Part shown: piece after piece, positions 1-64,000 of the stretch
How the letters are laid out: every line of letters starts with the position of its first letter
Position numbering within the stretch: the first letter of the stretch is position 1
Assembly (NCBI GenBank): GCA_964591195.1
Contig: CAZPZY010000001.1
Coordinates: 7,111 to 71,110, forward strand
Length of the DNA stretch: 64,000 bases
Direction: 5' to 3'
Source: an uncultured Candidatus Saccharibacteria bacterium
GTDB lineage: Bacteria; Patescibacteriota; Minisyncoccia; Minisyncoccales; JAGGSE01
Program-made: the position numbers and the translations under genes
The notes under the pieces: generated by a model
The model's database searches: none
Told to the model about the DNA's origin: nothing
The model's input: only the letters and a program-made list of their open reading frames with translations

Positions 1-1
1 G

Positions 2-1075
2 GGAATAGAGGTTTATCTTAGTGATGCCAAAGAAGCAAGTCAGGACTATGTCTATAAAATTGTAGGAAGATATTGCCTAGAAGAGATAAAACATCCAAAA
101 ACAAAAAAGATAATTGTAAAAGCCGGAGAAATAATTGATTGGAAGAAAGCCAAAAAGATAAAGGAAGCAGGTATTGAAAAGGTAAGGGTACGTTCTCCTT
201 TGTCCTGCAAGGGAAAAGAAGGAATCTGTCAAAAATGCTACGGATGGGATATGGCTAAAAACGAATTAATTCAGGAAGGTCAAGCGATAGGAATTGTTGC
301 CGCCCAAGCCATTGGGGAACCCGGAACCCAATTGACGCTAAGGACCTTCCATACAGGAGGAGTTGCCGGAAGCGGAGACATCACATCCGGACTACCGCGG
401 GTTCAAGAACTCTTTGAAGCCCGCGTCCCCGGAGGAAAGGCAGAAATCTCTCCTGTTGATGGTAAGATTTTAGAAATCACAAAGAATAGAATTGTCAAGA
501 TTAAAACCAATACGGGCCAGAAGGAAAGGATTGTTGAATACAAAATTCCTCCCAATTTAGCCATTTCAGTAAAACCAGGAGAAAAGATTAAAAAGGGTCA
601 GCCCCTTTGCGAAGGAAATTTAGACCTTAGAGAATTATTTAGGACCTCTGGAAAGGAGGCAGTCCAGAGATATATCATCAAAGAAATTCAAAAGGTTTAT
701 GCTAGTCAGGGAGCGGTCATCCATGATAAGCATATTGAGGTAATTGTTTCTCAGATGTTTTCCCGATTAAAAATTACTGACCCGGGTGATTCGGAATTTC
801 TGCCGGGCGAAATTGTCTCAAAGATAAGGTTTTCTGAAGTCAATAAAGAACTAAGAAAGGAAAAGAAAAAACCAGCGAAGGGCAAACAGATACTGCTGGG
901 CATCACGCCCGTAGCACTGACCACTGATTCCTTTCTTTCGGCTGCCTCCTTCCAGCAAACGCACCGGGTTCTTATCAAGGCCTGTCTTAAAGGCCAAGAG
1001 GATAAACTCCGAGGTCTAAAGGAAAATGTAATTATCGGAAAACTAATACCAGTGGGCACGGGCTTCAAAAAATAA
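2..1075 (+). CDS. rpoC: DNA-directed RNA polymerase beta' subunit, C-terminal part (reading frame open from the window edge; the M at 200 is internal)
   Basis: Frame 2 is open from nt 2 with no stop; motif AIGIVAAQAIGEPGTQLTLRTFHTGGVAG is the canonical bacterial beta' trigger-loop region. Confidence 0.9.
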   Translation, partial: GIEVYLSDAKEASQDYVYKIVGRYCLEEIKHPKTKKIIVKAGEIIDWKKAKKIKEAGIEKVRVRSPLSCKGKEGICQKCYGWDMAKNELIQEGQAIGIVAAQAIGEPGTQLTLRTFHTGGVAGSGDITSGLPRVQELFEARVPGGKAEISPVDGKILEITKNRIVKIKTNTGQKERIVEYKIPPNLAISVKPGEKIKKGQPLCEGNLDLRELFRTSGKEAVQRYIIKEIQKVYASQGAVIHDKHIEVIVSQMFSRLKITDPGDSEFLPGEIVSKIRFSEVNKELRKEKKKPAKGKQILLGITPVALTTDSFLSAASFQQTHRVLIKACLKGQEDKLRGLKENVIIGKLIPVGTGFKK

Positions 1076-1110
1076 TATTTGTCAAAATTAATTCCCAAAT
1101 AATCCAAACA

Positions 1111-3282
1111 GTGACTAAGAAAAAAAACAAATCCCGGAGAAAAAGAGCCAAGGGAATCAATAAAAGCAGAGGCAACAGTCATTTCTTCTCTCTGCCGGAA
1201 GAGATAAAGAAACTGCTCTTGGCGGTTTTGATGTTTCTCTTCTCCATTGTCTTCGGACTTAGTTTTTTTAACCTAGCCGGAATAAGCGGGAAGTTTCTAA
1301 AAAATATATTTGCCCTCCTTGTTGGGAAAACAGTATTCTTGTTCCCCCTAATTTTTTTGCTGGCTGGTCTATCTTTTCTTCACAGCAAGAAAAAACACAT
1401 CTTGCCTTCTCTTCTCCTGGGCTCCTCTCTCATTGCCATCGGGCTTTCGTCTATATTAGAACTCTTAACCCCTGGGACTGGCCAAGGAGGATATTTGGGA
1501 TACCTTGGAACCATATCTGCTAGATTGTTCGGGCCCTGGGTAAGCCAAATTATCTTCGGAACCCTTTTTCTCGCAGGAGGAATAGTGTTTTGGCAGATTC
1601 TCTCACCTGCAATTACGAGAAGAGAAAAAAAACCTCAGCCCGAGAAAAAAGAAACAGAAGAAAAGAAACCGATTATTAAACGGATATTCACCTCCAGCCC
1701 CCCAAAATTAGAACTAAAAGAGATTGAGGCACCACCCCCTCTCCCGGCCATAGAAGCCAAGAAGCCTCCAGAAGAACTAAAGGTAAAGCCACTTATCGAA
1801 TCCAAAGACCTGCTTTATCATCCTCCTCCGCTCAACCTGCTTGAAAAAGAAAGGGAAATTCCCCAAAGCGGCGACATTAAAGCCAATTCCCTGATTATCA
1901 AAAAAACCCTTCAGGACTTTGGCGTCCCAGTAGAGATGGGAGAGGCAAATATTGGACCAACAGTAACCCAATATACCCTAAAACCAGCAGATGGAGTAAA
2001 GTTATCTAAAATTACCGGGCTTGCCAACAACCTCTCTCTTTCTCTGGCCAGTCATCCGATTAGAATTGAAGCCCCTATCCCAGGGAGGTCATTGGTTGGG
2101 ATTGAAGTCCCGAATAAATACAGAGCAAGAATCCGGCTCCGGGATCTTATTTCCTCCCAGGAGTTCCAAAGATCGTCTCCCTTAACCATTGCCCTCGGAC
2201 GAGATGTTGCCGGGACTCCTCTCTATGCCGACCTATCCAGAATGCCCCACCTCTTGATAGCCGGCTCCACTGGTTCAGGCAAGACCCTTTTCTTAAACTC
2301 TCTGATTTTAAGTCTAATTTATCACCCAGCCACAAATCTCAACCCCTTCGGAGGCGGCCCTGAGATACTGCGGTTTATCCTTGTTGACCCAAAAAGGGTA
2401 GAATTCCCGGTTTATAACGACCTACCCCATCTTTTATTCCCAGTTATCTGCAAGCCAGACCTGACTGTTAACGCCCTAAGGTGGACAATATCGGAAATGG
2501 AAAGAAGGTTTGATATTCTTTCAGAAGCAAGGGCAAGGGATATCATAGGTTATAATAAATTAATAGCGAGAAAAAAGACATTAGAGCCGCTGCCCTACAT
2601 CGTTTTAATCATTGACGAACTGGCTGACCTAATGGCAGCAAAGGGAAAGGAAATGGAAGCAGGAATTGTCAGAATAGCCCAGATGGCAAGGGCAGTGGGA
2701 ATTCATTTGGTCTTGGCAACCCAAAGACCCTCAGTGGAGGTGATCACCGGACTAATCAAAACAAACATTACCAGCCGAATTGCCCTCCAGGTCGCCTCCC
2801 AGGTTGACTCACGGACCATCTTAGATATGGCAGGAGCAGAAAAACTCCTGGGCCGAGGGGATATGCTTTTTATCTCGGCTGAAACATCAAAGCCAAAAAG
2901 GATTCAGGCCCCCTATATTTCAGAAAAAGAGGTAAAAAAAATAGCAGAATATATAAAACTGAATGTGAAAAGTCCAAAATGGCAGGTGCCGGAAGAGGAA
3001 TTAACCGAGGATTCTTCTCTCCCAGAATTAGCCAAGACTTCTTCTCCCGCAGATTCATCAGCAGAAGATCCTCTTTATGAGGAGGCGAAAAAGACAGTTC
3101 TTGAATCAAAAAGGGCATCAGCGTCTCTTTTGCAACGCCGTTTAAGAATCGGCTATGCCAGAGCGGCCCGGCTTCTTGATATGCTTGAGGAAGAAGGAAT
3201 AGTCGGACCAGCCCGGGGAGCAAAGCCAAGAGAGATCTTCTCTCCTCCAGAAGAAGAAAACGAAGAATGGAAAAAGGTATAA
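1111..3282 (+). CDS. ftsK: DNA translocase FtsK/SpoIIIE (N-terminal TM helices, AAA+ motor, C-terminal gamma winged helix)
   Basis: Walker A LIAGSTGSGKT; HLVLATQRPSVEVITGLIKTN...RIALQVAS FtsK signature; C-terminal SLLQRRLRIGYARAARLLDMLEEEGIVGP gamma domain. Confidence 0.9.
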   Translation: MTKKKNKSRRKRAKGINKSRGNSHFFSLPEEIKKLLLAVLMFLFSIVFGLSFFNLAGISGKFLKNIFALLVGKTVFLFPLIFLLAGLSFLHSKKKHILPSLLLGSSLIAIGLSSILELLTPGTGQGGYLGYLGTISARLFGPWVSQIIFGTLFLAGGIVFWQILSPAITRREKKPQPEKKETEEKKPIIKRIFTSSPPKLELKEIEAPPPLPAIEAKKPPEELKVKPLIESKDLLYHPPPLNLLEKEREIPQSGDIKANSLIIKKTLQDFGVPVEMGEANIGPTVTQYTLKPADGVKLSKITGLANNLSLSLASHPIRIEAPIPGRSLVGIEVPNKYRARIRLRDLISSQEFQRSSPLTIALGRDVAGTPLYADLSRMPHLLIAGSTGSGKTLFLNSLILSLIYHPATNLNPFGGGPEILRFILVDPKRVEFPVYNDLPHLLFPVICKPDLTVNALRWTISEMERRFDILSEARARDIIGYNKLIARKKTLEPLPYIVLIIDELADLMAAKGKEMEAGIVRIAQMARAVGIHLVLATQRPSVEVITGLIKTNITSRIALQVASQVDSRTILDMAGAEKLLGRGDMLFISAETSKPKRIQAPYISEKEVKKIAEYIKLNVKSPKWQVPEEELTEDSSLPELAKTSSPADSSAEDPLYEEAKKTVLESKRASASLLQRRLRIGYARAARLLDMLEEEGIVGPARGAKPREIFSPPEEENEEWKKV

Positions 3283-4871
3283 ATCCTCCTTCAGAAGAGA
3301 TAATCAAAAATCTGCTAAAAAGGGGGACTAAGGTAAACCTGTCTCTACTTAAAAGAAAGATAGCCCAAAAATATGGAGTTTCCTGTCCAAGCAATATTGA
3401 ACTGCTGAAATCCTACCATAGATTGGTCAAAAGGAAAAAGATAAAAGAATCTCCAGAAGTTGAAAGGTTGCTACGCACCCGACCCATCCGCTCCCAATCC
3501 GGCATTGTTAATGTTTCAGTACTCACCAAGCCCTATCCCTGTCCAGGGCATTGCCTCTACTGCCCCTTCCAAGAAGGTATGCCCAAAAGTTATCTAAGGG
3601 GAGAGCCAGCGGCTGAAAGAGCAAAACGTCTAAATTTCAATCCCTATTATCAAACCAAAAAGCGGCTGGACTCTCTCCAAGCCCAAGGCCATCCCACTGA
3701 CAAGGTTGAGTTAAGAATAGTCGGAGGAACCTGGTCCTATTATCCAAAACAATACCAATCCTGGTTTGTCAAAGAATGCTTCCGGGCAGCAAACAATTCA
3801 AGAAAAACTAGGCAGGACCTAAAAACAGTCCAGAAAAGAAACGAAGTAGCAAAACAGAGAATTGTGGGCTTGTCCATTGAGACCCGTCCTGATTTTATCA
3901 ACAGCAAAGAAATTAAATGGTTAAGAAAGCTGGGGGTAACCCTGGTGGAACTGGGAGTGCAATCAATCTATGATGATGTCTTGAAATTGGTCAAAAGAGG
4001 TCATGGAAGAAGGGAGATAATTTTAGCCACAAAACTGCTTAAAGACGCCGGCTTTAAGGTGCTCTATCAAATGATGCCAAACCTGCCCGGCTCCAATCTC
4101 AAGAAAGATGAAAAAATGTTTGAAGAACTCTTTCAGGGTCCAGACTTCCAGCCAGACTACCTAAAGATATATCCCTGCGCCCTATTGAAGGAAGCGCCCC
4201 TTTACAGATATTATTTAGAAAAAAAATACAAGCCCTATTCAAAAGAGGAATTAATCCTTCTTCTTCAAAAAATCAAGCAAAAAATTCCTCCCTATGTCAG
4301 AATCCAAAGAATTGGCAGGGATATTCCCTCCTCGTACATTGTTGAGGGCGGAGCAAGGGCCTCAAATCTAAGACAATTGGTTCAGGAAAAGATGAAAAAA
4401 GAAGGAAATGCCTGTCTTTGTATCCGCTGTCGGGAGGTCAAAGAGAATTATAATCCTAAAGAAAAATTGTACCTATATCGCTGCGACTACCGATCATCAG
4501 AGGGGAAAGACATATTTCTGAGCATTGAAAACAAAAAGAGAACAAAACTCTTCAGTTTTTTAAGACTACGAATTCCTTCGTTTTACTTCAAAAGGGGAAA
4601 GGCGATATTCAGGGTTTTAGAAAACTCGGCAATTATCAGGGAGATTCAAACAATGGGGCAATCAACCCCTATTGGCAAAACCTGGGCCTCCCCCCAACAT
4701 AGAGGCCTGGGGAAAAAACTGATAAAGGAAGCAGAAAAGATTGCCCAAAAAGAGTTTGAGATAAAAAAAATTGCCGCTATCTCAGGAGTGGGAGCAAGAA
4801 ATTATTGGAGAAAACTGGGATTTAGACTAAAAGACACCTATATGGTCCGGTTTTTATCTCCGAGGACCTGA
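3267..4871 (+). CDS. elp3: Elp3-family radical SAM / GNAT acetyltransferase (tRNA-modification type)
   Basis: CPGHCLYCPFQEGMPKSYLRGEP matches the Elp3 rSAM signature (C..YCP...SY.G.EP); C-terminal GNAT motif QHRGLGKKL. Confidence 0.8.
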   Translation: MEKGINPPSEEIIKNLLKRGTKVNLSLLKRKIAQKYGVSCPSNIELLKSYHRLVKRKKIKESPEVERLLRTRPIRSQSGIVNVSVLTKPYPCPGHCLYCPFQEGMPKSYLRGEPAAERAKRLNFNPYYQTKKRLDSLQAQGHPTDKVELRIVGGTWSYYPKQYQSWFVKECFRAANNSRKTRQDLKTVQKRNEVAKQRIVGLSIETRPDFINSKEIKWLRKLGVTLVELGVQSIYDDVLKLVKRGHGRREIILATKLLKDAGFKVLYQMMPNLPGSNLKKDEKMFEELFQGPDFQPDYLKIYPCALLKEAPLYRYYLEKKYKPYSKEELILLLQKIKQKIPPYVRIQRIGRDIPSSYIVEGGARASNLRQLVQEKMKKEGNACLCIRCREVKENYNPKEKLYLYRCDYRSSEGKDIFLSIENKKRTKLFSFLRLRIPSFYFKRGKAIFRVLENSAIIREIQTMGQSTPIGKTWASPQHRGLGKKLIKEAEKIAQKEFEIKKIAAISGVGARNYWRKLGFRLKDTYMVRFLSPRT

Positions 4872-4887
4872 TTTTTTTCGCAGTTCT

Positions 4888-5784
4888 CTAATCTCTCTTG
4901 TTAAGTTTCCCGACTATATCTTCTCTCATATCTATAACTGCCTGCCTGGCTGCCAGATAAAACTCTTTTGGAGGAAATCTTTTTTTGTAGGGATTATTTC
5001 TGTAGGAAAAAATTATTCCTCGTGAACTATTTATAATTGCTCCTTTGCCTTCTTTGTCAAAGGCAAAAACAACATCTTTTGCCGAGCCCCCCTGGGCTCC
5101 ATAGCCGGGTAGCAAAAAGATGCTTCTTGGCATAATTTTTCTTAATTTCTTTATCTCCTGAGGATAGGTTGCTCCCACAACCGCCCCGACTATCCCGTAG
5201 CCCAATTCTCCCTCTGTTCCTTTGTTCCACTCGTTTATTTTTTCTCCCACTACCTCATACAACCTCTTGCCGTTTCTCATTTTCAGGTCCTGAAAATCAG
5301 CCGAGGAGGGATTTGATGTCTTTGTTAAAACAAAAAGTCCCTTGCCCTGGCTTTTTGCCACCTCAACAAACGGTTCTAAAGAGTCCCAACCAAGATAGGG
5401 ATTAACAGTTAGAGCGTCCACATCAAGCCCTTCTTTGGAAAGATATGCCTGACAATAGGCCTGAGCAGTTGAGCCAATATCATTTCTTTTGGCATCAACA
5501 ATTATTATCTTCTTTTTCTTTTTTAAATAAGAAATTGTTCTCTCCAGAGCCCTAAATCCCTTGCTGCCATAGACCTCATAAAAGGCAACCTGAACCTTAT
5601 AAACAGCAACCAGGTCAAATGTGGCGTCAATAATTTTTTTGTTGAAATTAAAAAGCGCCTGGGGTTTGTCCGAGCTCTTGAGAAAATCAGGAAGAAGTTC
5701 AAATCTCGGGTCCAGCCCTACACAACTGGGATTTTTCAACTTTCTTATTTGACCTAAAAGATGGTCGGCAAAATTTTTAGGCAT
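4888..5784 (-). CDS. pyrF: orotidine 5'-phosphate decarboxylase (long/type-2 form)
   Basis: IIIVDAKRNDIGSTAQ fits the OMP decarboxylase D-x-K-x-x-D-I-x-x-T catalytic motif; ~300 aa. Confidence 0.75.
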   Translation of the reverse strand: MPKNFADHLLGQIRKLKNPSCVGLDPRFELLPDFLKSSDKPQALFNFNKKIIDATFDLVAVYKVQVAFYEVYGSKGFRALERTISYLKKKKKIIIVDAKRNDIGSTAQAYCQAYLSKEGLDVDALTVNPYLGWDSLEPFVEVAKSQGKGLFVLTKTSNPSSADFQDLKMRNGKRLYEVVGEKINEWNKGTEGELGYGIVGAVVGATYPQEIKKLRKIMPRSIFLLPGYGAQGGSAKDVVFAFDKEGKGAIINSSRGIIFSYRNNPYKKRFPPKEFYLAARQAVIDMREDIVGKLNKRD

Positions 5785-5838
5785 AGGTTTAAACAGGTCT
5801 TGACCACCTTTGCAGAAAAAGCCCTAATAGATGCCTGC

Positions 5839-6969
5839 CTAATCGGTCCTCCTTAATATATGAACCGTGATGCTTCCACCTGTGCCGCCAATGTTGTGGC
5901 ACAAGCCGATTTTAGGAACAGGCCTTACCTGCCTACTTCCACACTTGCCCCTTAACTGGTTTACAATCTCATAAATCTGGGCAAGACCGGTAGGAGAAAT
6001 AGGATGGCCCTTTGCCTTCAGTCCTCCTGATGGATTTACCGGCAGACTACCCTCCAGATTTACTATCCCCTTTCTAATAAGTTCTGCTCCTTTCCCAGGT
6101 GGAGCAAAGCCCAGGTCTTCATAAGAGAACAACTCAACCGAGGTAAAGGCGTCATGGACCTCTGCTACCTGAACATCTCTTGCCTGGATATTTGCCTGAC
6201 GATAGGCAATTTCAGCCGCTATCTTGGTTGCCACAAAATGCCAGGGCTCTTCTCTATTAAATGTCATTATGTAGTCCGTGGCAAACCCAGAGCCAGCCAC
6301 CTCAATATCTGTCTTCTCTTGGCTCAGAACCACTGCTGCTCCACCATTGACTGAGAGGGAACAATCAAAAAGCCGAAAGGGCGAAGAAACCACTGGCGAG
6401 TTTTTTATTTTTTCTAAAGAAACCGGCCTTTTATAATAATATGCCTTGGGATTTTGAACAGCATTTTGATGATTTTTGAAGGCAATCAGGGCAAGGTCAT
6501 CCATTGTTGCCCCATATTTTTGGGCGTAAAGTTGCCAAACCAAGGCATTTCCCACCGGAAACAGAAGCCCCTCTTTTTGCTCAATCTCTCTTTCCTGGGC
6601 AGACAAAATCCGGTGAACAGTAACCTGGCTTTTATTATCAACCACCTTCTCTCCTGAACAAACAAGTATGTTCTTAAATCCCTTAAGATGAAGCGCTGTC
6701 CAGAAAGCCACCCCGCCACCACTACAGACAGAAGGTGTCTGAATAATCGGGCAGTGGGTCTTAAAAAGGTCGGACAAAAAAGAGGTCTTATGGGTCTGGT
6801 GTTCCTCTTGCCCGTCAGCGCTTTCCATCCCACTAAAAATAACAAGGTCAATATCGGAAATTTTCATCCCGGCATCTTCCAAGGCCTCCATTGCCGCCTC
6901 ATAACAAAACCCCCACCAGGGCTTTTGGGAATAATCAAATCTGGTCATCCCCACACCTTTAATATACAT
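5839..6969 (-). CDS. thiolase-fold acetyl-CoA C-acetyltransferase (archaeal-type acetoacetyl-CoA thiolase); likely true start at MYIKGVGMTRF
   Basis: Thiolase-like condensing-enzyme sequence with GVGMTRF N-terminus typical of archaeal-type thiolases; sits immediately downstream of HMG-CoA synthase. Confidence 0.7.
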   Translation of the reverse strand: MYIKGVGMTRFDYSQKPWWGFCYEAAMEALEDAGMKISDIDLVIFSGMESADGQEEHQTHKTSFLSDLFKTHCPIIQTPSVCSGGGVAFWTALHLKGFKNILVCSGEKVVDNKSQVTVHRILSAQEREIEQKEGLLFPVGNALVWQLYAQKYGATMDDLALIAFKNHQNAVQNPKAYYYKRPVSLEKIKNSPVVSSPFRLFDCSLSVNGGAAVVLSQEKTDIEVAGSGFATDYIMTFNREEPWHFVATKIAAEIAYRQANIQARDVQVAEVHDAFTSVELFSYEDLGFAPPGKGAELIRKGIVNLEGSLPVNPSGGLKAKGHPISPTGLAQIYEIVNQLRGKCGSRQVRPVPKIGLCHNIGGTGGSITVHILRRTD

Positions 6970-6970
6970 A

Positions 6971-8164
6971 CTAACTAATTGCGATTTGGGATTCCCTCCA
7001 TTTTTGGTACTCCTCAAAGGTTAATTTTTCTCCTTTCTCTAACTGCTCTTTTAGGTCGCTTTTAAATCCCTCTGACTGGGAGACCGCTCTTAGACAGATA
7101 GCCCCTGCCCCGCTTCCATAGCCCGACATTCCGAGTTGCTGCCCTTCTTTTATTTCTTCCAATATGGCAATTAAGGAGATGAAAATTGAACAGGTGTAGG
7201 AGTTTCCAATGTAGGGATTGTATTTCAGCCCGGGCCTGACCTTCTTTTCAAAAAAAGCCTGAAATTCCGGCAATGACCTTACCCGGTCAAGGTCCTTCTT
7301 GTATTCCTTGAACAATCCAGGATTCTCCAGGCACTGACTCAAGCGAAGATGGGGCTTCTCTTTCAAATTCTCGTGCCTCCAAAAAACAGCAGATGCCCAT
7401 TCGGTCATTTTTGGGAAGGGGGTATGCATAACAAAGAAATCAGCGGCTTGAACAAGGGTCTTCCCTCCCAGTGTTTTCAATAAATCTTGATTGTTCCTTT
7501 CCCAGTCCTCAAGGGCAAACTTCTGACAGCCAAGATAAGCCGACTTTGTTAGTTGGCCATTTACCTGGGGAAAGGGAAAAGAAGGGGCTGGTACCCTAAA
7601 GTCATCAACATCAGCGGCATACTGGCCTATATTTTCGTAATCAACCTCTAAAAGTTTCGGGTTAACCTCTACACGCATAGCCACAGCGGCACACCCTTGG
7701 GTCATTTCTGCTGCTGGGTTTGTTTCAGGGTAGATTGAACGGTCAAGAGCCAAGACAATGGCCGGCTTTCCCCTGTTGGCAACAGAGTATTCACAAGCAG
7801 AAATAAGAGCCTCTACCCCTCCCAGACAGGCAAACTTATATTGAAAAGGCAGTCTGGTTAGTCCAAGTTTCTTATTAATAAGCCGGACTCCAAATGGCTT
7901 AGAAAGGTCAGGGTCTGATTCGGTGGCAATAAAAAACCTTTCCACATCCTTATAGTCAATCTTCTTAAGAGCCTCAGCCGCTAGGTCCTCAACCCTCTCT
8001 TGATAGGGAATACGTGCCTGAAAAACGCCCAGCCCCTCGGTAGCGTAGGTTGAAGGAATGTTCCTAATCTTGGTCAGTTCTTCTAAAGACAAAAAATACC
8101 GGGGAATGGCCACGCTGATTTGAGATATTCCAACCGAAGGGATATCGGCTTTTTTTTCTGTCAT
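6971..8164 (-). CDS. mvaS: hydroxymethylglutaryl-CoA synthase
   Basis: Active-site region KFACLGGVEAL and C-terminal NSYTCSIFISLIAIL resemble HMGS (ACYAG...N.YT.S.Y..L.SLL). Confidence 0.8.
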   Translation of the reverse strand: MTEKKADIPSVGISQISVAIPRYFLSLEELTKIRNIPSTYATEGLGVFQARIPYQERVEDLAAEALKKIDYKDVERFFIATESDPDLSKPFGVRLINKKLGLTRLPFQYKFACLGGVEALISACEYSVANRGKPAIVLALDRSIYPETNPAAEMTQGCAAVAMRVEVNPKLLEVDYENIGQYAADVDDFRVPAPSFPFPQVNGQLTKSAYLGCQKFALEDWERNNQDLLKTLGGKTLVQAADFFVMHTPFPKMTEWASAVFWRHENLKEKPHLRLSQCLENPGLFKEYKKDLDRVRSLPEFQAFFEKKVRPGLKYNPYIGNSYTCSIFISLIAILEEIKEGQQLGMSGYGSGAGAICLRAVSQSEGFKSDLKEQLEKGEKLTFEEYQKWRESQIAIS

Positions 8165-8221
8165 AATCTATATTTTAACACATATTGCCAAAAAGACAAT
8201 TAAGAATTACAATAAGAAACA

Positions 8222-9223
8222 ATGAAGGCAACTGCCATAGCCAATGCCAATATCGCTCTAATAAAATACTGGGGGAAAAGAGATGAAAATCTATTTCTGC
8301 CCCAAAACAGCAACATCAGCTTAACAACCGACTGCCTCTCGGTCAAAACAACTGTTGAGTTTTCTTCAAGAAACAAAAAGGATATTTTAATCTTGAACAA
8401 CCGGAATTATCCCCCCAGTTCAAAGGAATATAAAAGGTATCTTAAACCATTTTTGGATAAAATAAGAAAGCTTGCTGGAACAAAGAGAAAAATTAAGATA
8501 GTCAGCCAAAGCAATTTTCCAAAGGGAGCCGGACTGGCTTCATCTGCCGCTGGCTTTGCTGCCCTGACTGCCGCAATAAATGAAGCCCTGGGTCTTGGGC
8601 TAAACGAAAGAGAAATGAGTATTTTGGCAAGACAGGGCTCTGGCTCTGCCTGCCGCTCAATCTATGGCGGTTTTGTAGAGTGGCGAAGAGGCAAAAAAGA
8701 TGATGGTTCTGACTCCTTTGCTCTTCAGATAGCCCCAGCAGATTATTGGCCAGATATTCGGATGGTCATTTGTCTTACCTCAAGAAAAGAAAAAAAGGTC
8801 AGTTCAAGAGAGGGAATGGCTCAAACAGTAAAAACCTGCCCCTTTTATCCCTGCTGGCTAAAGACAATTGACAAAGATATTAAAATCGCCAAAAGGGCAA
8901 TAAAAAATCGGGATATATCCCTGCTTGGCAAAATATCCGAGGAAAACTGCCTTAAGATGCATGCCTTGATGATAACTACAAAACCACCTATTATCTACTG
9001 GAATGAAAAAACAATTGCTTTTATCCATAAGATAAGAGAACTCCGTGAAAGGGGACTAAAATGCTATTTTACCATTGATGCTGGGCCCCAGGTAAAAATT
9101 TTATGTGAGAAAAAAGACCTGAAAGAATTGATTAAGGAGATTAAGAGGATGTCAGGAATTAAAAATGTAATAATAACAAGACCCGGCCCAGGTGTCGAAA
9201 TTAGTAAAAGCCACTTGTTTTAG
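8222..9223 (+). CDS. mvaD: diphosphomevalonate decarboxylase
   Basis: NIALIKYWGKRDENLFLP and GLASSAAGFAALTAAI are hallmark MVD / GHMP motifs. Confidence 0.9.
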   Translation: MKATAIANANIALIKYWGKRDENLFLPQNSNISLTTDCLSVKTTVEFSSRNKKDILILNNRNYPPSSKEYKRYLKPFLDKIRKLAGTKRKIKIVSQSNFPKGAGLASSAAGFAALTAAINEALGLGLNEREMSILARQGSGSACRSIYGGFVEWRRGKKDDGSDSFALQIAPADYWPDIRMVICLTSRKEKKVSSREGMAQTVKTCPFYPCWLKTIDKDIKIAKRAIKNRDISLLGKISEENCLKMHALMITTKPPIIYWNEKTIAFIHKIRELRERGLKCYFTIDAGPQVKILCEKKDLKELIKEIKRMSGIKNVIITRPGPGVEISKSHLF

Positions 9224-9908
9224 ACCCTTCTTTTTCCGTATTATTTCTCTGGCTTTTCAACTCCTTTTCCCATTCCTTTATCTGCTTATTTAATTTCTGC
9301 GGGACCCTCTTTTTTTCCTCTTCACTCCCCGCCAGGGATTGTTCCCATGCTTTCAATCTTCCTTTTATCTTGTCTCGTGTATTCCTAATTTCTTGCTTTT
9401 CTATCTCTGAGGATGATCTATTTTCATAGCCCAGTATCTCTGCCTTAAGAACCAAATACAAAAACCTTCTCAGATACTCCCTTTGTTTTTCCCTTTGAAT
9501 TCTGACCTCTTCAGTAAATCCTCTTACTCTCCCGCCTGACCTGATGATTCTCTCACGTAGACTAAGTGCCCTGGTTAGAGTCATAATCCCTCTCCGGATT
9601 TCTTCCCCTCCCTGCTCGAGAATACCATCTCTTCTCATTTTTATCCCCTCATCAATTAGTTTCCCACCCGCTTTTTCAAGCCACTCAATTCTACATTCGG
9701 CTTCCTTCCAAAAAATATCTATTCTCGTCGGTGGTGTCTCTATATTTATCCTTTCTATATCACTCTCTACGGACTCCAGGCCTGAAAACCCCTTATCCAA
9801 TAATTCCTCAGGTGTTTCCTCTGGGCTTGTTTCCATCCTTGGGCTTCTTTCTCTTCTCGTTTCCCTCATATTATCACCTATTTTATCTTTATTAAGCCAG
9901 GAAGTCAA
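9201..9908 (-). CDS. hypothetical highly charged (E/K/R-rich) coiled-coil protein
   Basis: 235-aa ORF; composition typical of this genome; the overlapping plus-strand ORF 9544..9987 has S/L/P-rich antisense-like composition. Confidence 0.4.
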   Translation of the reverse strand: MTSWLNKDKIGDNMRETRRERSPRMETSPEETPEELLDKGFSGLESVESDIERINIETPPTRIDIFWKEAECRIEWLEKAGGKLIDEGIKMRRDGILEQGGEEIRRGIMTLTRALSLRERIIRSGGRVRGFTEEVRIQREKQREYLRRFLYLVLKAEILGYENRSSSEIEKQEIRNTRDKIKGRLKAWEQSLAGSEEEKKRVPQKLNKQIKEWEKELKSQRNNTEKEGSKTSGFY

Positions 9909-10048
9909 ACTATACAGGTCAATCTTGGGAGTAAGCCCTAATAAAAGTTCAAACCCTAAAATGACAATCCAAAATTCAAAATCCTAAATCACATTCTTTC
10001 ATATTTTAGGATCTTCCTTAATCTTCAAGAATATGTTAAAAAAAGAGA

Positions 10049-11311
10049 ATGGAACTAAAGAATCTAATTAAAAAATTTGTTCCCTCCCCCTTGCTCAATT
10101 TTTATCATCTTTCCCTTTCTTTCTTAGGAGCGGTCTTTTATGGATTTCCCTCCCGGAAATTAAGGGTTATCGGCGTGACAGGGACAAATGGAAAAACAAC
10201 AACAACTGAAATGATAACAAAAATCCTTGAGGATAACGGATTTGGGGTTGCCCTGGCTAACTCAATCCGCTTCAAAATCAAGGAAAAAGAAGAAAAAAAT
10301 GAATTAAGAATGACAATGCCGGGAAGGGCATTCCTCCAAAAATTTTTGAGAAAGGCAGTAAAAGAAAAATGCCAATATGCTGTTTTAGAAGTAACCTCGG
10401 AAGGAATTATCCAATACAGGCATAAATTCATTGATTTTGACGCTGCCATTCTTACCAATTTAAGCCCGGAACATATAGAAAGGCATGCTGGATTTGAAAA
10501 CTACAAAAGAGCGAAGGCAGAATTGTTTCAGGCAACAAAAAATATCCATATCATAAATTTAGATGATAAAAACGCCGACTACTTTCTCCAGTTTCGGGCA
10601 AAAGAAAAATATCTCTATAGAAAAGTCAATGGCAAAGAGCCAATGGCAAAGATTGAAATTCAAAAAGAAGGATTTTCCAAGACCCTAAAATTTCCCCTTT
10701 CCCTAAACCTGCTGGGAGATTTCAACATCTACAACGCTTTAGCCGCTGTCTGCCTTGGCTTGTCTCAGGGGATTGATCTAGCAAAATGCAAAAGGTCATT
10801 GGCCTCTTTCAGGGGCGTAGAGGGAAGAATGGAGGAGGTAATTTCTGAACCCTTTAGGGCAATTGTTGACTATGCCTTTACCCCCAATGCCTTAGAAAAG
10901 GTTTATCAGACACTTGTCAATAGGTTCATAAAACAAACAAACGCCCAACTAATCTGCGTTTTGGGCGCCTGTGGTGGGGGAAGAGACAAATGGAAAAGAC
11001 CTGTCCTAGGGAAAATAGCCGCCAAATACTGCAATAAGGTCATTCTTACCAATGAAGACCCTTATGACGAAGACCCAATGGAAATTATAAACCAGGTGGC
11101 TGAAGGAACCCAGAGCCAGCAGAGCAAATCAGTTTATAAAATTTTAGACCGGCGTGAGGCAATCAAAAAATCATTGCAACTGGCAAAAAAGGGCGATGTA
11201 ATAATAATCACGGGCAAGGGGTGCGAACCCTCAATTTGTTTGGCACAAGGAAAAAAGATTCCTTGGGATGACAGAAGGGTCCTCAGAGAAGAGTTTGAAA
11301 AAAATCTATGA
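10049..11311 (+). CDS. Mur ligase family protein, MurE-like C-terminal motifs, unusually short N-terminus
   Basis: VIGVTGTNGKTTTT ATP site at residue ~43; TNLSPEHIERH middle-domain motif; C-terminal VDYAFTPNAL...GACGGGRDKWKRP...TNEDPYDEDP resembles MurE DYAHTPDAL/GGDRDKGKR/DNPR motifs. Confidence 0.65.
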   Translation: MELKNLIKKFVPSPLLNFYHLSLSFLGAVFYGFPSRKLRVIGVTGTNGKTTTTEMITKILEDNGFGVALANSIRFKIKEKEEKNELRMTMPGRAFLQKFLRKAVKEKCQYAVLEVTSEGIIQYRHKFIDFDAAILTNLSPEHIERHAGFENYKRAKAELFQATKNIHIINLDDKNADYFLQFRAKEKYLYRKVNGKEPMAKIEIQKEGFSKTLKFPLSLNLLGDFNIYNALAAVCLGLSQGIDLAKCKRSLASFRGVEGRMEEVISEPFRAIVDYAFTPNALEKVYQTLVNRFIKQTNAQLICVLGACGGGRDKWKRPVLGKIAAKYCNKVILTNEDPYDEDPMEIINQVAEGTQSQQSKSVYKILDRREAIKKSLQLAKKGDVIIITGKGCEPSICLAQGKKIPWDDRRVLREEFEKNL

Positions 11312-11712
11312 AAAAATTTGAAATACTGGAACACGAGGCAGACCTGAAAATCAGGGTGCTTGGAAAAAGCAAAAAAGAACTCTTTAAAAACGCAATGATT
11401 GGAATGGAAAGTGTTCTTCGGCCAGAGGGTAAAGGTCCAAAATCAGAACCAAAAGAAATAAAGATAAAATCTAATGACCTAAATTCCCTTTTGGTTGATT
11501 TTTTATCGGAAATCAATTATCTAAATGAAGTAAACAAAGAAATCTATAATAAAATAAAATTTGCTAAATTTTCTGATAAGGAATTGGAAGGGGAACTCTC
11601 CGGCTACAAGGTCGAAGGTTTTGGATTGGTCATAAAGGGGGCAACCTATCATAACTTAGAGATTAAGCAAAAAAATAAAATCTGGCAGGCAACAATTTTA
11701 TTTGATATATGA
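11308..11712 (+). CDS. archease (RtcB activator/chaperone)
   Basis: N-terminal FEILEHEADLKIRVLGKS...LFKNAMIGM matches the archease family; immediately upstream of rtcB with a 4-nt overlap. Confidence 0.75.
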   Translation: MKKFEILEHEADLKIRVLGKSKKELFKNAMIGMESVLRPEGKGPKSEPKEIKIKSNDLNSLLVDFLSEINYLNEVNKEIYNKIKFAKFSDKELEGELSGYKVEGFGLVIKGATYHNLEIKQKNKIWQATILFDI

Positions 11713-13151
11713 TTTCCAAAAAAACTTTCAAGAAAATAAATGACTATCTATGGGAGATTCCGAAATCCTTTAGGCCGGATATGAGGGTCCCGGCAAGGAT
11801 CTATGTTTCTGAAAAGATGTTGGAAAGTTGCTTTAAGGACGAGTCAATTGCTCAGCTTATTAATACCGCTACCCTTCCCGGAGCTGTAAAATATGCGATT
11901 GCTATGCCGGATATCCACGAAGGGTATGGTATGCCCATTGGAGGAGTAGTGGCTACAAAGTATCCAGAAGGAGCAATTTCGCCAGGGGGAGTAGGAATGG
12001 ATGAAAACTGTGGGGTAAGATTGTTAAAATCGGAATATACTGAAAAAGAAATTAACCCCTATTTAGACAAACTGGCAACAGAAATTCAAAAAGAGGTTCC
12101 CTCGGGACTAGGGAGAGGGAGAAAGATTAAATTATCGATTGAACAAATTAACAAAATTTTAGAAGGTGGTGTTCCTTATTTGGTTGAAAAGGGTTATGGA
12201 GAAAAAGAAGATATTGAAAATTGCGAGCATCAGGGAAGAATGGAAATGGCAGATGAGAATTGTGTTTCTGAAAAAGCAAAAAACCGGGGAAGAGATCAGG
12301 TAGGGACTCTTGGGAGCGGAAATCATTTTTGCGAAGTTCAAAAAGTTGAGGAAATTTTTGATGAGGAAGTTGCTAAAATCTTTGGATTATTTAAAGATCA
12401 AGTTGTAGTAATGATCCATACCGGTTCTCGCGGTCTTGGCCATCAAAATTGCACTGATTATTTAAGAATTTTAATGCCAATTTATCCGAAATATGGAATA
12501 AAATTGCCGGATAAAGAACTTTGCTGTGTTCCCTTTAATTCTCCTGAAGGTCAAAGATTTTTTAGGGCAATGTCTGCTGCTTGCAATTTTGCTTGGGCGA
12601 ATAGACATATGATAACCCATTATGTTAGAAAGGCATGGCAAAAAGTTTTAGGAAAAAATGTTAAATTAAAATTACTTTATGATGTCGCTCACAATATTGC
12701 CAAAATTGAAGAGCATAATATTGATGCTAAAAAAATGAAATTAATTGTTCATCGCAAAGGAGCCACTCGGGCTTTTCCACCAGGTCATCCAGAACTGCCA
12801 GAAAAATATAAAGAAACTGGACAGCCGGTTTTGACTCCGGGCTCAATGGGAACGGCTTCCTATGTCTTAGTCGGAACAGAAAAATCAAGAGAGGCATTTT
12901 ATACTGTCAATCATGGAGCAGGCCGTACCATGTCCCGGCACAGGGCAATGAAGACCACCTCTGGGCAGAGAGTAATCAACCAGTTGAAATTAAAGGGAAT
13001 TGTGGTAAAATGTCATTCAATGAGGGGAATTGCCGAAGAGGCCCCCTTGGCTTATAAAGATATTGAGGAAGTAATAGAGGTCGTCAACAATGCCAATTTA
13101 GCCAAAAAGGTAGCAAAATTATCTCCCCTTGCGGTAATCAAGGGGGAGTAA
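11709..13151 (+). CDS. rtcB: RNA-splicing ligase RtcB (3'-phosphate/5'-OH RNA ligase)
   Basis: HEGYGMPIGGVVAT, GSGNHFCEVQ and NHGAGR metal/GTP-site motifs. Confidence 0.9.
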   Translation: MISKKTFKKINDYLWEIPKSFRPDMRVPARIYVSEKMLESCFKDESIAQLINTATLPGAVKYAIAMPDIHEGYGMPIGGVVATKYPEGAISPGGVGMDENCGVRLLKSEYTEKEINPYLDKLATEIQKEVPSGLGRGRKIKLSIEQINKILEGGVPYLVEKGYGEKEDIENCEHQGRMEMADENCVSEKAKNRGRDQVGTLGSGNHFCEVQKVEEIFDEEVAKIFGLFKDQVVVMIHTGSRGLGHQNCTDYLRILMPIYPKYGIKLPDKELCCVPFNSPEGQRFFRAMSAACNFAWANRHMITHYVRKAWQKVLGKNVKLKLLYDVAHNIAKIEEHNIDAKKMKLIVHRKGATRAFPPGHPELPEKYKETGQPVLTPGSMGTASYVLVGTEKSREAFYTVNHGAGRTMSRHRAMKTTSGQRVINQLKLKGIVVKCHSMRGIAEEAPLAYKDIEEVIEVVNNANLAKKVAKLSPLAVIKGE

Positions 13152-13156
13152 AAACT

Positions 13157-14962
13157 ATGAAAAAAATATTCTCTATACTCGTCCTCATCGGTCTGGTAGC
13201 AGGTTTGTCTTCAGAGCCCGTTAATATCTGGGCAAGGAAAGAAATTGGAGGAAAAGAAATAAAAGAAAAGGTAGAGAATCTAATTCCTCATCAGCCAGAA
13301 GAAAAGTCAGAAGGAGGAAAAATCTCTTCCACCTCAAGGAAAAAGGTAGTGAAGGATATTGCTCCAGAGTTCCAATTTATCCAACCCAAAACAGGAGAAA
13401 AACTAAAGGGAAAATTTGAGATAAAAGGCAGGGTAAAAGACGCTGATTCAGTTGAAATCTATTACCAATTGTCAGGAGCAATCCTTCCTGTTTATCTAGG
13501 AAAAGCCCAATCAAAGGAAAAGGATATCTGGAAATACTCTTGGGACACAAATCTGTCTCCCAATGGCAACTACGAACTTTTTGTAAAAATTAACAACAAA
13601 TATGGCGAATATGAAAGTTCAAGAATTAATATTGAAATTGAAAATGAAGTTCCTCATGACCAAGAAAAAGAAAACAAACTAAAAGAAGAGATATCCCAGG
13701 CAAGCCATGAAATTGAAAAACAAGAAGAAGAAATATCCACAGCAAAGAAGGAAATAAAAAAGAAGATAACAGAAGAAATTAAAAAGGTAGCGGAGGAAGC
13801 AAAGAGGGCCATCCCTGAAGAAAAAAAGAAAATTATAGAATCAGAAGTTGACAAAAGCGTTCAAGAAGCAAGTAAGGTAGTGGCAGAAAGCATAGAAGAA
13901 CTGGCCAAAAAAACCGAGGAAGAAAAGATAACCGAAGAAGAAATAACCAAAAAGGAAAAAGAGAAAGAAAAAATAGACAATAAAATTAAATCTGTTCAGA
14001 AAAAATTGGAAACCTCGCCAGCAACAACCTCTAAAAAGATAATAAAAGAGGTATTGAAAAGCCATCAGAAGGAAAAAGAAAAAATCGATAAACAGTTAGA
14101 GATGGCCAAAAACAAATTAGGCGAAATTAAAAAAGAGAAAGAGAAAAAGATAAACGAAATAATAAAGACAATTGACAATGTCTCAAAGCCATTAGAGGCA
14201 GTTCAGCCGACAAGCACAGTTTTTAGAACCAAAAAGGCGGCTAAGATAAAAATCAATCCCCTTCTAAAAAATTTAGAGGAGAAGGTTGAGAAAAAAACAG
14301 CAGAAAAAATTAAAAAGCAGACGATATTGGTTAGGGATTCAGATAATGATGGGCTCTCGGATAAAGAAGAGATAGCAATAGGAACCAACCCCTTTAATCC
14401 TGACTCGGATAGAGACGGCTTCTTGGACGGAGACGAATATGTGGCAGGTTTTAATCCATTAAAGCCGGGACCAGCCGGAAAAATTGTCTATCAGAATCCA
14501 AAAAGGGTTCTGCCCCAAAAAACTGATATCTATAGGGTAGAGAGGGTAGAAACGGTTGCTTTGCCCCATGGAGGAAAGGGATTAAAATTCAGCGGGAGGG
14601 GCTTGCCAAACTCTTTTATTACCTTGTTTATTTTCTCAAAACCGATAGTGGTTGTAGTCAAAACAGATAGTAGTGGTCATTGGGAGTACACCCTAGACAA
14701 GCCCTTAAGTGATGGCCAACACACTGTTTATGCTACGCTGACTGACAACCAAGGGCAAATCAAGGCACGTTCTGAAACATTTGTCTTCGTCAAAAAAGGA
14801 GAAAATGTCTTCAGAATTCTTGAAACCCCTGCTGAAGCGGTCTCACCTGTTGAAAAATTAAAAGGCCCTTTTACTATCTTAATTCTTTCTATTGTTATAT
14901 TATGCCTAACAATCGCCCTTATTATAATTGATATTTTAGCCAGGAAGAGGAGAAATGTTTAG
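13157..14962 (+). CDS. secreted/cell-surface protein: signal peptide, K/E-rich coiled coil, Asp-rich Ca-binding (thrombospondin-type-3-like) repeats, Ig-like domain, C-terminal TM anchor
   Basis: N-terminal hydrophobic signal; DSDNDGLSDKEE...NPFNPDSDRDGFLDGDE repeats; C-terminal GPFTILILSIVILCLTIALIIIDILARKRRNV. Confidence 0.5.
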   Translation: MKKIFSILVLIGLVAGLSSEPVNIWARKEIGGKEIKEKVENLIPHQPEEKSEGGKISSTSRKKVVKDIAPEFQFIQPKTGEKLKGKFEIKGRVKDADSVEIYYQLSGAILPVYLGKAQSKEKDIWKYSWDTNLSPNGNYELFVKINNKYGEYESSRINIEIENEVPHDQEKENKLKEEISQASHEIEKQEEEISTAKKEIKKKITEEIKKVAEEAKRAIPEEKKKIIESEVDKSVQEASKVVAESIEELAKKTEEEKITEEEITKKEKEKEKIDNKIKSVQKKLETSPATTSKKIIKEVLKSHQKEKEKIDKQLEMAKNKLGEIKKEKEKKINEIIKTIDNVSKPLEAVQPTSTVFRTKKAAKIKINPLLKNLEEKVEKKTAEKIKKQTILVRDSDNDGLSDKEEIAIGTNPFNPDSDRDGFLDGDEYVAGFNPLKPGPAGKIVYQNPKRVLPQKTDIYRVERVETVALPHGGKGLKFSGRGLPNSFITLFIFSKPIVVVVKTDSSGHWEYTLDKPLSDGQHTVYATLTDNQGQIKARSETFVFVKKGENVFRILETPAEAVSPVEKLKGPFTILILSIVILCLTIALIIIDILARKRRNV

Positions 14963-16286
14963 GTTTCTTAAATTCATAAAAACCTATCCTGGAATTCTAT
15001 ATTCTCTTTTTTTAATTATCTTTATTCCGCTTGCCTTCTACCTCGTTACCCTCTTTAGTGTCAATGCCTTTCAGAAAAACATCAACACCGTCCTTCAAAC
15101 AAAAGCCATTTTGGCAGAAAACATCATTAATGTCTTTAGCCCCGGTCTTCTTTCTCAACCGGAGGCTCTAGAAAGAAAAATTGAGCAGATCACAAAAGAA
15201 AATCCTGAAATCAAGAAACTCCGCTTTATAAAGCAGGAAAATGGAGAATTTAAAATTATTGCCTCTCAGGACCCCAAAGAAACAGGGGCATTCATTTCCG
15301 ATCCCTCCTTGGCTATAAGCTGGTCTCAAGGCCAAGCCATAGCCAAGAAGATAGAGATAAACGGCACAAGGTTTTGGAGTGTTAATAAACCAATTTTTGA
15401 TCCCCAAACAGGAAAAAAAATAGGCATTGTCTCTCTGGCTCTTTCTTTGGAACAATCCGACCTTTTAATCACCCGCTTAATTCATATCAGTTATGCCATT
15501 GTTATTATTGCCAATGTCCTCATCCTCTTTCTTATCCTCCAGCATACCCGACTCTTTTCCTATGTAGCCCTCTACAAAAAACTTCAGGAACTTGACAAAA
15601 TGAAGGATGAGTTTATTAGAATGGCAACCCACGAACTTCGCAGTCCTATTATAAACATCAGGGGTTATATTGAAGTTCTGAGGGAAAAAATTGAGCCCTC
15701 CCTGGATGAAGAAGAGAAAGAATATCTGCGGAGGATTGATATCTCAGCAAAAAACCTGGGCAATCTTATTGACGACATTCTCCAGGTTTCCAGAATCCAG
15801 CAGGGCCGACTGGATATCACTCCAAAAAGGATTCAGCCGGAGATTGTTATCAAGGAGGTAATCAAAGAGTTGGAACTGAAGGCCCAGAAAAAGGGCCTGA
15901 AATTAGTCTTTCAGCCCCAAGAGGAACCCCTTTATATTATGGCAAACCCCAACCGACTGCGGGAGATTATCTTCAATCTTGTCAATAATGCCATCAAATA
16001 TACGCCCAAGGGATGGGTAAAACTTGAAACCCAGGCAGACAAGATAAGAAAAAAATACCGCATCTCTGTAGCGGATACTGGGCTAGGCATCTCGGCTCAA
16101 GCCCAAACAAAACTTTTCCAAAAGTTCTACCGGGTTAGAACCAGGGAAACAGCCGATATTCCAGGAACCGGGCTGGGGCTGTGGATTAGCAAAGAACTCT
16201 GCCAAAAAATGGGCGGACAGATATTCTTAGAAAGCATGGAAGGAAAGGGCTCAAAGTTCACCCTTATCTTTCCCTTAGCCTCTTGA
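14955..16286 (+). CDS. sensor histidine kinase (two TM helices, HisKA, HATPase_c)
   Basis: H-box MATHELRSPI; G-boxes DTGLGI and GTGLGLWISKELCQKMGG. Confidence 0.8.
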   Translation: MFRFLKFIKTYPGILYSLFLIIFIPLAFYLVTLFSVNAFQKNINTVLQTKAILAENIINVFSPGLLSQPEALERKIEQITKENPEIKKLRFIKQENGEFKIIASQDPKETGAFISDPSLAISWSQGQAIAKKIEINGTRFWSVNKPIFDPQTGKKIGIVSLALSLEQSDLLITRLIHISYAIVIIANVLILFLILQHTRLFSYVALYKKLQELDKMKDEFIRMATHELRSPIINIRGYIEVLREKIEPSLDEEEKEYLRRIDISAKNLGNLIDDILQVSRIQQGRLDITPKRIQPEIVIKEVIKELELKAQKKGLKLVFQPQEEPLYIMANPNRLREIIFNLVNNAIKYTPKGWVKLETQADKIRKKYRISVADTGLGISAQAQTKLFQKFYRVRTRETADIPGTGLGLWISKELCQKMGGQIFLESMEGKGSKFTLIFPLAS

Positions 16287-16494
16287 GCGAAATCAAAGCA
16301 AATGTGGCTAAAAATCTAATTTGGCAGGGATGGTAAGCCAAGGTTTGATGGGATAGTTCTATTTAAAGTATCAGAAACAAACCCCTGTTTAGACCTACGA
16401 TATTAACCATTGATACTCCCAGACCTTGCTATCCCGAGAAACTGCTAATACGTAGGTGTTGCAACATTTTCTTATCTATGGTATCCTAAAGGAT

Positions 16495-16767
16495 ATGCCT
16501 ATTACCAAATCGGCCAAAAAAGCCCTGAGGCAAAATCTAAAAAGAAGGGCAAGAAACCGTGAGAAGAAAAGGAAGATAAAAGCCCTGATTAAACAGGCAA
16601 AGGATTTTATTCAACTAAAAAAAACTGAACAGGCAAAAAAACTGCTGCCGATGATATATAAGTCCATAGACAAGGCAGCAAAGACCGGGGTTCTCAAAAA
16701 AAATGCCGCAAGCAGAAAAAAGGCAAAGATAGCCAAACTAATAAACAAAGAAACTAAATCTCTGTAA
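16495..16767 (+). CDS. rpsT: 30S ribosomal protein S20 (start at MPITKSAKKA; the 16456 start in the ORF track looks like a 5' over-extension)
   Basis: MPITKSAKKALRQNLKRRARNREKKRKIK is a classic S20 N-terminus; ~90 aa. Confidence 0.8.
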   Translation: MPITKSAKKALRQNLKRRARNREKKRKIKALIKQAKDFIQLKKTEQAKKLLPMIYKSIDKAAKTGVLKKNAASRKKAKIAKLINKETKSL

Positions 16768-17680
16768 CAAGCAAATCAAGACCAAGTTCAGGATTCATTT
16801 TTCCGCTTTTAATCTCAAGGTCTAATTCAAACAACCTTCGGTAAATCCTTTTTAACTGGCCCGAGGTAAATTTCCTCAAAAGGGGAAGGGTTTTTTTGAT
16901 TACATAAGGATGAATCCCGCTTGAGTAGGGGGAGAACCCCCTTTCAAGAAGGTCCTTAACAACCAAAAGGTTGCGAAATTGAAAATCAATCATTGAGAAT
17001 AAATAAAATGGAGATTCCCCCGAGTTTAGATGCGCCCTTATCAAGCCAAGGGCTGTTTTTCTATCTTTTTTGGCTATGGCATTGATGGTCTTAAAAATAT
17101 CGCTTTCTATTTTTGGCTTCACCAATGCCCGAACATCCTCTTCTTCTACAACAGAGTTTTTTCCTTTATAAGAGGATAATTTCCTGATTTCATTTGTCAT
17201 CCGCCAGGTGTCAGGACCCACAAAATCAATAAGTTGGCTCAATGCCCTTTGTTGAATTTTAACCCTGTATCGGGAAAATTCAGAGATTATCCATCTTTCC
17301 AGTTGTCTGCCTTTTAAGAAATCAAACTCTTGACTCCTTGAATTTTCAAGAAGAAATTTAAAAAATCTGTCTTTTTTCTCTATCTTCCTTGCTTCATAAA
17401 TCAAAATGGTGGCATTGGAAGACAAAATCCTCTTTTTGTTCTTGATAAACAAATCCTTGAATTCCTGATTTGAGAAAACGCCTTCTAAAATGAACAACCT
17501 TTTTTCTCCAAATATTGTGCCGGTTTCAATCTCCTGCCGAAAACTCCTAAAATCTAAATCCCTGCCTTCAAGGCGTCTTAATCCCGAGCCCTCCTTATGA
17601 ACCTCTTTATACCGGGCAATAAATTCATTCAACTTCCGCCGGCTTCTATAGGTATCTTGCCCATAGAGGAAAATAATCAT
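16754..17680 (-). CDS. holA: DNA polymerase III delta subunit
   Basis: N-terminal MIIFLYGQDTYRSRRKLNEF pattern and ~310-aa size typical of HolA. Confidence 0.7.
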   Translation of the reverse strand: MIIFLYGQDTYRSRRKLNEFIARYKEVHKEGSGLRRLEGRDLDFRSFRQEIETGTIFGEKRLFILEGVFSNQEFKDLFIKNKKRILSSNATILIYEARKIEKKDRFFKFLLENSRSQEFDFLKGRQLERWIISEFSRYRVKIQQRALSQLIDFVGPDTWRMTNEIRKLSSYKGKNSVVEEEDVRALVKPKIESDIFKTINAIAKKDRKTALGLIRAHLNSGESPFYLFSMIDFQFRNLLVVKDLLERGFSPYSSGIHPYVIKKTLPLLRKFTSGQLKRIYRRLFELDLEIKSGKMNPELGLDLLVTEI

Positions 17681-19290
17681 ATATCTAAAAGTTTAAGAAT
17701 TTTTTCTCTGTCTGCCAGCCACAGAAAGGTTGCCAGGCGTGGGCCCCTATCTTTGCCAAACAAGAGATTGTAAATATCCTTAAAAAACGCTCTCTGAGAC
17801 AGGGTAATTTTTTTTGGATCAAGCCCTGGCTCTTTAGGAATCTCATAGAGTATTTTTTTTAATTCCTCTACTGAGGAAGTGCCTGTCTCAATCCTCTCTC
17901 TTAATCTTCTTATCTGCTCTATTGATTTGAGGCTCATTTTTTTGAGATATTCTTGGTTAGGGTTTTCCAATAAAGAAAACCCTTGTTCAGGATTATATCT
18001 TTGAAGCCAGTTCCTGGCTCTTTTCAAACGAGACCTAACAGATTCCTTATCGTAGGCAATCCCCAATTTTTCCAATAATCTAATTGTCTTTTCTTGGTCC
18101 CATTGGGCAATCTGGCCCAGGGCGACCGCCTGACGAAAAGGAATTGGGTGTTTGTAAAATTTTTCCTTTTCAATGCTTAATTCTAAAGCCTGCCGACGTT
18201 CTAAATTAAGGACATTCTGTTGATACCTTTCAACCTCACTATCAAACTCATCATATTGGCGGTAGATCTCGCTGTCAAAAGCCAAGGTAAAAACACTGCT
18301 AGGCGATCTTCTTAAATACATCCATTTTAACAGGGAGGGCTCGTATATTTCCAAAAGTTGAAGCGGGGATACGGCATTGCCCTTTGAACTGGACATCTTT
18401 CCTTTCAGCCCCCGTAAGCCAATGAATTGGTAGCCGGCAAAAACAGGAGCCCTAATACCAAAAACCTCCCTGGCTATCACCTTAGAGACATCATAGCTCC
18501 CACCGGGAGAGGCATGATCAGCCCCTCCGGGCTCAAAAACCACTCCCTCTGCCATCCAGCGCATTGCCCAATCGGTTTTCCAAGCCAACTTTACTATATG
18601 TTCTTTGGTTATATCAATTTCATCAATCCTATTTGTCTTAAGACACTGATACCTTATTTTTGTCCTGCCATCATAAGCCAAGATTTTAACATTATCCTTG
18701 CCACTAAAGCGCGAATAAATAGAAATTGGATAATAGTTTTTTATGAACTCTTTAGGATCTATTCCCTTTTCTCTTTTTGCCTTCTCTGACATAAAGGAAA
18801 GAAGTATTTGGGCAATTTTTTGACGGGAATTTAATGCCTGAATAATAAACTGGTCATAACGGCCCGATTTGTATTCTTTGGTCTGATAACGATACTCAAG
18901 ATTTATCTCCAACTCAACCATTGCTCTCTCAAACTCTTTCTCAAATCTTTCTGCCCAGGAGTTATATTTTCCATCGGGGTCTGGAACAGAACTCAGGGGC
19001 GCCCCGATATATTTTTTGAAAGAATCATCTACCTCTGGAGGGACCCTCCGAAAGCGGTCAAAGTCATCCCAAGAAAAAATGAAACGGACCTTTTTGCCCT
19101 CTCTTTGAAGTTGTTTAGCCACAGCAAGGGAGGTCATTACATCGCGAAAGTTGCCAAAATGGACCGTTCCAGAGGGGGTAATTCCAGCGGCACAAACATA
19201 AACCTTCCTTGCAGGAAATTTTTTAAGAACCAATTTTGCAATTATTCTACTCCAATGCTGGCTATTGTCTTCCATAATTATTTTTGGCAT
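17677..19290 (-). CDS. lysK: class I lysyl-tRNA synthetase (archaeal-type LysRS); start probably at MPKIIMED rather than the upstream in-frame M
   Basis: PSGTVHFGNFRDV (HIGH-region variant) and KGKMSSSKG (KMSKS) in a class-I LysRS-like arrangement. Confidence 0.75.
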   Translation of the reverse strand: MPKIIMEDNSQHWSRIIAKLVLKKFPARKVYVCAAGITPSGTVHFGNFRDVMTSLAVAKQLQREGKKVRFIFSWDDFDRFRRVPPEVDDSFKKYIGAPLSSVPDPDGKYNSWAERFEKEFERAMVELEINLEYRYQTKEYKSGRYDQFIIQALNSRQKIAQILLSFMSEKAKREKGIDPKEFIKNYYPISIYSRFSGKDNVKILAYDGRTKIRYQCLKTNRIDEIDITKEHIVKLAWKTDWAMRWMAEGVVFEPGGADHASPGGSYDVSKVIAREVFGIRAPVFAGYQFIGLRGLKGKMSSSKGNAVSPLQLLEIYEPSLLKWMYLRRSPSSVFTLAFDSEIYRQYDEFDSEVERYQQNVLNLERRQALELSIEKEKFYKHPIPFRQAVALGQIAQWDQEKTIRLLEKLGIAYDKESVRSRLKRARNWLQRYNPEQGFSLLENPNQEYLKKMSLKSIEQIRRLRERIETGTSSVEELKKILYEIPKEPGLDPKKITLSQRAFFKDIYNLLFGKDRGPRLATFLWLADREKILKLLDI

Positions 19291-20159
19291 TTGGGGCAAA
19301 AATGAGCGGAGCGCCCTCCGATTTTCTGACGCTTGATTATGGCACCACATCTTGGACACCTTTGTCCCTCTTTCCGGTAAACCTTTATTACCCTGTCAAA
19401 CCCTCCCTTAGCGCCCCAGGGCAGGCGATAGTCAGAAACAGAGGCACCTTGAAGTTTTATTCCCAGAGATAAAATTTTCTTCATTGCTGAATAAATCTCC
19501 TTTAGTTCCTTTTCATTTAATTCCCTTATCTTCCTAAAGGGATTAATTCTCGCCTCAAATAAAATCTCATCAGAATAGATATTGCCAATTCCGGCAATTA
19601 CACCTTGGTCCATTAACACCTGTTTAATCGCTTTATTTTTCTTTTTCAAAACACCTTCCTTGAACTTCTCAAAGGTAAAACTTTTGTCTAATGGTTCCGG
19701 ACCCAGAGAACCTAATTCCTTTTTCAGTTCCTCTTCACTTAAGACCTCTAACTTGGCAAATTTTCTTAAATCAGAGAGGGCTAATTGCTTCCCGTTATCT
19801 AAATAAAATATCAGGTGTAAAAACCTGTTCATCGGGTCCTCGGTCAAAGGACCTTTAACAAGAGCCTGCCATTTATTGTCTTGCCGTTTCCATTCTCCCA
19901 AAAGCAGATGACCTGTTAATTTTTGGTGGATTAGGAGATTTTTACCAGAGGACAACCCAAAAATAATATTTTTTCCTCTCCGCCAAATTTTTTTAATTTT
20001 CTTGCCCTTGATCTCCTTTTTGAACTGAAGAAGGTCTTTGGGCTTTTTAATAAGCGAGGGGCTGTCAGTCCAAATGTCTAAAAAAACAGCCCCTAATATC
20101 CGGGGTCTGGTTTTCTTTAATATATTAATAGTAGTTTCCACCTCAGGAAGCTCAGGCAT
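19278..20159 (-). CDS. mutM: formamidopyrimidine-DNA glycosylase (Fpg/MutM)
   Basis: N-terminal MPELPEVE catalytic Pro2/Glu3; C-terminal zinc finger [25 protein letters not shown]. Confidence 0.85.
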   Translation of the reverse strand: [293 protein letters not shown]

Positions 20160-20173
20160 TTACAACTGTAAAA

Positions 20174-20542
20174 TTACTTAATAATGTTCCTTATTTTTTC
20201 AACGATTTCCCCGGGTGTGAAATGGGCTTTAATCAGATAGTCAGTTGCCCCCATCTTCAAACCCTTCTCAATGTCTTCTTTCTGACCCAAATTTGAAAGA
20301 ATGATTACGGGAATTAAACTGGAGGCGGGGTCTTCTTTTATCTTGCTTAAAACCTCAAATCCATCCATCTCAGGCAAGATAAGATCGAGCAGAATTAGGT
20401 CTGGCTTTGTTTCCTTTGTCTTTTTAACCCCCTCTTCTCCGTCTACTGCCTCTGAAACCTCATAACCATCTTTAGCCAATTTTTTGGCTATCAGTTCTCT
20501 CAAAAATTTGTCGTCCTCAATAATTAAAATTTTCTTTGCCAT
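20174..20542 (-). CDS. single-domain response regulator (REC only)
   Basis: KILIIEDD...DLILLDLILPEMDGF...ATDYLIK CheY-like receiver motifs; 122 aa. Confidence 0.8.
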   Translation of the reverse strand: MAKKILIIEDDKFLRELIAKKLAKDGYEVSEAVDGEEGVKKTKETKPDLILLDLILPEMDGFEVLSKIKEDPASSLIPVIILSNLGQKEDIEKGLKMGATDYLIKAHFTPGEIVEKIRNIIK

Positions 20543-20557
20543 ATTTAATGCGCGTTA

Positions 20558-20929
20558 TCATTTACCGATTTGTTTGACCACCTTTTTTAACACCTCTTCC
20601 GGGTCAAACTCGGTTTTGATTAGCCAGTCCTTCGCTCCCAATTCCTGAGCCCTACCTATCTCTACCGGTTGCCCGGAGTTGGAAATGATAATTACCGGAA
20701 TTTTCTTAAGATTTTCCTCTTTATTCATTTCTTCCATTACCTGAAACCCGCTCATTTTTGGCATAATAACATCAAGCAAGACAAGGTTTGGTCTCTCCTT
20801 CTTTATCATTTTTAATCCCTCTTCTCCGTTTCTTGCCAACAAAACACCATAGCCCTCTTTTTTCAATCTCTTTTGAAGAAGGTCCGACAGTATCTCCTCA
20901 TCTTCAACTATTAAAATTTTTTTTGCCAT
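20558..20929 (-). CDS. single-domain response regulator (REC only)
   Basis: KILIVEDE...LVLLDVIMPKMSGF...AKDWLIK receiver motifs; 123 aa. Confidence 0.8.
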   Translation of the reverse strand: MAKKILIVEDEEILSDLLQKRLKKEGYGVLLARNGEEGLKMIKKERPNLVLLDVIMPKMSGFQVMEEMNKEENLKKIPVIIISNSGQPVEIGRAQELGAKDWLIKTEFDPEEVLKKVVKQIGK

Positions 20930-20983
20930 CGTTTTTTGTCTTGAATTCTTTTACCTAATTCTACTACTTTCAGGGGAAGAATG

Positions 20984-22306
20984 TCAAGTCAAGGGTAAAG
21001 AAAAGTGAAACACAGACCCCTTGTTTTCCTCTGATTCTGCCCAGATTTTCCCCCGGTGTGCCTCAATAATATTTTTGGAAATAAATAGCCCCAGGCCGGT
21101 TCCTTCTGTTTCCATTCTCACTGCATTTGCCCCTCTAAAAAATTTAGTAAAGAGTCTGTCCTGTTGTTCCTTGGGAATACCTATACCCGTATCCCTTACG
21201 GAAAATTCTATCTCTTTCTTCTTCCGCTTAAGAGAAACAACAATTTTTCCTCCCGGGGGAGTGTATCTAACAGCGTTTTCCAGAAGGTTTTGAATCACCA
21301 AACTAATTTTTTCCTCATCAAGTTTAATCTGCGGTAGTTTTCCCTTTGGTCTTTTGAATTCAAACTTTATCTTTTTTCTCTTAATCTCTGCCTTGTGAGA
21401 ATTAATCACCGCCTGGCATATTTTTGTCAGATCGCGAAAAGCCGGCTTATAGATATATCTGCCTTCCTCAATCCTGGCAACGTCCAAAAGGTCGTTAACC
21501 AGATTAATCATCCGTTCATTGGACTGATAGGTTTTTTGAAGAAATCTCTTTTGTTCCTCAGTCAGGGGGCCCATATCCTCTGCCAAAATCATTCCCAAAC
21601 TCCATTTTATCGCTGACAGTGGAGTCCTTAATTGATGAGCGGCTACAGATACAAATTCGGTCTTCATTCTCTCTATCCGTTTTTCGTGGGTAATATCATG
21701 GAGTACAAGCAAACTTCCTATTCTTTCTTTCTCTCTTGTTATTGGGCTCGTTGTTATCTCCAGAATTAGGTTTTCATGGAGTTTAACCTCTTCTCGGAAG
21801 ACCTTTTTCTTTTTTTCGACTACCTGAACGACCAGTTTTAAGGAAGAAAAACGGCTCAAATTAGCAAGGGATTCTCCTTCTATCTCTTCCGCCCTAATGC
21901 CTAAAATCTCTTCCGCCTGAGAATTAACCAATGAAACCCTGTTGTCGGAATCAAAAACCAAAAGCCCGTCGGTTAGGTTGGCAATGATGGCAAGCGTCTT
22001 GTTTCTTTCCTCCTCAGCCTTCTTTCTGGCCTCATCAATATCTTCCAATATATTCAGCAGTGCCTTTCTCGCATCTTTTAGTTCTTTGGTCTTTTTTTCT
22101 AGCTGCTCTACCTTCCTTTTAATATCTGCCGCCTTGGCTATTTCCCTTATTCTCAAGACCATTTCTCTCTCCTTGGCTGCTTCCAGTTCTTTTATCTTTC
22201 GCTCCAATTCTTCTTTAACCCGAGTTAATTCAAGGTCTCTCCGGAGTAGCGTTTTCGTACCCTTCCTTAATTCTTCAGATTTAAATTCTTCTTGCTTTTC
22301 TCCCAT
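20984..22306 (-). CDS. cytoplasmic histidine kinase (N-terminal coiled coil, PAS, HisKA, HATPase_c)
   Basis: H-box AAHQLRTPLSAI; N/G boxes NLLENAVRYT, DTGIGI, GTGLGLFISKNIIEAHRG. Confidence 0.8.
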   Translation of the reverse strand: MGEKQEEFKSEELRKGTKTLLRRDLELTRVKEELERKIKELEAAKEREMVLRIREIAKAADIKRKVEQLEKKTKELKDARKALLNILEDIDEARKKAEEERNKTLAIIANLTDGLLVFDSDNRVSLVNSQAEEILGIRAEEIEGESLANLSRFSSLKLVVQVVEKKKKVFREEVKLHENLILEITTSPITREKERIGSLLVLHDITHEKRIERMKTEFVSVAAHQLRTPLSAIKWSLGMILAEDMGPLTEEQKRFLQKTYQSNERMINLVNDLLDVARIEEGRYIYKPAFRDLTKICQAVINSHKAEIKRKKIKFEFKRPKGKLPQIKLDEEKISLVIQNLLENAVRYTPPGGKIVVSLKRKKKEIEFSVRDTGIGIPKEQQDRLFTKFFRGANAVRMETEGTGLGLFISKNIIEAHRGKIWAESEENKGSVFHFSLPLT

Positions 22307-23274
22307 TATTTTTGTTTTTGGTCCTTATATTTTTCTAATTCCTCTTTTAATTTCTTAATCTCCTTCTTTAGTTCTATCATTCTCAATTCCCGGCCAACAG
22401 TTAATTTTTGAAATCTTTCCAATTCTGTCAATCTTTCCTGAAGTTCTTTTGTCCTTTCCTTAACCTTTTCTTCCAAACTCTCGGTCAGCTTTCTTAATTC
22501 TTTGGTCCTTTCTTGAACCTTTACCTCCAACCCCGCCTTCTCTTTTTCCAGGGCCTCTTTTGATTTTCTTAAATCCTCAACTGTTCTGTTAAAGGTATCA
22601 GCCAATTCTCCTATTTCTGTTTTTGACCTAACCTTAACCTTTACCTTAAGGTTCCCTTCTCTGATTTTCTGACAGGCACGGTTTAATTTTCTCAAGGGGG
22701 TCACTATTTCCCTTAAGAGAATGACTAAAATCAAAATAGTTATCAACAAGCCGCTCCCTGTGATTAAAAAGTCCCTTATCCACATATCTCTAATGGTTTT
22801 CTCTATGCTAGCCAGGGTAAACCCGACCCAGATGGTCTTGTTTTGGTAGCCAGGATAAATAATCAACTTTGTTTTTTCCCCTTCAAAAAAACTATCTTTA
22901 ATTAGCGGCTTTTGTGTGCTAATTACCTTTAGGATGTCAGGTTCTTTAATAATCCTTCCCCATTCTTTTTCAATACTGCTTTTATAAATAGTCCCATCTT
23001 GATTGACCACCCGGATATATTTCACATCTTTAAAGGTAGCCAGTTCTCCAATGAGGGCTTTTTCCATTCCGGGCACCAGAGCCAATCTATAAACCCAAAT
23101 CGGAGATGCCAAAGATTCATTTAGTGTCTCGGCTAGATGAATCTTTTCCCTAATTGCCGTTTCAATCAAATCCTTTTTATGCTGACTAATAGAGAAATAA
23201 ACAGAAGCAAAATTAGCAGTAATTAAAATTCCGAAAACAACAAAAATAATGGTGTAGAGTGAATGTTTTCTCAT
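22306..23274 (-). CDS. membrane sensor protein: TM, periplasmic domain, TM, HAMP, long coiled coil; no kinase domain
   Basis: Two hydrophobic segments flank a ~150-aa extracytoplasmic region; HAMP-like segment; stop TAA overlaps the ATG of the downstream kinase (TAATG). Confidence 0.6.
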   Translation of the reverse strand: MRKHSLYTIIFVVFGILITANFASVYFSISQHKKDLIETAIREKIHLAETLNESLASPIWVYRLALVPGMEKALIGELATFKDVKYIRVVNQDGTIYKSSIEKEWGRIIKEPDILKVISTQKPLIKDSFFEGEKTKLIIYPGYQNKTIWVGFTLASIEKTIRDMWIRDFLITGSGLLITILILVILLREIVTPLRKLNRACQKIREGNLKVKVKVRSKTEIGELADTFNRTVEDLRKSKEALEKEKAGLEVKVQERTKELRKLTESLEEKVKERTKELQERLTELERFQKLTVGRELRMIELKKEIKKLKEELEKYKDQKQK

Positions 23275-23278
23275 AAAC

Positions 23279-24223
23279 CTACTCTGGAATGGCTGATGAG
23301 CTGTGGCTGGCAGATACTACATCAATAAAAAGGTCTGAGAATTTTTTTGCTTTTTCCTTGCTTACCCCCAATTTCAATAATTCTTTTTCTGATAGAGATG
23401 CCCCTTGGTCAACGGCAACTATTTTGTAGGAAGGAAACCTTGATTTTAGCCAGATACCCAGTTCATAAGGGGTGATAAAGACCGGGTTAAAGAGTTGGCC
23501 CCATTTTCTAAAATCAGACAGAGACAATGAATCAAAACGCCCGTTGGTAAATAAAATCAAATCTATTTTTTTCAGTTGAACCAGTTCTTGATATTTCCGA
23601 GGGAAATTCAAATTGTACTGGATCTCCGGGTCAATTAAAATCCTGGCCCCCTTTGGGCTTTCAAGCAACCAGGCACCATGACCCAACCACTCGGTCTTAA
23701 CCCCTAACAATTCTTTTTCTTCTCCTATTTGAAATTTTAGGGCTTTGCTTCTCAGATCATATTTTTCCAGCTCTTTAAAAAATTCCTCCGGGTTTTTGAC
23801 TAACTCAGGAAAACTAGCATAACGGTCAGGCACAATATAAGAAGAGGGACCAATCAAACAAGCGGCATAGGCAGCGGCTTTAGGGCTTAGGCTATAGATA
23901 TTTCCAATTGGCAAAAAGGCAACATCTGGTTTATAAAACCTACCTATTAGTTGCAGATTAGAATCCAGCCCTGTAGGTCCGGAAAAATAAAATTTGGTTC
24001 CATTTTCAAACCCTATTACATAACCCACTGCTTCTCCTGTATAAATATAAGGGGCGACCCTTTTTTCTAAGAGCGCCTCTTTCCTGTCTAGGTTCTCCAT
24101 TGTTTTTTCTATTCTTTCCAAACTGATTTTCAGATTATTGGAAACACTAATGGCTAAAAAAATTCCAGTTAAAGATATAATTAAGACGCTAATTAAAATA
24201 GTGAGGATAAATTTGTTGCTCAT
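23279..24223 (-). CDS. membrane-anchored MBL-fold (Lactamase_B_3-like) protein, apparently circularly permuted and lacking the His metal site
   Basis: GPTGLDSNLQLIGRFYKPDVAFLPIGNIYSL...SYIVP (normally the C-terminal part of the fold) precedes WLGHGAWLLESPKGARILIDP...IDLILFTNGRFDSL (normally the N-terminal part; HxHxDH replaced by TNGRFD). Confidence 0.45.
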   Translation of the reverse strand: MSNKFILTILISVLIISLTGIFLAISVSNNLKISLERIEKTMENLDRKEALLEKRVAPYIYTGEAVGYVIGFENGTKFYFSGPTGLDSNLQLIGRFYKPDVAFLPIGNIYSLSPKAAAYAACLIGPSSYIVPDRYASFPELVKNPEEFFKELEKYDLRSKALKFQIGEEKELLGVKTEWLGHGAWLLESPKGARILIDPEIQYNLNFPRKYQELVQLKKIDLILFTNGRFDSLSLSDFRKWGQLFNPVFITPYELGIWLKSRFPSYKIVAVDQGASLSEKELLKLGVSKEKAKKFSDLFIDVVSASHSSSAIPE

Positions 24224-24302
24224 ACTATTTTTATTTTAGCATTTTTTTCTCAAAAGAAAAATGGGGCTGATAAAAAGCCCCATTTTTCTTCTTTTGTTCT
24301 GA

Positions 24303-25457
24303 TTACTTCAGTTCAAAGACCGAAAGGGAAGAGTCCTCAAATCCAGCCACATAGACATATGGTCCTGAGACATAAACTGACCAAGCGCCACCCAAGTAAT
24401 ATGGAGCGCCCCTCCCTTGAATGGAATCCACCAAGGTTGGTTTTTTCGGGTTGCTGATATCAAAGACTGAGAGAGCGCTGTCCTTAGCAGAGGCAACATA
24501 GGCATATTTCCCGGAAACAAAGACAGAAGAGGCACCTCCCAAAAAGTAGGGACTGCCGGCTCCGTGAACATTGCCCAAAAACAGGGGAGCAGTTGGGTCA
24601 GAGACATCAAAAATAGTCAGGGAATTGTCATACATTGAAGCAACATATGCCTTATTTCCAGAGACAAAAACTGAGGTTGCTCCGTCAAGATAATTTGGAT
24701 AACCGGCTCCTCTGGCAGTACCGACATGTTTTGGATGGGTTGGATCGGAAACATCAGAAACGCTCAAGGCATCATCACCAGCCGTAGCCACATAGGCATG
24801 GTTATGGCTTACAGCAACAGAACTGGCTCCGTCTAGGTAGGGGGATGCCTTGCCGGCAACCGAACCAAGATACTTCGGATTGCTTGGGTCGGAAACATCA
24901 ATCAAGGTCAGGGCCTTATCATCAAAGGCGGCAACATAGGCAATGTTCTTAACCACACAAACCGAGTTTGCTCCGTCAAGATAATTGGGGGAACCAGCAC
25001 CAGAAATGACTCCTAGGTGCTTTGGATTTTCCGGGTCAGAGACATCAAAAATAGTCAGGGCGTCATCTAAATAGGAAGCAACATAGGCACGGTTCCCAGA
25101 GACAAAAACAGAATCTGCTCCACCCAAGTAGTAGGGGGCCCCTGCTCCTTTCAATACCTTTACCAATTTAGGATGAGAAGGGTCGGAGATATCAAAGACT
25201 GAAAGAGCACTGTCCTGCAGAGAAGCAGTAAAGGCATAATTTCCTGCAATATGAACAGAACTTACCCCCTTCAAGAAATTTGGAGAGCCGCCTCCTGAAA
25301 TCTTTCCTACAAACTCAAGATTCCCCTTCTGAACTGGCGGCGGCAGTGGAGGAGTAGGGGATGGTGGCGAGGGCTTTCTCAACCAGATAAAGGAAAAACC
25401 GACAAAGGCAACAACTACAACGATAAATACTAACCAATAAATCTTATTATCCTTCAT
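24303..25457 (-). CDS. secreted LVIVD-repeat beta-propeller protein (seven ~43-aa repeats)
   Basis: Seven repeats of G-A-G-x-P-x-Y-L-x-G-A-x-S-V-x-V-S-G-N-x-A-Y-V-A-...-D-x-A-L-T-I-F-D-V-S-D-P-x-x-P-K; N-terminal TM/signal followed by a Pro-rich linker. Confidence 0.7.
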   Translation of the reverse strand: MKDNKIYWLVFIVVVVAFVGFSFIWLRKPSPPSPTPPLPPPVQKGNLEFVGKISGGGSPNFLKGVSSVHIAGNYAFTASLQDSALSVFDISDPSHPKLVKVLKGAGAPYYLGGADSVFVSGNRAYVASYLDDALTIFDVSDPENPKHLGVISGAGSPNYLDGANSVCVVKNIAYVAAFDDKALTLIDVSDPSNPKYLGSVAGKASPYLDGASSVAVSHNHAYVATAGDDALSVSDVSDPTHPKHVGTARGAGYPNYLDGATSVFVSGNKAYVASMYDNSLTIFDVSDPTAPLFLGNVHGAGSPYFLGGASSVFVSGKYAYVASAKDSALSVFDISNPKKPTLVDSIQGRGAPYYLGGAWSVYVSGPYVYVAGFEDSSLSVFELK

Positions 25458-25536
25458 ATTTTCCCCTCATTTTTTATATATGCTCGACCTTTTTTATTTT
25501 TCGACCTTTAATGTATTTTAGCAAATTGGAGGAAAA

Positions 25537-26439
25537 TTAAAAGTGCAAAGAAAGGGTCGGCTCGGGCAATTTTTCGGTCAAACTATAAAATTCAAATTTC
25601 TTTAGGCCCTCAATTGCCTTTTTTCTGTTGTATTTTTCAAAACTACATTCCTCTAAACCTATTCTTAAGGGAATGTCTTTTTTGATTTTAGCCAAATCTT
25701 TTGACAAAAAGGCATCTTTTTTATGCCTTAATAACAACTCTTTTATCTTTTGCCTAATCTTTTTTGCCTTTTCAGAGTTTTCCTCCAGTTCTCTATATAA
25801 ATCTTCCAAATTCTCAAATCTCTTGAGAAGGTCTATGGCTGTTTTCTCTCCTATCCCGGCAACCCCGGGAATGTTGTCAGAAGGATCTCCCCTAAGCGCC
25901 TTAAAATCAACAATCTGAGAGGGAAAAATTCCGTATTCTTCTTTAACCCTGTTTTGGTCGTACAAATGGGCGTTCTTGATTCCTCTTTTCAAAAGAAAAA
26001 CCTTTGTTCTTGAATCAATCAACTGCAAAATATCCATATCCCCGCTCAAGATAATCACCTCAATATCCGGAGGACTAATTTTAGAAATGGTCCCTATCAG
26101 GTCGTCTGCCTCAAATCCTTTTTTTTCAAAAATTGGGACGCCAAAAGCGGCTAAGACCTCCTTTACCTTTGGAATCTGAGAAACCAGATCTTTAGGTGTG
26201 GGGGGTCTTTTTGCTTTGTATTCCTTAAACCTTTTGTGACGGAAGGTTGGTCCTGGGGAATCAAAACAGGCAGCAATAAAATCGGGCTGAAACTCCCTTA
26301 TTGCTTTCAAAAAAACCAACAAAAATCCATAAACAGCGTTGACCGGCTCGGCCTTCTTTGTGGTAAGTAGAGGAAGGGCGTGGTATGCCCGATGAATAAG
26401 AGAATTGGCATCAATAAGAACAAGCCGCTTTCTCTGCAT
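25537..26439 (-). CDS. stand-alone 5'-3' exonuclease / flap endonuclease (Pol I N-terminal-domain type)
   Basis: LVLIDANSLIHRAYHAL start; acidic metal-site clusters; H3TH-like region; 300 aa. Confidence 0.8.
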   Translation of the reverse strand: MQRKRLVLIDANSLIHRAYHALPLLTTKKAEPVNAVYGFLLVFLKAIREFQPDFIAACFDSPGPTFRHKRFKEYKAKRPPTPKDLVSQIPKVKEVLAAFGVPIFEKKGFEADDLIGTISKISPPDIEVIILSGDMDILQLIDSRTKVFLLKRGIKNAHLYDQNRVKEEYGIFPSQIVDFKALRGDPSDNIPGVAGIGEKTAIDLLKRFENLEDLYRELEENSEKAKKIRQKIKELLLRHKKDAFLSKDLAKIKKDIPLRIGLEECSFEKYNRKKAIEGLKKFEFYSLTEKLPEPTLSLHF

Positions 26440-26526
26440 AATCCCATTTTAGTTAATTTTAGCCAAAACTGTCAAGGACTTCCATTCTTTTCAAAAATAG
26501 GATAAACTATACCTGTCAGGTATTTT

Positions 26527-27807
26527 ATGGACGTATCGCTATCATCATCCATTTCTAATGTAGTAAAAGAAATAAAGAATGTCCCGGGATTCAAGAAGAA
26601 GATAGAAAACGCTCTTCAAAAAAACATTACTGAACTTTTTGCAATTATCCTGGGAGGAGCCATTGGCTTAAGGGCCTCCGACATTCATATTGAGCCGCGA
26701 AAAGAAACAGTCCGGCTCCGTCTCAGAATTGATGGAATCCTGCAGGATGTAATCCTTATCAGTCCTAAAATCTATCACTCTCTTCTTTCCAGAATAAAAT
26801 TTGTCTCGGGATTAAAATTAAATGTAAGTGACCGGCCCCAGGATGGAAGATTCTCAATTATTCAAGGAGAAAGGAAAATTGAAACCAGGGTCTCAAGCCT
26901 CCCCTCTGATTTTGGAGAATCAATAGTAATGCGATTGCTAGATCCGAGAAATCTGATTGAGATAGAACAACTTGGCTTAAGAAAGGACCTGTTGGCACTT
27001 TTCAAAAAACAAATAAAAAGACCAAACGGAATGATTTTGGTAACAGGTCCTACCGGCTCTGGTAAAACAACAACCCTCTATGCCTTTCTGAAGCGGATAC
27101 AAAATCCAGAGATAAAGATAATCACCATAGAAGACCCCATTGAGTACAAACTAAAAGGAATCACCCAAACCCAGGTCAATCATAAAAAGGGATATGACTT
27201 CGCCTCGGGCCTAAGGGCGCTTATGAGACAGGACCCGGATGTGATATTGGTTGGAGAAATCAGAGACCTGGAGACCGCTGAAATTGCCTGCGAGGCCGCT
27301 CTCACTGGTCACCTTGTTTTATCTACCCTCCACACAAACGACGCTGCCGGCGCTATAGCCCGGTTGGTTGACATAGGGGTCCGACCCATTTCAATTGCCC
27401 CGGCAATCAATATGGCTATTGCCCAGCGTCTTGTAAGAAGGGTCTGTAAAAAATGCGTAAGGTATGTCAAGCCCTCTAAGGAGGAAAGAAAAAAAATAAA
27501 AGAAGGGCTGGCAAATGTAAGAAAAGATATTATTCCTCCAGAATTTTTTGCCACCGACTTCAAAATTCCAAAGATACAAGGTTGTCCTGACTGCAATTTC
27601 ACTGGATACCGAGGAAGAACCGGCATTTATGAGGCATTCGTGGTGGATGACCAGATGAAGGAATTTATTTTAACAAACCCCTCAATAACAGCCACAAGAA
27701 ATTTAGCCATAAAAAAAGGAATGGTCTTAATGCATCAGGATGGATTGATTAAGGTGCTGGAGGGTATAACCACAATTGAAGAGGTGGAAAGGGTAACTGG
27801 AGAATAA
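26527..27807 (+). CDS. GspE/PilB-family secretion/pilus-assembly ATPase (short form)
   Basis: Walker A VTGPTGSGKTTT; GEIRDLETAEIA...TGHLVLSTLHTND; C-terminal Zn motif CPDCNFTGYRGRTGIYE. Confidence 0.85.
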   Translation: MDVSLSSSISNVVKEIKNVPGFKKKIENALQKNITELFAIILGGAIGLRASDIHIEPRKETVRLRLRIDGILQDVILISPKIYHSLLSRIKFVSGLKLNVSDRPQDGRFSIIQGERKIETRVSSLPSDFGESIVMRLLDPRNLIEIEQLGLRKDLLALFKKQIKRPNGMILVTGPTGSGKTTTLYAFLKRIQNPEIKIITIEDPIEYKLKGITQTQVNHKKGYDFASGLRALMRQDPDVILVGEIRDLETAEIACEAALTGHLVLSTLHTNDAAGAIARLVDIGVRPISIAPAINMAIAQRLVRRVCKKCVRYVKPSKEERKKIKEGLANVRKDIIPPEFFATDFKIPKIQGCPDCNFTGYRGRTGIYEAFVVDDQMKEFILTNPSITATRNLAIKKGMVLMHQDGLIKVLEGITTIEEVERVTGE

Positions 27808-27815
27808 ATATAAAT

Positions 27816-28520
27816 ATGAGGTTCTGGATCTTCGCCCTGCTTTTTAGTGCCCTTCCCTTCTTAATCAGAGCCGCCTCTCCTCTTGATATTGTTATCAATG
27901 AGATTGCCTGGATGGGCCAACCTGATTCTGCCAAAAATGAATGGATAGAACTGTACAATAACAGAGAAAAAGAGATAGATACCTCTGGTTGGAGCATTGA
28001 AAATGCCGGCATCAATAGAAAAACCTTGAAGATATCTAAGGGAAGGGTACCAGGCAATGGATTCTTCCTTATCTGCAGAAAGAAAATGCCAGATTGTGAT
28101 TTTATCGCCAAGGACCTCTCCCTTGCCAATGACTACTTGAAAAATGGTCCACTGATCTTAAAAGACAAAGCGGGCAACATCATTGATAAAACACCAAAAG
28201 CAAAAAACAAAAAATGGCCCGCTGGCTCTGTTAAGACCGGACAGACAATGGCAAGAAAAAATCCAAAAGACAAAGGGGATCTAATCAGCAATTGGCTAAC
28301 AAGCCAAAGAAGCGGAGGAACACCTAAGGCGAAGAATCTCTTCATTTCTCCAAAAATTAAAAATCAGGAAAGGCAGGAAAGGCAGGGCTTCAAAATTGAA
28401 AACCAAAATCATTCGCTGAAGAAAACCTCGCCTGATACAATGCTAATTGCCTTTTCCCTGGCTATCTTTTCAGGAACAGGGGCTGTTCTCCTTAAAAGAA
28501 AAATAAAAGGGACCTCCTAA
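27816..28520 (+). CDS. secreted lamin-tail-domain (LTD) protein with C-terminal TM anchor
   Basis: Signal peptide; LDIVINEIAWMGQPDSAKNEWIELYNN is the LTD signature; C-terminal hydrophobic segment followed by KRKIKG. Confidence 0.65.
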   Translation: MRFWIFALLFSALPFLIRAASPLDIVINEIAWMGQPDSAKNEWIELYNNREKEIDTSGWSIENAGINRKTLKISKGRVPGNGFFLICRKKMPDCDFIAKDLSLANDYLKNGPLILKDKAGNIIDKTPKAKNKKWPAGSVKTGQTMARKNPKDKGDLISNWLTSQRSGGTPKAKNLFISPKIKNQERQERQGFKIENQNHSLKKTSPDTMLIAFSLAIFSGTGAVLLKRKIKGTS

Positions 28521-28584
28521 AATTTGATTTTCCTTAAAAAAATGCTAAACTACTAATGTGTCCTATTTAACTATAATAATAATT

Positions 28585-28793
28585 TCCTTGCTGAGGCATC
28601 TTGTTGAGGTGGAGCATATCGCAGCCGAGCCCCAGAATAGGTTTGCGCTTCAGAAAAGGTATGGACGGCTCGGCGAGATATAGAAGCGCCTGGGAATAAA
28701 TTTCTTCTTACCACTTACGGCGACTTCGTGCTCCCCGAGGCAAGATGCCTCAGCGAATTTGCTACCAGAGCGGTTAGCAATTAAACCAAACCT
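28585..28793 (+). ncRNA. candidate structured leader / cis-regulatory RNA upstream of trpS (family unknown)
   Basis: TATAAT at 28573-28578; 14-bp long-range helix 28590-28603 with 28741-28754; internal helices gccgagcc/ggctcggc and gcgcttc/gaagcgc in a pseudoknot-compatible order; two terminal hairpins immediately before the ATG. Confidence 0.3.
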
Positions 28794-29768
28794 ATGAATG
28801 TTTTCAGCGGTATTAGACCAAGTGGGGACCTACATATTGGCAATTATTTTGGGGCAATGAGGCAATGGATTGAACTCCAGAACAAATACAACTGCCTGTT
28901 TTGCATTGTAGACCTCCATGCGATAACCACCCCTTATGAACCCAAGGACCTTCAGAAAAACATTCTGGAAACAGCAATTGCGTACCTTGCTGCTGGTTTA
29001 GACCCGGAAAAATGTATTCTTTTTGTTCAATCAGATGTCAAGGAGCACTGTGAGTTGGCTTGGCTTTTAGGGACAATTACTCCTCTTGGCGACCTAAAAA
29101 GAATGACCCAGTTTAAGGAGAAGTCAAAAAGATATCCTCAATACATCAATGCCGGGCTTCTCAACTATCCTGTTTTGATGGCTGCCGATATCCTGCTCTA
29201 TCAAACAACACTGGTGCCTGTAGGAAAAGACCAGGTCCAGCATATAGAACTAACAAGAGAAATCGCCAGGAGGTTCAACAAAACATTCGGAAACGCCTTC
29301 AAAGAGCCAAAAGCATTACTATCCCAGGGACAAAAAATTATGTCTTTAGACGAGCCCAGGAAAAAGATGTCAAAAACTGGGAGCCCGAAGGGATACATTG
29401 GGCTTTTTGAAGAACCATCAAAAATAAGAAAAAAAATAATGAGCGCTGTTACTGACAGCGGGAAAACAATAAAGTACGACACAAAGCGGAAACCAGGGAT
29501 TTCTAACCTTCTGACTATCTATTCCCTTGTTTCGGGAAAAGATATCAAGGTTTTAGAAAGAGAACTAAAGGGGAAGGGATATAGAGAACTAAAGAAAAAC
29601 CTTGCCTCTCTCTTAATAGATTTTTTATCTCCCTTTAGAAGAAAACACAAGGAGTTTCTCACCCGGCAGGTTTATGTAAGAGAAATCCTAAAAAGAGGAG
29701 CGCATCGCGCCCGGCTCCAGGCACAGTCTACAATCAAAAGAGTAAAAACAAAAATGGGACTAATGTAG
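28794..29768 (+). CDS. trpS: tryptophan--tRNA ligase
   Basis: GIRPSGDLHIGNYFGA (HIGH) and KMSKTG (KMSKS); ~324 aa. Confidence 0.9.
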   Translation: MNVFSGIRPSGDLHIGNYFGAMRQWIELQNKYNCLFCIVDLHAITTPYEPKDLQKNILETAIAYLAAGLDPEKCILFVQSDVKEHCELAWLLGTITPLGDLKRMTQFKEKSKRYPQYINAGLLNYPVLMAADILLYQTTLVPVGKDQVQHIELTREIARRFNKTFGNAFKEPKALLSQGQKIMSLDEPRKKMSKTGSPKGYIGLFEEPSKIRKKIMSAVTDSGKTIKYDTKRKPGISNLLTIYSLVSGKDIKVLERELKGKGYRELKKNLASLLIDFLSPFRRKHKEFLTRQVYVREILKRGAHRARLQAQSTIKRVKTKMGLM

Positions 29769-29774
29769 GCTGCC

Positions 29775-29803
29775 TTTACATTTAGAAATTTTCCCTCTAT
29801 AAT
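29775..29803 (+). promoter_or_regulatory. sigma70-like promoter for the rib operon (TTTACA-17 nt-TATAAT)
   Basis: TTTACA 29775-29780, 17-nt spacer, TATAAT 29798-29803, ~25 nt upstream of the riboswitch aptamer. Confidence 0.4.
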
Positions 29804-29827
29804 ATAATTAGATATTTGAATTTTGTT

Positions 29828-30012
29828 GATAAAATTCCTTCGGGGTCGGGTGACCTCTCCTTGGCACAAAACTGCGGGAAGAGGAATTCCCAATCGGTGG
29901 TATAGCCCACGACTCTCGCCAAAAGCGGGACTGAACTGGTGAAATTCCAGTGCCGACCGTATAGTCGGGATGAAAGAAGGAATATTAACTGCCCCCGAAG
30001 GGGGCTTTTTAA
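29828..30012 (+). promoter_or_regulatory. FMN riboswitch (RFN element) with intrinsic terminator expression platform
   Basis: TTCGGGGTCGGGTGA...AATTCCCAATCGGTGGTATAGCCCACGA...GGTGAAATTCCAGTGCCGACCGTATAGTCGGGATGAAAGAAGG matches the RFN consensus; followed by GCCCCCGAAGGGGGC + TTTTTAATTTT terminator just before ribE. Confidence 0.85.
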
Positions 30013-30016
30013 TTTT

Positions 30017-30595
30017 ATGTTTACTGGTATTATAAGCCATCTTGGGAAGCTAAAGAAGGTAAAACAATCAAGATATACCTTCTTTGCCCCTAAATCTCTT
30101 TTGAAAAAACTAAAAAAAGGAGGGAGTATAGCGGTCAATGGTGTTTGTCTGACAGTGGTCTCTTTGGGCAAAACAACCTTCTCGGTTGATGTAATGCCTG
30201 AAACAATAAAAAAGACCTCTCTCGGCGACCTGAAGCCCGGAGATTATGTCAATCTGGAAAGACCTGTCTCGGCCAGAGGTCTTTTTGAAGGACATATCGT
30301 ATTGGGGCATATTGATCAAACAGGTACAATTGTTTCTATTAGAAAACAAGGAAACAGTTGGATCTTCAGGTTCAAGGCTCCACCTTCTGTTTTGAAATAT
30401 CTGGTCAATAAGGGCTCAGTGGCAATCAATGGCATATCCTTGACAGTAATTAAAACAGAGAAAGATTCTTTTACCGTAGGAATTATTCCCCATACCTGGA
30501 AAAAGACAATGCTTCACTTTGCTAAACCAGGAGATAGGGTAAACATTGAGGTGGATATTCTTGCCAAGCATATCAAAAAATTTCTTAAAGGATAG
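30017..30595 (+). CDS. ribE: riboflavin synthase (start at MFTGII; the 29939 start in the ORF track would read through the riboswitch)
   Basis: MFTGIISHLGKL canonical N-terminus; internal duplication with ...GISLTV repeats. Confidence 0.85.
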   Translation: MFTGIISHLGKLKKVKQSRYTFFAPKSLLKKLKKGGSIAVNGVCLTVVSLGKTTFSVDVMPETIKKTSLGDLKPGDYVNLERPVSARGLFEGHIVLGHIDQTGTIVSIRKQGNSWIFRFKAPPSVLKYLVNKGSVAINGISLTVIKTEKDSFTVGIIPHTWKKTMLHFAKPGDRVNIEVDILAKHIKKFLKG

Positions 30596-30662
30596 TACAT
30601 ATTCGGCAGTAGCCGAACAAACCCTAAAACAAAGGGTCGGTTAAAAAAGAAGAACAACAAAA

Positions 30663-31079
30663 ATGAAGAAAAACAAAAAAATCGCCATTATTGTCAGCCA
30701 GTATTGGAAGGAACTGACCCAAAAATTGCTTAATTCCTGCCTTAAAGAACTAAAAAAAGAGGGGATATCTCAAAAGCAGGTTGATGTCTTCAAGGTCCCC
30801 GGCTCTCTTGAAATTCCTCTTCTGGCAAAAAAATTGGCTAAAAAAAGAAAATACAAAGGACTTATAGCCCTAGGCGTGGTGCTCAAGGGGAAGACCCTTC
30901 ATTTCGAACAGGTCTCTCAGGAGTGCATAAGGGGATGTATGAAGGTTTCCTACGATTACGAGGTGCCAGTTGCATTTGAGGTTATTTGCGCCTACAAAAA
31001 GAAAGATGTTTTAAAAAGAACAGCTCGGAGGGGCAAAGAAGCGGCCTTGGCGGTTTTGGAAATGATTAGATTGTTATGA
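30663..31079 (+). CDS. ribH: 6,7-dimethyl-8-ribityllumazine synthase
   Basis: ~138-aa lumazine-synthase-like protein in the rib operon (KIAIIVSQYW...). Confidence 0.75.
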   Translation: MKKNKKIAIIVSQYWKELTQKLLNSCLKELKKEGISQKQVDVFKVPGSLEIPLLAKKLAKKRKYKGLIALGVVLKGKTLHFEQVSQECIRGCMKVSYDYEVPVAFEVICAYKKKDVLKRTARRGKEAALAVLEMIRLL

Positions 31080-31705
31080 ATCCATTTTCTTCAATACCAG
31101 AAGCCGTAAAAGAATTTAAAAGAGGAAATGCCCTGATTGTCCTTGATAGTCCAAGGAGGGAAAATCAAGCAGACCTCATTTTTGCTGGAGAGAAAATTAC
31201 TCCTAAAAAAATCAATTTTCTTCTTAAAAACTGCCGTGGACTTATCTGCGCTGCCATCTCAAAAGAAATAGCCACTAAATTAAAAGTCCCTCTAATGGTC
31301 AGTCCGGCAGAGAATAAAGAAAAAACCGGCGTCCAGTTCATGGTCTCTGTTGATGCCAAAAATGTAAACTCCTTTGGCATCTCCTCTTCTGACCGAGCAA
31401 AAACAATAAAAGTACTTGCCAGGCCAAACTCAACCCCTGAGGATCTAGTCAGACCAGGCCACGTCTTTCCTCTTTTGGCAAGAGAGAGGGGGGTGTTAGA
31501 AAGACAGGGCCACACCGAGGCAGCAGTGGATCTGGCTAAACTATCGGGGCTGTCGCCGGTTGGTGTCTTGTCTGAAATTTTAGACGAAAACGGCGAACCA
31601 GCCCGGCTGCCCGAGTTGATAAGGTTCTCTATTAGGTTCAAAATAAAAATCATCACCATTGAAGACCTTTTCAGATACCTAAAGAAACATCCCCTCCGGT
31701 CATAA
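31076..31705 (+). CDS. ribB: 3,4-dihydroxy-2-butanone 4-phosphate synthase
   Basis: DSPRRENQADLIFAGE matches the DHBP synthase R-E-N-E-G-D-L region; ~209 aa. Confidence 0.8.
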   Translation: MNPFSSIPEAVKEFKRGNALIVLDSPRRENQADLIFAGEKITPKKINFLLKNCRGLICAAISKEIATKLKVPLMVSPAENKEKTGVQFMVSVDAKNVNSFGISSSDRAKTIKVLARPNSTPEDLVRPGHVFPLLARERGVLERQGHTEAAVDLAKLSGLSPVGVLSEILDENGEPARLPELIRFSIRFKIKIITIEDLFRYLKKHPLRS

Positions 31706-31821
31706 TAACCAGAACTGTCCGTGCCAAGGGGCTTGGCCAACTAATCAAATTGTTGGGCAGGGCATTATTTAAAATTGCCCAACCAAATCCTTTCGGCCAG
31801 ACTTTAGAACATTCTGCCTTC

Positions 31822-31850
31822 TTGATTATTAAAGAAAGGCCTGCTATAAT
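31822..31850 (+). promoter_or_regulatory. sigma70-like promoter for rpsF-ssb-rpsR; -10 only 6 nt before the ATG (leaderless-type)
   Basis: TTGATT 31822-31827, 17-nt spacer, perfect TATAAT 31845-31850; rpsF ATG at 31857. Confidence 0.45.
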
Positions 31851-31856
31851 AGAGAT

Positions 31857-32261
31857 ATGCGTTTTTATGAACTTACATTCCTTATCTCTGCTGATGTCTC
31901 TGAGGAAGAAATAAAAAATCTGAGAGAAAAAATTACTTCGCTGGTCCAGAAAGAAGGAGTTCTAATCAATGGCCCCTTCTTCCAGAAAAGGCCGCTCGCT
32001 TACCCTATAAAAAAGCGGGACTGGGCCATTTTTGGAACCCTTGACTTCCAAATGAAGCCCAATGCCCTGATTAAGTTTGAAAGGAGGTTAAAGTCAGACC
32101 CTCGCATTCTCCGCTATCTCTTGATAAGAGAGGAAGAATGGAAAAGGGCAACCAGGACACCGCAGCCCTCTGTTCTCAAGAAAAAAACCAAAATATATAA
32201 GAGGGAAAAGGTCGAATTGAAGGAAATAGATAAAAAATTGGAAGAGATATTAGGGAAATAA
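31857..32261 (+). CDS. rpsF: 30S ribosomal protein S6
   Basis: MRFYELTFLISADVSEEE matches the S6 N-terminus (MRHYEIVFMV...). Confidence 0.85.
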   Translation: MRFYELTFLISADVSEEEIKNLREKITSLVQKEGVLINGPFFQKRPLAYPIKKRDWAIFGTLDFQMKPNALIKFERRLKSDPRILRYLLIREEEWKRATRTPQPSVLKKKTKIYKREKVELKEIDKKLEEILGK

Positions 32262-32262
32262 T

Positions 32263-32697
32263 ATGAATCTTAACAAGGCCTTCTTAATCGGCCGTTTAAC
32301 TGCTGACCCTCAAACAAAAAACCTCCCCTCAGGCACCCAGGTCTGCAATTTTGGATTAGCCACCGACAGATACTTTACTGACAAGTCCGGTCAAAAGCAG
32401 AAACAAACCGATTTTCATAACATTGTTGCCTTTGGGAAATTGGCTGAGATCATCTCTCAATATCTAACAAAGGGAGGCCTTGTCTTTATTGAGGGTCGGA
32501 TTAGAACAAGAAGTTGGGAGGATGCCTCTGGTCAAAAAAGATACCGGACAGAAATCATTGCTGAAAGAATCCAGCTGGGACCAAAAACGGCTGGGAGAGA
32601 AATCCCGCCAGAGCCAGTCCCGGAACCGGAGGTTAAAGAGGAAATCCCTATTGTAGAAGAAAATGAAGAGATTAATGTAAAGGATATACCCCTTTAA
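32263..32697 (+). CDS. ssb: single-stranded DNA-binding protein
   Basis: MNLNKAFLIGRLTADPQTK...FHNIVAFGKLAE OB fold; acidic C-terminal tail ...DIPL. Confidence 0.85.
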   Translation: MNLNKAFLIGRLTADPQTKNLPSGTQVCNFGLATDRYFTDKSGQKQKQTDFHNIVAFGKLAEIISQYLTKGGLVFIEGRIRTRSWEDASGQKRYRTEIIAERIQLGPKTAGREIPPEPVPEPEVKEEIPIVEENEEINVKDIPL

Positions 32698-32748
32698 TAG
32701 AATCGCAAAATCAAGGTTCAAGAATTAGAATTTACGATTTTAAATATT

Positions 32749-32946
32749 ATGGCTTGCTACTTTTGCCAAAGAAATATAAAAGAAATCAACTTTAAGGACG
32801 TTGAACTCCTGAAGAGGTATATTTCCAGTTTAGCCAAGATAAAGGGAAGAAAAAAAACCGGCGTTTGCGCCAGTCATCAAAGGAAGTTATCTAAGGCAAT
32901 AAAAAGAGCCAGATATCTTGGTCTTCTTCCCTATGTTACAAAGTGA
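32749..32946 (+). CDS. rpsR: 30S ribosomal protein S18
   Basis: CYFCQ...INFKDVELLKRYIS...GKI...RKTGVCASHQRKLSKAIKRARYLGLLPY typical S18. Confidence 0.85.
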   Translation: MACYFCQRNIKEINFKDVELLKRYISSLAKIKGRKKTGVCASHQRKLSKAIKRARYLGLLPYVTK

Positions 32947-32949
32947 GGC

Positions 32950-33945
32950 CTAGCCTTGAACTCCCTTTTTTTGAAGTATCTCCTTTTTAATTTGTTCGGC
33001 GATTTCCGGATTTTCCTTTAAAAATCGCTTGCTTGCTTCCATCCCCTGGCCTAGTTTCTTGTTCCCGTATTGAAGCCAACTGCCGGATTTTTTTATCACT
33101 CCAAATCCTACTCCTGTATTGATTAGGTCAGCCATCTTGGATATTCCTTCGTTATAGTATATGTCAAACTCGGTGGTCTTAAATGGTGGAGCCACCTTAT
33201 TCTTGACTATCTTCGCCTTAATTCTGCTCCCAATGATTTCATCGCCGTGTTTTATTTGGGCAATTCTTCTTAGGTTAATTCTCACCGAGGCATAAAACTT
33301 AAGGGCCAGTCCTCCTGGGGTTGTTTCAGGACTACCAAACCGCACCCCAACCTTCATCCTTGTCTGGTTGATAAAGATGACAATGGTCTTGGTCTTTGAA
33401 ATAATGCCAGAAAGTTTCCTTAGGGCTTGACTCATCAAGCGTGCCTGAAGACCAACCTGAAAATCACCCATGTCTCCAGTAATCTCTGCCTGGGGAACCA
33501 AGGCAGCAACAGAATCAACAACAATTACGTCTACCTTTCCGGATTTGGTCAATGTTTCAACAATCTGAAGCGCCTGTTCCCCGGAACTGGGCTGGGAAAT
33601 AAGAAGGTCGTCAACATTAACTCCAATCCTTCTCGCATAATCAGGATCCAGGGCATGCTCAGCATCAACAAATGCCCCCACCCCTTTTTGTTTCTGTGCC
33701 TCAGCCAAGATATGAAGAGCTAGGGTGGTCTTCCCAGAGCTTTCTGGCCCGTATATCTCAACCACCCTGCCCCGCGGCACCCCTCCTACTCCCAGAGCCA
33801 TATCCAAAGAAATAGAGCCGGTTGGTACCGCATCAACCTCAACAGGCCTTACCTCCTTCAGTTTCATTATCGTCCCTTGCCCAAACCGGCGATTGATTTC
33901 CTCAATCGTTTCCTCTAAGCCCTCTTTTCTCTCCTCTTTTTTCAT
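32950..33945 (-). CDS. recA: recombinase RecA
   Basis: [18 protein letters not shown] Walker A, L1/L2 regions; 331 aa. Confidence 0.95.
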
Positions 33946-33999
33946 CTTGGTCCTTTCATTTTATCCCTTTGGCTTCTTCCTGTCAAACACAATATCCTG

Positions 34000-35268
34000 T
34001 TAAAACAACACTCCCTGCTCGCCTGAAAAATTTTTTCTCTCTTCTTCTGAAAAAACCCTTATCCTCCCGTACACACCGTCATAGCCCGGCTCTCTTATTA
34101 CCTGTCCCTCTCTTGCCCTTATTATCCCCTCGGCAAGTTCTGGCAAGGTAATTCTTTCCAGGTCCTCCCTCTTTGCTTTTAATAAAACATTGAATTCTGA
34201 ACCAAATCTTTTAATTAATTTTTTGTATTCCTTTTCTACCTGAATTGTCTCAGGTCCCACCCCAAACACCTCAGAAATAATCTCAGCCAAAGGAATCAAG
34301 CTCTTAAAGGGAATAGCCCCTTTGGGATGAAAACCAACAGGTCTGTCAGCCAATTGCTCAACCCGATTTAAAACCCCAATCGTTAAAGGTCTACCGCAGC
34401 GGGGGCAGATCCCATTATATTTTTTGGTCTCATGAGGAGAAAGGGAGATATGGCAAAGCCGGTGACCGTCGTAATGATACTTCCCTTCCTCTGGATAGAA
34501 TTCAATGGTGTATAAAAATTTTTTGGGGTCCTTTCTTTTTACTGCTTCTATAATTGAAAAATAATTTAACTCTGTGTCAAAGACATTTGCCTCCCGTCCA
34601 ATTTTTTGGGGGCTATGGGCATCAGAATTTGAAATCAAACTAATCCTTCGGCCATCTGGAATTCGCCAAAGCATTGCCGGGTCAGCGCTTAGTCCTGTCT
34701 CTCCGGCATAGATGTACCTTGAATGCTCCTCAAAACACTCCTCTAAAGAATCAAATCCAGAACGAGAGCCAAAAAGAGAAAACCAAGGGGTCATCAGGTG
34801 GGCTCCAAGGACCAAACAATTTTCAGAGGTATTCAAAACAATCTTCGCCAGTTCCTTAGCGTCCAGTCCTAAAATAGGCCTGCCATCTGCTTTCAAATTG
34901 CCAATCAGAGACAATCGGGCATTGATTTTTTCAACAATCTCAAGAGAAGGAGAAAATATCAAAATATGGATTTTTCTTACCCTTCCTCCCTTGGAATAAA
35001 TACAACTGACCTCAGTAGTTAAAATAAAGCGTATCTGCTCAGGACCCGAGAACTGATGCCTTAATCTATATAGCCCTGGCTCTGCCGGCTCTAATTTCTC
35101 TTTTAGGTTCTTAAACCACTCAGGATGGGTATAATCTCCAGTCGCTATAACCTTTATTCCTTTAATCTCAGCCCACTTGGCTATATTCTCTAAATCCATC
35201 TGTGGGCTTGTTGCCCGAGAGTATCTGCTGTGAATATGGAAATCAGCAATAAAGTGCATTTTAACCAA
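34000..35268 (-). CDS. PHP-domain nuclease, endonuclease Q-like (with zinc ribbon)
   Basis: N-terminal FIADFHIHSRYSRA PHP motif; CPRCGRP zinc-ribbon-like motif; ~420 aa as in EndoQ. Confidence 0.45.
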   Translation of the reverse strand: MVKMHFIADFHIHSRYSRATSPQMDLENIAKWAEIKGIKVIATGDYTHPEWFKNLKEKLEPAEPGLYRLRHQFSGPEQIRFILTTEVSCIYSKGGRVRKIHILIFSPSLEIVEKINARLSLIGNLKADGRPILGLDAKELAKIVLNTSENCLVLGAHLMTPWFSLFGSRSGFDSLEECFEEHSRYIYAGETGLSADPAMLWRIPDGRRISLISNSDAHSPQKIGREANVFDTELNYFSIIEAVKRKDPKKFLYTIEFYPEEGKYHYDGHRLCHISLSPHETKKYNGICPRCGRPLTIGVLNRVEQLADRPVGFHPKGAIPFKSLIPLAEIISEVFGVGPETIQVEKEYKKLIKRFGSEFNVLLKAKREDLERITLPELAEGIIRAREGQVIREPGYDGVYGRIRVFSEEERKNFSGEQGVLF

Positions 35269-35279
35269 CGCCTACAACG

Positions 35280-36419
35280 TCATCCTTTTATTTTTCCTTC
35301 CCTGTCTATCTGCCTCTTTAATATCCGGGTATCAGAAATTGGCTTTCCGTCTTCGGCTAAAACAAACCTTATTTTTACAATCTTGATTGGCTTCTTTTTT
35401 AACTGCCTTCTCTTTTGGTTAATCAAAAGAGCCGTCTTTTCGGTCTCTGGCGAAACCACGATATAATCAAAATCCTCTTCAATAGTGGAACCAACTCTGT
35501 CTTCAATCTTGACAATCTCTGCCTCTTTATTAAATTCCTTTTTTACAAATGCCTCCAGCGCCTTCTTTCTTGCCTCAAATTTTTTTACCTTTCTTTTTTT
35601 TAGGGATTTAGCCATTTTGTCTGAGGTCAGCCCAATAAAAACATCGCCTAAATCAAAAGCCTTTTTTAGCAATCTTCTATGCCCTCGATGAATAACCTCA
35701 AATGTTCCCCCAACAACAACCCGGGGGTTTGCCAAAATTGTTCCCCTAAAGGACTCCCTCCTTAGCAGCCTCTTTAGGTTATCCAGATTGCTGCTGACAG
35801 TAATGACCCTTAGTCCCTGTCTTTTTGCCAGCCGCGCAGCAACCGGATCCACTGGGGTGTGGAGCCCCGGGGACCACCTGCTTGGAATTAGTTTCAAGTA
35901 ATCATCCCAAAAGAGCTTCTTTATTGGCCTGGCTTTTGGGTCCTTCTTAATATCTGCCGTGTAAACATAGCCTGCCTCACTCAAATTAATAACCTCCCTT
36001 ATTCCAAAATCAAGAGCAATCTGACAGGCAACATAATCAGTAGACCATCCCGGTCTCCAACCAGAAGCAATTATTATTGAATGGGAATCAAAACTGAGCA
36101 CCTTGCCCCTTTCATCTAAAATAACTGGCTCGGCATAATCTTTAAAAATTGTTCTTAAAAAATGGGCATTGAGACGGGTTGCGTGAATCCCCAGCCAGTC
36201 CTTATCTTCATCTTTTACCCAGGTGATTCTCTTGGCCGCCTCCTGATAGCGACGGGTAATCCCTCCCCCTCCAGGAACAATAATAAACCTCTTTCCTCTC
36301 TTTATCTCCCTTTTTATAAAAAGAGAAAATCTTTTTAGAAAAGAAACATTGATGCTGTCATCCGGAAAGGCAATGGAGCCGCCTAACGCAATAACAAAAA
36401 TTTTACTCTTAAATACCAT
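35280..36419 (-). CDS. pyrH: archaeal-type UMP kinase fused to a C-terminal HxGH nucleotidyltransferase (PPAT/RibL-like) domain
   Basis: N-terminal IALGGSI...IIVPGGGG...VYTADIKKDPKARPIKKL...VDPVAARLAKRQGLRVITV closely resembles archaeal UMPK; C-terminal VVVGGTFEVIHRGHRRLLKKAFDLGD is a cytidylyltransferase HxGH motif. Confidence 0.6.
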   Translation of the reverse strand: MVFKSKIFVIALGGSIAFPDDSINVSFLKRFSLFIKREIKRGKRFIIVPGGGGITRRYQEAAKRITWVKDEDKDWLGIHATRLNAHFLRTIFKDYAEPVILDERGKVLSFDSHSIIIASGWRPGWSTDYVACQIALDFGIREVINLSEAGYVYTADIKKDPKARPIKKLFWDDYLKLIPSRWSPGLHTPVDPVAARLAKRQGLRVITVSSNLDNLKRLLRRESFRGTILANPRVVVGGTFEVIHRGHRRLLKKAFDLGDVFIGLTSDKMAKSLKKRKVKKFEARKKALEAFVKKEFNKEAEIVKIEDRVGSTIEEDFDYIVVSPETEKTALLINQKRRQLKKKPIKIVKIRFVLAEDGKPISDTRILKRQIDREGKIKG

Positions 36420-36524
36420 TTGTAGTTGTCAGATAATTTGGTAATATTTATAATGCCTAGGCTGTCACTGAGCGCCTTGTTCTCAGATTATCTGTTATAA
36501 TAACATTTTTGAAAAGATATTCCA

Positions 36525-36932
36525 ATGAAAAAAACAGAGGTCAAAAAGGTAATCAGGGGAAAGGGAAGAGGAAGGCGCCTGGGGTTTCCGACCCTTAACT
36601 TTCCCTTAGAAAAAGATGAAAAAATAAAAAGGGGGGTCTGGGTAATAATTCTGGAGACAAAAAGCGGATCTTTTCCAGGGATTGCCAATGTCGGAAGGCC
36701 AGAAACATTCCTAGAGAACAGAGAAACAATTGAGGCCCATCTCCTTTCCCACCCCAAAGAAACAATAAAAGAGGCAAAGATTGTTTTCTTTAAATATCTA
36801 AGGAAGACAAAAAAATTTAATGACACTAAAGGCCTAAAAAACCAAATAAAAAAAGATATTGAACAAACAATCTCTTTTTTCAGGAAAGAGCGCAAAAGGG
36901 CCCACACATTGAACATTCCTTCCTCTTTTTAA
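36525..36932 (+). CDS. stand-alone riboflavin kinase domain (RibF C-terminal-type)
   Basis: GKGRGRRLGFPTLNFPL matches the flavokinase GxGRG..LGFPTAN motif; 135 aa. Confidence 0.7.
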   Translation: MKKTEVKKVIRGKGRGRRLGFPTLNFPLEKDEKIKRGVWVIILETKSGSFPGIANVGRPETFLENRETIEAHLLSHPKETIKEAKIVFFKYLRKTKKFNDTKGLKNQIKKDIEQTISFFRKERKRAHTLNIPSSF

Positions 36933-38136
36933 GTTGAGGGTTTTTTTGAAATTCTTTTTTCACCAACTCCCAAAACCTCTTTTGGTCAAGAACATATTTG
37001 CCCATTTCCTCCCAATCTACCCTTGCCCTTGCTCTAGCCATCTTCTTGTCCCTTAATATGGCTTTTTTATTTCCTCTGGCAATATCAGCAATATGGGCGG
37101 CGAGTTTGGTTACGACAACCCCCTCTCTGACATCCTCGACCTCAGGCAAGCCAATATGTTCTTTTGGGGTTACATAACAAAGGAAATCAGCGCCGAGGGC
37201 GCCAGCAAGGGCGCCACCGATGGCACAGCCAATATGGTCATAGCCAGCACCAATATCAGTAGGTAGAGGTCCTAAAACATAAAATGGGGCTGAATGACAA
37301 TATCTCTTTTCTAATTTAACATTTTCCTCAATCTCACTGAGGGGAATATGTCCTGGTCCTTCTATCATTACCTGAACGCCTGCTCTTCTGGCTCTTTTAG
37401 CCAGTTCTCCCAATGTTTTCAGTTCCTCAATCTGCGCCTTATCTGTAGCGTCTGCCAGACACCCTGGCCTTAGTCCATCTCCCAAACTCAGGGTAACATC
37501 ATATTCGGCGGCTATTTCAAGAATTCTGTCAAAATACTGATAAAGAAAGTTTTCTTTGCCATGATAGGTCATCCATTTTAACAAAAGAGACCCTCCCCGG
37601 CTGACAGATTTTATCACCCTCTTTTTAAGCAGGGGAATGGTCCTTTTTGTTACCCCCGCATGAACAGTGGCAAAATCAACCCCGTCCCGTGCCTGCTTCT
37701 CGAAAGCCTGAAGGTAACGGTCAAGGGTAAGAAATGGCAGTCCTTTTGATTCCACCACTGCCTGATAAATAGGCACGGTCCCAAAGGGACAAGGGCATTT
37801 TTTAATAAGGGTTCTTCTGATTTTGTCAATGTCTCCTCCCGTGCTCAAATCCATTATAGTATCAGTTCCTCCTTCAAGGGCCATCTTTAATTTCTCTACC
37901 TCCTTCTTTCTATCAACCCTTACTGGCGATGTTCCTATATTGACATTAACCTTTACCCTCAATCCCTTGCCTATACCAATGGGCTTTAAGCCCCTATGCC
38001 TTCTATTTGCCGGGATAACCACCAGCCCCCTTTTTATCTTTTCTCTTAAATCCTCCGGGTCAATACCTTCCTCCCTGGCAACCTTTCTCATTTCTTTTGT
38101 AATTTCCCCTTTTTTTGCTTCTTGAAGTTGAGTCAT
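36880..38136 (-). CDS. thiC: phosphomethylpyrimidine synthase ThiC
   Basis: IEGPGHIPL...APFYVLGPLPTDIGAGYDHI...ADFLCYVTPKEHIGLP and C-terminal CSMCGPFCA cluster motif. Confidence 0.9.
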   Translation of the reverse strand: MTQLQEAKKGEITKEMRKVAREEGIDPEDLREKIKRGLVVIPANRRHRGLKPIGIGKGLRVKVNVNIGTSPVRVDRKKEVEKLKMALEGGTDTIMDLSTGGDIDKIRRTLIKKCPCPFGTVPIYQAVVESKGLPFLTLDRYLQAFEKQARDGVDFATVHAGVTKRTIPLLKKRVIKSVSRGGSLLLKWMTYHGKENFLYQYFDRILEIAAEYDVTLSLGDGLRPGCLADATDKAQIEELKTLGELAKRARRAGVQVMIEGPGHIPLSEIEENVKLEKRYCHSAPFYVLGPLPTDIGAGYDHIGCAIGGALAGALGADFLCYVTPKEHIGLPEVEDVREGVVVTKLAAHIADIARGNKKAILRDKKMARARARVDWEEMGKYVLDQKRFWELVKKEFQKNPQLKKRKECSMCGPFCALS

Positions 38137-38211
38137 AATTTCTATGGATTGGCTGGCTTAAGTGCCAAATTAAAATCAATAATTTAAAATCCCAAATCTC
38201 AAAGCTTAGAT

Positions 38212-38403
38212 AAATCCGAATCTCGAATATCGAAATCCGAAACAAATTCGAATGTTCAAATGCTCAAAATTAAATGCAAAATGCAAATCTCAAAAATCAA
38301 AATGAAAGATTAAAATGCAAAAAGAATTCTCTTTGATTTTTTCTTTTTCATTTTGCATTTTGATTTTTGATTTTTGATTTGGTTTGGATTTGAATTTCGA
38401 ACC
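38212..38403. repeat. large AT-rich imperfect palindromic intergenic repeat, copy A (family of 4 in this window)
   Basis: Arms built from AAATCCGAA and AAATGCAAAATGCAAA / CAAAAATCAAAA units around a GAATTC centre; >95% identical to copy D at 61165..61330. Confidence 0.7.
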
Positions 38404-38439
38404 TGGCTTTAGGACTTGCCTAAAGGGTTAACAGATACG

Positions 38440-38592
38440 CCCCTATTATACCTCTTTTTGCAGTAATTTAACAGGGATTGTTGTGATTGCTCATTTTACC
38501 CACATATTCCCCATAATATCCACAAGATATCAACATTTATCCTATTTTTATCGCAACTTGCCTCTCCTTGACATTTATGTATAATGAATGTG
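38440..38592. promoter_or_regulatory. oriC-like DnaA-box cluster upstream of dnaA, plus the dnaA promoter
   Basis: TTACCCACA 38496-38504, ATATCCACA 38516-38524, TTATCCtat 38538-38546; TTGCCT-16 nt-TATAAT (38580-38585). Confidence 0.5.
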
Positions 38593-39948
38593 ATGTCCAA
38601 CGAAGAGCTCTGGGAAGCAGTTTTGGCCCAAATCCAATTAAACATCTCCCCAGCCAACTTTGCTACCTGGTTTAAGGGCACGAAAATCATCTCCCGGGAA
38701 AAAACCCAGGTAATGGTTTCTGTTCCCAGTTCTTTTGTTAAGGAGTGGTTAGAACAGAAATACAACGATATTATTTTAAAAATTCTCCATGGTTTAGATA
38801 GCAGCATAAAGGAGGTTAAATATTGTATTGAAAAACAGAGCCTAAAGATCAAGGCACCGAGAAAGAAAATATCCTACCAAGAAGAAGCCGGACAATTGGG
38901 CTTTGAAGGACTTGAAATAGATAAAGAAACAAACCTCAATCCAAGGTATACCTTTGAGAACTTTGTTGTCGGTTCTTTTAATGAATTAGCCCATGCCGCT
39001 GCTCAAGCAGTAATACAAAAGCCAGGACTGGTCTACAACCCCCTCTTTATTTATGGGGGAGTGGGTTTGGGTAAAACCCATCTCTTGGAAGCCATTGGTA
39101 ATGAGGTCTGTAAAAACTTTCCGGAGAAGAAAATAAAATACATCCCCTCCCAAAAATTTATAGAAGACGTAGTTAGGGCTATCAGGAAGCATAAGATGGA
39201 GTTGTTTAAGTCAAGTTATAGGGAGATTGATCTCTTAATAGTTGATGATGTCCAGTTTCTGGCTGGTAAAGAAAAAACACAAGAGGAATTTTTTCATATA
39301 TTCAATCTTCTTTACGAAAAAAATAAACAGGTTGTTATCTCCTCAGACTGTCCACCTCGAGCAATCCCCTCTCTTACAGAAAGATTAAGGTCTCGCTTTA
39401 CAGGAGGGATGATTGCCGATATTTCTCAGCCCGACCTTGAAACACGGATAGCAATACTAAAGACAAAGGCAAGAGAGGCAGGGGTTGATTTTCCTAATGA
39501 AATATATAACCTTATCGCCGAGTCAGTCCAAAAAAATATCAGGGAATTAGAAGGTGCTTTAAATCGGGTTATTGTCTATCAAAAAATAAATAACAAACCG
39601 CCAGACATTAATATCGTCAAATCCCTTCTAGGGAAAATAATAAAAGGAGGAAGAAAAAAAATTACCCACAAAAAAATAATCTCTACAGTGGCTGAGTTTT
39701 ATGGATTGACTGAAAAAGATATTATTATCCCCTCCCGTAAAAAAGAAATTGTAAAACCAAGACAGATTGCTATGTATCTGTTAAGAAGGGAATTAAACAG
39801 TTCTTTCTCTTTTATAGGAGAAAGATTTGGAGGAAAAGACCACACAACTGTCATTCATAGTTGTGAAAAGATTAACAGTCAACTACAAAAAGATAAAAAC
39901 CTAGAGGAAGAAATTCAAATGATCGCCCAGAGGATATATAATTCATAA
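38593..39948 (+). CDS. dnaA: chromosomal replication initiator DnaA (start probably the second ATG, MSNEELWEAV)
   Basis: GGVGLGKTHLLEAIGNEV AAA+ Walker A; C-terminal DNA-binding domain IAMYLLRRELN...SFIGERFGGKDHTTVIHSCEKI. Confidence 0.9.
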   Translation: MSNEELWEAVLAQIQLNISPANFATWFKGTKIISREKTQVMVSVPSSFVKEWLEQKYNDIILKILHGLDSSIKEVKYCIEKQSLKIKAPRKKISYQEEAGQLGFEGLEIDKETNLNPRYTFENFVVGSFNELAHAAAQAVIQKPGLVYNPLFIYGGVGLGKTHLLEAIGNEVCKNFPEKKIKYIPSQKFIEDVVRAIRKHKMELFKSSYREIDLLIVDDVQFLAGKEKTQEEFFHIFNLLYEKNKQVVISSDCPPRAIPSLTERLRSRFTGGMIADISQPDLETRIAILKTKAREAGVDFPNEIYNLIAESVQKNIRELEGALNRVIVYQKINNKPPDINIVKSLLGKIIKGGRKKITHKKIISTVAEFYGLTEKDIIIPSRKKEIVKPRQIAMYLLRRELNSSFSFIGERFGGKDHTTVIHSCEKINSQLQKDKNLEEEIQMIAQRIYNS

Positions 39949-40164
39949 GTGGTGGAAATTATAGGGATAAAGAAGGGGAAAGAGAGATGAAAAAGAACCT
40001 TATTTAATAATATACAAAATATCCACATCTTTTTCTTCTATAATTCCACAAGTAAATCAGATAATATAGTATATTCATTTCGTATTCATTATAAGGAAGA
40101 GGTATAACGATGTAGTAGTAATAACATAAATATATTTATCCTTTTTATTGTGTGAATAAATACA
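39949..40164. promoter_or_regulatory. second oriC-like DnaA-box cluster / AT-rich region downstream of dnaA
   Basis: ATATCCACA 40019-40027, AATTCCACA ~40043-40051, TTATCCttt ~40135, TGTGAATAA (reverse complement TTATTCACA) ~40151-40159; very AT-rich run 40050-40140. Confidence 0.5.
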
Positions 40165-41517
40165 ATGGATAAAAATAATTTAATAAAACTTCTTGAACGA
40201 GATAGTAAAAAGCTAATAATTAACGCATTAAAAGAAGATCTTGGTAGTGGAGATATAACAACCAGAACAATAATACCTGATAGAATGAAATGCGATGCTT
40301 TTATTTTTAGCAAAGAAAAAGGGATAGTTTGCGGTTTACCAATAATCAAAAGGGTTTTTAAGGTTTTAGACCCCAACGCTACCTTTAACCAATTACTAAA
40401 AGATGGGGATATAGTTTTACCAGGTCAAAAAATTATTGAAATCTCAGGAAGAGCAAGGAGTATCTTGAATGGAGAAAGGGTCGCCTTGAATTTCTTACAA
40501 AGGTTAAGTGGAATTGCTACCTATGTTCATAAATTTGTAAAAAAGGCAACTCCCTTTGGTGTAAAAATTTTAGACACAAGAAAGACAACTCCTGGTTTGA
40601 GAATCTTAGAAAAATACGCAGTCCGTGTTGGAGGAGGGATAAACCATCGCTTTGGGTTATGGGATGAAATTTTAATTAAGGGAAATCATATTGAATTAGT
40701 TGGGTTAAAGAAGGCAGTAAAAAGGGCTCAAAAGATAAAAAAGCGAATAGAGGTTGAGGTAAGAAATCTAGAGGAGGTAAAAGAAGCACTTAGCCTTGGT
40801 GTTGATATTATTATGTTGGATAATATGAACCTTAAAACAATAACCAGGGCAATTAAGATAATTGGAAAAAAAGCCCTAGTTGAGGTTTCAGGAGGGGTGA
40901 ATCTTAAAAACATTAAAAAGATAGCCGAAACAAGGCCTGATTGGATTTCAATAGGCCGACTTACCTATTCAGCCGGTGTATTAGATATGAGTTTAGTGGT
41001 GAGGAAAAAAAAGACCTCTCCTACCAAACAAACCTATATTTTACCAGAGGATTTAAGGGGGGAGTTAAGAAAACCTATTGGGGTAGTGATTTTAGGAAGA
41101 AAAAAACAGGTATTTAAAAAATTTAAACAGTTTATTAGTAAGGAAAAATTCCAAAGAATAATTACTGTTGGTGATTATTGTTCTTTTGAAATCCCCTCCG
41201 ATGTTAAAATTTTTGATGGGAAGATAAGGAGAAAGAAAATTAAAAGAGGTTTTCCTTATTCCCTTTCAGTTAGAAACCCGGCGGGGACAATTCAGAAAGA
41301 GGTTTGGGGAAAAATTAAAACAGGAATTAAAAGAAAAAAGAATATCTTTGTTAAAGGCGAGGAAGACCTTTTGGTAATTCCCTCCCTACTTACAGCCCCT
41401 GAGAATTCTTTAGTGGTTTATGGACTTCCTGGAAGGGGTATCTGCTTGGTAAAAAACTCTTCAAAAAATAAAGCCATTTTTAGGGATCTATTAGAGAGAT
41501 TTATTTTTCTTCCCTGA
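40165..41517 (+). CDS. nadC: nicotinate-nucleotide pyrophosphorylase (quinolinate PRTase) fused to a ~170-aa C-terminal domain of unknown function
   Basis: N-terminal ~280 aa with LKEDLGSGDITT QPRTase motif and TIM-barrel part; C-terminal VGDYCS...DGKIRR...NPAGTI...GEEDLLVIPSLLTAPENSLVVYGLPGRGI is not part of canonical NadC. Confidence 0.65.
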   Translation: MDKNNLIKLLERDSKKLIINALKEDLGSGDITTRTIIPDRMKCDAFIFSKEKGIVCGLPIIKRVFKVLDPNATFNQLLKDGDIVLPGQKIIEISGRARSILNGERVALNFLQRLSGIATYVHKFVKKATPFGVKILDTRKTTPGLRILEKYAVRVGGGINHRFGLWDEILIKGNHIELVGLKKAVKRAQKIKKRIEVEVRNLEEVKEALSLGVDIIMLDNMNLKTITRAIKIIGKKALVEVSGGVNLKNIKKIAETRPDWISIGRLTYSAGVLDMSLVVRKKKTSPTKQTYILPEDLRGELRKPIGVVILGRKKQVFKKFKQFISKEKFQRIITVGDYCSFEIPSDVKIFDGKIRRKKIKRGFPYSLSVRNPAGTIQKEVWGKIKTGIKRKKNIFVKGEEDLLVIPSLLTAPENSLVVYGLPGRGICLVKNSSKNKAIFRDLLERFIFLP

Positions 41518-41531
41518 CAGATTATTTATGT

Positions 41532-42074
41532 ATGAGCATAAAAAAGAACTATGTTACTGTTGTTAATAAAAAGGGAGAAGAAATTGGTAAGGCAGAAAAG
41601 TTAAGGGCTCATCAAGAAGGAAGGTTACATCGAGCGTTTTCCGTTTTTATTTTTAATAAAAAGGGGGAATTGCTTTTACAAAAAAGGGCTCAGGGGAAAT
41701 ATCATTCAGCCGGGCTTTGGTCAAATACCTGCTGTTCTCATCCCCGGCCCGGGCTTGATATAAAAAAAGAGGCGGAAAAGCGGCTTAAGGAGGAGATGGG
41801 AATTAGAGCGGAGTTAAAAGAGGTCTTTAATTTTATTTACAGAGCAAGGGTGGGTAGGTTAATTGAATATGAATTTGACCACGTTTTCTTCGGAAGATTT
41901 GACGGACAACCCAAAATAGACAAAAAAGAGGCGGAAGATTGGAGATGGATTTCTTTAGATAAATTAGAAGAAGATATAAGAAAAAATCCCAAAAGATATA
42001 CCTTTTGGCTTAAAAAGATAATTAAGAAAAATGGCTATCAATTTAAAGCCCTACTTAAAACTTGCCAGGATTAA
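41532..42074 (+). CDS. idi: isopentenyl-diphosphate delta-isomerase, type 1 (Nudix)
   Basis: HRAFSVFIFNKKGELLLQKRA...WSNTCCSHP matches the IDI-1 active-site region. Confidence 0.8.
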   Translation: MSIKKNYVTVVNKKGEEIGKAEKLRAHQEGRLHRAFSVFIFNKKGELLLQKRAQGKYHSAGLWSNTCCSHPRPGLDIKKEAEKRLKEEMGIRAELKEVFNFIYRARVGRLIEYEFDHVFFGRFDGQPKIDKKEAEDWRWISLDKLEEDIRKNPKRYTFWLKKIIKKNGYQFKALLKTCQD

Positions 42075-42876
42075 TAACTGGCGCGGCTATTTTTTAGGAG
42101 GGGTTTTCGGCTTTTTACTTGCTGAGGGGTGGCGTGCTCCTGTTTTTGATATCATTTGTTTGTTTGTTATTGGAATTTTATTGTTTACCTTTGGATTTTC
42201 AATAAATGATTTTTTTGATATTAAGGGAGATAAGTTTAAAAAAGACAAAAAAATCATTATTGGCAAGATAATCGGCGTGGGAAGGGCATTTTTCTTCTCT
42301 CTTTTCTCGGGGGTTCTAGGACTGGTTCTTTCTTTCCGTTTTGGTCTAAGGGCGTTTCTTGATGCCTTTTTGGCTGTTTTTCTTACCTTTCTTTATTCTG
42401 CTCCGCCGGTAAGATTAAAATCAAGACCCTTTTTAGACATAATCTCCCATGGTTTTTTTGCCGGTATTTTAATTTTTCTTTTTCCTCTCTTTGCCTTTGC
42501 CCCCAAAATAGACAGCCCGGAGAAACTTTTGTTGATTCCCATTTTTGTTCTCTCTATTACTGCTGAGACCAGAAATCACCTTAATGACTACCAGGCGGAT
42601 AGAGCCGAGGGACTGAAAACAACGGTTTGTTTTTTGGGTTATGAAAACTCCCAAAAACTCTTGAGGTTTTTCTTCTTCTTTTATCCTCTTACCCTTTTTC
42701 CTGTTTTTTGGCTTGTAGCCAGGAAGTTTTATTCTCTTTTTCTCTTCATTACCCTTTTCTTTCTTTTATTACTTCTGGCTAGGAAAAACCATCAGGCAGT
42801 TAGGGACTGGTTTTTGATGGACATTTACACCTTTTTTTCCTTTCTTTTCATTTTGATTTTTCATTATGGATCCTAA
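42031..42876 (+). CDS. UbiA-superfamily integral membrane prenyltransferase
   Basis: Asp-rich motifs NDFFDIKGD and NDYQADRAEG in a ~8-TM protein. Confidence 0.75.
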   Translation: MAINLKPYLKLARINNWRGYFLGGVFGFLLAEGWRAPVFDIICLFVIGILLFTFGFSINDFFDIKGDKFKKDKKIIIGKIIGVGRAFFFSLFSGVLGLVLSFRFGLRAFLDAFLAVFLTFLYSAPPVRLKSRPFLDIISHGFFAGILIFLFPLFAFAPKIDSPEKLLLIPIFVLSITAETRNHLNDYQADRAEGLKTTVCFLGYENSQKLLRFFFFFYPLTLFPVFWLVARKFYSLFLFITLFFLLLLLARKNHQAVRDWFLMDIYTFFSFLFILIFHYGS

Positions 42877-43846
42877 AAAGGTTGAACATTGTTTAGACAG
42901 GGCAATTGATTTTCTCTACCGCTCTCAATTGCCATGGGGAGAGTTTAAGACCCTTGCGAGTTGGAATTTTTTAATGATGCCTGCCTATTATGACAGCAGT
43001 CCCTTTGGCACTGGCCTGATACTTCATAATCTAAAAGGACTTAATGACGAAAGGGCAAGGAAGATGGTTGACAAGGCAATTGCCTTTTTGTTGTCTGAAA
43101 AAGAAAAGGGAGGGATTTGGAGGTTTTGGACCTCAAGAAACAAGAAAAGGATTCCTCCAGACCTAGACGATATTTCAGTGATTTCTTCTGGGCTTAAATT
43201 ATACGGCGTGCAATTTGAAGATAATAAAGATCTTGTTCTCAGCAACAGGAACAAAAATGGCTTATTTTTAACATGGATTCTTGACGAAAGACACAAGAAA
43301 AATCTATTTTGGAAAACAGCAGCAAAAGATGCTGATTGTGTTGTCAATGTCAATGTGTTAACATATCTGGAAAGGCCATTGCCTGAGGTTTGCACCTATA
43401 TTAATAAACTAATAAGCGAAAATCGCTCCAGTTCCTATTATTATCCCAGTAAACTGGCTTTTTTTTACTTTGTTTCCCGAGCAGCAAGGTCAGGGGTAAC
43501 ATGTTTCAAGAAAAACAGAGAATGGATTATCAATTCGGTCTTGTCTTGTCAGAAAAAGGATGGTTCTTTTGGAAACGAGATGGAAACTGCCCTTGGCCTT
43601 AATACCCTCTTTAACCTTAACTGTTTTGGAAAGGAAACAGAAGATGGTATAAGTTATTTATTAAGTCGGCAGAGGAGAAAGGGCGGATTCAAAAAGCAGG
43701 TTTACTTTTTGGGGATCCCCTGGTGGTTTTTGGCTCTAAGCCCCTTCTATGGTTATTATGGGTCTGAGGAAATAACCACCGGGGTTTGTATTGAGGCATT
43801 TAGGAACTATCTATCACAGAGACAATTTTATGGAGGAGGTGTTTGA
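42866..43846 (+). CDS. alpha/alpha-toroid protein with terpene-cyclase / prenyltransferase-like Q-x-x-x-G-(F/W) repeats
   Basis: Repeated motifs EKEKGGIW, QKKDGSFGN, RQRRKGGFKKQ spaced as in squalene-cyclase/prenyltransferase beta-subunit repeats; no TM. Confidence 0.4.
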   Translation: MDPKKVEHCLDRAIDFLYRSQLPWGEFKTLASWNFLMMPAYYDSSPFGTGLILHNLKGLNDERARKMVDKAIAFLLSEKEKGGIWRFWTSRNKKRIPPDLDDISVISSGLKLYGVQFEDNKDLVLSNRNKNGLFLTWILDERHKKNLFWKTAAKDADCVVNVNVLTYLERPLPEVCTYINKLISENRSSSYYYPSKLAFFYFVSRAARSGVTCFKKNREWIINSVLSCQKKDGSFGNEMETALGLNTLFNLNCFGKETEDGISYLLSRQRRKGGFKKQVYFLGIPWWFLALSPFYGYYGSEEITTGVCIEAFRNYLSQRQFYGGGV

Positions 43847-44969
43847 TACAATCATTGTTGGAGCCGGACCTGGCGGGCTGTCTGCTGGAAGATATCTAAA
43901 AGACGCCCTTATTCTGGACCAAAAGAAAGAAATTGGGTTGCCTGTTCAGTGTGCCGAGGGGCTATCAAAGAGATTTTTGGACGAAATGGACATTTCTCCT
44001 GAACCAGAATGGATATCTGTCACTATTGATACAACCCAGATTGTTTTGCCTAATGGGAAGGAGATTAATCTATATTTTCCGGGGCAAAGTTATGTGATAG
44101 ACCGGAAGGGATTTGAAAAATTTCTTGCCAGGATGTCTCAGGCGGAAATCCGCTTGGGTCAGAGGGTGGTTGATATAGAAAAGAGAGGGGGCCTTTGGGA
44201 GGTAAAAACAAGACAAGGCAAGATATTCAGGTCAAGATATCTTATCGGAGCAGATGGTCCCTTTTCAATAGTCAGGGAGAAGGTTTTTGGCCAAAAAATT
44301 AGGGTCCTACCTGTTGTTGAATACCTGGTAGAATTGACCAATAACCTTGATACCTCAAAACTTTTAATTTATCTTGACAAAGATTGGTTGGGCACCGGCT
44401 ATGCCTGGATATTTCCAAAATCAAAGAACAGGGCGAATATTGGCTTGGGTAGTGTGGAGAAGAAAGACAACCTAAACAAACTTTTAAGGGATTTTTTAGA
44501 AAACAAGGTAAAGAAGAATTTTGGACCCTATCACCTGTTGGAAAACAGAAGCAGTGTTGGGCCCTGGCTTGAGGGGCCGATAAAAATAGCCAAAGACAAT
44601 GCTTTTCTTGTTGGAGATGCAGCCGGGCTTGTTGACACCATTTCCGGGGGAGGCATAGGCAATGCAATGCTTTCTGGTCACTTGGCAGCCAAGGCAATTC
44701 TTAAGTCAGACCCTCCTTCTTACCAGAAGCAGGTTCAGTCGTTCTTTTCCGAAGACCTGTTTCAGGCACAAAAAATCCTTTATTCTTTTGACAATCAAAC
44801 CCTAAATGAACTTGGTCAGGTTTTGGAGAAAAAAAATGGGGATATTTTTTATCTGAAAAATCCGCAGGCACTTCTTGCTTTTCTCTCCAAGCCCCATTTA
44901 AGGAAAAATATTTTTGGGTTTCTTAAACTCTTTTTGATATACGCAAAATGGAAAGTCAAAAACACCTAA
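43830..44969 (+). CDS. FAD-dependent geranylgeranyl reductase family protein
   Basis: TIIVGAGPGGLSAG dinucleotide fold; GDAAGLVDTISGGGIGNAMLSGHLAA signature of GGR (ChlP / archaeal lipid saturase). Confidence 0.8.
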   Translation: MEEVFDTIIVGAGPGGLSAGRYLKDALILDQKKEIGLPVQCAEGLSKRFLDEMDISPEPEWISVTIDTTQIVLPNGKEINLYFPGQSYVIDRKGFEKFLARMSQAEIRLGQRVVDIEKRGGLWEVKTRQGKIFRSRYLIGADGPFSIVREKVFGQKIRVLPVVEYLVELTNNLDTSKLLIYLDKDWLGTGYAWIFPKSKNRANIGLGSVEKKDNLNKLLRDFLENKVKKNFGPYHLLENRSSVGPWLEGPIKIAKDNAFLVGDAAGLVDTISGGGIGNAMLSGHLAAKAILKSDPPSYQKQVQSFFSEDLFQAQKILYSFDNQTLNELGQVLEKKNGDIFYLKNPQALLAFLSKPHLRKNIFGFLKLFLIYAKWKVKNT

Positions 44970-46021
44970 AACGTTTTAGGCCCGAGATTGATAGGATTAT
45001 AAAAAGGTATCTTCCTAAAAGAGCCAGTAAGAGGTGGCTGGCTTTTGCCTTTGGGAGGTCAGGTGTTAGCCAGACAAACCTTAGGGTCGCTCAGGAGTGC
45101 TTTTTGGATCCCCTCTGGAATTTTTTAGAAAGAGGAGGAAAAAGGTGGAGACCGTTTTTTTTCTTATTACTGACCAAAGCCCTTGGAGGCAAGGTGGAAA
45201 AGGTCAAGGAGATCGCTGTTATTCTTGAATTGACCCATCAGGGCTCGCTGATCGTGGATGACCTTGAAGACAACAGCAGATTTAGGAGATCTGCGCCCTG
45301 CCTTCATCGTTTGTATGGTGTAGACGTTGCCATTAATGCCGGCAATTTCCTTTATTTCTTGCCATTTCTAACTTTGGAGAAAAATAAGAACAGGTTTCCC
45401 TGCTCAGTTCTAACCAGGGCGTATCAGGCCTGTATTCAGGAGATGGCCAATGTCCACTTGGGACAAGGAATGGATATCTATTGGCATAGGGGCAAAGGGA
45501 GGAAAATAGAAGAGAAAGAGTATCTGCGGATGGCTTCCTTCAAAACCGGCAGTTTGGCAAGACTGACAGCCCGACTGGCTTGCATTTTTTCTGGAGTTAG
45601 CGAACCAACATCTAAAAAACTGGAGAAGGCAGCGGAGAAGATTGGGGTTGCCTTCCAGATTCAGGATGACATTTTAGATATCACCCTTGGAGAGAAAGAA
45701 AGAAAGAGATTTGGGAAGGAATTTGGCAATGATATCAAGGAGGGGAAAAGGACCCTTATTGTTTTGCGGACATTAAAAAAGGCAAAGCCAAAAGAAAGAA
45801 AACAACTACTTGCCATTTTGGATAAACACCCCAACACGAAAAAAGAGATAAAAAGGGCAATAGAGATTATAAGAAAATATGATGGCGTTGAGCAGGCAAG
45901 AAAGACAGCCCAGCGCCTTTTAGACCAAGGATGGAGGATAATGGATAAAGCCCTTGTTCCTTCAAAAGCCAAGGAAGGCCTCAGGCAACTTGTTTATTAT
46001 CTGGGCAAAAGGGAAATATGA
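44948..46021 (+). CDS. polyprenyl (GGPP/FPP-type) diphosphate synthase
   Basis: First and second Asp-rich motifs LIVDDLEDNS and FQIQDDILD. Confidence 0.85.
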   Translation: MESQKHLKRFRPEIDRIIKRYLPKRASKRWLAFAFGRSGVSQTNLRVAQECFLDPLWNFLERGGKRWRPFFFLLLTKALGGKVEKVKEIAVILELTHQGSLIVDDLEDNSRFRRSAPCLHRLYGVDVAINAGNFLYFLPFLTLEKNKNRFPCSVLTRAYQACIQEMANVHLGQGMDIYWHRGKGRKIEEKEYLRMASFKTGSLARLTARLACIFSGVSEPTSKKLEKAAEKIGVAFQIQDDILDITLGEKERKRFGKEFGNDIKEGKRTLIVLRTLKKAKPKERKQLLAILDKHPNTKKEIKRAIEIIRKYDGVEQARKTAQRLLDQGWRIMDKALVPSKAKEGLRQLVYYLGKREI

Positions 46022-47172
46022 AAACAGACGATTCTCATTTTTACAAACTACCCTTAAAAAAGAAGATAGAATTTATTAAAAGGTTTTCCGGACTGAATAA
46101 AGAGGATCTTGAGATTCTCAAAAGATATCAAGAACTGCCTGATTTCTTTGATATAGAAAGCAATATTGGTCCATTCAAGATTGCTACTAATTTTTTTGTT
46201 GAGGGCAAGGAATATCTGGTACCCATGGAAACAGAGGAGCCCTCAGTGGTGGCAGCTGCCTCAAGAGGGGCAAAACTTGTCAAGGAGGGTGGCGGTTTTA
46301 GGGGCAGGTATTTAGGCAATCAAATGATTGGTCAGATTCAGCTTTTGGGGGCCAAGGACTTTAGAAAGAACAAGAAGAGAATTTTAGAGAATAAGAAAAA
46401 AATCCTTGATACTGCCAATCAGACCAATAGGTTTCTTTTAAGGATAGGAGGAGGGGCAAGAGACATAGTAGTTAAAAAACGGGGGAGGTTTTTGGTTTTA
46501 TATCTGTTTGTTGATACAAAAGATGCCATGGGAGCAAATATTGTTAATACGATGGTAGAGAAAATTTCTCCCCTCTTAACTAAATACACTCATGCCAGGG
46601 TTGGCTTGAGAATTATTTCTAATTTTGCTCCAAAAAGGATTGTTTCTGTTTGGGCAAGGGTGTCCATTGACTCATTAGAACTTAATGGTTTTTCTGGGGA
46701 AGAGGTTGCTGAGGGAATTCTTTCTGCCCAAAAATTAGCTGAACTAGACATATACCGGGCAGTTACCCACAATAAGGGAGTAATGAACGGCATAGATGCA
46801 GTTGCCTTAGCCACAGGCAATGATACCCGAGCAATTGAAGCGGCGGTTCATAGTTTTGCTGCCAGAAAAGGGAAATATCAACCCATAACCTGTTGGAAAA
46901 GAGAAAAGGAATACCTTAGAGGGGAGATTAGAACTCCTCTGCCTATTGCTACAGTAGGTGGAGCAACCTCAACCAAAAAGGCGAAACTAGCCCTAAAAAT
47001 TTTAGGAGTCAAAAATGCCCAGGAACTGGGTATTGTCGCCGGGGCAGTTGGCCTGGCAAACAATCTGGCTGCCCTTTCAGTTTTGGCAACAGAGGGAATT
47101 CAAAGGGGCCATATGAAAATCCATAAAGAGTTTGTCAAGAAGACAAGCCGACCCCGGAGTGGTCAATCTTGA
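46018..47172 (+). CDS. mvaA: hydroxymethylglutaryl-CoA reductase (catalytic domain only)
   Basis: DAMGANIVNTMVE motif and ~385-aa size of archaeal/class-I-like catalytic domain. Confidence 0.8.
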   Translation: MKTDDSHFYKLPLKKKIEFIKRFSGLNKEDLEILKRYQELPDFFDIESNIGPFKIATNFFVEGKEYLVPMETEEPSVVAAASRGAKLVKEGGGFRGRYLGNQMIGQIQLLGAKDFRKNKKRILENKKKILDTANQTNRFLLRIGGGARDIVVKKRGRFLVLYLFVDTKDAMGANIVNTMVEKISPLLTKYTHARVGLRIISNFAPKRIVSVWARVSIDSLELNGFSGEEVAEGILSAQKLAELDIYRAVTHNKGVMNGIDAVALATGNDTRAIEAAVHSFAARKGKYQPITCWKREKEYLRGEIRTPLPIATVGGATSTKKAKLALKILGVKNAQELGIVAGAVGLANNLAALSVLATEGIQRGHMKIHKEFVKKTSRPRSGQS

Positions 47173-48229
47173 TTTTTAGAGGGATAATTCCATTTTTTCT
47201 CCACTCCTTCTTAATTTTATCAGCCCTTTTTTGAGAAGAAACAAGGCAGATGCCACAGTCGCCTCCGCCTGCCCCGGCTATCTTGCCCGCTCCTCCAAAC
47301 CTTTCCGCAATTTCTGAGAGGATTTTTAGTTTTTCTGTTACGATCTCTGTTCCCGATTTCTTACTCAGTTCTTTTAGATATTTTTCATTTTCTTTGATTA
47401 GGTTTAGAATCTGTTTTTTGTTTTTTTCTCTTAAGGACAAAATCATTTTTTTTGTTGTTCTGCTGATGTCTGAAATGATTTTTTTATAAGCTTTTGGCGC
47501 TTTTTTTTGCCAGCTTTTTATTTTTTTTATTAGTTCTGGAGTAGAAGAAGGTCTGCCTGTCCAGCCAACCAAGAGTTTAAGTTCCTTTGGCAGATTTAGT
47601 TTTTCAACATAGAAATTGGGCCAGGGCATTTCAACAATTTTTCTCATATCTCTTTCTTTTTTAACTTGCTTTTTTAGCCAGTTGACATTAATCCCATGGC
47701 AGGCAAGATATCCTCCGTAGACCGAGGCAACAATATCTGCTCCGGAGCCGAGTTTTCCTTGGGCAAAAAAATGAGAAAGAGAGGCCAGTTTGAAGATTTT
47801 CTCTTTTTCTAATTTTTCTTTGTTGAACTTAAGCAAGGCAGCAATAATAGCCACGCTTGAAGCCGCTGAAAAGCCAAAGCCAATCTTTTCTTTGTTCTTA
47901 GCCCAAAGTTCTATCCTGAAGGGTTTCCATTTTCCTAAATACCTCAAACCAACCTCAATTGCTTTTCGGGCGAAGATAAGCAGTTTTTCTTCCTCTGGTT
48001 TTAGTTTCTTCAAAAAGTGCAGGTGGCCCTTTTTAAACTCTGCCTTTAGGTTTTTTAGATTATAGTTCTTTAGGGAAAGATGGATTTTTTTGTCTTGAGA
48101 ATTGGTAATTTTTGCGAAAATTCTTTTTTTAACAGCCACAACAATCGCTGGATTTTCAGGTTCCAATACCGCCCATTCGCCGGAAATAAATAACTTTCCT
48201 GGAACTGAGATGATAAATGACCTAGGCAT
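47135..48229 (-). CDS. mvaK2: phosphomevalonate kinase (GHMP family)
   Basis: N-terminal PGKLFISGEWAVLE (cf. GKLYWAGEYAILE of bacterial PMK); GFGFSAASSVAIIAAL GHMP motif. Confidence 0.7.
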   Translation of the reverse strand: MPRSFIISVPGKLFISGEWAVLEPENPAIVVAVKKRIFAKITNSQDKKIHLSLKNYNLKNLKAEFKKGHLHFLKKLKPEEEKLLIFARKAIEVGLRYLGKWKPFRIELWAKNKEKIGFGFSAASSVAIIAALLKFNKEKLEKEKIFKLASLSHFFAQGKLGSGADIVASVYGGYLACHGINVNWLKKQVKKERDMRKIVEMPWPNFYVEKLNLPKELKLLVGWTGRPSSTPELIKKIKSWQKKAPKAYKKIISDISRTTKKMILSLREKNKKQILNLIKENEKYLKELSKKSGTEIVTEKLKILSEIAERFGGAGKIAGAGGGDCGICLVSSQKRADKIKKEWRKNGIIPLKIKIDHSGVGLSS

Positions 48230-49235
48230 AATTTTTCACCCCTTTTGCTCCTAATCCTACATTAAAAAAATCAAGGTTTAGTTTTTTTAACAATTTGGTT
48301 AATTGTTTCTTGTCTTGATGAAAGCAAATAATTGCCCCTCCCCCTCCTGCTCCTGAAAGTTTGGCTGCGCCTCCTATATTCCTTACCGCCCTTACAATTT
48401 TCTCTATTTTTGGGGTAGAAACCCCCAGAACCCTGAGGGATTCCTGGGCAGTGTTGATTGAATCCTTGATTATTTCTGGGCTTCCTTTTTTAAGCCCCTC
48501 CCGCATTTTATATGTTGCCAGGGCAATATCCTTGATTTTTTCTTCCCTTAGTTTGCTGGACAGATTTCTGACCCTTTGGATAAGTTTGGCTGTTGTCATT
48601 CCCTTTTTTCGAGGGAGCAAAACAAGGACAATCTCTTTTAGAAATGGGGGGAGGTTAATATGGGTCCATTTCCCTTTTTCAAACCAGACGGTCCCGCCAA
48701 AGGTAGAGATAAAATTGTCCCCACCACTTGGCTTTCCGTGGTTGATTTTTTCTATCTCAAAAGCCATTTGATTGATTTCTTTTTTTGAAAGGTGAAATGA
48801 GAGAAACTCAGAAACTGCCTTGGAAAGAGAGACCGAAAGAGAAGCAGATGAGCCCAGTCCCATTCCAACAGGGAAATCGCTTTCTATCTCCAAAGAAAAG
48901 GGCTTTTTTATTTTCGCTTTTTCTAATATCAATCCTATCCCTGCCTTGCTGAGGTTTAAGGGATTTGATTTCAAAAATCTGAAGAGTTTTGAGAAATCGC
49001 CTTTTTTGTTTCCTTCTTGCCACAACTTCTGGCACCTTTTTGCTGTTTCTAATACCTGATTGATTTCAAATTCTCCTTCTTCTCCCAAGGGCTTATTTTC
49101 AATTTTTATTCTTTTTGCTCTCTTAATTTTTACCCTTGTTCTCTTTTCAATAGCCGAGACAATGGCTGGATAGCCATAGCAGACAGCGTGCTCTCCAATT
49201 AGATGTATTTTCCCCGGTGCCGAAGATTCGGCCAT
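48222..49235 (-). CDS. mvk: mevalonate kinase
   Basis: APGKIHLIGEHAVCYG N-terminus; PVGMGLGSSASLSVSL GHMP ATP motif. Confidence 0.85.
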   Translation of the reverse strand: MAESSAPGKIHLIGEHAVCYGYPAIVSAIEKRTRVKIKRAKRIKIENKPLGEEGEFEINQVLETAKRCQKLWQEGNKKGDFSKLFRFLKSNPLNLSKAGIGLILEKAKIKKPFSLEIESDFPVGMGLGSSASLSVSLSKAVSEFLSFHLSKKEINQMAFEIEKINHGKPSGGDNFISTFGGTVWFEKGKWTHINLPPFLKEIVLVLLPRKKGMTTAKLIQRVRNLSSKLREEKIKDIALATYKMREGLKKGSPEIIKDSINTAQESLRVLGVSTPKIEKIVRAVRNIGGAAKLSGAGGGGAIICFHQDKKQLTKLLKKLNLDFFNVGLGAKGVKNYA

Positions 49236-49512
49236 AGAATTGTAGAGTCTATTTCACAAAATGCAAAAACCTTGTTTTGTTTATCTAGCCCCTTTCTGAA
49301 GAGAGGCTTTCAATATCTTTTCTACGAATAAATCTTTCTTTGGTCTTTTTGACGACAATCAAATCTAAATTGCTACCAAGAGCCAATATTATAAAATCTC
49401 AGTTTAATTTTATCAAAAATTAGAACAAAAACAAATAGAGCCTGCCCCTTCCCTTCCCAAATCCTCAAATTTTTGATAGCGTTGCTTAACCTGGTTAAAC
49501 AATGGACAAAAG

Positions 49513-49711
49513 CCCAAAGCTAAAACGCAAGCACAACTTAAAGCGCAAATCTTATCAAATTCGAAACCCAAGATTCAAAACAATGACCAAAGTTCAAAAC
49601 CAAACCAAATCAAAAATCAAAATACAAAATGATAAATCAAAATTCAAAATGAATAAAATAATTTTGCATTTTAGATTATCATTTTGATTTTTGAGATTTG
49701 CATTTTGCATT
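49513..49711. repeat. AT-rich imperfect palindromic intergenic repeat, copy B
   Basis: Right arm AATTTTGCATTTTAGATTATCATTTTGATTTTTGAGATTTGCATTTTGCATT is near-identical to the reverse complement of the left arm of copy C; left side carries an AAAGCGCAAA unit as in copy C. Confidence 0.6.
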
Positions 49712-49861
49712 AAAAATTGTACAAGATTGAAAATCTGAGATTTTTATGATATTATTCTTGATTGTCAGAATCAATGACAAGGCAATTTGCTAAAAGTTTG
49801 CCTTTTGTTTCTGCCTTTTGCTATTTAGGAGGCTGCCATATAGATTGGTTTTTTTTAAGAT

Positions 49862-50014
49862 ATGAAAAAAAGACTTCCCCCGAGTGTCAGAAAGTATATC
49901 AGAAGGGAAAAGGCGCGGATTCGGCGCCAGGTTTTAGATCCATCTCTTCAGGAAAAATTAATTCAGGACCTGTATAAAAAATTTGAAGTGAAGAAAAATG
50001 TTCAAAGAAAATAG
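49862..50014 (+). CDS. possible small basic protein (50 aa), unannotated
   Basis: ATG..TAG ORF translating to MKKRLPPSVRKYIRREKARIRRQVLDPSLQEKLIQDLYKKFEVKKNVQRK; K/R-rich composition like genuine small proteins here; overlaps the next gene start by 17 nt. Confidence 0.3.
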   Translation: MKKRLPPSVRKYIRREKARIRRQVLDPSLQEKLIQDLYKKFEVKKNVQRK

Positions 50015-50897
50015 GATTTGTCAACTTTTAGGAATTAAATATCCGATTATCCAGGGAGGAATGGCTGGAATCTCTAATTCGTCTTTAACCTCAGCGGTTT
50101 CAAATGCTGGGGGGCTGGGGGTTATTGGCTCGGGATTAATGCCTGCTGATTGGCTTGAAAAAGAGATAGAGGCAACGCGAGAGAAAACAAATTTTCCTTT
50201 TGGAGTAAATCTTTTTATTCAAAATCCCAAAATTGAGCAACTGGTAAGGGTGGTAATAGAAAAGAAGGTGCCAGTTGTCTTCACTGGTGGAGGAAATCCG
50301 CTTCCATTATTCCCTTTTTTACACAAGGCAGGGATTAAAATTATTCCTGTTGTTCCTTCGCCGCGATTGGCAGCAAAAATGGAGGACAATGGCGCGGATG
50401 CTGTAGTGGTAGAAGGACTGGAGTCGGGCGGTCATATTGGAGAAAATACCACCTTTTGTCTTATCCCCCAAACAAAACAGGCCTTGAAAAGAATTCCCCT
50501 TATTGCCGCTGGTGGGATTTATGACAAAAGGACAAAGGAAGCCGCTTTTTTGCTGGGAGCAGAAGGGGTCCAGATGGGAACAAGATTTTTGGCTTCAAAA
50601 GAATGCCCTGTTTCTGATGCCTATAAGGAAAAAATTATCAAAGCCAAAAACGATGATATTGAGGTAATCTTAAGATTTACCGGGCATCCGATAAGGGTAA
50701 TTAGGAATCAATTTTCTGAGAGAATGAAGAAAATTGAGAGAATGGGGGCTTTTCCTGAAGAAATAAAAGCGGAAAGAATCGCTGGGGGGCTGTCAGGAAA
50801 AGATGTAGAGAACATTCCCCTAATGGCTGGCTTATGTGCAGCAGAAATCTCTGAGATTAAAAGTTGCCAACAGATAATTGAGGAAATTGCAATTTAG
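49998..50897 (+). CDS. fabK: FMN-dependent NPD/nitronate-monooxygenase family oxidoreductase, FabK-like enoyl-ACP reductase II
   Basis: YPIIQGGMAGISNSSLTSAVSNAGGLGVIG N-terminus as in FabK/NMO TIM-barrel proteins. Confidence 0.65.
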   Translation: MFKENRICQLLGIKYPIIQGGMAGISNSSLTSAVSNAGGLGVIGSGLMPADWLEKEIEATREKTNFPFGVNLFIQNPKIEQLVRVVIEKKVPVVFTGGGNPLPLFPFLHKAGIKIIPVVPSPRLAAKMEDNGADAVVVEGLESGGHIGENTTFCLIPQTKQALKRIPLIAAGGIYDKRTKEAAFLLGAEGVQMGTRFLASKECPVSDAYKEKIIKAKNDDIEVILRFTGHPIRVIRNQFSERMKKIERMGAFPEEIKAERIAGGLSGKDVENIPLMAGLCAAEISEIKSCQQIIEEIAI

Positions 50898-50905
50898 ATT
50901 TTAAT

Positions 50906-51559
50906 ATGAACCGCCTTGTTTCTGGTTTTTGCAGGATAGTTCTCAAGCCCTTGATAGATTGGTGTTTGATAAAGGAGGTAAGAGGTTTGGAAAATGTCCC
51001 CAAAGGTAATTTTATTTTGGCTGCTAATCACCAGAGCCACCTAGACCAGATCTGTACCGGCTATCTCTGTGTTCCCCGAAGGTTTCATATGCTTGGACAG
51101 ACAGACCAGTATAGCGGCTTGCCCAAACTTCTTTTGTATTTTATTTATTTTTTGGCTGGGGTTATCCCAGTAAACAGGAAAAGCAGACAATCAAGAAGCA
51201 GAGCGTTTCAGGAGGCAGTAAAAGCATTAAAAATGGGAGATATTGTCATCCTCTATCCTGAGGGAACAAGGACGAGAACTGGCCAGATTCAGCGGGCATA
51301 TTCCGGGGTGGCAAAGCTCCATCTGATAACAGGTGTGCCTATCTTGCCTGTGGCAATTGACGGCACATTTGAATTGATGCCGCCGGGCAAGGCCTTCCCT
51401 CGGATTAAAAGGATACTTAAGATCAGTGTGGGACCCCCTCTTTATTTTAGGGAAGAGATTGAAAGGGCAAAACTGCTTGATTGTCAGTCCCCTGAATATA
51501 AAACGATTAGTCAAAAAATTACAGACAAGGTAATGGAGAAAATTAAAGAACTGAAGTGA
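50906..51559 (+). CDS. plsC: 1-acyl-sn-glycerol-3-phosphate acyltransferase family
   Basis: H(X)4D motif NHQSHLD and YPEGTRTRTG block III. Confidence 0.75.
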   Translation: MNRLVSGFCRIVLKPLIDWCLIKEVRGLENVPKGNFILAANHQSHLDQICTGYLCVPRRFHMLGQTDQYSGLPKLLLYFIYFLAGVIPVNRKSRQSRSRAFQEAVKALKMGDIVILYPEGTRTRTGQIQRAYSGVAKLHLITGVPILPVAIDGTFELMPPGKAFPRIKRILKISVGPPLYFREEIERAKLLDCQSPEYKTISQKITDKVMEKIKELK

Positions 51560-52149
51560 AAAGGATATTTACCACAGCAAATAAACTTTTTGTTTTTTCA
51601 CTTCTTGAGAGGTTTTTGGTTGAAGAAATTAAGGGGAAGGAAAATATTCCCCAAAAGGGTAATTTTATTGTTGCTTCAAATCATTTGGATACTATGGATA
51701 GTTGGTTGATTGGCCTTGTCTTTAAGAATAGAGCCGAAAGCCTCTGCTTTGTTGCTAGAAGGGATAAAAACCTGAAGCAGATATGGAGGATTTTTATAGA
51801 TTTTTTTGCCCAGCCGATCGTCTTTGAGCGGGGTAGAACATCAAGAAAGGAAATTTTGAAAGAGGTAATAAGGCGGGCAAAGAGGGGCCAGATAATTGTT
51901 TTTTATCCGGAGGGAGATGTGAATAAAAAAAGAATTTTATTAAAAGGCAAAAATGGGGTGGCAGAAGTAGCCAAGAAGACGAGCTTGCCTGTCTTGCCTC
52001 TGGGTATTAGAAAAACAAAAGAGATGAAAAGAAAAATTATTATTGGCAAGCCTCTTTATTCTGACTCTCAAGAGGATGTTAATGGTTTTTTTAGAAAAAT
52101 AATGCTTGAAATCTCAAAACTATCAGGAAAGGCCTATCCCTATGATTAA
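51556..52149 (+). CDS. second lysophospholipid acyltransferase (PlsC-like)
   Basis: SNHLDTMD variant of the HxxxxD motif and FYPEGDV block. Confidence 0.6.
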   Translation: MKRIFTTANKLFVFSLLERFLVEEIKGKENIPQKGNFIVASNHLDTMDSWLIGLVFKNRAESLCFVARRDKNLKQIWRIFIDFFAQPIVFERGRTSRKEILKEVIRRAKRGQIIVFYPEGDVNKKRILLKGKNGVAEVAKKTSLPVLPLGIRKTKEMKRKIIIGKPLYSDSQEDVNGFFRKIMLEISKLSGKAYPYD

Positions 52150-53677
52150 AAAAATCCTTATTGCCAACCGTGGCGAGATTGCCCTAAGAATAATTAGAAC
52201 CTGTAAGAAAATGGGGATTAAAACCGTTGCCCTCTGCCCCCAGAAGGGAGAAGAATCCGACTTTATTGAAACTGCCTTGGCTGATGAGTTTTATTACTTG
52301 GAAAAAGAGGGAATCTCCGGCTATTTGGACATAAAAAGAATTTTGGAGATAGCCAAAAAATCTCAGGTAGATGCTATTCATCCTGGTTACGGATTCTTGG
52401 CTGAAAACTGGCTTTTTGCCAAACTCTGTAGGAGAAAGGGCATAAAATTTATTGGACCCAACCACGGAATTTTGAAGAGATTAGAAGATAAAATTGAGGC
52501 AAAGAAGATAGCCAAAAAAGTAAAAATTCCGGTTTTGCCCTTTAGCCAAAAATCAATCAATTCCCTGAAGGACCTGAAAAAATGGGTTTTGGAAATTAGA
52601 CCACCATTTGTTCTAAAGGCAAGGAAGGGAGGAGGAGGAATTGGGATTCGGGCGATAAATGGCCAGATTTCAATTGGTGAGGTTTTTACCACTGCCTTAG
52701 GGATTAGAAGGCAGATGTCAATGGCGTTTTCCAATACTGAGTTCTTTCTTGAAAAGTATCTTTCTCCGGCAAAGCATATTGAGGTCCAGATTGTCTCTGA
52801 CACCAGAAATTTTGTCCATTTAGGAGAACGGGAGTGCTCAATTCAAAGAAGGTTTCAGAAACTTTTAGAGGAATCTCCTTCTATCTTTCTGGATAAAGAA
52901 ACAAGAGAGAAGATTTTTAATTATGCCCTGAGATTTGCCAGAGCGCTAAGGTACGAAGGAGTAGGAACCATTGAATTTTTGGTCAGCCCCAAGAAAGATA
53001 TTTATTTTATGGAGGTCAATCCTCGGCTTCAGGTAGAGCACCCGATAACAGAAGCCAGAACAGGAATTGACCTGGTAGAACAACAGATACGGATTGCCCA
53101 AGGAGAGCCCTTGAGGTTTAGGCAGGAGGAGATAAGAATTTCAGGTCATGCTATAGAAGCAAGGATTTTGGCTGAAGATCCAGTTAAGGGGTTTGTGCCC
53201 TCAAGTGGACAGATTACCGAGTATTCTCCGCCAACTGGTTCAGGAATTTCCCTTCACACATTTTTGCATAAGGGTCAAAAAATCTATCCCTATTTTGACT
53301 CTCTTCTGGCAAAACTGGTCTCTTTTGGTCAAAATAGAGGAGAAGCCATTTCCCGATTAAAGAGGGCGTTGAGGGAGTTCTCTATCAAGGGAGTGCCGAC
53401 AACAATCCCCTTTTTCAATGCCCTATTGGAAGATAAAAGATTCTTGACAGGAAACTACTTTACTGACTTTATTGAAAAAAGCAGTATCTTGAAAGATATC
53501 TCCGCTTTTCAGGAGAAGAAAGAAATTGTCCCAGAGAGGGTTCCCTCAGAAGAAGAGGTGGCAAAAATTGTTTATCAGTTTTTTAGGAGATTTGAAAGAA
53601 AGGAAACAAGGACAAGAGGGATTTCTTCTTGGCAGATGGCTGAGAGGACAAATTTTTTTCAAGAAGATGAGATTTGA
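52142..53677 (+). CDS. accC: biotin carboxylase (start at MIKKILIANRGEIA)
   Basis: KILIANRGEIALRIIRT N-terminus, ATP-grasp motifs, EVNPRLQVEHPITE. Confidence 0.85.
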   Translation: MIKKILIANRGEIALRIIRTCKKMGIKTVALCPQKGEESDFIETALADEFYYLEKEGISGYLDIKRILEIAKKSQVDAIHPGYGFLAENWLFAKLCRRKGIKFIGPNHGILKRLEDKIEAKKIAKKVKIPVLPFSQKSINSLKDLKKWVLEIRPPFVLKARKGGGGIGIRAINGQISIGEVFTTALGIRRQMSMAFSNTEFFLEKYLSPAKHIEVQIVSDTRNFVHLGERECSIQRRFQKLLEESPSIFLDKETREKIFNYALRFARALRYEGVGTIEFLVSPKKDIYFMEVNPRLQVEHPITEARTGIDLVEQQIRIAQGEPLRFRQEEIRISGHAIEARILAEDPVKGFVPSSGQITEYSPPTGSGISLHTFLHKGQKIYPYFDSLLAKLVSFGQNRGEAISRLKRALREFSIKGVPTTIPFFNALLEDKRFLTGNYFTDFIEKSSILKDISAFQEKKEIVPERVPSEEEVAKIVYQFFRRFERKETRTRGISSWQMAERTNFFQEDEI

Positions 53678-54035
53678 ACTTTTCGGGAAAAATTTTGATG
53701 TTGAGATTTTGGAAAAAGAAGGGGGCGTTTTGATAAGGGTCAATGGGAAGGAGTTCTTTTTCAAAGAAGGAGAAGAAGAGGATAAAAAGGAAAGGGTAGA
53801 ATCCCTTAAAGGGGATTTCGGCCAAGAAAAGGTTTTGGCTCCAATTTCCGGTCAGATTATCAAGATTTTTCAAAAAGAGGGAGCAGAGGTAAAAAGAGGA
53901 GATGTGCTTTTAGTTCTTTCGGCTATGAAGATGGAAAACGAAATTCTTGTTGAAAAAACAGGAAGTGTCAAAAAAATTTTTTTCAAAGAAGGAGACATAG
54001 TAAAAAAGGGAGATGTTTTGGCAATTATAAAATGA
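53667..54035 (+). CDS. accB: biotin carboxyl carrier protein (biotinyl domain)
   Basis: APISGQI...VLSAMKMENEI biotin-attachment AMKM motif; the upstream in-frame extension overlaps accC. Confidence 0.7.
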   Translation: MRFELFGKNFDVEILEKEGGVLIRVNGKEFFFKEGEEEDKKERVESLKGDFGQEKVLAPISGQIIKIFQKEGAEVKRGDVLLVLSAMKMENEILVEKTGSVKKIFFKEGDIVKKGDVLAIIK

Positions 54036-54553
54036 AACTAACTATTAAGACATTTAAAAAGGTAGATTCAACCCAAAAGGTTGCCAAGAAATTGAAAAAG
54101 CCCTTGCCTTGGACAGTCATCCTGGCAGAGGAGCAAACCTCTGGTTATGGCAGAAAGAGAAATTTCTGGTATTCTCCAAGGGGTGGACTTTATTTTTCCA
54201 TTGTTCTGCCTAGTTTGAAGATTGAAAGTACAGAAACCTTAACAATTCTTTCTGCCTTCTCAGTGGCTAAAATTTTGAAAGAGGACTTCAATCTTGAGTC
54301 ATTTATAAAATATCCCAATGACGTCTATGTAGGAGGAAAAAAAATTTGTGGTATAATAACAGAGAACAGGCTTTCAGGAAACAGGGTTTTGTTTTCTGTA
54401 ATGGGCATTGGGCTAAATACCAATCTTGACAGATTTCCCAAAAACCTGGAAAATAAAGCCACATCCCTTAAAATAGAGACAGGAAAGGAGGTTGAGAATA
54501 AAAAATTAATGAAGAAGATAATCAGGCAGTTAAAGAAACAGATTGATTTTTAA
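54032..54553 (+). CDS. birA: biotin--protein ligase, catalytic domain only (no N-terminal HTH)
   Basis: EEQTSGYGRKRNFWYSPRGGLYFS matches the BirA GRGRRGR.W.SP.G.L..S loop; 173 aa. Confidence 0.7.
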   Translation: MKLTIKTFKKVDSTQKVAKKLKKPLPWTVILAEEQTSGYGRKRNFWYSPRGGLYFSIVLPSLKIESTETLTILSAFSVAKILKEDFNLESFIKYPNDVYVGGKKICGIITENRLSGNRVLFSVMGIGLNTNLDRFPKNLENKATSLKIETGKEVENKKLMKKIIRQLKKQIDF

Positions 54554-54565
54554 CCTAATTTGTAG

Positions 54566-54612
54566 TTGCTAACCGCTTTGGTAGCAAGTTTGCTGAGGGA
54601 AGATACCTCAGC
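54566..54612 (+). promoter_or_regulatory. two-hairpin module (TTGCTAACC-N5-GGTAGCAA palindrome + GCTGAGG-N7-CCTCAGC hairpin), inverted copy of the 3' end of the trpS leader
   Basis: Reverse complement of 54576-54612 matches 28745-28780 with 4 mismatches; lies 33 nt upstream of the carboxyltransferase ATG. Confidence 0.3.
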
Positions 54613-54644
54613 AGAAATTACTGAAGAAGTTAGATAACTTAACT

Positions 54645-56195
54645 ATGGCTTTTGAAAAAGAAAACAAGGAACTAAAAAGACGTTTAAATGCCTTGGAGCC
54701 GCCTGAGACAGTTGAGAAGCAACACCAAAAAGGGAAAATGACTGCCCGAGAGCGAATAGAGGTGCTTTTGGATCCAGAAACCTTTGTTGAGTTAAATCCT
54801 TTTGCTGAAACCAGAATTTCTTCTTTTGGGCTAGATAAAAAGAGATGCCCCGGAGACGGGGTAATCTGCGGGTTTGGGAAAATCAGAGGGAGGCAGGTCT
54901 ATGTTTTTTCCCAGGATTTTTCAAAGATCGGCGGAACATTGGGGGAGACCCATGGGAAGAAAATTTTAGGCGTTTACGAACTGGCTCTAAAGACCGGCTG
55001 TCCTATTATCGGTATTTACGACTCAGGAGGAGCCAGAATTCAGGAAGGGGTTGCCTCTTTGGATGCCTATGGCGAAATTTTCAGGATGCAGGTAAAATCC
55101 TCAGGAGTAATTCCTCAGTTATCAATAATTGTCGGTCCTTCTGCCGGCGGAGCCTGCTACGGCCCAGGACTTTCTGATTTCGTCTTTATGGTCAGGGGAA
55201 TCTCCTTTATGTTTATCACAGGACCCGAGGTGATTAGTAAGGTTGTTGGAGAAAAAATTTCAGCCCAAGACCTGGGAGGAGCGGTCTGTCATTCTCAAAA
55301 ATCTGGGACTGCCCATTTTATTTTTGAGAGTGAAAAGGATTGTTTCCGAGCGGTAAGGAAACTTCTCTCATATCTGCCCCAGAATAATTTAGAAAATCCT
55401 CCAGAGCAGAAAGCCATAATTTCAGGATTTCTTGAGACAAGGGAAAGGATTAGATTATTGGAGATTGTCCCCGAGGAAGAGAAAAAGGGGTATGAAATGA
55501 AGCAGGTGATTTCAGAGATTTTTGATAAGGATTCATTTTTTGAGGTCCAGCCGGAGTTTGCCCAAAATTCAATAGTGGGATTTGCCCGGCTAAATGGACA
55601 TACCGTAGGGGTGGTGGCAAACCAGCCAAGGGTCTTGGCTGGCGTTTTAGATATTAACTCCTCTGACAAGATATCAAGGTTTGTAAGATTCTGCGACGCC
55701 TTTAACATCCCTATTATCAACCTGGTCGATTGTCCGGGCTATTTACCTGGCAAGGAGCAGGAATGGGAAGGGATTATCAGGCATGGGGCAAAGGTCTTAT
55801 ACGCCTATGCCCAAGCCACTGTTCCCAAGATATCTCTGATTTTAAGAAAGGCATTTGGTGGTGCTTATATTGCCTTGGCGGCAAAGGGCCTGGGCTATGA
55901 CAGTGTGATTTCCTGGCCTGGGGCTCAGATTGCGGTAATGGGACCAGAACAGGCAGTGAAAATTATTTTCAAAAAAGAAATTTCAGAAAGCAAGAACCCG
56001 GAAGTCCTGGAAAAAGAAAAAATCAAGGAATTAAAAGAGAAATTTTTGAACCCCTATGAAGCGGCGCGATTGGGCAAGATTGATTTAATTATAAATCCAA
56101 AAGACACAAGGACTGTTTTGGTCAAATCCTTAGAGTCCCTTTTGAATAAAAGAGAACCCCGGGTTATCAGAAAACACGGCAACATCCCCCTTTAA
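54645..56195 (+). CDS. acyl-CoA carboxylase carboxyltransferase subunit (PccB/MmdA-like)
   Basis: 516-aa carboxyl-transferase-domain protein with tandem crotonase-like halves; clustered with accC/accB/birA. Confidence 0.8.
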   Translation: MAFEKENKELKRRLNALEPPETVEKQHQKGKMTARERIEVLLDPETFVELNPFAETRISSFGLDKKRCPGDGVICGFGKIRGRQVYVFSQDFSKIGGTLGETHGKKILGVYELALKTGCPIIGIYDSGGARIQEGVASLDAYGEIFRMQVKSSGVIPQLSIIVGPSAGGACYGPGLSDFVFMVRGISFMFITGPEVISKVVGEKISAQDLGGAVCHSQKSGTAHFIFESEKDCFRAVRKLLSYLPQNNLENPPEQKAIISGFLETRERIRLLEIVPEEEKKGYEMKQVISEIFDKDSFFEVQPEFAQNSIVGFARLNGHTVGVVANQPRVLAGVLDINSSDKISRFVRFCDAFNIPIINLVDCPGYLPGKEQEWEGIIRHGAKVLYAYAQATVPKISLILRKAFGGAYIALAAKGLGYDSVISWPGAQIAVMGPEQAVKIIFKKEISESKNPEVLEKEKIKELKEKFLNPYEAARLGKIDLIINPKDTRTVLVKSLESLLNKREPRVIRKHGNIPL

Positions 56196-56234
56196 AGGTG
56201 TTTTTTTGGAGCATAATATGTTATAAAATTGATA

Positions 56235-56476
56235 AAATGCAAAATGCAAATCTCAAAATGACAATTCAAAATGCAAAATTATTTTTAAACCCAAAGCGTA
56301 AAGCGCAAAGTGTAAAGCTAAAGCGTAAAGCTTAAAGCTATAAAAGAAAGGTTTCGCTTTTCGCTTTAAGTTGTAGTTTTGCGCTTTGCGCTTTGAGCTT
56401 TGCGCTTGAATGTTGATTTTGAATTTTGAGATTTAAGATTATCATTTTGATTTTTGATTTTTGCATTTTGAATTTT
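56235..56476. repeat. AT-rich imperfect palindromic intergenic repeat, copy C, with nested GC-richer inner palindrome
   Basis: Outer arms AAAATGCAAAATGCAAATCTCAAAATGA... / ...TCATTTTGATTTTTGATTTTTGCATTTTG; inner arms (AAAGCGTAAAGCGCAAAG)n / (CTTTGCGCTTTGCGCTTT)n. Confidence 0.6.
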
Positions 56477-56481
56477 AAATT

Positions 56482-56616
56482 ATGTCCATCACCTACCAAC
56501 CAAAAAAGAGAAAAAGGAAAAGAACCCACGGATTTCTGAAGAGAATGAAAAGCAAGGACGGAAGAAAAGTGTTGGCAAGAAGGAGGAAGAAAAAAAGATG
56601 GAGAATATCGGTCTGA
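56482..56616 (+). CDS. rpmH: 50S ribosomal protein L34 (missed by the ORF track: 44 aa)
   Basis: Translation [44 protein letters not shown] matches the L34 consensus (…QP..KRKR.HGFR.RM.T..GR.VL..RR.KGR..L.V). Confidence 0.85.
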
Positions 56617-56621
56617 GTGAT

Positions 56622-56966
56622 ATGTTGCCGAGAGAAAATCGTTTGAGGAAGAACAAAGACATAAAAAATGTCTTGACAAGGGGCAAGCCAGTAAGAGAGA
56701 ATTTTTTATTTTTGAAGATTGTCAAGAATGATTTAGAATCTCCGCGCTTTGCCATTGTTGTAGGAAAGAACCTTTCCAAAAAGGCGGTGATTAGGAATAA
56801 ATTGAAGCGCCGAATTTCAGAAATAATAAGAATAAAGTTAAAAATGAATGAAATAAAACCAGTAGATGGAGTTGTTATTGCCCTGCCCGGAGCAGAAAGA
56901 ATGGACTTTAGTGGACTCAAGCAGGCAATTGAGAAAATTTTTGCCAAAGCAAAACTAATAAAATGA
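56622..56966 (+). CDS. rnpA: ribonuclease P protein component (start probably MLPRENRL)
   Basis: RLRKNKDIKNVLTRG...FAIVVGKNLSKKAVIRNKLKRRISE matches the RnpA RNR motif region; directly downstream of rpmH. Confidence 0.75.
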   Translation: MLPRENRLRKNKDIKNVLTRGKPVRENFLFLKIVKNDLESPRFAIVVGKNLSKKAVIRNKLKRRISEIIRIKLKMNEIKPVDGVVIALPGAERMDFSGLKQAIEKIFAKAKLIK

Positions 56967-57688
56967 ATTTAATTATTTATCTTTACCATATATTGCTATA
57001 CCAGCCACTATATAATAGTTTGGTCCTTTTATATCACTATCTACCTGGCCATGATTTTGGATTGAGTATAATTGTTTTGACCTTGGTGGTACGGGTGATT
57101 CTCTATCCCCTGATGCATAGTTCTCTAAAGTCCCAAAAGGCAATGTCTGCTCTTCAGCCAAAACTCCAAGAGATTCAAAGAAAACACAAGGGTGATTTAG
57201 CCAAACAAAGTCAGGCAATTATGGAACTCTATCGTAAAGAGAAGATTAATCCTGCTTCAGGATTTTTGTCTCTTCTAATTCAACTTCCTCTTTTGATTGC
57301 TCTTTACCAGGTTTTTTGGAAATTTTCCACTCCCGGTCAGGTGGTTTATCTTTATAGTTTTGTTCCCAACCCAGGAGAAATTGAACCGATGTTTTTAAAC
57401 CTCTTGAACCTGGCAGAACCATCAGTCCCTTTGGCGATTTTGGCTGGCATTTTTCAATTTTTTCAGACCAAAATGATTACCCCTCCTAGTAAAAAAGGTG
57501 GTTCAAAAGATAGTATGAGCCGATTTACCCAGCTCTTTCAAAAAGAGATGCTTTATTTCTTCCCCATTTTTACGGTTTTAATTCTTTGGCGCCTTCCCAG
57601 CGCTATTGGCCTTTTTTGGATAACAACAACCCTATTCTCAATTGGACAACAATATATGGTTTATGGAAAAGGAGATTCTAATTCCTAA
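56963..57688 (+). CDS. yidC: membrane protein insertase YidC (short form)
   Basis: ...YQPLYNSLVLL...LSIIVLTLVVRVILYPL...NPASGFLSLLIQLPLLIALYQVF conserved YidC/Oxa1 core; canonical position after rnpA. Confidence 0.8.
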   Translation: MNLIIYLYHILLYQPLYNSLVLLYHYLPGHDFGLSIIVLTLVVRVILYPLMHSSLKSQKAMSALQPKLQEIQRKHKGDLAKQSQAIMELYRKEKINPASGFLSLLIQLPLLIALYQVFWKFSTPGQVVYLYSFVPNPGEIEPMFLNLLNLAEPSVPLAILAGIFQFFQTKMITPPSKKGGSKDSMSRFTQLFQKEMLYFFPIFTVLILWRLPSAIGLFWITTTLFSIGQQYMVYGKGDSNS

Positions 57689-58124
57689 GATAAAGGAAAT
57701 TATTGGCCAATTTTTGAATAAATCAGGGCTTGATATTACCCTCAAAAAGGTAGAGCAAGTCGAGCAGACCATCTTTTTGGATTTAGAGGGAGAAGATGCC
57801 AAGCATCTTATTGGCCAACGGGGGGAGGTATTGTTTGAGATTGAGCATCTCTTAAAGGCGATCTTGAGAAGAAAACTTAAAGAGGAATTTTACATTAATT
57901 TAGACATCGCCGGTTATCGGAAGAAAAAGGACAGATACCTACGCCAGCTAGCCCGTTCCCTTGCCCAAGAGGTGGCTTTGACCAAAACCGAGAAAGAACT
58001 TCCTCCAATGCCTCCGGCTGAAAGAAGGATAATTCATCTGGAATTGGCATCTATGCCCAATGTGACAACCCAGAGCATTGGCAAGGAGCCAAACCGACGG
58101 GTGATCATCCAGCCGTATCCCTAA
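57642..58124 (+). CDS. jag: Jag/KhpB-family R3H RNA-binding protein
   Basis: C-terminal R3H motif PPAERRIIHLELASMPNVTTQSIGKEPNRRVIIQP; canonical position after yidC. Confidence 0.7.
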   Translation: MDNNIWFMEKEILIPKIKEIIGQFLNKSGLDITLKKVEQVEQTIFLDLEGEDAKHLIGQRGEVLFEIEHLLKAILRRKLKEEFYINLDIAGYRKKKDRYLRQLARSLAQEVALTKTEKELPPMPPAERRIIHLELASMPNVTTQSIGKEPNRRVIIQPYP

Positions 58125-59937
58125 GTTCTTTCTCTGATTTTTTCATTTCTCTTATTTTCAAAAGTTCTTCAGGTGAGGTAGTGATAATCTGATGCTCAAT
58201 ATCTGATGAGACAACCCTTAACATAACATGTTTGGGCCCGGCAAAGAAAAGCCCTTCCCCAACTGCTGCCCCCAGAAGAAATTCTTTTTCTGCTTCAGTT
58301 AGATTGAATGTCTTTTGGAGAATATCAATGGAGGCAGGGCTCTGCTTCATCAAAAATTGAATGACCGAATTGGTAATAATAGGCGGACCATAGATTGACC
58401 TCATAAAGTCGCTAACATCCTGGGTAATTGTTGTTACCCCCAACCAATACTTTCTTGCCCTTTTGCATATACCAAAGAGAAAGGAAGCCGAGTCTTCACT
58501 TTTCATTAGCCACCAGGCCTCGTCAACAACCAGAATTCTCTTTTTCAATTCCGAGCGAACCTTATTCCAGATATACCTCATAATAATAAACATTGCCATT
58601 GGTCTTAATTCATCTTCTATGTCCCTGATGCCAAAAACAACCAAGGGCTTATTCATTGAGATATTGCTTGGCTGGTTAAAGAAGTCAGCGTAGGTTCCCT
58701 TGGTAAATTTTCTTAACCGCTTTACCAATGAATCTGCTCCTTCCATACCCATCAAGACCTGTTCCAGGTCTTCCATTAGTGGGGTTTTCGCCCGCCAGGT
58801 TGAAGGGTCGGTTTCCGGGGTAATATCCTTGATAGCGTATGTTTCGGTCAATGCCCTGTCCATAATCGCGTCTTCTTCTGGGGTCAAGCCGCCTAACATC
58901 AGCCGCATCAGCCCTACCAGATTGATAACATTTGACCTTAAGACGTCTTTTGGCAGTTCACCTTCCCTTATATTCTCCGGCAGGTCAAAGGGATTAATAT
59001 GGTTTGGTGAGGACAAAGAAATGTTGATAAACGAGCCCCCAACTGCTTCGGCTAATGGTTTGTATTCGTTTTCTGGGTCAATAACAATGCACTCTACCCC
59101 AAACATCAGATAGCGAAGTATCTCTAACTTAACGGCATAGGACTTACCACTGCCTGATTTAGCGAAGACAACAGAATTGGCATTTTCCAGATTAAATCTG
59201 TCAAACAAAACCAAGGAGTTGTTGTGCTGATTTATTCCGTACAGGATCCCTTCGTTAGCGCTCAGGTCAGAAGAGATAAAGGGAAAGATTGAAGAGAGGG
59301 GAGAGGTGTTCATTGAGGTATGAATCTTTAATTTGTCCAATCCATAGGGAAGACAGGAGTTAAATGCCTCTCTTTGCTGGTAAAGGGCCGGCTTGATGTA
59401 GACCAGTCTTGATTCCAGAATTGACCTAATAATTGTCTTTACATCCCTGATTTCCTTCCTTGTATCTCCATAAATGGTTATGTAAACACCGAGCCTGAAC
59501 ATCCTTTCCTGGCCAGTTTGAAGTTTTCTTCTTAGGTCTTCTATGTCGCGAAAGGAGGTTTCCAGCTTCGGATCGCTTATTAGTCCCTTCTTTTCCCTTT
59601 CGGCCAGTTCTGCCTGTATCTCGGTTGTTTTTTTCATAAGTTGCTTTAGAACATAACCAGTAGGCATCGGATGGATAAAGAAAGAAAGAAGAAGAGGTGA
59701 ATTTAGATTAATTACCGGCGCGACCCAGCCAGTACTTAGATACCTGGGATAGGAGAATACAAAAAACGACTTTGCCAATCTCTCTCCTAACTGGATAAAT
59801 TCCGGTTCAACCTTAACCGAGGCCGGGGCAATAAAGTCAACTATTGCCATCTCTTCTTCTTTTATCTCTTCCATTTCCAGGGCAGGACCTTTCTTCTTTT
59901 TCTTTATGGACTCAAGAATTTTAGAAATAAAAGTCAT
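58105..59937 (-). CDS. VirB4/TraC/TrbE-family type IV secretion ATPase
   Basis: Walker A VVFAKSGSGKSYAV; Walker B LVVDEAWWLM; GVTTITQDVSDF sensor region; 610 aa. Confidence 0.75.
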   Translation of the reverse strand: MTFISKILESIKKKKKGPALEMEEIKEEEMAIVDFIAPASVKVEPEFIQLGERLAKSFFVFSYPRYLSTGWVAPVINLNSPLLLSFFIHPMPTGYVLKQLMKKTTEIQAELAEREKKGLISDPKLETSFRDIEDLRRKLQTGQERMFRLGVYITIYGDTRKEIRDVKTIIRSILESRLVYIKPALYQQREAFNSCLPYGLDKLKIHTSMNTSPLSSIFPFISSDLSANEGILYGINQHNNSLVLFDRFNLENANSVVFAKSGSGKSYAVKLEILRYLMFGVECIVIDPENEYKPLAEAVGGSFINISLSSPNHINPFDLPENIREGELPKDVLRSNVINLVGLMRLMLGGLTPEEDAIMDRALTETYAIKDITPETDPSTWRAKTPLMEDLEQVLMGMEGADSLVKRLRKFTKGTYADFFNQPSNISMNKPLVVFGIRDIEDELRPMAMFIIMRYIWNKVRSELKKRILVVDEAWWLMKSEDSASFLFGICKRARKYWLGVTTITQDVSDFMRSIYGPPIITNSVIQFLMKQSPASIDILQKTFNLTEAEKEFLLGAAVGEGLFFAGPKHVMLRVVSSDIEHQIITTSPEELLKIREMKKSEKELRDTAG

Positions 59938-59938
59938 A

Positions 59939-60580
59939 TTACCTTATTAGTTGGGGAGGAATTGGCGGGAAATAACCTCTTTCAGCTGTTTTGGGATGAT
60001 GAAGATTCCAAAAAAGTTCTATTATTTGCTCGCTTTTTAGAAGTATGGCGTTCAGACCGCACCTTTTTAGCCCCAAAGAAAGAAATTCTACTCTTTGAAG
60101 AAGGAGGGTTTTGCACTTTTGAAATTGGCTTTCAGTTAAGGACAGCCCCTTTAGTTTTTTTTCTTTTTCACCTTTTTTAAGCATAAGCCCTTCAACCTCT
60201 ACCGGGTAAAGGGGAACAATTAAATAAAAACTTTTGGTCATAATCGTTCCGCTGGCTATTAATCTTTCAATAAATTCCCGATATCCTTTTGTCTGGTCCC
60301 TTAGGAGTTTGTTTTGCTGATTCTCTTCTAACTCTTTCAATTTCTCTACATAGCCGGTAAGGTTCAACCGTTGGGTGTGGACAACAATTTGGCAAAAAAA
60401 GTCCAGAGAATTGAGCAGGTTCTGAAACTGATATATGATTGCCTCCTGTTCTTCGCCTGATTTTAGGGCAAAGTTTAGCGAGGAGGTCAATAAAATTGCC
60501 CTTAAACTTCCATCCTTCAAGATGGCAATATTTTCTCTCACGTCCTTAATTTCCAAAAAGTGTTGGATTGGCGTTTTCAT
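59939..60580 (-). CDS. hypothetical protein in T4SS-like operon
   Basis: 213-aa ORF tightly coupled (2-nt gap) to the virB4-like gene; no recognisable motif. Confidence 0.4.
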   Translation of the reverse strand: MKTPIQHFLEIKDVRENIAILKDGSLRAILLTSSLNFALKSGEEQEAIIYQFQNLLNSLDFFCQIVVHTQRLNLTGYVEKLKELEENQQNKLLRDQTKGYREFIERLIASGTIMTKSFYLIVPLYPVEVEGLMLKKGEKEKKLKGLSLTESQFQKCKTLLLQRVEFLSLGLKRCGLNAILLKSEQIIELFWNLHHPKTAERGYFPPIPPQLIR

Positions 60581-60585
60581 ATTTT

Positions 60586-61023
60586 TTATTGTCTCCGACC
60601 AGTTTCAACCCGGATTGAAAGATTACGAAGTCGGTTTTCAGAGGAGGTCTTTTGGGGCAGGTTTCTTTTAGACAGATCTAAAGATGGCGAGGATGACCTG
60701 ACAAATGTTTCGGTAAACAAATCAGAGCCAAAGGACTTTTTCTTAAAGATAAAGAATTTCGGCGAACTGAGGTAATAAACAAATAGATTTTTTAGAAAGG
60801 TGGGGAAAGGTCGGCCCTTTATCTTGCCAAAGGCAAGAAAAAGGAAAAATCCGGCTATGGGCAGGGCTAAAAGCACAAACAGGGCAGTGTTTTTTTTGCC
60901 TAAAATTAGGTAAAGGATAAAGTCCAGCCCTGCTCCACTTGCCACAAAGAGAAACTGCTTGAAGGTAAGCGGACCTACTATCTTTGTTTCCATTTCAATA
61001 AATTGTGGAACTCCGTATTGCAT
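60586..61023 (-). CDS. small membrane protein (2 predicted TM helices), VirB3-like candidate
   Basis: Hydrophobic segments FLFVASGAGLDFILYLILG and LFVLLALPIAGFFLFLAFG; position immediately upstream of the VirB4-like ATPase operon. Confidence 0.4.
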   Translation of the reverse strand: MQYGVPQFIEMETKIVGPLTFKQFLFVASGAGLDFILYLILGKKNTALFVLLALPIAGFFLFLAFGKIKGRPFPTFLKNLFVYYLSSPKFFIFKKKSFGSDLFTETFVRSSSPSLDLSKRNLPQKTSSENRLRNLSIRVETGRRQ

Positions 61024-61034
61024 AGTGATATTAC

Positions 61035-61370
61035 AAATTCGAATTTCGAATATCGAAATCCTTCATCCCGCAGCTTTTCTCCTTTAACAACAAGAGGTTT
61101 CAATTAAATTACTAAATAAATTATCAATTATTCACCTTGAATAACTATCAAAAGGTGCGGGATAAACAAATTCGAATGTTCAAATGCTCAAAATTAAATG
61201 CAAAATGCAAAAATCAAAAATCAAAATGAAAGATTAAAATGCAAAAAGAATTCTCTTTGAATTTTTCTTTTTCATTTTGCATTTTGATTTTTGATTTTTG
61301 ATTTTTGATTTGGTTTGGTTTTGAATTTTGGTCATTGTTTCGAATTTCGGATTTCGGATTTCGGATTTTT
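61035..61370. repeat. AT-rich imperfect palindromic intergenic repeat, copy D, interrupted by a 99-bp insert (61065..61163) with perfect 8-bp terminal inverted repeats
   Basis: 61165-61330 >95% identical to copy A (38233-38395); insert bounded by ATCCCGCA ... TGCGGGAT; outer arms (AAATCCGAA)n / (TTCGGATTT)n. Confidence 0.7.
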
Positions 61371-61431
61371 CTCCACTGAGTTTTGAATTAGGATGGTTTG
61401 CCAAATTCAAATTATACCCATTCTCGCTTGC

Positions 61432-61923
61432 TTATTCAATAGGTTCTCTGTATTGGTCTGTTTGTCTTATGGTTTTTTCACCTACCTCCGGTACTTTCGG
61501 TTCCGGTTTTTCTGGTTGTCCTGAAATCGGCTCAGGTGGCTTTATCTCTGCCTCTTCAGATTCTTTCTCTTCTTTTTTAGGTTTAGGACCAGGTGGCTGG
61601 ATTCCATAATAGATCTGATTTAATTCCGCCTTAACTGGCAGAAAGATAAATCGGTTGATGTCGTGAAAAACCTCTTTGCTTAATTTTTCTTCAAAGTTTA
61701 GTATCTCTTCCAATTTTATTCTAAAATCCTCAACAGGTAAAAGTCCAAGCAGGACCCTGCCTATATATTTGGCAATTGCTTGACTTTTATCTGCGATATT
61801 ATGTCTCTGGCAGATTTGGGCAAATATTTTGGCGTTCTCTTGGGAGAAAATTGCTTCCTGGAGAGCAGAGGGAAGTTGTTCGTACAATTTCCACCATTCC
61901 TCCTTTGTGTATTCTTTTTCCAT
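61432..61923 (-). CDS. hypothetical protein with Pro/Glu/Lys-rich C-terminal tail
   Basis: 163-aa ORF between repeat D and the large membrane protein gene. Confidence 0.35.
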   Translation of the reverse strand: MEKEYTKEEWWKLYEQLPSALQEAIFSQENAKIFAQICQRHNIADKSQAIAKYIGRVLLGLLPVEDFRIKLEEILNFEEKLSKEVFHDINRFIFLPVKAELNQIYYGIQPPGPKPKKEEKESEEAEIKPPEPISGQPEKPEPKVPEVGEKTIRQTDQYREPIE

Positions 61924-61963
61924 AAATAAATTAAATTAAACAATTTCTTCACCTAATAATTCT

Positions 61964-64000
61964 TTAGGTCTGGCCCTTTTTGTCTTCGGTTGCCCATTTG
62001 TTTATTTTATCTTCCAATTTTCCTATTTTGCCTTCCAATGTTTTTTGCTCGCTTATATCCTTTAATTCCTCGTTAGCCAATCTTTCCGGATTCTTCTTCA
62101 GGGCTTTTTCTAAATTCTTTCTTTGCTCTTCTTTCAGTTGGTTAAATGCCTCCTCAAAGGCACTTCTAATCTCCGGACTAAGGCGGTTCAGTTTATCCTG
62201 CCAGGCATTTATCTGCTGGAGGCTTATCTTTTCAGGGGCAAAAAGACCGGATTCCGGGGCAAACATAGAGGTCAGATAGGTAGCCATTGTGGGATTATTG
62301 ACCACATACCACATAGTTCCCCTTTCTTTTGCTCCCTCCATATACTTGTCGGCAAACATTTTCTTAAATATCTTGATTGCTGCAACGTTGTTTTCTGGTA
62401 GCCAGTATTTGTGGATTGCATCCCATACCTCTTTGACTGACCGGTCATATTTTTCTTTTCTCTTATTAAATTCTTCATCTGATTCCCCGGCTCGCTTTTC
62501 TGGACCCTTTCCTAAACCCAAAGATTCGGCACTCATATCTCCTACTGCCTCCGGCTTTATTCCCTTTATTATCTGAGGAATAAAGGAGTAGTTTTCCTTG
62601 ATGAATTTGTTCATTAGTTTCTCTGCCTCCTTTTCTTCTCCTTTCTCTCGGAGTTCTTCTATATTGCTTAACTCCTTTTCTTTACCTTTTTCCCGGGCTA
62701 TCTTCAGAAGTTCCTCTCTTGATGGCTCTGTTATACCCATTCTTTTTCTTATCTCTGAATTTAATTTTGTAGCCACATCGTCGATATAATGGGGGTTGGC
62801 TCTGGCTATTATGTTAAAGGCAGTTCGGTTTCCTATTAGCGCCGCCTCGCCCATATCCCTTTTTATCTGCTCCTCAAATTTTTCTTTTTCTTCTGGCTTC
62901 ATTAACATTTTAGCGTCGTCCAAATTATTGTCATGGATCATTGCCTGGAGGACTCCTATCCGTTCTCCCCTGGTAGCAGTAGGTTTGTTGTATGCCTTTA
63001 ATTGTTCCTCAACCGGTTTGCCTGAGTTTTCTCTAAAGGTCCTGGATATATCCTCTTTTTCTATTCTGGCTGGGGCGCTGAGTGTCCTGCCAAGGCTCTG
63101 TTTAGCCACAATATAGGGAGAAGCGGCTACTGTTCCCAACTGACCTAGCCTTCTTTTCATCCATCCCTTGGCTCCTGCCTCTCCTTTTCCGTATTGGGTC
63201 CACTTTGGCATATATCTTGCCCACTCTTCTCCTTTTCTTCTTACCTTTTCCGGCATTGCTTCTCCAACCTTTTTTCCTGCCCATTTAGCGCCCGTTTGAG
63301 CCATCTTTCCTATGGCCTCACTTCCCGGCAAGATCTTTACACCTTCACTAGCGGCTGAGATTGTGGCGAAGAAACCTACCAAAAGAATGAAAATAGGAAA
63401 GATATATCTATAAAGCCCGGCAAGGATACTTGGTGCTGGAGAGGTTGTGATTACCCAGTCAACCATTGACTTGTTTGCTAAAAAGATAAAGAAAGCGCCA
63501 AAGATACCAATGACACACCATTGGATAAAGGAGGTCCACCAGTTGTCCCAGTAGAGAAATCCAGGGAAAAACATCTTTATGTACCTGTTTGGACCAAAGA
63601 CCCGGCTAACAAAGGCAATGGGCGAGAAAATGATTAAAATCCACAAAAAGACATATCTTGTTAAAAACAAAAGGCAGTAAAGAACTATTACCACAATGGC
63701 AACAATGCCGAAAATGATAAAGACCAAGGCGTCAATTATTGCCTTTAGAGGATCTTTTCCTCCCTGTTCTTGCAAGCCATTGCTTATGGCTTGGACAAAA
63801 CTGTTGTTAAACCCTCCTGTTAAGAGATGCTTCATTAAATAATTTGAAAAATCAATAATCCATCCGCAGATAACCGGGGTAAAATTAATTAAAAGGGCAA
63901 TGATAATAAGAACCGGCAGTGTCCTTTTTGCCTCATATTCCTTGATTCCTAAAATAATTCCCAGGGCTATGACAATCAGGCCAAGGACAAGGAAGATATT
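61964..64000 (-). CDS. large polytopic membrane protein with long coiled-coil hydrophilic C-terminal domain (VirB6/TrbL-like candidate); 5' end lies beyond the window
   Basis: Minus-strand frame stays open upstream of the annotated M (…NIFLVLGLIVIALGIILG…IDFSNYL-MKHLL…) to the window edge; multiple TM helices then a ~450-aa charged region. Confidence 0.5.
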   Translation of the reverse strand, partial: NIFLVLGLIVIALGIILGIKEYEAKRTLPVLIIIALLINFTPVICGWIIDFSNYLMKHLLTGGFNNSFVQAISNGLQEQGGKDPLKAIIDALVFIIFGIVAIVVIVLYCLLFLTRYVFLWILIIFSPIAFVSRVFGPNRYIKMFFPGFLYWDNWWTSFIQWCVIGIFGAFFIFLANKSMVDWVITTSPAPSILAGLYRYIFPIFILLVGFFATISAASEGVKILPGSEAIGKMAQTGAKWAGKKVGEAMPEKVRRKGEEWARYMPKWTQYGKGEAGAKGWMKRRLGQLGTVAASPYIVAKQSLGRTLSAPARIEKEDISRTFRENSGKPVEEQLKAYNKPTATRGERIGVLQAMIHDNNLDDAKMLMKPEEKEKFEEQIKRDMGEAALIGNRTAFNIIARANPHYIDDVATKLNSEIRKRMGITEPSREELLKIAREKGKEKELSNIEELREKGEEKEAEKLMNKFIKENYSFIPQIIKGIKPEAVGDMSAESLGLGKGPEKRAGESDEEFNKRKEKYDRSVKEVWDAIHKYWLPENNVAAIKIFKKMFADKYMEGAKERGTMWYVVNNPTMATYLTSMFAPESGLFAPEKISLQQINAWQDKLNRLSPEIRSAFEEAFNQLKEEQRKNLEKALKKNPERLANEELKDISEQKTLEGKIGKLEDKINKWATEDKKGQT

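What the first reader, a model, noticed from the sequence alone, without database searches (positions are those of the whole stretch)
20174..25457. Six-gene minus-strand signalling operon: LVIVD propeller - permuted MBL-like protein - HAMP sensor - kinase - REC - REC
All six genes are co-directional, with gaps of 80, 5, -1, 55 and 16 nt. The first two products are extracytoplasmic: a secreted 7-blade LVIVD beta-propeller and a membrane-anchored MBL-fold protein without metal ligands. The third is a two-TM sensor with a periplasmic domain and HAMP but no output domain. The fourth is a cytoplasmic coiled-coil-PAS-HisKA-HATPase kinase. The last two are stand-alone receiver domains.

This looks like a self-contained sensory pathway in which binding proteins and the sensor are separate polypeptides from the kinase. 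I do not recognise the arrangement as a described system.
Basis: inference. Interest (0 to 1): 0.65.

Follow-up and report, generated by a model that had tools for sequence, protein, structure and literature searches.

The report
Split sensor kinase with MBL co-sensor
A small-genome (Patescibacteria-type) bacterium encodes a sensing pathway whose membrane sensor, kinase and a rearranged, catalytically dead enzyme-like helper are separate proteins; the sensor ends in a conserved helical tail also found on hundreds of other kinase-less sensors, which hints at a plug-in way of wiring sensors to kinases.

Summary
The "sensor" and "kinase" are two halves of one WalK-architecture histidine kinase: 594-aa single-chain homologs in sister lineages are collinear with both. 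The split form is the common one (>100 protein clusters), so it is not a pseudogene.

The MBL-like protein is a circular permutant of UPF0173 hydrolases. It is membrane-anchored and probably extracytoplasmic. The window lineage has lost its metal ligands, but distant family members keep them. Its gene sits directly upstream of this sensor type in 15 of 15 MBL-seeded genomes and in 2 of 3 sensor-seeded ones.

The propeller is an optional add-on. It is found only in lineages with a degenerate MBL site, and a positionally conserved terminator separates it from the MBL gene. "Six-gene operon" is therefore only partly right.

The main new point is that the sensor's most conserved part is an ~80-aa C-terminal S-helix tail. 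Hundreds of receptors with classic kinase input domains end in the same tail, and none of the 80 scanned has a recognisable output domain. I infer non-covalent receptor-to-soluble-kinase coupling; this is untested. I rate it a new variant of a known kind, interest 0.66.

The parts
24303..25457 (-). N-terminally anchored (or secreted) 7-repeat LVIVD beta-propeller; a lineage-specific accessory
   Evidence: Pfam LVIVD, 7 stretches, E = 7.5e-50. Repeat period 48-49 aa. TM core at residues 6-24, then a PSPPSPTPPLPPP linker. Orthologs lie directly upstream of the MBL gene in L011-L014, L016 and L017 only.
24246..24290 (-). Intrinsic-terminator-like hairpin (GGGGC-loop-GCCCC core, 15 pairs) with a T-run, directly after the propeller gene
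   Evidence: The 79-nt gap folds at -24.2 kcal/mol. An equivalent hairpin plus T-run occupies the same position in L011, L014, L016 and L017, with unrelated sequences.
24233..24241 (-). Extended -10-like element TGCTAAAAT, 9 nt upstream of the MBL start codon; a candidate promoter giving a near-leaderless mRNA
   Evidence: Read from the sequence. TAAAAT-like elements follow the hairpin in the other lineages. This is consensus-level evidence only.
23279..24223 (-). N-anchored, probably extracytoplasmic, circularly permuted UPF0173-type MBL-fold protein with degenerate metal site; the proposed co-sensor
22306..23274 (-). Output-less membrane receptor: TM1, PDC/sCache ectodomain most like WalK's, TM2, HAMP, then a long helix
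   Evidence: Model pLDDT 85.5. Best fold match is B. subtilis WalK, E = 3.4e-12, and S. aureus WalK ectodomain crystals give TM-score 0.66-0.69 on the target.
22309..22557 (-). C-terminal S-helix tail of the receptor (two ERTxEL units plus GRELRMIELK); the most conserved part of the family and the proposed docking/output module
   Evidence: Invariant residues E243, R256, T257, L260, T275, E286, R295, E296, M299, E301, L302. The tail HMM hits the C-termini of other receptor classes. 525 representatives match at E <= 1e-10, and the tail is almost always terminal. The input domains are those of sensor kinases, and no output domain is found.
20984..22306 (-). Soluble histidine kinase: ~100-aa coiled coil, PAS, HisKA, HATPase_c. 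Its start codon overlaps the receptor's stop codon (TAATG).
   Evidence: Residues 99-439 are collinear with residues 252-593 of the fused 594-aa kinases of L019 and L021.
20958..20987 (-). Sigma-70-like promoter candidate TTGACA-18-TAGAAT, overlapping the kinase stop codon, upstream of REC1
   Evidence: 11 of 12 matches. Promoter-like sites are not enriched over shuffles in this region (11 found, 14.8 expected), so this is a candidate only.
20558..20929 (-). Single-domain receiver (CheY-like) REC1
   Evidence: Pfam Response_reg, E = 1.5e-25. Conserved acidic pocket, Asp53, Ser and Lys.
20174..20542 (-). Single-domain receiver REC2, 47% identical to REC1
   Evidence: Pfam Response_reg, E = 6.3e-28; paralogy. 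An ortholog pair follows the kinase in most related loci.

Best explanation
This is a Patescibacteria-type two-component signalling module assembled from separate polypeptides.

Shown:
- Genes 3 and 4 together are a split WalK-architecture histidine kinase. Gene 3 supplies TM, a PDC/sCache ectodomain, TM and HAMP. Gene 4 supplies PAS, HisKA and HATPase.
- Both halves carry extra coiled coil at the break. The receptor half ends in a strongly conserved ~80-aa S-helix tail.
- Gene 2 is an N-anchored, circularly permuted UPF0173 MBL-fold protein that has lost its metal ligands in this lineage. Its gene travels with this particular ectodomain whether the receptor is split or fused to any of three kinase types.
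- Gene 1, the LVIVD propeller, is an optional accessory. It is found only in the sub-clade whose MBL site is degenerate, and it is transcriptionally punctuated from the rest.

Inferred:
- The pseudo-MBL, with or without the propeller, sits outside the membrane and acts as a ligand-binding or envelope-state co-sensor. It would modulate the receptor ectodomain much as WalH/WalI modulate WalK, or as binding proteins modulate LuxQ and TorS.
- The conformational signal passes through HAMP into the S-helix tail.
- The tail docks non-covalently on the N-terminal coiled coil of the soluble kinase dimer and sets its autophosphorylation. Phosphate then goes to the two CheY-like receivers, whose targets are unknown.
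- The same tail caps many other output-less receptors (dCache, 7TM, PAS, flavodoxin-TM), some in the same clusters. Several receptors therefore probably converge on one soluble kinase.
For: Split kinase:
- NCBIfam WalK profile positions 11-261 match the sensor and positions 214-594 match the kinase.
- The 594-aa kinases in L019 and L021 align with sensor residues 1-246 (42-43% identity) and kinase residues 99-439 (55%).
- Other fused forms exist at 466-494 aa and in L013 and L024.
- The sensor's best fold match is WalK.
- The stop and start codons overlap as TAATG.

Not decay:
- More than 100 HAMP-only clusters, down to 33% identity.
- The tail is the best-conserved region of the family.

Tail as a module:
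- The tail HMM matches C-termini of dCache-HAMP, short-loop HAMP and flavodoxin-TM receptors in the same clusters, at E = 1e-14 to 1e-22.
- 525 representatives match at E <= 1e-10. 120 of 123 end within 35 residues of the motif.
- Their domains are HAMP, dCache_1, Cache_3-Cache_2, HisKA_7TM, 5TMR-LYT, PAS and 4HB_MCP. None has HisKA, HATPase, MCPsignal or GGDEF.
- Two receptors per single kinase occur in L002, L014, L020, L022 and L090.

MBL as co-sensor:
- Permutation and fold are established.
- Adjacency holds in 15 of 15 MBL-seeded loci, plus L090 and L092.
- The pairing persists when the cytoplasmic part of the receptor differs.
- The anchor has the same charge asymmetry as the sensor's N-in TM1.
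- An N-anchored FIST protein takes the same slot next to a variant ectodomain.
- The MBL-fold chemotaxis sensor ODP appears among the fold hits.

The kinase and both receivers have intact catalytic residues.
Against: - No physical interaction has been tested.
- In many relatives unrelated genes lie between the receptor and the kinase: amine oxidase in L008, and AAA, TusA and a sulfur transporter in L093.
- In L092 the MBL-receptor pair has no kinase within 7 kb and is followed by a V4R protein.
- L091 has the receptor without any MBL gene.
- Most relatives carry an extra ~200-aa protein (X200) in front of a PAS-PAS kinase. It could be the real coupling partner, and it is absent from the window.
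- Much of the neighbourhood, housekeeping genes included, is syntenic across these genomes. Gene order alone is therefore weak evidence of function.
- MBL topology rests only on charge bias.
- The propeller/degenerate-site correlation is probably a single evolutionary event.
- The kinase N-terminal motif LLxRDLEL is seen only in the window lineage and in L018. No universal docking partner motif has been identified.
Confidence: 0.55

Rival explanations
1. The HAMP-tail receptor does not signal to the neighbouring kinase. The clustering reflects a conserved syntenic slot in streamlined genomes (exo ... fpg-holA). The tail would engage a different partner, such as an X200/V4R-type small protein or the single-domain receivers, or another cellular machine such as the neighbouring PilB-like ATPase. 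The soluble PAS kinase would sense cytoplasmic cues on its own.
For: - L092 has MBL, receptor and V4R, with no kinase within 7 kb.
- Unrelated genes are inserted between receptor and kinase in L008 and L093.
- X200 lies directly upstream of the kinase in most loci.
- Housekeeping flanks are syntenic too.
- The kinases carry their own PAS sensor domains.
Against: - Fused single-chain homologs join the same ectodomain and HAMP directly to the same PAS-HisKA-HATPase core and to other kinase cores.
- The receptor and kinase genes overlap as TAATG in the window and in its 96%-identical relative.
- The input domains capped by the tail are those typical of sensor kinases.
Confidence: 0.25
2. The MBL-fold protein is not a co-sensor. 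It is an envelope enzyme, or in this lineage its inactive relic, whose product or substrate is what the receptor senses, or which is merely co-expressed. One example would be a hydrolase that processes or quenches a signal or cell-wall-derived compound. The propeller would be an unrelated surface protein.
For: - Distant family members keep a full HxHxDH, GDTG, PxHY and H ligand set.
- The closest solved relatives are promiscuous metal hydrolases, Igni18 and TM1162 (PMC7846560).
- The propeller gene is separately terminated.
- LVIVD proteins occur independently elsewhere.
Against: - The window lineage lost nearly all ligands yet keeps the protein at 96-100% identity among close relatives and 61% mean column identity across the family. 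This implies a selected non-catalytic role.
- The pairing follows the ectodomain, not the genomic context.
- A non-enzymatic FIST sensory domain can occupy the same slot.
Confidence: 0.12
3. The sensor/kinase split is gene decay or an assembly or frameshift artefact, so the receptor fragment has no function.
For: The two ORFs overlap by one base in an A-rich stretch (CAAAAACAAAAATAATG), and fused homologs exist.
Against: - The HAMP-only form is the majority form, across more than 100 clusters from independent assemblies and down to 33% identity.
- Its C-terminal tail is the most conserved segment.
- In other lineages the two genes are separated by spacers or by whole genes.
- There is no canonical slippery heptamer and no long homopolymer at the junction.
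Confidence: 0.03

Closest known systems
WalK with WalH/WalI (and WalJ) of Bacillota
   Same: - The receptor's TM, ~135-aa PDC ectodomain, TM and HAMP give B. subtilis WalK as best fold match, and S. aureus WalK ectodomain crystals also match well.
- WalK is the best NCBIfam profile for both halves.
- Summed, the architecture equals WalK's.
- N-terminally anchored extracellular accessory proteins are encoded beside the kinase, and a beta-lactamase-fold protein is in the locus (PMC4801191).
   Different: - The kinase is split.
- Scores are far below the WalK equivalog cut-off (66 + 288 bits against 725).
- There is no OmpR-type WalR, only single-domain receivers.
- The accessory proteins are an MBL fold and a propeller, not the YycH/YycI fold.
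- WalJ is cytoplasmic and not permuted.
- The gene order differs, with the accessories upstream.
UPF0173 metal-dependent hydrolases (Igni18 6HRG, TM1162 3X2Z, 7E3V)
   Same: These are the closest sequence and structure relatives. Each half superposes at 1.4-1.5 A over about 100 residues at 29-36% identity.
   Different: - The protein is circularly permuted, with new termini near canonical position 119/120.
- It has an N-terminal membrane anchor and a helical stalk.
- The metal ligands are lost in the window lineage.
- It is genomically tied to a sensor.
- No paper in the searched library describes a permuted MBL.
Chemoreceptor (MCP)-CheA arrays, and the MBL-fold chemotaxis sensor ODP
   Same: - Membrane receptors with HAMP are separate from a soluble kinase.
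- Many receptors share one conserved cytoplasmic module and may converge on one kinase.
- ODP (6QNM) shows that an MBL-fold protein can serve as a sensor for a receptor.
   Different: - There is no MCPsignal domain, CheW or CheA.
- The kinase is an ordinary HisKA/HATPase_c enzyme.
- The shared module is an ~80-aa S-helix tail and not a long hairpin bundle.
- The coupling is unproven.
Af1503-type output-less HAMP receptors
   Same: Two TM helices, an extracytoplasmic domain and HAMP, with no enzymatic output. Af1503 HAMP structures are among the sequence hits.
   Different: - Here HAMP is followed by a conserved double S-helix tail.
- The family has fused kinase homologs and conserved kinase/receiver neighbours.
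Published split histidine kinases (CheA3/CheA4, PMC3591291; Hik36/Hik43, PMC7656254)
   Same: A functional kinase is divided between two polypeptides that must associate.
   Different: Those are cut between the phospho-acceptor domain (P1/HPt or HisKA) and the catalytic domain. Here the kinase core is whole, and the cut lies between the transmembrane HAMP transmitter and the PAS-kinase core.
S-helix (signalling helix, ERT motif; PMC1592074)
   Same: The tail contains two ERTxEL units in a continuous predicted helix.
   Different: The S-helix is described as lying 'almost always between two signaling domains'. Here it is the C-terminal end of the protein.

Membership tests
WalK (NCBIfam NF033092 equivalog) / WalRK system | Score at or above the curated cut-off of 725 bits | tested here: not met
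   Sensor 66.2 bits and kinase 288.4 bits.
WalK (NCBIfam NF033092 equivalog) / WalRK system | TM, extracellular PDC/sCache, TM, HAMP, PAS, HisKA and HATPase in one chain | tested here: not met
   All modules are present and collinear, but on two polypeptides.
WalK (NCBIfam NF033092 equivalog) / WalRK system | Ectodomain fold like WalK | tested here: met
   9A5D chain A, E = 3.4e-12. 4YWZ, 7DUD and 5IS1 give TM-score 0.66-0.69 on the target.
WalK (NCBIfam NF033092 equivalog) / WalRK system | Cognate OmpR-family DNA-binding regulator WalR in the locus | tested here: not met
   Only two receiver-only proteins of 122/123 aa are present.
WalK (NCBIfam NF033092 equivalog) / WalRK system | YycH/YycI-fold accessory proteins | tested here: not met
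   The neighbouring anchored proteins are LVIVD and MBL by Pfam.
UPF0173 / MBL-fold metallo-hydrolase | Alpha-beta/beta-alpha MBL fold | tested here: met
   Model pLDDT 90.8. Top hits are 3X2Z, 7E3V and 6HRG.
UPF0173 / MBL-fold metallo-hydrolase | Metal-binding motifs HxHxDH, H, D and H | tested here: not met
   The window has TNGRFDS, GPTG and PDRY; only the ASHSS His is retained. The motifs are intact in distant family members.
UPF0173 / MBL-fold metallo-hydrolase | Canonical sequence order and NCBIfam PRK00685 cut-off (144 bits) | tested here: not met
   Two matched stretches lie in swapped order, and the score is 105.4 bits.
Classical HisKA histidine kinase | HisKA with H-box His, plus HATPase_c with N, G1, F and G2 boxes | tested here: met
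   Pfam E = 6.4e-19 and 1.6e-32. His224 and all boxes are present.
Receiver (REC) domain | Response_reg profile with acidic pocket, phospho-Asp, Ser/Thr and Lys | tested here: met
Methyl-accepting chemotaxis protein (the label some sources give the sensor) | MCPsignal cytoplasmic domain | tested here: not met
   Only HAMP is found in the sensor. None of 80 tail proteins has MCPsignal.
LVIVD-repeat beta-propeller | Tandem LVIVD repeats above the Pfam cut-off | tested here: met
   166.5 bits against a cut-off of 20.2, with 7 stretches. No solved relative by sequence. The blade number was not verified structurally.
S-helix | ERT signature in a coiled-coil heptad | tested here: met
   ERT at residues 255-257 and 273-275. 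R256 and T257 are invariant.
S-helix | Located between two signalling domains | tested here: not met
   The tail is C-terminal in 120 of 123 representatives.
Split histidine kinase of the CheA3/CheA4 type | Phospho-acceptor and catalytic domains on separate proteins | tested here: not met
   Both are on the 440-aa kinase.
   A conserved hairpin plus T-run follows gene 1, and promoter-like sites precede genes 2 and 5. Genes 2-3-4 are tightly packed (gaps of 4 and -1 nt). No transcript data are available.

The most novel reading that the evidence does not exclude
Patescibacteria use a modular 'plug-in' signalling architecture. Hundreds of kinase-less receptors carry the usual sensor-kinase input domains (PDC, dCache, 7TM, PAS, flavodoxin-TM). 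All end in one conserved S-helix docking tail, through which they couple non-covalently to a few soluble HisKA kinases. This would be a HisKA-based counterpart of MCP-CheA arrays. Membrane-anchored co-sensors, such as a circularly permuted pseudo-MBL or a FIST domain, would be swappable input adaptors. If so, kinase counts seriously underestimate the sensory capacity of these reduced genomes.
Probability: 0.35. Interest if true: 0.85.

Novelty: new variant of a known kind. Interest (0 to 1): 0.66.

Why it matters
CPR/Patescibacteria are reported to have the lowest histidine-kinase frequencies of all bacteria (PMC10805038). This is read as reduced sensing capacity. If their sensors are routinely encoded apart from the kinases and share a docking tail, that conclusion needs revising. 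A few kinases could then integrate many inputs, which would be an economical design for a tiny genome.

A natural sensor/kinase break point with a conserved interface would also be a ready-made tool for rewiring two-component systems. It would give a direct test of how HAMP and S-helix signals cross a non-covalent junction.

The permuted, membrane-anchored MBL family spans members from metal-binding to ligand-free. It is therefore a clean natural series for studying how an enzyme becomes a binding or co-sensor protein.

Tried and rejected
1. **Tail as a degenerate DHp H-box (GRELRM versus SHELRT).** Rejected. Pfam HisKA does not hit the tail even at E <= 10. A tail HMM matches no kinase DHp region in any locus.
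2. **Frameshift, pseudogene or programmed slippage at the TAATG junction.** Rejected on conservation of the split form and the lack of a slippery site.
3. **Membership of WalRK, PhoR or PnpS.** All are below the curated cut-offs, and there is no DNA-binding regulator.
4. **Structured RNA in the intergenic gaps.** Rfam finds nothing in the cluster.
5. **Taxonomy of tail-bearing representatives through the cluster look-up.** No names came back; all members are metagenomic. Where sources do name sensor or MBL homologs, they are Patescibacteria, Nealsonbacteria or Paceibacter. A few are labelled Saccharibacteria, Altiarchaeales or Methanophagales by binners.
6. **Propeller homolog search.** It served only to show that the family is broad.
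7. **Kinase N-terminal motif LLxRDLEL as a universal docking partner.** It is found only in the window lineage and in L018.
8. **The ~200-aa X200 protein.** It has no significant Pfam match and is absent from the window. Its role stays open.
9. **Promoter and terminator scans.** They show no enrichment over shuffles: 11 promoter-like sites against 14.8 expected, and 14 terminator-like sites against 10.3. Only the positionally conserved hairpin is given weight.

Full report
**Observation.** Measured gaps are 79, 4, -1, 54 and 15 nt. Pfam and NCBIfam confirm every domain call.
- The 384-aa protein has seven LVIVD repeats (E = 7.5e-50, period 48-49 aa) behind a hydrophobic N-terminus and a Pro-rich linker.
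- The 314-aa protein has one N-terminal TM and MBL-superfamily matches in swapped order.
- The 322-aa protein has two TM helices and HAMP, and nothing after it.
- The 440-aa protein is a soluble coiled-coil, PAS, HisKA, HATPase kinase with all catalytic boxes.
- Two receiver-only proteins follow.
- Composition (GC about 0.40) and the relatives found later place the window in a Patescibacteria (Paceibacteria-like) genome.

**The sensor and kinase are one kinase cut in two.** The best NCBIfam profile for both is WalK. The sensor covers profile positions 11-261 and the kinase covers positions 214-594. In two divergent relatives (L019, L021) the gene after the MBL gene is a single 594-aa kinase. 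It aligns with sensor residues 1-246 (42-43% identity) and then with kinase residues 99-439 (55%). Other fusions exist: 466-494-aa proteins, an NtrB-like core in L013, and a HAMP-less core in an ANME-1-labelled MAG, L024.

The AlphaFold model of the sensor (pLDDT 85.5) shows a PDC/single-Cache ectodomain, HAMP and one uninterrupted helix from residue 220 to 321. Its best PDB match is B. subtilis WalK (E = 3.4e-12). The S. aureus WalK ectodomain crystals come next, with TM-score 0.66-0.69 on the target.

The split is not decay. The HAMP-only form is the majority form, with more than 100 clusters of 311-335 aa down to 33% identity. In the window the stop and start codons overlap as TAATG. Published 'split kinases' are cut elsewhere, between the phospho-acceptor and catalytic domains (PMC3591291, PMC7656254).

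**The C-terminal tail.** The most conserved part of the receptor family is the last ~80 residues, not the ectodomain. It has two ERTxEL S-helix units and a GRELxMxELK motif, with eleven invariant positions.
- A tail HMM finds the same module at the extreme C-terminus of dCache-HAMP, short-loop HAMP and flavodoxin-polytopic receptors in the same gene clusters (E = 1e-14 to 1e-22).
- An exhaustive search of 1.84 billion representatives gives 525 matches at E <= 1e-10.
- Of 123 motif-bearing top hits, 120 end within 35 residues of the motif.
- Pfam on 80 of them finds HAMP, dCache_1, Cache_3-Cache_2, HisKA_7TM, 5TMR-LYT, PAS, 4HB_MCP and flavodoxin. None has HisKA, HATPase, MCPsignal or GGDEF.
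- The S-helix was defined as lying 'almost always between two signaling domains' (PMC1592074), so a terminal one is atypical.
- I tested whether the motif is a relic H-box, and rejected the idea.

From this I infer that the tail is an output or docking module and that several receptors may feed one soluble kinase. Two tail receptors per kinase occur in L002, L014, L020, L022 and L090. This inference is untested.

**The MBL-like protein.** Profile comparison with solved structures aligns residues 61-159 to positions 122-219, and residues 174-233 to positions 3-60, of Igni18 and TM1162. The model (pLDDT 90.8) is an MBL fold. Sequence-order-dependent alignment covers only one half, about 100 columns at 1.4-1.5 A. 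It is therefore a circular permutant of UPF0173 hydrolases with an added anchor and helical stalk.

The family is small: about 59 clusters and 14 species-level genomes plus L024. The window protein has lost HxHxDH (TNGRFDS), GDTG (GPTG) and PxHY (PDRY). Distant members keep all of them. The anchor's charge asymmetry (N side +1.3, C side about 0) equals that of the sensor's N-in TM1, which favours an extracytoplasmic domain.

**Synteny of the MBL gene.**
- The MBL gene is immediately upstream of this receptor type in 15 of 15 MBL-seeded loci.
- In the reciprocal, sensor-seeded test, L090 and L092 have it, and L092 is in an unrelated neighbourhood.
- L091 lacks it.
- L093 has a different ectodomain, and an N-anchored FIST protein occupies the same slot.
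- The pairing therefore follows the ectodomain. This is what one expects of an extracytoplasmic co-sensor, and it parallels WalH/WalI with WalK (PMC4801191).
- An MBL-fold sensor for a chemoreceptor (ODP, 6QNM) is a further precedent.

**The propeller and the operon claim.** Propeller orthologs occur only in the sub-clade whose MBL has lost at least the last His of HxHxDH. No lineage with an intact motif has one. This is probably a single evolutionary event.

A 15-bp GC-cored hairpin with a T-run follows the propeller gene. It recurs at the same place, with unrelated sequence, in L011, L014, L016 and L017. Each time a -10-like element follows it. In L012 and L013, however, the propeller and MBL genes overlap by 4 nt.

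LVIVD propellers at 36-45% identity sit in unrelated contexts and phyla. An 11/12 sigma-70-like site precedes REC1, although such sites are not enriched over shuffles. The co-directional run extends to fpg (14-nt gap), lysS and holA, and this wider order is itself syntenic.

The likely expression units are [exo-]propeller | MBL-sensor-kinase | REC-REC(-fpg...). No transcript data are available.

**Variation among relatives.** Most relatives have a longer PAS-coil-PAS kinase preceded by a ~200-aa soluble protein with no Pfam match, which I call X200. The window, L018 and L090 have shorter kinases without it. Unrelated genes can separate receptor and kinase. L092 has no kinase nearby. These facts keep alive the rival view that the tail talks to something other than the neighbouring kinase.

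**Verdict.** The closest known system is WalK with WalH/WalI. Membership fails on score cut-offs, on the regulator type and on the accessory folds.

I file the locus as a new variant of a known kind. It is a two-component system with extracytoplasmic accessory proteins, distinguished by three features:
- the transmitter/kinase split;
- the widely shared terminal S-helix tail;
- a circularly permuted pseudo-MBL co-sensor.

No paper in the searched library describes any of these three.

Noticed in passing
window 29832-29985 (+): FMN riboswitch (RF00050), 97 bits against a gathering score of 66.2. It is the only Rfam match in the 64-kb window.
   Followed up: no
window 14955-16286 (+): A second histidine kinase of 443 aa. 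It is unsplit (TM, ~150-aa ectodomain, TM, HisKA, HATPase), 29% identical to the cluster kinase, and has no adjacent response regulator. An ortholog sits at the same relative position in L010.
   Followed up: partly
window 13157-14962 (+): A 601-aa surface-type protein with an N-terminal signal-like segment, a long Lys/Glu-rich coiled region, DxDxDG calcium-binding-like repeats and a C-terminal TM anchor. Upstream ORFs (11308-13151) look like an archease/RtcB pair; this was not tested.
   Followed up: no
L006 9909-10499; L004 10140-10733; L008 9476-10093; L091 7947-8552: 'X200': a conserved ~200-aa soluble protein with no significant Pfam match. It always lies directly upstream of the PAS-coil-PAS kinase in related clusters and is sometimes duplicated. 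It is absent from the window. It may be an adaptor or a cytoplasmic co-sensor.
   Followed up: partly
L093 5610-6950: An N-terminally anchored FIST-domain protein occupies the slot directly upstream of a HAMP-tail receptor with a different ectodomain. This suggests interchangeable anchored co-sensor domains.
   Followed up: partly
L090 7960-9267; L092 4538-5866: Receptors with an N-terminal flavodoxin-like domain, 5-6 TM helices and the same C-terminal S-helix tail, encoded next to the MBL-sensor pair.
   Followed up: partly
L018 7548-8783: This ortholog of the sensor carries a ~90-aa Cys-rich extension (CWDFWNC...CPAYL...C...C..C) after the tail. It is one of the rare cases where something follows the tail.
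   Followed up: no
L092 7001-8704: The MBL-sensor pair lies in an unrelated neighbourhood (V-ATPase genes). It is followed by a V4R-domain protein, with no kinase within 7 kb. A stand-alone 167-aa GGDEF protein lies 6 kb downstream.
   Followed up: no
window 17677-19359 (-) and 19278-20159 (-): The class-I lysyl-tRNA synthetase ORF, as listed, overlaps fpg by 82 nt. The 96%-identical ortholog aligns from residue 24, so the true start is probably an internal Met.
   Followed up: no
window 26527-27807 (+) and related loci: A PilB/GspE-type (T2SSE) ATPase gene diverges from the exo-propeller side of the cluster in nearly all relatives. Single-domain receivers are known to bind pilus ATPases in other bacteria (PMC7656254), so it is a candidate output. 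The adjacency may also be plain synteny.
   Followed up: no

What the first reader, a model, noticed from the sequence alone, without database searches (positions are those of the whole stretch)
23279..24223. Circularly permuted, metal-site-less MBL-fold (Lactamase_B_3-like) protein
Read directly: the segment YFSGPTGLDSNLQLIGRFYKPDVAFLPIGNIYSLSPKAAAYAACLIGPSSYIVPDRYASFPEL resembles the C-terminal half of UPF0173/Lactamase_B_3 proteins (…AGDTG.F.DM.LIGE.YKPDVALLPIGG.FTM…VIPMHY.TFP). It precedes WLGHGAWLLESPKGARILIDP…IDLILFTNGRFDSL, which resembles their N-terminal start (…ITWLGHS.FLIE..G..ILIDP….ILVTHGHGDHL).

The order is swapped, and the HGHGDH zinc motif is replaced by TNGRFD. This suggests a permuted, probably non-catalytic binding module with an N-terminal membrane anchor.
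Basis: partly seen in the sequence, partly recalled or inferred. Interest (0 to 1): 0.6.

Follow-up and report, generated by a model that had tools for sequence, protein, structure and literature searches.

The report
Permuted, metal-less MBL co-sensor protein
This gene encodes a membrane-anchored protein whose metallo-beta-lactamase fold has its two halves in swapped order and has lost its metal site. It is always encoded next to a WalK-like signalling sensor, so it probably serves as a surface co-sensor rather than an enzyme.

Summary
ORF 23279..24223 (-) encodes 314 aa. Residues 56-172 match the C-terminal half of UPF0173-type MBL hydrolases. Residues 173-314 match the N-terminal half. Swapping the halves back in silico gives one collinear full-length hit. 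AlphaFold gives a confident model (pLDDT 89.9).

About 59 proteins share this architecture. They come mainly from Patescibacteria, with members in a Clostridia MAG and an ANME-1 archaeon.

- **Family metal sites:** basal family members keep all seven metal ligands. Only one Patescibacteria subclade has decayed, and this protein keeps 2 of 7. Its dN/dS against its nearest orthologue is 0.15.
- **Location:** the domain is very probably outside the cell. It has an N-in signal anchor, a relative has a lipoprotein signal, and canonical cousins have Tat or Sec signals.
- **Partner gene:** in 30 of 30 loci (22 distinct), the next gene encodes the same extracytoplasmic PDC/sCache sensor domain. That domain is structurally closest to WalK. 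Here it is fused to HAMP and followed by a VicK-like PAS kinase and two receivers.

Best reading: a catalytically dead, anchored co-sensor for a split WalK-like two-component system. I found no published circularly permuted MBL fold. I class it as a new variant of a known kind, of moderate to high interest.

The parts
23279..24223 (-). Gene for the 314-aa circularly permuted, membrane-anchored MBL-fold protein (stop codon 23279-23281).
   Evidence: ORF list. Pfam and NCBIfam hits. Identical protein P0001 and about 58 full-length homologues. dN/dS 0.15 against the 96%-identical orthologue in L013.
24143..24211 (-). N-terminal transmembrane signal anchor (aa 5-27). The N-tail is MSNK.
   Evidence: Hydrophobicity and charge analysis: across the family the N-tail has mean 1.3 K/R and 0.1 D/E, and the C-flank is net neutral, so N-in/C-out is predicted. 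It is part of the continuous helix 2-55 in the AF2 model. Mean pairwise identity is only 32%.
24059..24142 (-). Helical stalk (aa 28-55) linking the anchor to the globular domain.
   Evidence: AF2 helix 2-55. This is the least conserved region, at 26% mean pairwise identity.
23708..24058 (-). First half of the domain (aa 56-172), homologous to the C-terminal half of canonical UPF0173. It carries the degenerate motif 4 (SGPTG, Asp to P83) and motif 5 (PDRY, His to R134).
   Evidence: NF001911 positions 120-221. 3x2z chain 119-214 and 6hrg chain 126-218. Foldseek match to 3x2z over 106 columns, rmsd 1.6 A, 33% identity. Ligand table.
23282..23707 (-). Second half of the domain (aa 173-314), homologous to the N-terminal half of canonical UPF0173. 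It contains WLGH182, the degenerate HxHxDH motif and the retained motif-3 His (SASH307SSS) seven residues from the C-terminus.
   Evidence: Lactamase_B_3 positions 3-58. 3x2z chain 1-75. Collinear alignment after de-permutation.
23528..23545 (-). Degenerate HxHxDH motif: N227-G-R229-F-D231-S232.
   Evidence: Family alignment. The consensus is T-H-G-H-F-D-H, and the window protein and its nearest relatives have T-N-G-R-F-D-S.
22306..23274 (-). Partner gene, a 322-aa membrane protein. Layout: TM1, then an extracytoplasmic PDC/sCache-like sensor of about 140 aa (aa 28-165, nt 22780-23193), TM2, HAMP, and a long coiled coil. It starts 4 nt after the MBL stop codon.
   Evidence: Pfam HAMP E 1.5e-14. 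AF2 model. Foldseek top hits are WalK models and the WalK extracellular domain, then DcuS, CitA and KinD. Homologous sensor domains sit next to permuted MBLs in ANME-1 (E 2e-22), Clostridia (2e-12), L093 (1e-14) and L094 (3e-8). 30 of 30 permuted loci have it.
20984..22306 (-). Cytoplasmic histidine kinase with coiled-coil, PAS, HisKA and HATPase regions. Its start codon overlaps the stop codon of the HAMP gene by 1 nt. Together the two genes form a split WalK/VicK-like kinase.
   Evidence: Pfam. Best solved-structure relative is S. mutans VicK 4i5s, E 2.5e-47, over aa 82-438.
20558..20929 (-). Single-domain response regulator 1 (123 aa).
   Evidence: Pfam Response_reg E 1.5e-25. Equivalent genes are present in homologous clusters.
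20174..20542 (-). Single-domain response regulator 2 (122 aa).
   Evidence: Pfam Response_reg E 6.3e-28.
24303..25457 (-). Upstream membrane-anchored LVIVD-repeat beta-propeller (384 aa). It is a variable neighbour of the module, found in some but not all homologous clusters.
   Evidence: Pfam LVIVD E 7.5e-50, 7 repeats. 64% identical to the 379-aa gene at the same position in L012. Absent in L003, L007, L009, L010 and L011.
24254..24290 (.). 15-bp GC-cored palindromic hairpin with T-rich flanks between the propeller gene and the MBL gene. It is a possible terminator, so the MBL gene may start its own transcription unit.
   Evidence: Terminator-like scan and direct reading. This is a consensus match only.

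Best explanation
The gene encodes an extracytoplasmic accessory (co-sensor) protein of a split WalK/VicK-like two-component system.

**Anatomy.** The protein has an N-in signal-anchor helix, a helical stalk of about 28 residues, and a globular MBL-fold domain. The domain derives from secreted UPF0173-type hydrolases by circular permutation. The new termini lie in the loop that directly follows the motif-3 histidine. This loop corresponds to the mobile PVR5 loop beside the active site of Igni18.

**Ancestral state.** The partner of the sensor was a metal-loaded hydrolase, or a metal-dependent ligand binder.

**State in this lineage.** Five of seven metal ligands are replaced, two of them by arginine. 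The protein cannot bind the binuclear centre and acts as a pseudoenzyme. Its conserved globular domain is proposed to contact the PDC/sCache sensor domain of the HAMP protein encoded 4 nt downstream. That contact may depend on a ligand held in the remodelled pocket. It would modulate signalling through HAMP and the coiled coil to the PAS kinase and the two receiver proteins.

**Shown:** the permutation, the ligand loss, purifying selection, the conserved gene pairing, the WalK-like nature of the partner, and export signals in relatives.

**Inferred:** physical contact between the two proteins, the direction of regulation, and the identity of any ligand.
For: **Permutation.** Non-collinear profile and PDB hits. 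The de-permuted sequence gives one collinear full-length hit with a higher score. The AF2 model has pLDDT 89.9 with a compact domain after helix 2-55. Foldseek superposes half of the domain on TM_1162 at 1.6 A. The breakpoint maps to Igni18 loop 117-126, called PVR5. Canonical relatives P0215 and P0185 carry large His/Cys-rich insertions in this same loop, so it tolerates disruption.

**A real family.** There are 59 full-length homologues. About 15 cluster representatives among 5059 hits in 1.84 billion proteins are single-stretch, meaning permuted. They occur in 16 GTDB species genomes.

**Pseudoenzyme.** The ligand table and NJ tree show 7 of 7 ligands in the ANME-1, Clostridia and basal Patescibacteria members, and stepwise loss in one clade down to 2 of 7 here. 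dN/dS is 0.15.

**Extracytoplasmic location.** The charge bias favours N-in. The Clostridia homologue has a lipoprotein signal...AFSAC. The nearest canonical relatives carry Tat (SRRxFLK) or Sec signals.

**Partnership.** The sensor-domain gene lies immediately downstream on the same strand in 30 of 30 permuted loci (22 distinct). It is present in only 3 of 65 canonical loci. The pairing persists across Patescibacteria, Clostridia, ANME-1 and two further MAGs while the output modules change: HAMP plus coiled coil, or a direct HisKA-HATPase.

**WalK-like partner.** Shown by fold and by sequence of the kinase.

**Spacing.** There is a 4-nt gap between the MBL and HAMP genes and a 1-nt overlap between the HAMP and kinase genes.
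Against: - No direct evidence of protein-protein contact exists. No complex prediction or co-variation analysis could be run.
- The topology is predicted, not measured.
- The anchor and stalk are poorly conserved (32% and 26% identity). A WalH/WalI-style interaction through the membrane helices is therefore not supported, and contact between the globular domains is assumed instead.
- Part of the Patescibacteria neighbourhood conservation could be inherited synteny. The 5'-3' exonuclease, Fpg and holA genes are also conserved nearby. The cross-phylum cases carry the argument.
- D231, H307 and H182 are retained, so a residual mononuclear site or a metal-independent activity is not formally excluded.
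- The NJ tree has no support values.
Confidence: 0.6

Rival explanations
1. It is still an enzyme. On this view it is a membrane-anchored extracytoplasmic hydrolase that works with a reduced or alternative active site. The site could be mononuclear, using D231, H307 and H182, or metal-independent with R229 and R134 as catalytic or oxyanion residues. Its adjacency to the sensor would reflect production or destruction of the sensor's ligand.
For: Many family members keep the full site and sit in the same gene context, so catalysis is probably the ancestral role. D231 is invariant across the family, and H307 and H182 are retained here. UPF0173 enzymes such as Igni18 are promiscuous and change activity with the cofactor (PMC7846560). 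Purifying selection is compatible with an enzyme.
Against: Five of seven ligands are lost, including both histidines of HxH and the bridging Asp of GDTG, which is now Pro. The loss is stepwise along one clade, with different substitutions in sister lineages: S, T, N, Q, D, G, K and R. That pattern indicates relaxed constraint on the site rather than a redesigned one. The protein falls below the NF001911 equivalog cut-off even after de-permutation (120 bits against 144).
Confidence: 0.15
2. It is an anchored surface protein whose function is unrelated to the two-component system. The adjacency would be inherited synteny or co-regulation only. The protein might act in envelope or cell-surface maintenance together with the LVIVD propeller.
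For: The wider neighbourhood (T2SSE, TsaE, 5'-3' exonuclease, Fpg, holA) is also syntenic among Patescibacteria. The upstream propeller is conserved in several clusters.
Against: The MBL-sensor pair is kept in Clostridia, ANME-1 and other MAGs where none of the other neighbours is kept. It is kept when unrelated genes are inserted elsewhere in the cluster. It is absent from 62 of 65 canonical-MBL loci. The propeller is missing from many clusters and is separated from the MBL gene by a hairpin.
Confidence: 0.1
3. The domain is cytoplasmic (N-out orientation) and acts on the HAMP or coiled-coil part of the kinase. This would echo the cytoplasmic beta-lactamase-fold protein WalJ/VicX of WalRK operons.
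For: WalRK/VicRK loci of Bacillota carry a beta-lactamase-fold gene, walJ (PMC4801191). The region after the anchor contains several K/R residues.
Against: The N-tail is positive and free of acidic residues, while the C-flank is net neutral. The Clostridia homologue has a lipoprotein signal peptide. The closest canonical relatives have Tat or Sec export signals. No sequence relationship to anything other than UPF0173 was detected. WalJ has no membrane anchor.
Confidence: 0.07
4. It is an artefact or a decaying gene. Possibilities are a mis-assembly, a fusion of two truncated tandem copies on its way to loss, or a false 'permutation' produced by the internal two-fold pseudo-symmetry of the MBL fold.
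For: The MBL sandwich is pseudo-symmetric. Foldseek can align the whole model to other MBLs in canonical order, but only at poor rmsd (1zkp, 266 columns, 6.1 A). Tandem canonical copies (L029) and a tandem fusion (P0187) exist.
Against: The same architecture is found on many independent contigs, samples and phyla. dN/dS is 0.15. The half-specific motifs are each in the 'wrong' half: HxHxDH and motif-3 His in the second half, GDTG and HY in the first. The de-permuted sequence aligns collinearly. The AF2 model has pLDDT 89.9.
Confidence: 0.02

Closest known systems
UPF0173 metal-dependent hydrolases (NCBIfam NF001911; Pfam Lactamase_B_2/Lactamase_B_3). Examples are Thermotoga maritima TM_1162 (PDB 3x2x-3x30), Ignicoccus hospitalis Igni18 (6hrg) and the cAMP-bound protein 7e3v/7e3w.
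   Same: Clear sequence homology of both halves, at 29-36% identity over the aligned halves. The same alpha-beta/beta-alpha sandwich is predicted. The same five motifs are present in intact-site family members.
   Different: The order of the halves is swapped, with new termini after the motif-3 His. The protein has an N-terminal membrane anchor and stalk, whereas these solved proteins start directly at strand 1 and so are presumably cytoplasmic and soluble. There is an insertion of about 16 residues before the last strand. In this protein 5 of 7 metal ligands are lost. It scores below the equivalog cut-off (105 bits native and 120 bits de-permuted, against 144). The cut lies in the loop that forms Igni18's trimer interface (PMC7846560), so that trimer interface is unlikely to be preserved.
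Secreted canonical-order UPF0173-like proteins with Tat or lipoprotein signals (L033 Anaerolineales, L035 Bacteroidota, L040 Desulfobacteraceae, P0152, L031).
   Same: These are the closest canonical relatives by sequence. They share the GYVIEFENG, YKPDVA.LPIG and PWEL..F(W)IK motifs. They are exported. In L033, L035 and L040 they are also encoded directly upstream of a membrane protein with the same sensor domain plus HAMP.
   Different: Canonical order of the halves. Cleavable Tat signal, so they are soluble or lipid-anchored, instead of having a signal-anchor helix and stalk. All ligands are intact.
WalH/WalI (YycH/YycI), accessory proteins of the WalK kinase of Bacillota.
   Same: They have a single N-terminal membrane helix followed by an extracellular domain. 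They are encoded beside a kinase built as TM, PDC/sCache, TM, HAMP, PAS, HisKA and HATPase, and they modulate that kinase (PMC4801191). The partner here is WalK/VicK-like by fold and by sequence.
   Different: No sequence or fold relationship exists. No YycH or YycI Pfam hit was found at E<=1. WalH/WalI act largely through their membrane helices, whereas here the helix is poorly conserved and the globular domain is conserved. The gene lies upstream rather than downstream of the kinase. The kinase is split into two polypeptides. The regulators are single-domain receivers, not WalR-type DNA binders.
WalJ/VicX/YycJ, the beta-lactamase-fold protein of WalRK/VicRK loci.
   Same: It is an MBL-fold gene genetically linked to a WalK-type kinase (PMC4801191).
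   Different: WalJ is cytoplasmic, has the canonical order of halves and is reported as a 5'-3' exonuclease. No specific similarity to the window protein was detected, since only UPF0173 is hit. The resemblance may be coincidental.
ODP, the oxygen-binding di-iron chemotaxis sensor of Treponema denticola and Thermotoga (PDB 6qnm). More generally, periplasmic partner proteins of sensor kinases such as LuxP-LuxQ and TorT-TorS (from my own knowledge).
   Same: ODP is precedent for an MBL-type fold recruited as a sensory partner of a signalling receptor. 6qnm appears among the Foldseek hits (rank 37, E 2.3e-3). The others are precedent for a separate extracytoplasmic protein that gates a kinase's sensor domain.
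   Different: ODP is cytoplasmic, keeps a di-iron site and pairs with a chemoreceptor. LuxP and TorT are periplasmic-binding-protein folds. None of them is permuted.

Membership tests
MBL-fold superfamily (Pfam clan; Lactamase_B_2 PF12706, Lactamase_B_3 PF13483) | Significant profile match above the curated threshold. | tested here: met
   PF12706 scores 37.7 bits (cut-off 27) and PF13483 scores 36.5 bits (cut-off 24), each on a different half and in non-collinear order.
MBL-fold superfamily | Alpha-beta/beta-alpha sandwich fold. | tested here: met
   AF2 model with pLDDT 89.9. All top Foldseek PDB hits are MBL-fold proteins with probability 1.00. Only half of the domain superposes at low rmsd in sequential alignment, as expected for a permutant. 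A non-sequential superposition could not be run.
MBL-fold superfamily (catalytic members) | HxHxDH motif plus the downstream His, Asp and His metal ligands. | tested here: not met
   The window protein has N227, R229, D231, S232, H307, P83 and R134, which is 2 of 7 ligands. The feature is met by about 24 other members of the permuted family.
UPF0173 metal-dependent hydrolase (NCBIfam NF001911, equivalog) | Whole-protein score at or above the curated cut-off of 144 bits. | tested here: not met
   105.4 bits for the native sequence and 120.1 bits de-permuted. The intact-site permuted member P0059 reaches 157.7 bits, and P0033 reaches 140.7.
UPF0173 metal-dependent hydrolase | Collinear domain order (N-half with HxHxDH and motif 3, then C-half with GDTG and HY). 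The solved members are soluble proteins without an anchor. | tested here: not met
   The order is swapped. An N-terminal membrane helix is present.
Natural circular permutant of a known fold | Both segments are homologous to the parent in swapped order, and re-joining them restores one collinear full-length alignment. | tested here: met
   (swapped order). (single stretch, aa 4-250 against profile 2-221 of 228, and 3x2x residues 1-214).
Natural circular permutant of a known fold | The architecture is conserved in independent genomes under selection, so it is not an assembly or annotation artefact. | tested here: met
   59 homologues. 22 distinct loci from several phyla. dN/dS 0.15.
Pseudoenzyme | Catalytic residues are lost while the protein stays under purifying selection, and homologues with intact catalytic residues exist. 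| tested here: met
   Actual absence of activity cannot be tested with these tools.
WalH/WalI (YycH/YycI) accessory proteins | Sequence or fold homology to YycH or YycI domains. | tested here: not met
   No YycH or YycI family among Pfam hits at E<=1. The fold is MBL.
WalH/WalI (YycH/YycI) accessory proteins | Single N-terminal membrane helix with an extracellular domain, encoded beside a WalK-type kinase. | tested here: met
   Predicted topology. The partner is WalK/VicK-like. Adjacency. Physical interaction cannot be tested here.
WalRK/VicRK two-component system (for the neighbouring genes) | One polypeptide with TM, sCache, TM, HAMP, PAS, HisKA and HATPase, plus an OmpR-type regulator WalR. 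| tested here: not met
   The domain series is present but split over two genes. The regulators are receiver-only proteins of 122-123 aa.

The most novel reading that the evidence does not exclude
The MBL protein plus the PDC/sCache sensor form a widespread but undescribed two-protein extracytoplasmic sensing module. It is found in bacteria (Patescibacteria, Clostridia, Anaerolineales, Bacteroidota, Desulfobacteraceae) and in archaea (ANME-1). In this module a binuclear-metal hydrolase, or its dead descendant, is the co-receptor of a WalK-like sensor.

The circular permutation would be adaptive. It moves the chain termini into the mobile loop beside the active site. Occupancy of the pocket would then be mechanically coupled, through the stalk helix, to the membrane and the partner. 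In Patescibacteria the module went on to evolve into a metal-free ligand or partner binder. This would be the first natural circular permutant of the MBL fold and a new class of kinase accessory protein.
Probability: 0.35. Interest if true: 0.75.

Novelty: new variant of a known kind. Interest (0 to 1): 0.62.

Why it matters
- **Fold evolution.** The MBL fold is one of the most studied enzyme scaffolds. Three full-text searches of the held library found no paper describing a natural circular permutant of it. Databases label these proteins simply 'MBL fold metallo-hydrolase' or 'UlaG'. A natural permutant pinpoints a loop that tolerates chain breakage, the PVR5 loop beside the active site. This is useful for protein engineering and for understanding how the fold evolves. 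Possible precursors are also visible: tandem secreted copies, a tandem fusion, and large insertions in the same loop.
- **Pseudoenzyme evolution.** The family shows an enzyme turning into a pseudoenzyme step by step, from 7 ligands to 2, while the genomic partner stays the same.
- **Signalling.** The strict pairing with a WalK-like sensor domain across distant phyla predicts a new type of accessory or co-sensor protein for two-component systems. It occurs in Patescibacteria and ANME archaea, where signalling inputs are essentially unknown. The prediction can be tested directly with recombinant ectodomains.

Tried and rejected
- The context of the best canonical relative, P0152, was uninformative because the contig is only 2.8 kb.
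- The promoter scan found no more sites than shuffled sequence (9 against 12.7 expected). The only promoter-like site before the gene ends at the start codon, so I did not use it.

**Ideas considered and rejected**
- *Assembly artefact or pseudogene:* rejected on conservation and dN/dS.
- *False permutation from the pseudo-symmetry of the fold:* rejected on motif placement and the de-permutation test.
- *Orthology to WalJ/VicX:* rejected because no similarity beyond the superfamily was found.
- *WalH/WalI-like interaction through the membrane helix:* not favoured, because the anchor and stalk are the least conserved parts.

**Literature**
- The co-occurrence of 'circular permutation' and 'metallo-beta-lactamase fold' in the Lipocone preprint is incidental.
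- The survey of MBL-like genes in the candidate phyla radiation does not mention permutation, membrane anchors or kinases.
Full report
**1. The observation**

The window has a 945-nt ORF at 23279..24223 on the minus strand. Profile searches confirm non-collinear homology:
- Pfam Lactamase_B_2 matches aa 62-128 to profile positions 122-194 of 200.
- Pfam Lactamase_B_3 matches aa 178-246 to profile positions 3-58 of 160.
- NCBIfam NF001911 (UPF0173 metal-dependent hydrolase) scores E 3e-30 in two stretches, the better one aligning aa 59-163 to profile 120-221 of 228.
- Against solved structures, TM_1162 (3x2z) aligns its residues 1-75 to query 174-255 and its residues 119-214 to query 59-157. 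Igni18 (6hrg) behaves the same way.

**2. Test of the permutation**

I re-joined the halves in canonical order (aa 173-314 followed by aa 56-172). NF001911 then gives one stretch, aa 4-250 against profile 2-221 of 228. The score is 120 bits, against 105 bits in two pieces for the native order. The TM_1162 H48A chain 3x2x aligns over residues 1-214 in one piece.

The junction falls just after the motif-3 histidine (…SASH307SSSAIPE-COOH). The domain begins at about V56 (APYIYTGEAVGYVIGF…). By the alignments this corresponds to TM_1162 residues ~113-118 and Igni18 residues ~117-125. The Igni18 paper calls this mobile trimer-interface loop next to the active site PVR5 (residues 117-126; PMC7846560).

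AlphaFold2 with a 43-sequence family alignment gives mean pLDDT 89.9 and pTM 0.78. The model has one long helix (aa 2-55) followed by a compact alpha/beta domain. Its last strand (299-311) and first strand (60-71) are long. By homology they correspond to the two arms of the hairpin that is cut in the permutant. I could not check this in the model, because coordinates are not exposed.

Foldseek against the PDB returns only MBL-fold proteins. The best hits are TM_1162, Igni18 and 7e3v. They cover only about 100 columns, one half of the domain, at 1.4-1.9 A and 29-36% identity, as expected for sequential alignment of a permutant. Longer alignments, such as 1zkp over 266 columns at 6.1 A, exploit the pseudo-symmetry of the sandwich. 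The half-specific motifs exclude a symmetry artefact. HxHxDH and motif-3 His are in the second half. GDTG and HY are in the first half.

**3. It is a family, not an accident**

A search of 5.8 billion proteins found the identical protein and about 58 further full-length homologues (308-325 aa, 40-96% identity). These are followed by a sharp drop to canonical proteins of about 230 aa that cover only 21-50% of the query.

An exhaustive HMMER scan of 1.84 billion cluster representatives gave 5059 hits. Only about 15 match the profile in a single full-length stretch, meaning they are permuted. All the others match in two non-collinear stretches.

In one-genome-per-species GTDB data the permuted form occurs in 16 genomes. 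Fourteen belong to the Patescibacteria-type family, under the labels Patescibacteria group, Ca. Paceibacter normanii, 'uncultured Ca. Saccharibacteria', two unclassified 'bacterium' MAGs, and two short contigs binned as Altiarchaeales. The other two are a Clostridia MAG (L027) and a Methanophagales/ANME-1 MAG (L028). More distant permuted members (P0151, P0153, P0155, P0157, P0161) also have an N-terminal membrane helix.

The window itself looks like Patescibacteria. The nearest locus, L013, is 96% identical, and the neighbourhood is syntenic with the labelled Patescibacteria loci.

**4. Metal site**

In the family alignment the seven ligand positions read H-H-D-H / H / D / H in about 24 of 57 full-length members. 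The window protein reads N227-R229-D231-S232 / H307 / P83 / R134.

A neighbour-joining tree was rooted on the ANME-1 sequence. It places all 7-of-7 sequences (ANME-1, Clostridia and two Patescibacteria groups) basally. One Patescibacteria clade first lost the last His of HxHxDH and then lost further ligands with varied replacements. The window protein and P0008 are at the extreme, with 2 of 7. The tree has no support values.

The window gene differs from its 96%-identical orthologue in L013 by 26 synonymous and 15 non-synonymous changes. This gives dN/dS 0.15. The degenerate protein is therefore maintained by selection, which fits a pseudoenzyme.

**5. Location**

Several lines point to an extracytoplasmic domain:
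- The N-tail (MSNK) is positive and free of acidic residues across the family, while the flank after the helix is net neutral. This predicts N-in/C-out.
- The Clostridia homologue replaces the anchor with a lipoprotein signal (…CIALCVAFSAC-TDQ…) and a low-complexity tether.
- The closest canonical-order relatives carry twin-arginine signals (SRREALKG, SRRQLFKA, SRRQFFKG), Tat plus lipobox signals (P0152, L031) or Sec signals (L029).

This is prediction, not measurement.

**6. The partner**

The next gene (22306..23274) starts 4 nt after the MBL stop codon. Its product has Pfam HAMP at aa 186-236. The AF2 model (pLDDT 84) shows TM1 continuing into a long helix, a five-stranded alpha/beta domain (aa ~58-153), TM2, HAMP and a coiled coil of about 100 residues.

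Foldseek's best matches are WalK models (9a5d_A, E 1.3e-11, 271 columns) and the crystal structures of the WalK extracellular domain (4ywz, 7dud, 5is1). DcuS, KinD, CitA and DctB PDC/sCache domains follow.

The following gene (20984..22306) overlaps the HAMP gene by 1 nt. It encodes a coiled-coil, PAS, HisKA and HATPase kinase. Its best solved relative is S. mutans VicK, a WalK orthologue (4i5s, E 2.5e-47, aa 82-438). Two receiver-only proteins follow. The unit therefore resembles WalK split into two polypeptides. Its regulators are CheY-like rather than WalR-like.

**7. The pairing is the strongest functional clue**

In eight Patescibacteria homologues at 42-62% identity, the gene directly downstream is always a HAMP protein of 311-323 aa. 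The rest of the cluster varies, with inserted amine oxidase, ABC substrate-binding, dCache, PocR and V4R genes, and different flanks.

In ANME-1 the downstream gene is a kinase whose N-terminal domain is homologous to the window's sensor domain (E 2e-22) but is joined directly to HisKA-HATPase. The same holds for Clostridia (E 2e-12), for L093 (E 1e-14) and for L094 (E 3e-8).

I built an HMM of the sensor domain and ran it over all ORFs of the 95 loci held. It finds the domain immediately downstream, on the same strand, in 30 of 30 loci with a permuted MBL (22 distinct). It finds the domain in only 3 of 65 loci with a canonical MBL.

Those three loci are informative (L033 Anaerolineales, L035 Bacteroidota, L040 Desulfobacteraceae). 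They encode canonical-order, Tat-exported, intact-site MBLs that are the closest canonical relatives of the permuted family. They also sit directly upstream of a sensor-plus-HAMP protein. The MBL-sensor partnership therefore exists in both topologies. The permuted form is the membrane-anchored version.

**8. Mechanism**

*Shown:* a permuted MBL domain, exported by prediction and anchored, that is metal-ligand-deficient, under purifying selection and genetically locked to a WalK-like sensor domain.

*Inferred:* the two extracytoplasmic domains contact each other, and the MBL protein modulates signalling. Within the family the globular halves are well conserved (59% and 56% mean pairwise identity). 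The anchor (32%) and stalk (26%) are not. Contact through the ectodomains is therefore more likely than the helix-helix mode described for WalH/WalI (PMC4801191).

In intact-site relatives the MBL may generate, destroy or bind the sensed molecule, or report metal status. Here only binding can remain. Two ligand positions are now arginine, which may fill the space of the metal ions or create an anion-binding pocket. That idea is speculation.

The permutation puts both termini, and hence the stalk, at the loop bordering the active site. This offers a plausible route for coupling pocket occupancy to the membrane. That is also speculation.

**9. Origin of the permutation**

The standard duplication-and-truncation route is plausible, and possible intermediates exist. 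L029 has two adjacent secreted canonical copies 15 nt apart. P0187 is a tandem fusion of two MBL domains from another subfamily. P0215 and P0185 are canonical proteins with His/Cys-rich insertions of roughly 90-190 residues exactly after HSSS, the loop where the permutant is cut.

**10. Comparison with what is known, and novelty**

By sequence the protein derives from UPF0173. It fails the equivalog threshold, the collinearity criterion and the ligand criterion. It is an MBL-fold superfamily member, but not a UPF0173 equivalog and not a catalytic MBL.

In function it most resembles accessory proteins of sensor kinases. WalH/WalI have the same topology and the same type of kinase but an unrelated fold. 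ODP is precedent for an MBL-type fold used as a sensor (6qnm appears).

The cytoplasmic beta-lactamase-fold WalJ of WalRK loci is an intriguing parallel, but no specific relationship was detected.

Three full-text searches found no paper linking circular permutation to the MBL fold. The one co-occurrence is incidental. A survey of MBL-like genes in the candidate phyla radiation mentions neither permutation nor kinases. Source annotations for these proteins say only 'MBL fold metallo-hydrolase' or 'UlaG'.

**Verdict.** The feature is a new variant of a known kind, with a testable and previously undescribed link to two-component signalling.

Noticed in passing
window 20984..23274 (-): The HAMP protein (322 aa) and the PAS-HisKA-HATPase kinase (440 aa) together reproduce the WalK/VicK domain series. 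They are separate genes with a 1-nt stop/start overlap, each carrying a long coiled coil, so this looks like a naturally split WalK-like kinase. In several homologous clusters a conserved protein of about 200 aa with no Pfam hit lies between the HAMP protein and a PAS kinase of about 520 aa.
   Followed up: partly
L033:1654-3325, L035:1276-2892, L040:531-2576: Canonical-order, Tat-signal (SRRxFLK) secreted UPF0173-like MBLs with intact metal sites lie directly upstream of a membrane protein with the same sensor domain plus HAMP. They occur in Anaerolineales, Bacteroidota and Desulfobacteraceae MAGs. The MBL-sensor pairing is therefore not restricted to the permuted form.
   Followed up: partly
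L029:3515-5191: Two adjacent canonical secreted UPF0173-like genes (276 aa each, 15 nt apart) in a betaproteobacterial MAG. They share the GYVIEFENG motif with the permuted family. This is the arrangement from which a permutant could arise by fusion and truncation. Their neighbours are a fumarase-like gene and a cyclase/TPR gene, not a kinase.
   Followed up: no
proteins P0215 (387 aa), P0185 (499 aa), P0187 (453 aa): P0215 and P0185 are canonical-order secreted relatives with long His/Cys/Asp-rich, metal-binding-looking insertions exactly after the motif-3 HSSS. This is the loop where the permutant has its termini. P0187 is a head-to-tail fusion of two complete MBL domains of another subfamily.
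   Followed up: no
window 24303..25457 (-) and 24254..24290: An N-terminally anchored seven-repeat LVIVD beta-propeller with a proline-rich linker lies upstream. It is 64% identical to the gene at the same position in L012, which had no precomputed Pfam hit, and it is absent from many clusters. A 15-bp palindromic hairpin separates it from the MBL gene.
   Followed up: partly
L015, L016 (contigs QMZG01000160.1, QMZJ01000147.1): The MBL-HAMP gene pair, about 60% identical to the window's, sits on 2.5-2.9 kb contigs binned as 'Candidatus Altiarchaeales archaeon'. Given their similarity to the Patescibacteria sequences and the short contigs, mis-binning seems likely.
   Followed up: no
window 17677..19359 (-), 26527..27807 (+), 27816..28520 (+): A class I lysyl-tRNA synthetase (PF01921) lies within the same co-directional gene string. 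A T2SSE-type pilus/secretion ATPase followed by a lamin-tail-domain protein lies on the opposite strand. The T2SSE, 5'-3' exonuclease, Fpg and holA genes, and in two loci (L003, L012) the lamin-tail-domain gene, recur in the homologous Patescibacteria loci.
   Followed up: no
L027:5031-8036: In the Clostridia MAG the lipoprotein-type permuted MBL is followed by two consecutive paralogous proteins. Each carries the sensor domain (HMM E 1e-19 and 7e-19) and a long helical C-terminal region without a recognisable kinase domain.
   Followed up: no

What the first reader, a model, noticed from the sequence alone, without database searches (positions are those of the whole stretch)
38212..38403. Family of four large AT-rich imperfect palindromic intergenic repeats (copies A-D)
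Copies are at 38212..38403 (A), 49513..49711 (B), 56235..56476 (C) and 61035..61370 (D). All are built from AAATGCAAAATGCAAA / CAAAAATCAAAA-type units in one arm and their reverse complements in the other. Each can form a very long imperfect hairpin or cruciform.

A and D share >95% identity over ~170 bp, including a central GAATTC, implying recent copying. Arms of B and C are reverse complements of each other's arms. All four sit in intergenic regions: in front of dnaA/thiC, in front of fabK-like/mvk, in front of rpmH, and within the T4SS-like cluster.

The ORF track calls several spurious ORFs inside them. They behave like a genome-specific REP/MITE-like family or like cruciform regulatory or structural elements. 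I do not recognise the sequence family.
Basis: seen in the sequence. Interest (0 to 1): 0.6.

Follow-up and report, generated by a model that had tools for sequence, protein, structure and literature searches.

The report
Shuffling seven-base-unit palindromes between genes
Four long AT-rich hairpin-forming repeats, built from 7-base units, belong to a real repeat family that sits just upstream of genes, swaps its contents between sites in related genomes, and uses a unit vocabulary shared by intergenic hairpins in many bacterial phyla.

Summary
All four loci are arrays of 7-nt units arranged as long imperfect palindromes, A-rich arm first and T-rich arm second. The symmetry survives controls that keep each arm's composition and its 7-nt blocks (z -3 to -8). 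A and D share a 98% identical core.

- It is a dispersed family. The A/D core occurs in at least 5 further contexts in related metagenome contigs.
- It does not behave like a fixed-end MITE or a REP/RAYT system. Copies share cores but not ends.
- At fixed promoter-proximal sites (A, C, D) close relatives carry different interiors between conserved junctions. Modules are exchanged and flipped between sites.
- Copies differ by exact 7-nt indels.
- Site A is a ~300-nt insertion that four more distant relatives lack.
- B and a half-array at 9.94-10.0 kb mark the two junctions of a ~40-kb inversion that contains dnaA.

Best reading: recombination- and slippage-driven mosaic palindromes, akin to cyanobacterial heptamer repeats and BIMEs. 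They are probably transcribed as long AU-rich 5'-UTR hairpins.

Unexpectedly, a 21-base motif from them occurs in more than 117 loci across at least 12 phyla. There it mostly forms hairpins with the same polarity (59 against 11). No Rfam family or paper matches. The function is not shown.

The parts
38212..38403 (.). Copy A: heptamer-lattice palindrome, A-rich arm, GAATTC centre, T-rich arm. The right outer arm is truncated.
   Evidence: z -4.3.
38145..38445 (.). The ~300-nt segment that contains A and is absent from relatives L119, L121, L123 and L124. TA is present at both junctions. It splits thiC's TATAAT (complement of 38445-38450) from the thiC ATG (38134-38136).
   Evidence: Alignment A2. 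The closer relative L144 has the same junctions but a different interior of ~560 nt.
38240..38397 (.). Core shared by A and D. It also occurs in AUK014 and in at least 5 other contexts.
   Evidence: D5 (98%).
49513..49711 (.). Copy B: lopsided palindrome, left arm ~140 nt and right arm ~50 nt. In a second sample it differs by one exact 7-nt unit.
49255..49723 (.). Junction J2 of the ~40-kb inversion (mvk<-|->NMO): about 470 nt with no counterpart in relatives, including B.
   Evidence: The junction is present in two independent assemblies.
9940..10007 (+). Junction J1 of the inversion (gene X<-|->Mur ligase): a single A-rich heptamer arm with no partner arm.
   Evidence: (D2).
56235..56476 (+). 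Copy C: nested palindrome. The outer arms use AAAATGC-type units and end 8 nt before the rpmH ATG (56484).
   Evidence: z -9.45. The + (sense) strand folds 18 kcal/mol better than the - strand.
56286..56407 (.). Inner AAAGCGY module of C. The same module sits at site D in L131/L132 and at site A in L144, and is present with an inverted centre at site C in L131.
56219..56227 (+). TGTTATAAA, an extended -10-like motif just upstream of C. It is conserved in relatives. Read by eye, not functional evidence.
61035..61370 (.). Copy D: full-length palindrome with CGAAATC-type outer arms. It lies between a promoter-like site and the prgI ATG (61023).
   Evidence: z -6.4.
61062..61163 (.). A 102-nt foreign insertion in D's left arm, with inverted ends ATCCCGCAGC / GGTGCGGGAT. 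It is present at the same place in AUK014.
61411..61439 (-). TTGAAT-17-TATAAT promoter-like site upstream of D on the prgI strand, conserved in relatives.

Best explanation
The four loci are members of a lineage-wide family of composite imperfect palindromes. Their arms are lattices of 7-nt units such as AAAATGC, AAAAATC, CGAAATC and AAAGCGC, always with the A-rich arm 5' and the T-rich arm 3'.

They are not fixed-end transposons. They occupy a limited set of AT-rich, promoter-proximal intergenic sites. Three processes keep them going:
1. Slippage in steps of one 7-nt unit.
2. Correction of one arm against the other, which keeps them palindromic.
3. Non-reciprocal copying between sites (ectopic gene conversion or replication template switching, anchored in shared outer units). 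This overwrites, nests or flips the interior.

Side effects are rearrangements, such as the ~40-kb inversion here, and broken assemblies.

Three of the four copies lie between a sigma-70-like promoter and a start codon. They are therefore probably transcribed as long AU-rich 5'-UTR hairpins that end 8-12 nt before the ATG. There they would affect mRNA 5'-end stability, RNase III processing or attenuation, rather than act as plain terminators.

Shown: the anatomy, the family, the empty site, the interior replacement, the 7-nt indels and the association with the inversion.
Inferred: the copying mechanism, transcription, and any effect on expression.
For: Anatomy and significance.

Family: the A/D core is found in AUK014 and in contexts L133/135, L134/137, L136/140, L138/141 and L139. 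The copies differ in how far they extend.

Empty site A: four relatives lack the ~300-nt segment, with clean junctions.

Interior replacement:
- L144 (RecA 98% identical) has the same site-A junctions but a different interior of ~560 nt, C-like with an AAAGCGC module.
- Site D carries four unrelated interiors in the window, L127, L129 and L131.
- The AAAGCGC module is at site C in the window and at site D in L131.
- The centre of L131's site C is inverted.
- The centre of L127's site C is the reverse complement of part of L129's site D.

7-nt steps: A and D differ by one unit. B in the window and in sample ERZ27227322 differ by one unit, within flanks that are ~99% identical.

Inversion: window 9.96-49.7 kb is inverted relative to three relatives. 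Both junctions carry heptamer arrays that the relatives' uninverted sites lack. Junction J2 is seen in two independent assemblies.

Position:
- D lies downstream of a conserved TTGAAT-17-TATAAT.
- C follows a conserved TGTTATAAA.
- The A segment splits thiC's TATAAT from its ATG.

RNA-level hint: the sense strand folds better in 6 of 9 palindromes of this lineage and in 9 of 12 GC-rich co-directional cases (Wilcoxon p = 0.027).

No transposase was found among the window ORFs scanned.
Against: - No expression data exist. The promoter-like sites are consensus matches only, and the scan found no more of them than in shuffled sequence.
- The site-A segment has clean junctions, a possible TA duplication and unique non-heptamer flanks. 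That looks like one discrete insertion event, which gene conversion alone does not explain.
- Orthologous copies in close relatives are fairly stable: C in the window and in L129 are 95% identical with no 7-nt indel. Turnover is therefore episodic, not constant.
- The strong polarity bias across phyla (59 against 11) and the reuse of the same units in GC-rich genomes suggest selection for a function that this mostly mechanistic account leaves open.
- The sense-strand advantage rests on small samples that are partly non-independent.
- The full genome was not available, so copy number and distribution are unknown.
Confidence: 0.55

Rival explanations
1. It is a conserved functional cis-element at the RNA level. 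The heptad-lattice hairpin would be a widespread regulatory or structural mRNA element. One version is an 'iterated' terminator or attenuator, in which each GCAUUUU unit presents a G-C clamp followed by a run of four U. Another is a landing pad for a protein with a ~7-nt footprint, such as a cold-shock domain or ribosomal protein S1, that melts it. Turnover would then be secondary to selection for the hairpin.
For: - The same 21-base motif occurs in more than 117 loci of at least 12 phyla, including genomes of 60-69% G+C in which it is strongly off-composition.
- Polarity is A-rich arm to T-rich arm in 59 cases and the reverse in 11.
- Orthologous hairpins are kept between species while their loops diverge, for example L101/L116 and L002/L100.
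- In GC-rich loci read by eye, the hairpins fill the spacer from stop codon to start codon, ending 0-17 nt before the start. TAA or TTA often forms the base of the stem.
- The sense strand folds better than the antisense strand.
- The motif is absent from 2.9 million viral contigs.
- CspB binding one heptamer per protein is discussed in PMC4679880.
- TTTTGAA repeats near start codons affect expression in Nostoc (bioRxiv 10.1101/2022.06.06.494920).
Against: - Site A is simply absent in four relatives and the genes are unchanged.
- The interiors at sites C and D are interchangeable, so no specific sequence is needed.
- C and D precede essential or operon genes, so they cannot be efficient terminators.
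- Gene context in the cross-phylum set (27 co-directional, 3 convergent, 3 divergent) matches what random intergenic placement would give.
- From my own recollection, not checked here: cyanobacteria, which are rich in heptamer repeats, lack CspA-type proteins.
- No binding or expression data exist.
Confidence: 0.2
2. It is a non-autonomous transposon (MITE) moved by a transposase encoded elsewhere, of IS630/Tc1 type given the TA duplication. The mosaic structure would come from nested insertions and later decay.
For: - Site A is a clean insertion of ~300 nt with TA at both junctions.
- The core occurs in many contexts.
- Nested foreign hairpin elements with inverted ends lie inside the arms, at recurring positions.
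- The whole element is one long inverted repeat.
Against: - Copies do not share termini.
- A 2-nt TA match is weak evidence, and it is ambiguous against L119.
- Interiors change while junctions stay fixed, which transposition does not predict.
- No transposase was found among about 30 window ORFs scanned.
Confidence: 0.15
3. It is a DNA-level structural element: cruciform-forming or easily melted AT-rich DNA tied to the replication origin or to nucleoid proteins. All copies in the window lie within about 25 kb of dnaA.
For: - The cumulative GC-skew minimum is near 38 kb.
- TATCCACA-like boxes lie next to site A.
- Four large copies lie in 38-61 kb and none in 10-38 kb.
- The inversion spans dnaA.
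Against: - Relatives have no copy at the origin-side sites and none in ~20 kb around dnaA.
- Related contigs carry copies next to unrelated genes and a tRNA.
- The sense/antisense folding asymmetry points to RNA.
- A 7-bp period does not match the helical repeat of DNA.
Confidence: 0.05
4. It is chance low-complexity AT-rich spacer with no real symmetry.
For: The sequence is AT-rich and repetitive. A-rich sequence pairs with T-rich sequence trivially.
Against: - Arm-preserving and block-preserving shuffles still give z between -2.9 and -8.2.
- The motif gives 10 matches against 0 expected.
- A and D are 98% identical.
- The core is conserved in other genomes.
Confidence: 0.01

Closest known systems
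Heptanucleotide tandem repeats of cyanobacteria and other bacteria. These include STRR sequences of heterocystous cyanobacteria, TTTTGAA/TTCAAAA repeats of Nostoc PCC 7120, TAACTGA repeats of Beggiatoaceae, GGGAATC repeats of Xanthomonas, and the heptamer excess among long SSRs reported by Mrazek et al. 2007.
   Same: - 7-nt units in intergenic DNA at many loci, often right next to start codons.
- Length and sequence vary between close relatives.
- Contigs end inside them.
- AAAATTC, the same unit as Nostoc's TTCAAAA, is the commonest unit in the cross-phylum loci.
- Function is unresolved in the literature too (PMC4679880, PMC4692102, bioRxiv 10.1101/2022.06.06.494920).
   Different: - The arrays here are heterogeneous rather than one unit repeated.
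- They are organised as long mirrored palindromes (190-340 nt) with a fixed A-to-T polarity.
- They form a recognisable dispersed family with a conserved core.
- The host looks like a CPR/Patescibacteria-type bacterium (RecA 80% to a Nealsonbacteria entry), not a cyanobacterium.
BIMEs / REP elements of Enterobacteria, and REPINs with RAYT transposases.
   Same: - Intergenic, palindromic, dispersed, mosaic and modular.
- Transcribed within operons as hairpins that affect mRNA stability.
- Can mediate rearrangements.
   Different: - REPs are 20-40 nt with a conserved GTAG head and are linked to a RAYT gene. Neither is seen here.
- There is no 7-nt lattice in REPs.
- The elements here are 5-10 times longer.
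Palindromic MITEs such as Correia elements (Neisseria) and ERIC/IRU elements. Properties are recalled from the literature, not tested here.
   Same: - 100-150-nt imperfect palindromes in promoter-proximal intergenic DNA.
- TA duplication (Correia).
- Internal insertions at fixed positions (ERIC).
- Transcribed hairpins cut by RNase III (Correia).
   Different: - Those elements have defined terminal inverted repeats and constant ends. The copies here do not.
- Interior replacement within fixed junctions is not a feature of those elements.
Small dispersed repeats (SDR) of Nostoc (Elhai et al. 2008). Recalled from memory; the paper could not be read here.
   Same: Very small hairpin elements that appear as insertions in repeated intergenic sequence. 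This resembles the GC-rich hairpins nested in the heptamer arms here.
   Different: This concerns the nested elements, not the palindromes themselves. No sequence relationship was tested.

Membership tests
Heptanucleotide SSR / STRR-type repeats | Tandem arrays with a 7-nt period | tested here: met
   TRF finds period 7 in all four copies. In the cross-phylum loci, 109 arrays have period 7, against 16 with period 6 and 16 with period 8.
Heptanucleotide SSR / STRR-type repeats | Unit-number polymorphism between copies or strains | tested here: met
   There is an exact 7-nt indel between A and D, and another in B between the window and L143.
Heptanucleotide SSR / STRR-type repeats | One unit repeated homogeneously (e.g. 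CCCCAGT, TAACTGA) | tested here: not met
   The arms mix AAAATGC, AAAAATC, AAATCTC, CGAAATC and AAAGCGY units. TRF matches are 68-95%.
REP / REPIN-RAYT | Short (20-40 nt) palindrome with a conserved GTAG-type head | tested here: not met
   The elements are 190-340 nt and have no common head sequence.
REP / REPIN-RAYT | Associated RAYT (Y1 transposase) gene | tested here: inconclusive
   None was found among about 30 window ORFs scanned with Pfam. The rest of the genome was not available.
MITE | Constant termini / terminal inverted repeats shared by all copies | tested here: not met
   An alignment of 8 copies shows a shared core but different boundaries. The flanks of the site-A segment are unique.
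MITE | Target-site duplication, with filled and empty sites | tested here: inconclusive
   The empty site is clear. TA is present at both junctions when compared with L121, L123 and L124, but the comparison with L119 is ambiguous, and it is only 2 nt.
MITE | Related autonomous element encoding a transposase | not testable with these tools
   This needs the complete genome. None was seen in the window.
BIME-like mosaic elements | Modular mosaic of palindromic units combined differently at different loci | tested here: met
   Modules are shared and recombined between sites A, C and D and between genomes.
BIME-like mosaic elements | The E. coli-type REP (Y/Z) units and IHF or gyrase binding motifs | not tested
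   There is no sequence resemblance. Protein binding cannot be tested here.
Intrinsic (rho-independent) terminator | G+C-rich stem followed by a run of T, downstream of a gene | tested here: not met
   The scan flags only one small sub-hairpin in A's outer arm. A and B lie between divergent genes. C and D lie between a promoter-like site and a start codon.
Any Rfam RNA family | Match at the family's gathering score | tested here: not met
   The only hit in the window is an FMN riboswitch elsewhere. Below threshold there are only generic miRNA-precursor hairpin hits. Eighteen cross-phylum loci gave none.

The most novel reading that the evidence does not exclude
Hairpins built from a lattice of A-rich heptamers, (AAAATKC)n paired with (GMATTTT)n and with a fixed A-to-U polarity, would be an undescribed class of intergenic element. 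The class would span many bacterial phyla, from CPR to GC-rich Acidobacteriota and Planctomycetota. It would be maintained because a near-universal machine reads RNA in 7-nt steps. Candidates are cold-shock-domain or S1 proteins, or RNA polymerase meeting a repeated 'clamp plus U4' signal. The palindromes in this window would be an overgrown, recombining version of that class.
Probability: 0.15. Interest if true: 0.85.

Novelty: new variant of a known kind. Interest (0 to 1): 0.6.

Why it matters
For this lineage, the elements mark the most changeable spots of an otherwise syntenic, compact genome. They rewrite 5' regions of core genes (thiC, rpmH-rnpA-yidC, the prgI/virB4 cluster). They sit at both ends of an inversion that contains the origin region, and they break metagenome assemblies.

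More broadly, heptamer repeats have been known since 1990 and shown to be over-represented since 2007, yet they have no accepted function or origin. Three results here turn a vague curiosity into testable questions:
- The same A-rich units form hairpins of fixed polarity in at least 12 phyla, including high-G+C genomes.
- Interiors are exchanged between fixed sites.
- The sense strand tends to fold better than the antisense strand.

The questions that follow are which strand matters, whether polarity matters, and which protein has the 7-nt footprint.

Tried and rejected
- Terminator reading of the cross-phylum hairpins from gene context. A crude gene caller gave 27 co-directional, 3 convergent and 3 divergent pairs, which is no different from random intergenic placement. 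An automated measurement of distances to start and stop codons was too noisy in GC-rich DNA. I read 26 loci by eye instead.
- Polarity explained by avoidance of internal promoters. The T-rich arm resembles a -35 box and the A-rich arm a -10 box. Swapping the arms changes promoter-like matches only from 19 to 27, so this was rejected.
- Rfam gave nothing at gathering or E-value thresholds.
- The viral contig scan gave 0 hits.
- A literature search for the motif itself found no relevant paper. Elhai et al. 2008 could not be retrieved.
- Constant hyper-slippage was tested and not found. Orthologous copies in close relatives are 95-97% identical without 7-nt indels.
- Misassembly as the cause of the inversion was rejected. 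J1 and B share no long identical stretch, and J2 is present in two independent assemblies from different samples.
- An exact look-up of the NMO protein failed, so the mvk protein was used instead.

Full report
**1. Check of the observation**

The four regions read exactly as described.
- Tandem Repeats Finder reports period-7 arrays in each of them.
- The units are A-rich in the left arm: AAAATGC, AAAAATC, AAATCTC, CGAAATC, and AAAGCGY in the centre of C. The right arm holds their complements. All four copies therefore run from an A-rich arm to a T-rich arm.
- A 24-nt motif taken from the arms, with up to 3 mismatches, matches 10 times, only inside the four copies. The expectation from shuffles is 0.00.
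- A and D share 141 ungapped bases at 98%. When aligned, they share about 158 bases and differ by two point changes, one changed dinucleotide and one exact 7-nt indel.
- B's left arm is 82% complementary to D's right arm over 100 nt. B's right arm is 88% identical to C's right arm.
- All four fold far better than dinucleotide shuffles, with z from -3.75 to -9.45.
- A-rich sequence pairs with T-rich sequence trivially, so I ran two stricter controls. In one, the two halves were shuffled separately. In the other, 7-nt blocks were permuted within each half. The native sequences still stand out, with z from -2.9 to -8.2, both for A-D and for five palindromes from relatives.
The symmetry is real.
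- Pfam confirms the neighbours: thiC/dnaA, GHMP kinase/NMO (FabK-like), carboxyltransferase/rpmH-rnpA, and PrgI with a VirB4-like ATPase.

**2. Source of the window**

The window is a metagenome-assembled contig (ENA ERZ1742239, and an NCBI contig of 91,462 nt). Its RecA is 80% identical to an entry named Candidatus Nealsonbacteria. Together with the PrgI/VirB4/TrbL cluster, this suggests a CPR/Patescibacteria-like bacterium.

**3. Comparison with relatives**

Contigs of relatives, about 88-91% identical at the DNA level, were fetched around dnaA, virB4 and recA.

*Site A*
- Four relatives have a thiC-dnaA spacer of about 145-150 nt. The window has 447 nt.
- The alignment shows one clean extra segment of ~300 nt (38145-38445), with TA at both junctions.
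- This segment splits a TATAAT that in relatives lies 7 nt upstream of the thiC ATG, which looks like a leaderless arrangement.
- A closer relative, L144 (RecA 98%), has the same two junctions and the same outer ~35 and ~85 nt. Its interior is completely different: about 560 nt, resembling copy C with an AAAGCGC module.

*Sites C and D*
- Every relative has a heptamer palindrome at both sites, between conserved flanks, but the content differs. Site D has four unrelated interiors.
- The AAAGCGC module that forms the centre of C in the window sits at site D in L131/L132.
- The centre of L131's site C is inverted.
- The centre of L127's site C is the reverse complement of part of L129's site D.

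*Site B*
- The window carries an inversion of ~40 kb (9.96-49.7 kb, containing dnaA) relative to three relatives.
- One junction holds B inside 470 nt of novel sequence. The other (9940-10007) holds a single A-rich heptamer arm.
- The corresponding uninverted sites in relatives have neither.
- The B junction is present in two independent assemblies from different samples. In the second sample B differs by exactly one 7-nt unit, within flanks that are ~99% identical.

**4. The family**

A scan of JGI metagenome contigs with the 25-nt centre of A/D found 9 loci in at least 5 further genomic contexts.
- Aligned, the copies share the core but end at different points.
- Several carry small GC-rich hairpin insertions at recurring positions. 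One example is the 102-nt insertion in D (61062-61163), with inverted ends. It is also present in MAG AUK014.
- No transposase or RAYT domain was found among about 30 window ORFs.
- Orthologous copies in close relatives are otherwise fairly stable, at 95-97% identity.

The picture is a mosaic, recombining family that occupies fixed sites. It is not a transposon with fixed ends.

**5. Position relative to genes**

- D lies downstream of a TTGAAT-17-TATAAT site (61439-61411, minus strand) that relatives conserve. D ends about 12 nt before the prgI ATG.
- C starts just after a conserved TGTTATAAA and ends 8 nt before the rpmH ATG.
- The site-A segment lies between thiC's TATAAT and its ATG.
- These are consensus matches, not evidence of function. 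The scan found no more promoter-like sites than in shuffles.
- If the sites are real, three of the four palindromes are 5'-UTR hairpins. They cannot be efficient terminators, because essential genes follow them.
- The sense strand folds better than the antisense strand in 6 of 9 palindromes of this lineage. This is suggestive only.

**6. An unexpected wider pattern**

| Group (my tally of the record titles) | Loci |
|---|---|
| Acidobacteriota | 25 |
| Patescibacteria | 23 |
| Bacteroidota | 19 |
| Planctomycetota | 14 |
| Clostridia | 12 |
| Proteobacteria-like | 8 |
| Unclassified bacteria | 6 |
| Methanophagales (archaea) | 2 |
| WOR-3, Desantisbacteria, Stahlbacteria, Nitrospirae, Verrucomicrobiota, Chloroflexota, Phormidium, Subteraquimicrobium | 1 each |

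- Many hits lie in contigs of 60-69% G+C, so they are native to those genomes and strongly off-composition.
- In 70 of 119 matches the motif pairs with a distal complementary arm. Polarity is A-rich arm first in 59 and the reverse in 11.
- In these loci, away from the seed matches, period-7 arrays outnumber period-6 and period-8 arrays by 109 to 16 and 16. The commonest units are AAAATTC and AAAATGC.
- In GC-rich loci read by eye, the hairpin usually fills the spacer from a stop codon to the next start codon, ending 0-17 nt before the start. TAA or TTA often forms the base of the stem.
- Orthologous hairpins are kept while their loops diverge.
- The sense strand folds better in 9 of 12 co-directional cases (Wilcoxon p = 0.027). 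Some of these cases are orthologues, so they are not all independent.
- Gene context does not differ from random intergenic placement.
- There are no hits in viral contigs, no Rfam family and no paper containing the motif.

**7. Comparison with what is known**

- Heptanucleotide repeats are a known kind. They are over-represented among long SSRs, as cited in PMC4679880 and PMC4692102.
- STRR sequences, and the TTTTGAA/TTCAAAA repeats near start codons of Nostoc (bioRxiv 10.1101/2022.06.06.494920), use the same unit as the commonest one here.
- Function is unresolved in that literature. Polymerase slippage and cold-shock or S1 proteins have been proposed (PMC4679880).
- Four things are different here: the long mirrored architecture with fixed polarity, the dispersed conserved core, the exchange of interiors between fixed sites, and the breadth of phyla that share the vocabulary.
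- Strict REP/RAYT and MITE membership fail on defining features. BIME-like mosaicism and heptamer-SSR features are met.

**8. Verdict**

- Best explanation (confidence 0.55): slippage- and recombination-driven mosaic palindromes at promoter-proximal sites, probably transcribed as AU-rich 5'-UTR hairpins.
- A selected RNA-level function is a live rival (0.2). A MITE is less likely (0.15).
- The polarity bias and the shared vocabulary across phyla remain unexplained. They are the reason the interest score is above average.

Noticed in passing
window 28579-28783 and 54563-54609; L121 6669-6874; L131 15312-15513: A second dispersed element of ~205 nt, richer in G+C, closed by inverted ends GCTGAGGCATCTTG / CAAGATGCCTCAGC. 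It sits upstream of trpS in the window but at two other sites in relatives. The window keeps a 47-nt remnant in the opposite orientation at one of those sites. It has no Rfam match.
   Followed up: partly
window 61062-61163; L013/L017; L085; L139; L144 5090-5125 and 5305-5325: Small GC-rich hairpin elements (about 25-100 nt) are nested inside the heptamer arms at recurring positions. Several recur between loci, for example cccgaacaaattgctccgcaattatacgggg in both L085 and L144. They look like a separate class of tiny mobile hairpins that target the arrays.
   Followed up: partly
window 9960-49720: An inversion of ~40 kb containing dnaA and the probable origin, relative to three related genomes. 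Both junctions lie in divergent promoter regions.
   Followed up: yes
window 38440-38600: This is the probable oriC/dnaA promoter region. The cumulative GC-skew minimum is near 38 kb. Conserved TATCCACA-like and TTTACCCACA boxes are present. dnaA, and thiC in relatives, have a TATAAT about 7 nt before the ATG, which suggests leaderless mRNAs in this lineage.
   Followed up: partly
window 29832-29985 (+): An FMN riboswitch (RF00050, 97 bits) lies upstream of the riboflavin synthesis genes.
   Followed up: no
window 5839-9223, 42031-49235, 17677-19359, 11308-13151: This CPR-like bacterium encodes a complete mevalonate pathway: thiolase, HMG-CoA synthase and reductase, two GHMP kinases and a decarboxylase. 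It also encodes a UbiA prenyltransferase, a geranylgeranyl-reductase-like protein, a polyprenyl synthase, class I LysRS and RtcB with archease. This is an archaeal-looking set, found next to acetyl-CoA carboxylase, FabK and acyltransferase genes.
   Followed up: no
window 24446-25295: Five direct repeats of ~147 nt lie inside the gene 24303-25457. They encode LVIVD beta-propeller repeats and are not related to the finding.
   Followed up: partly
L013, L017, L085, L133, L145 (contig ends): Contigs of related MAGs end inside these palindromes. The palindromes therefore fragment short-read assemblies of this lineage and are probably under-counted in MAGs.
   Followed up: partly
L003, L005 (Pirellulales / Planctomycetota loci): Other repeat-built hairpins with quite different units (GTGGCTG, CCCGAAT, CACGAAGG) lie next to the AAAATGC hairpins. 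Hairpins built from short tandem units are therefore not limited to A-rich vocabularies.
   Followed up: no
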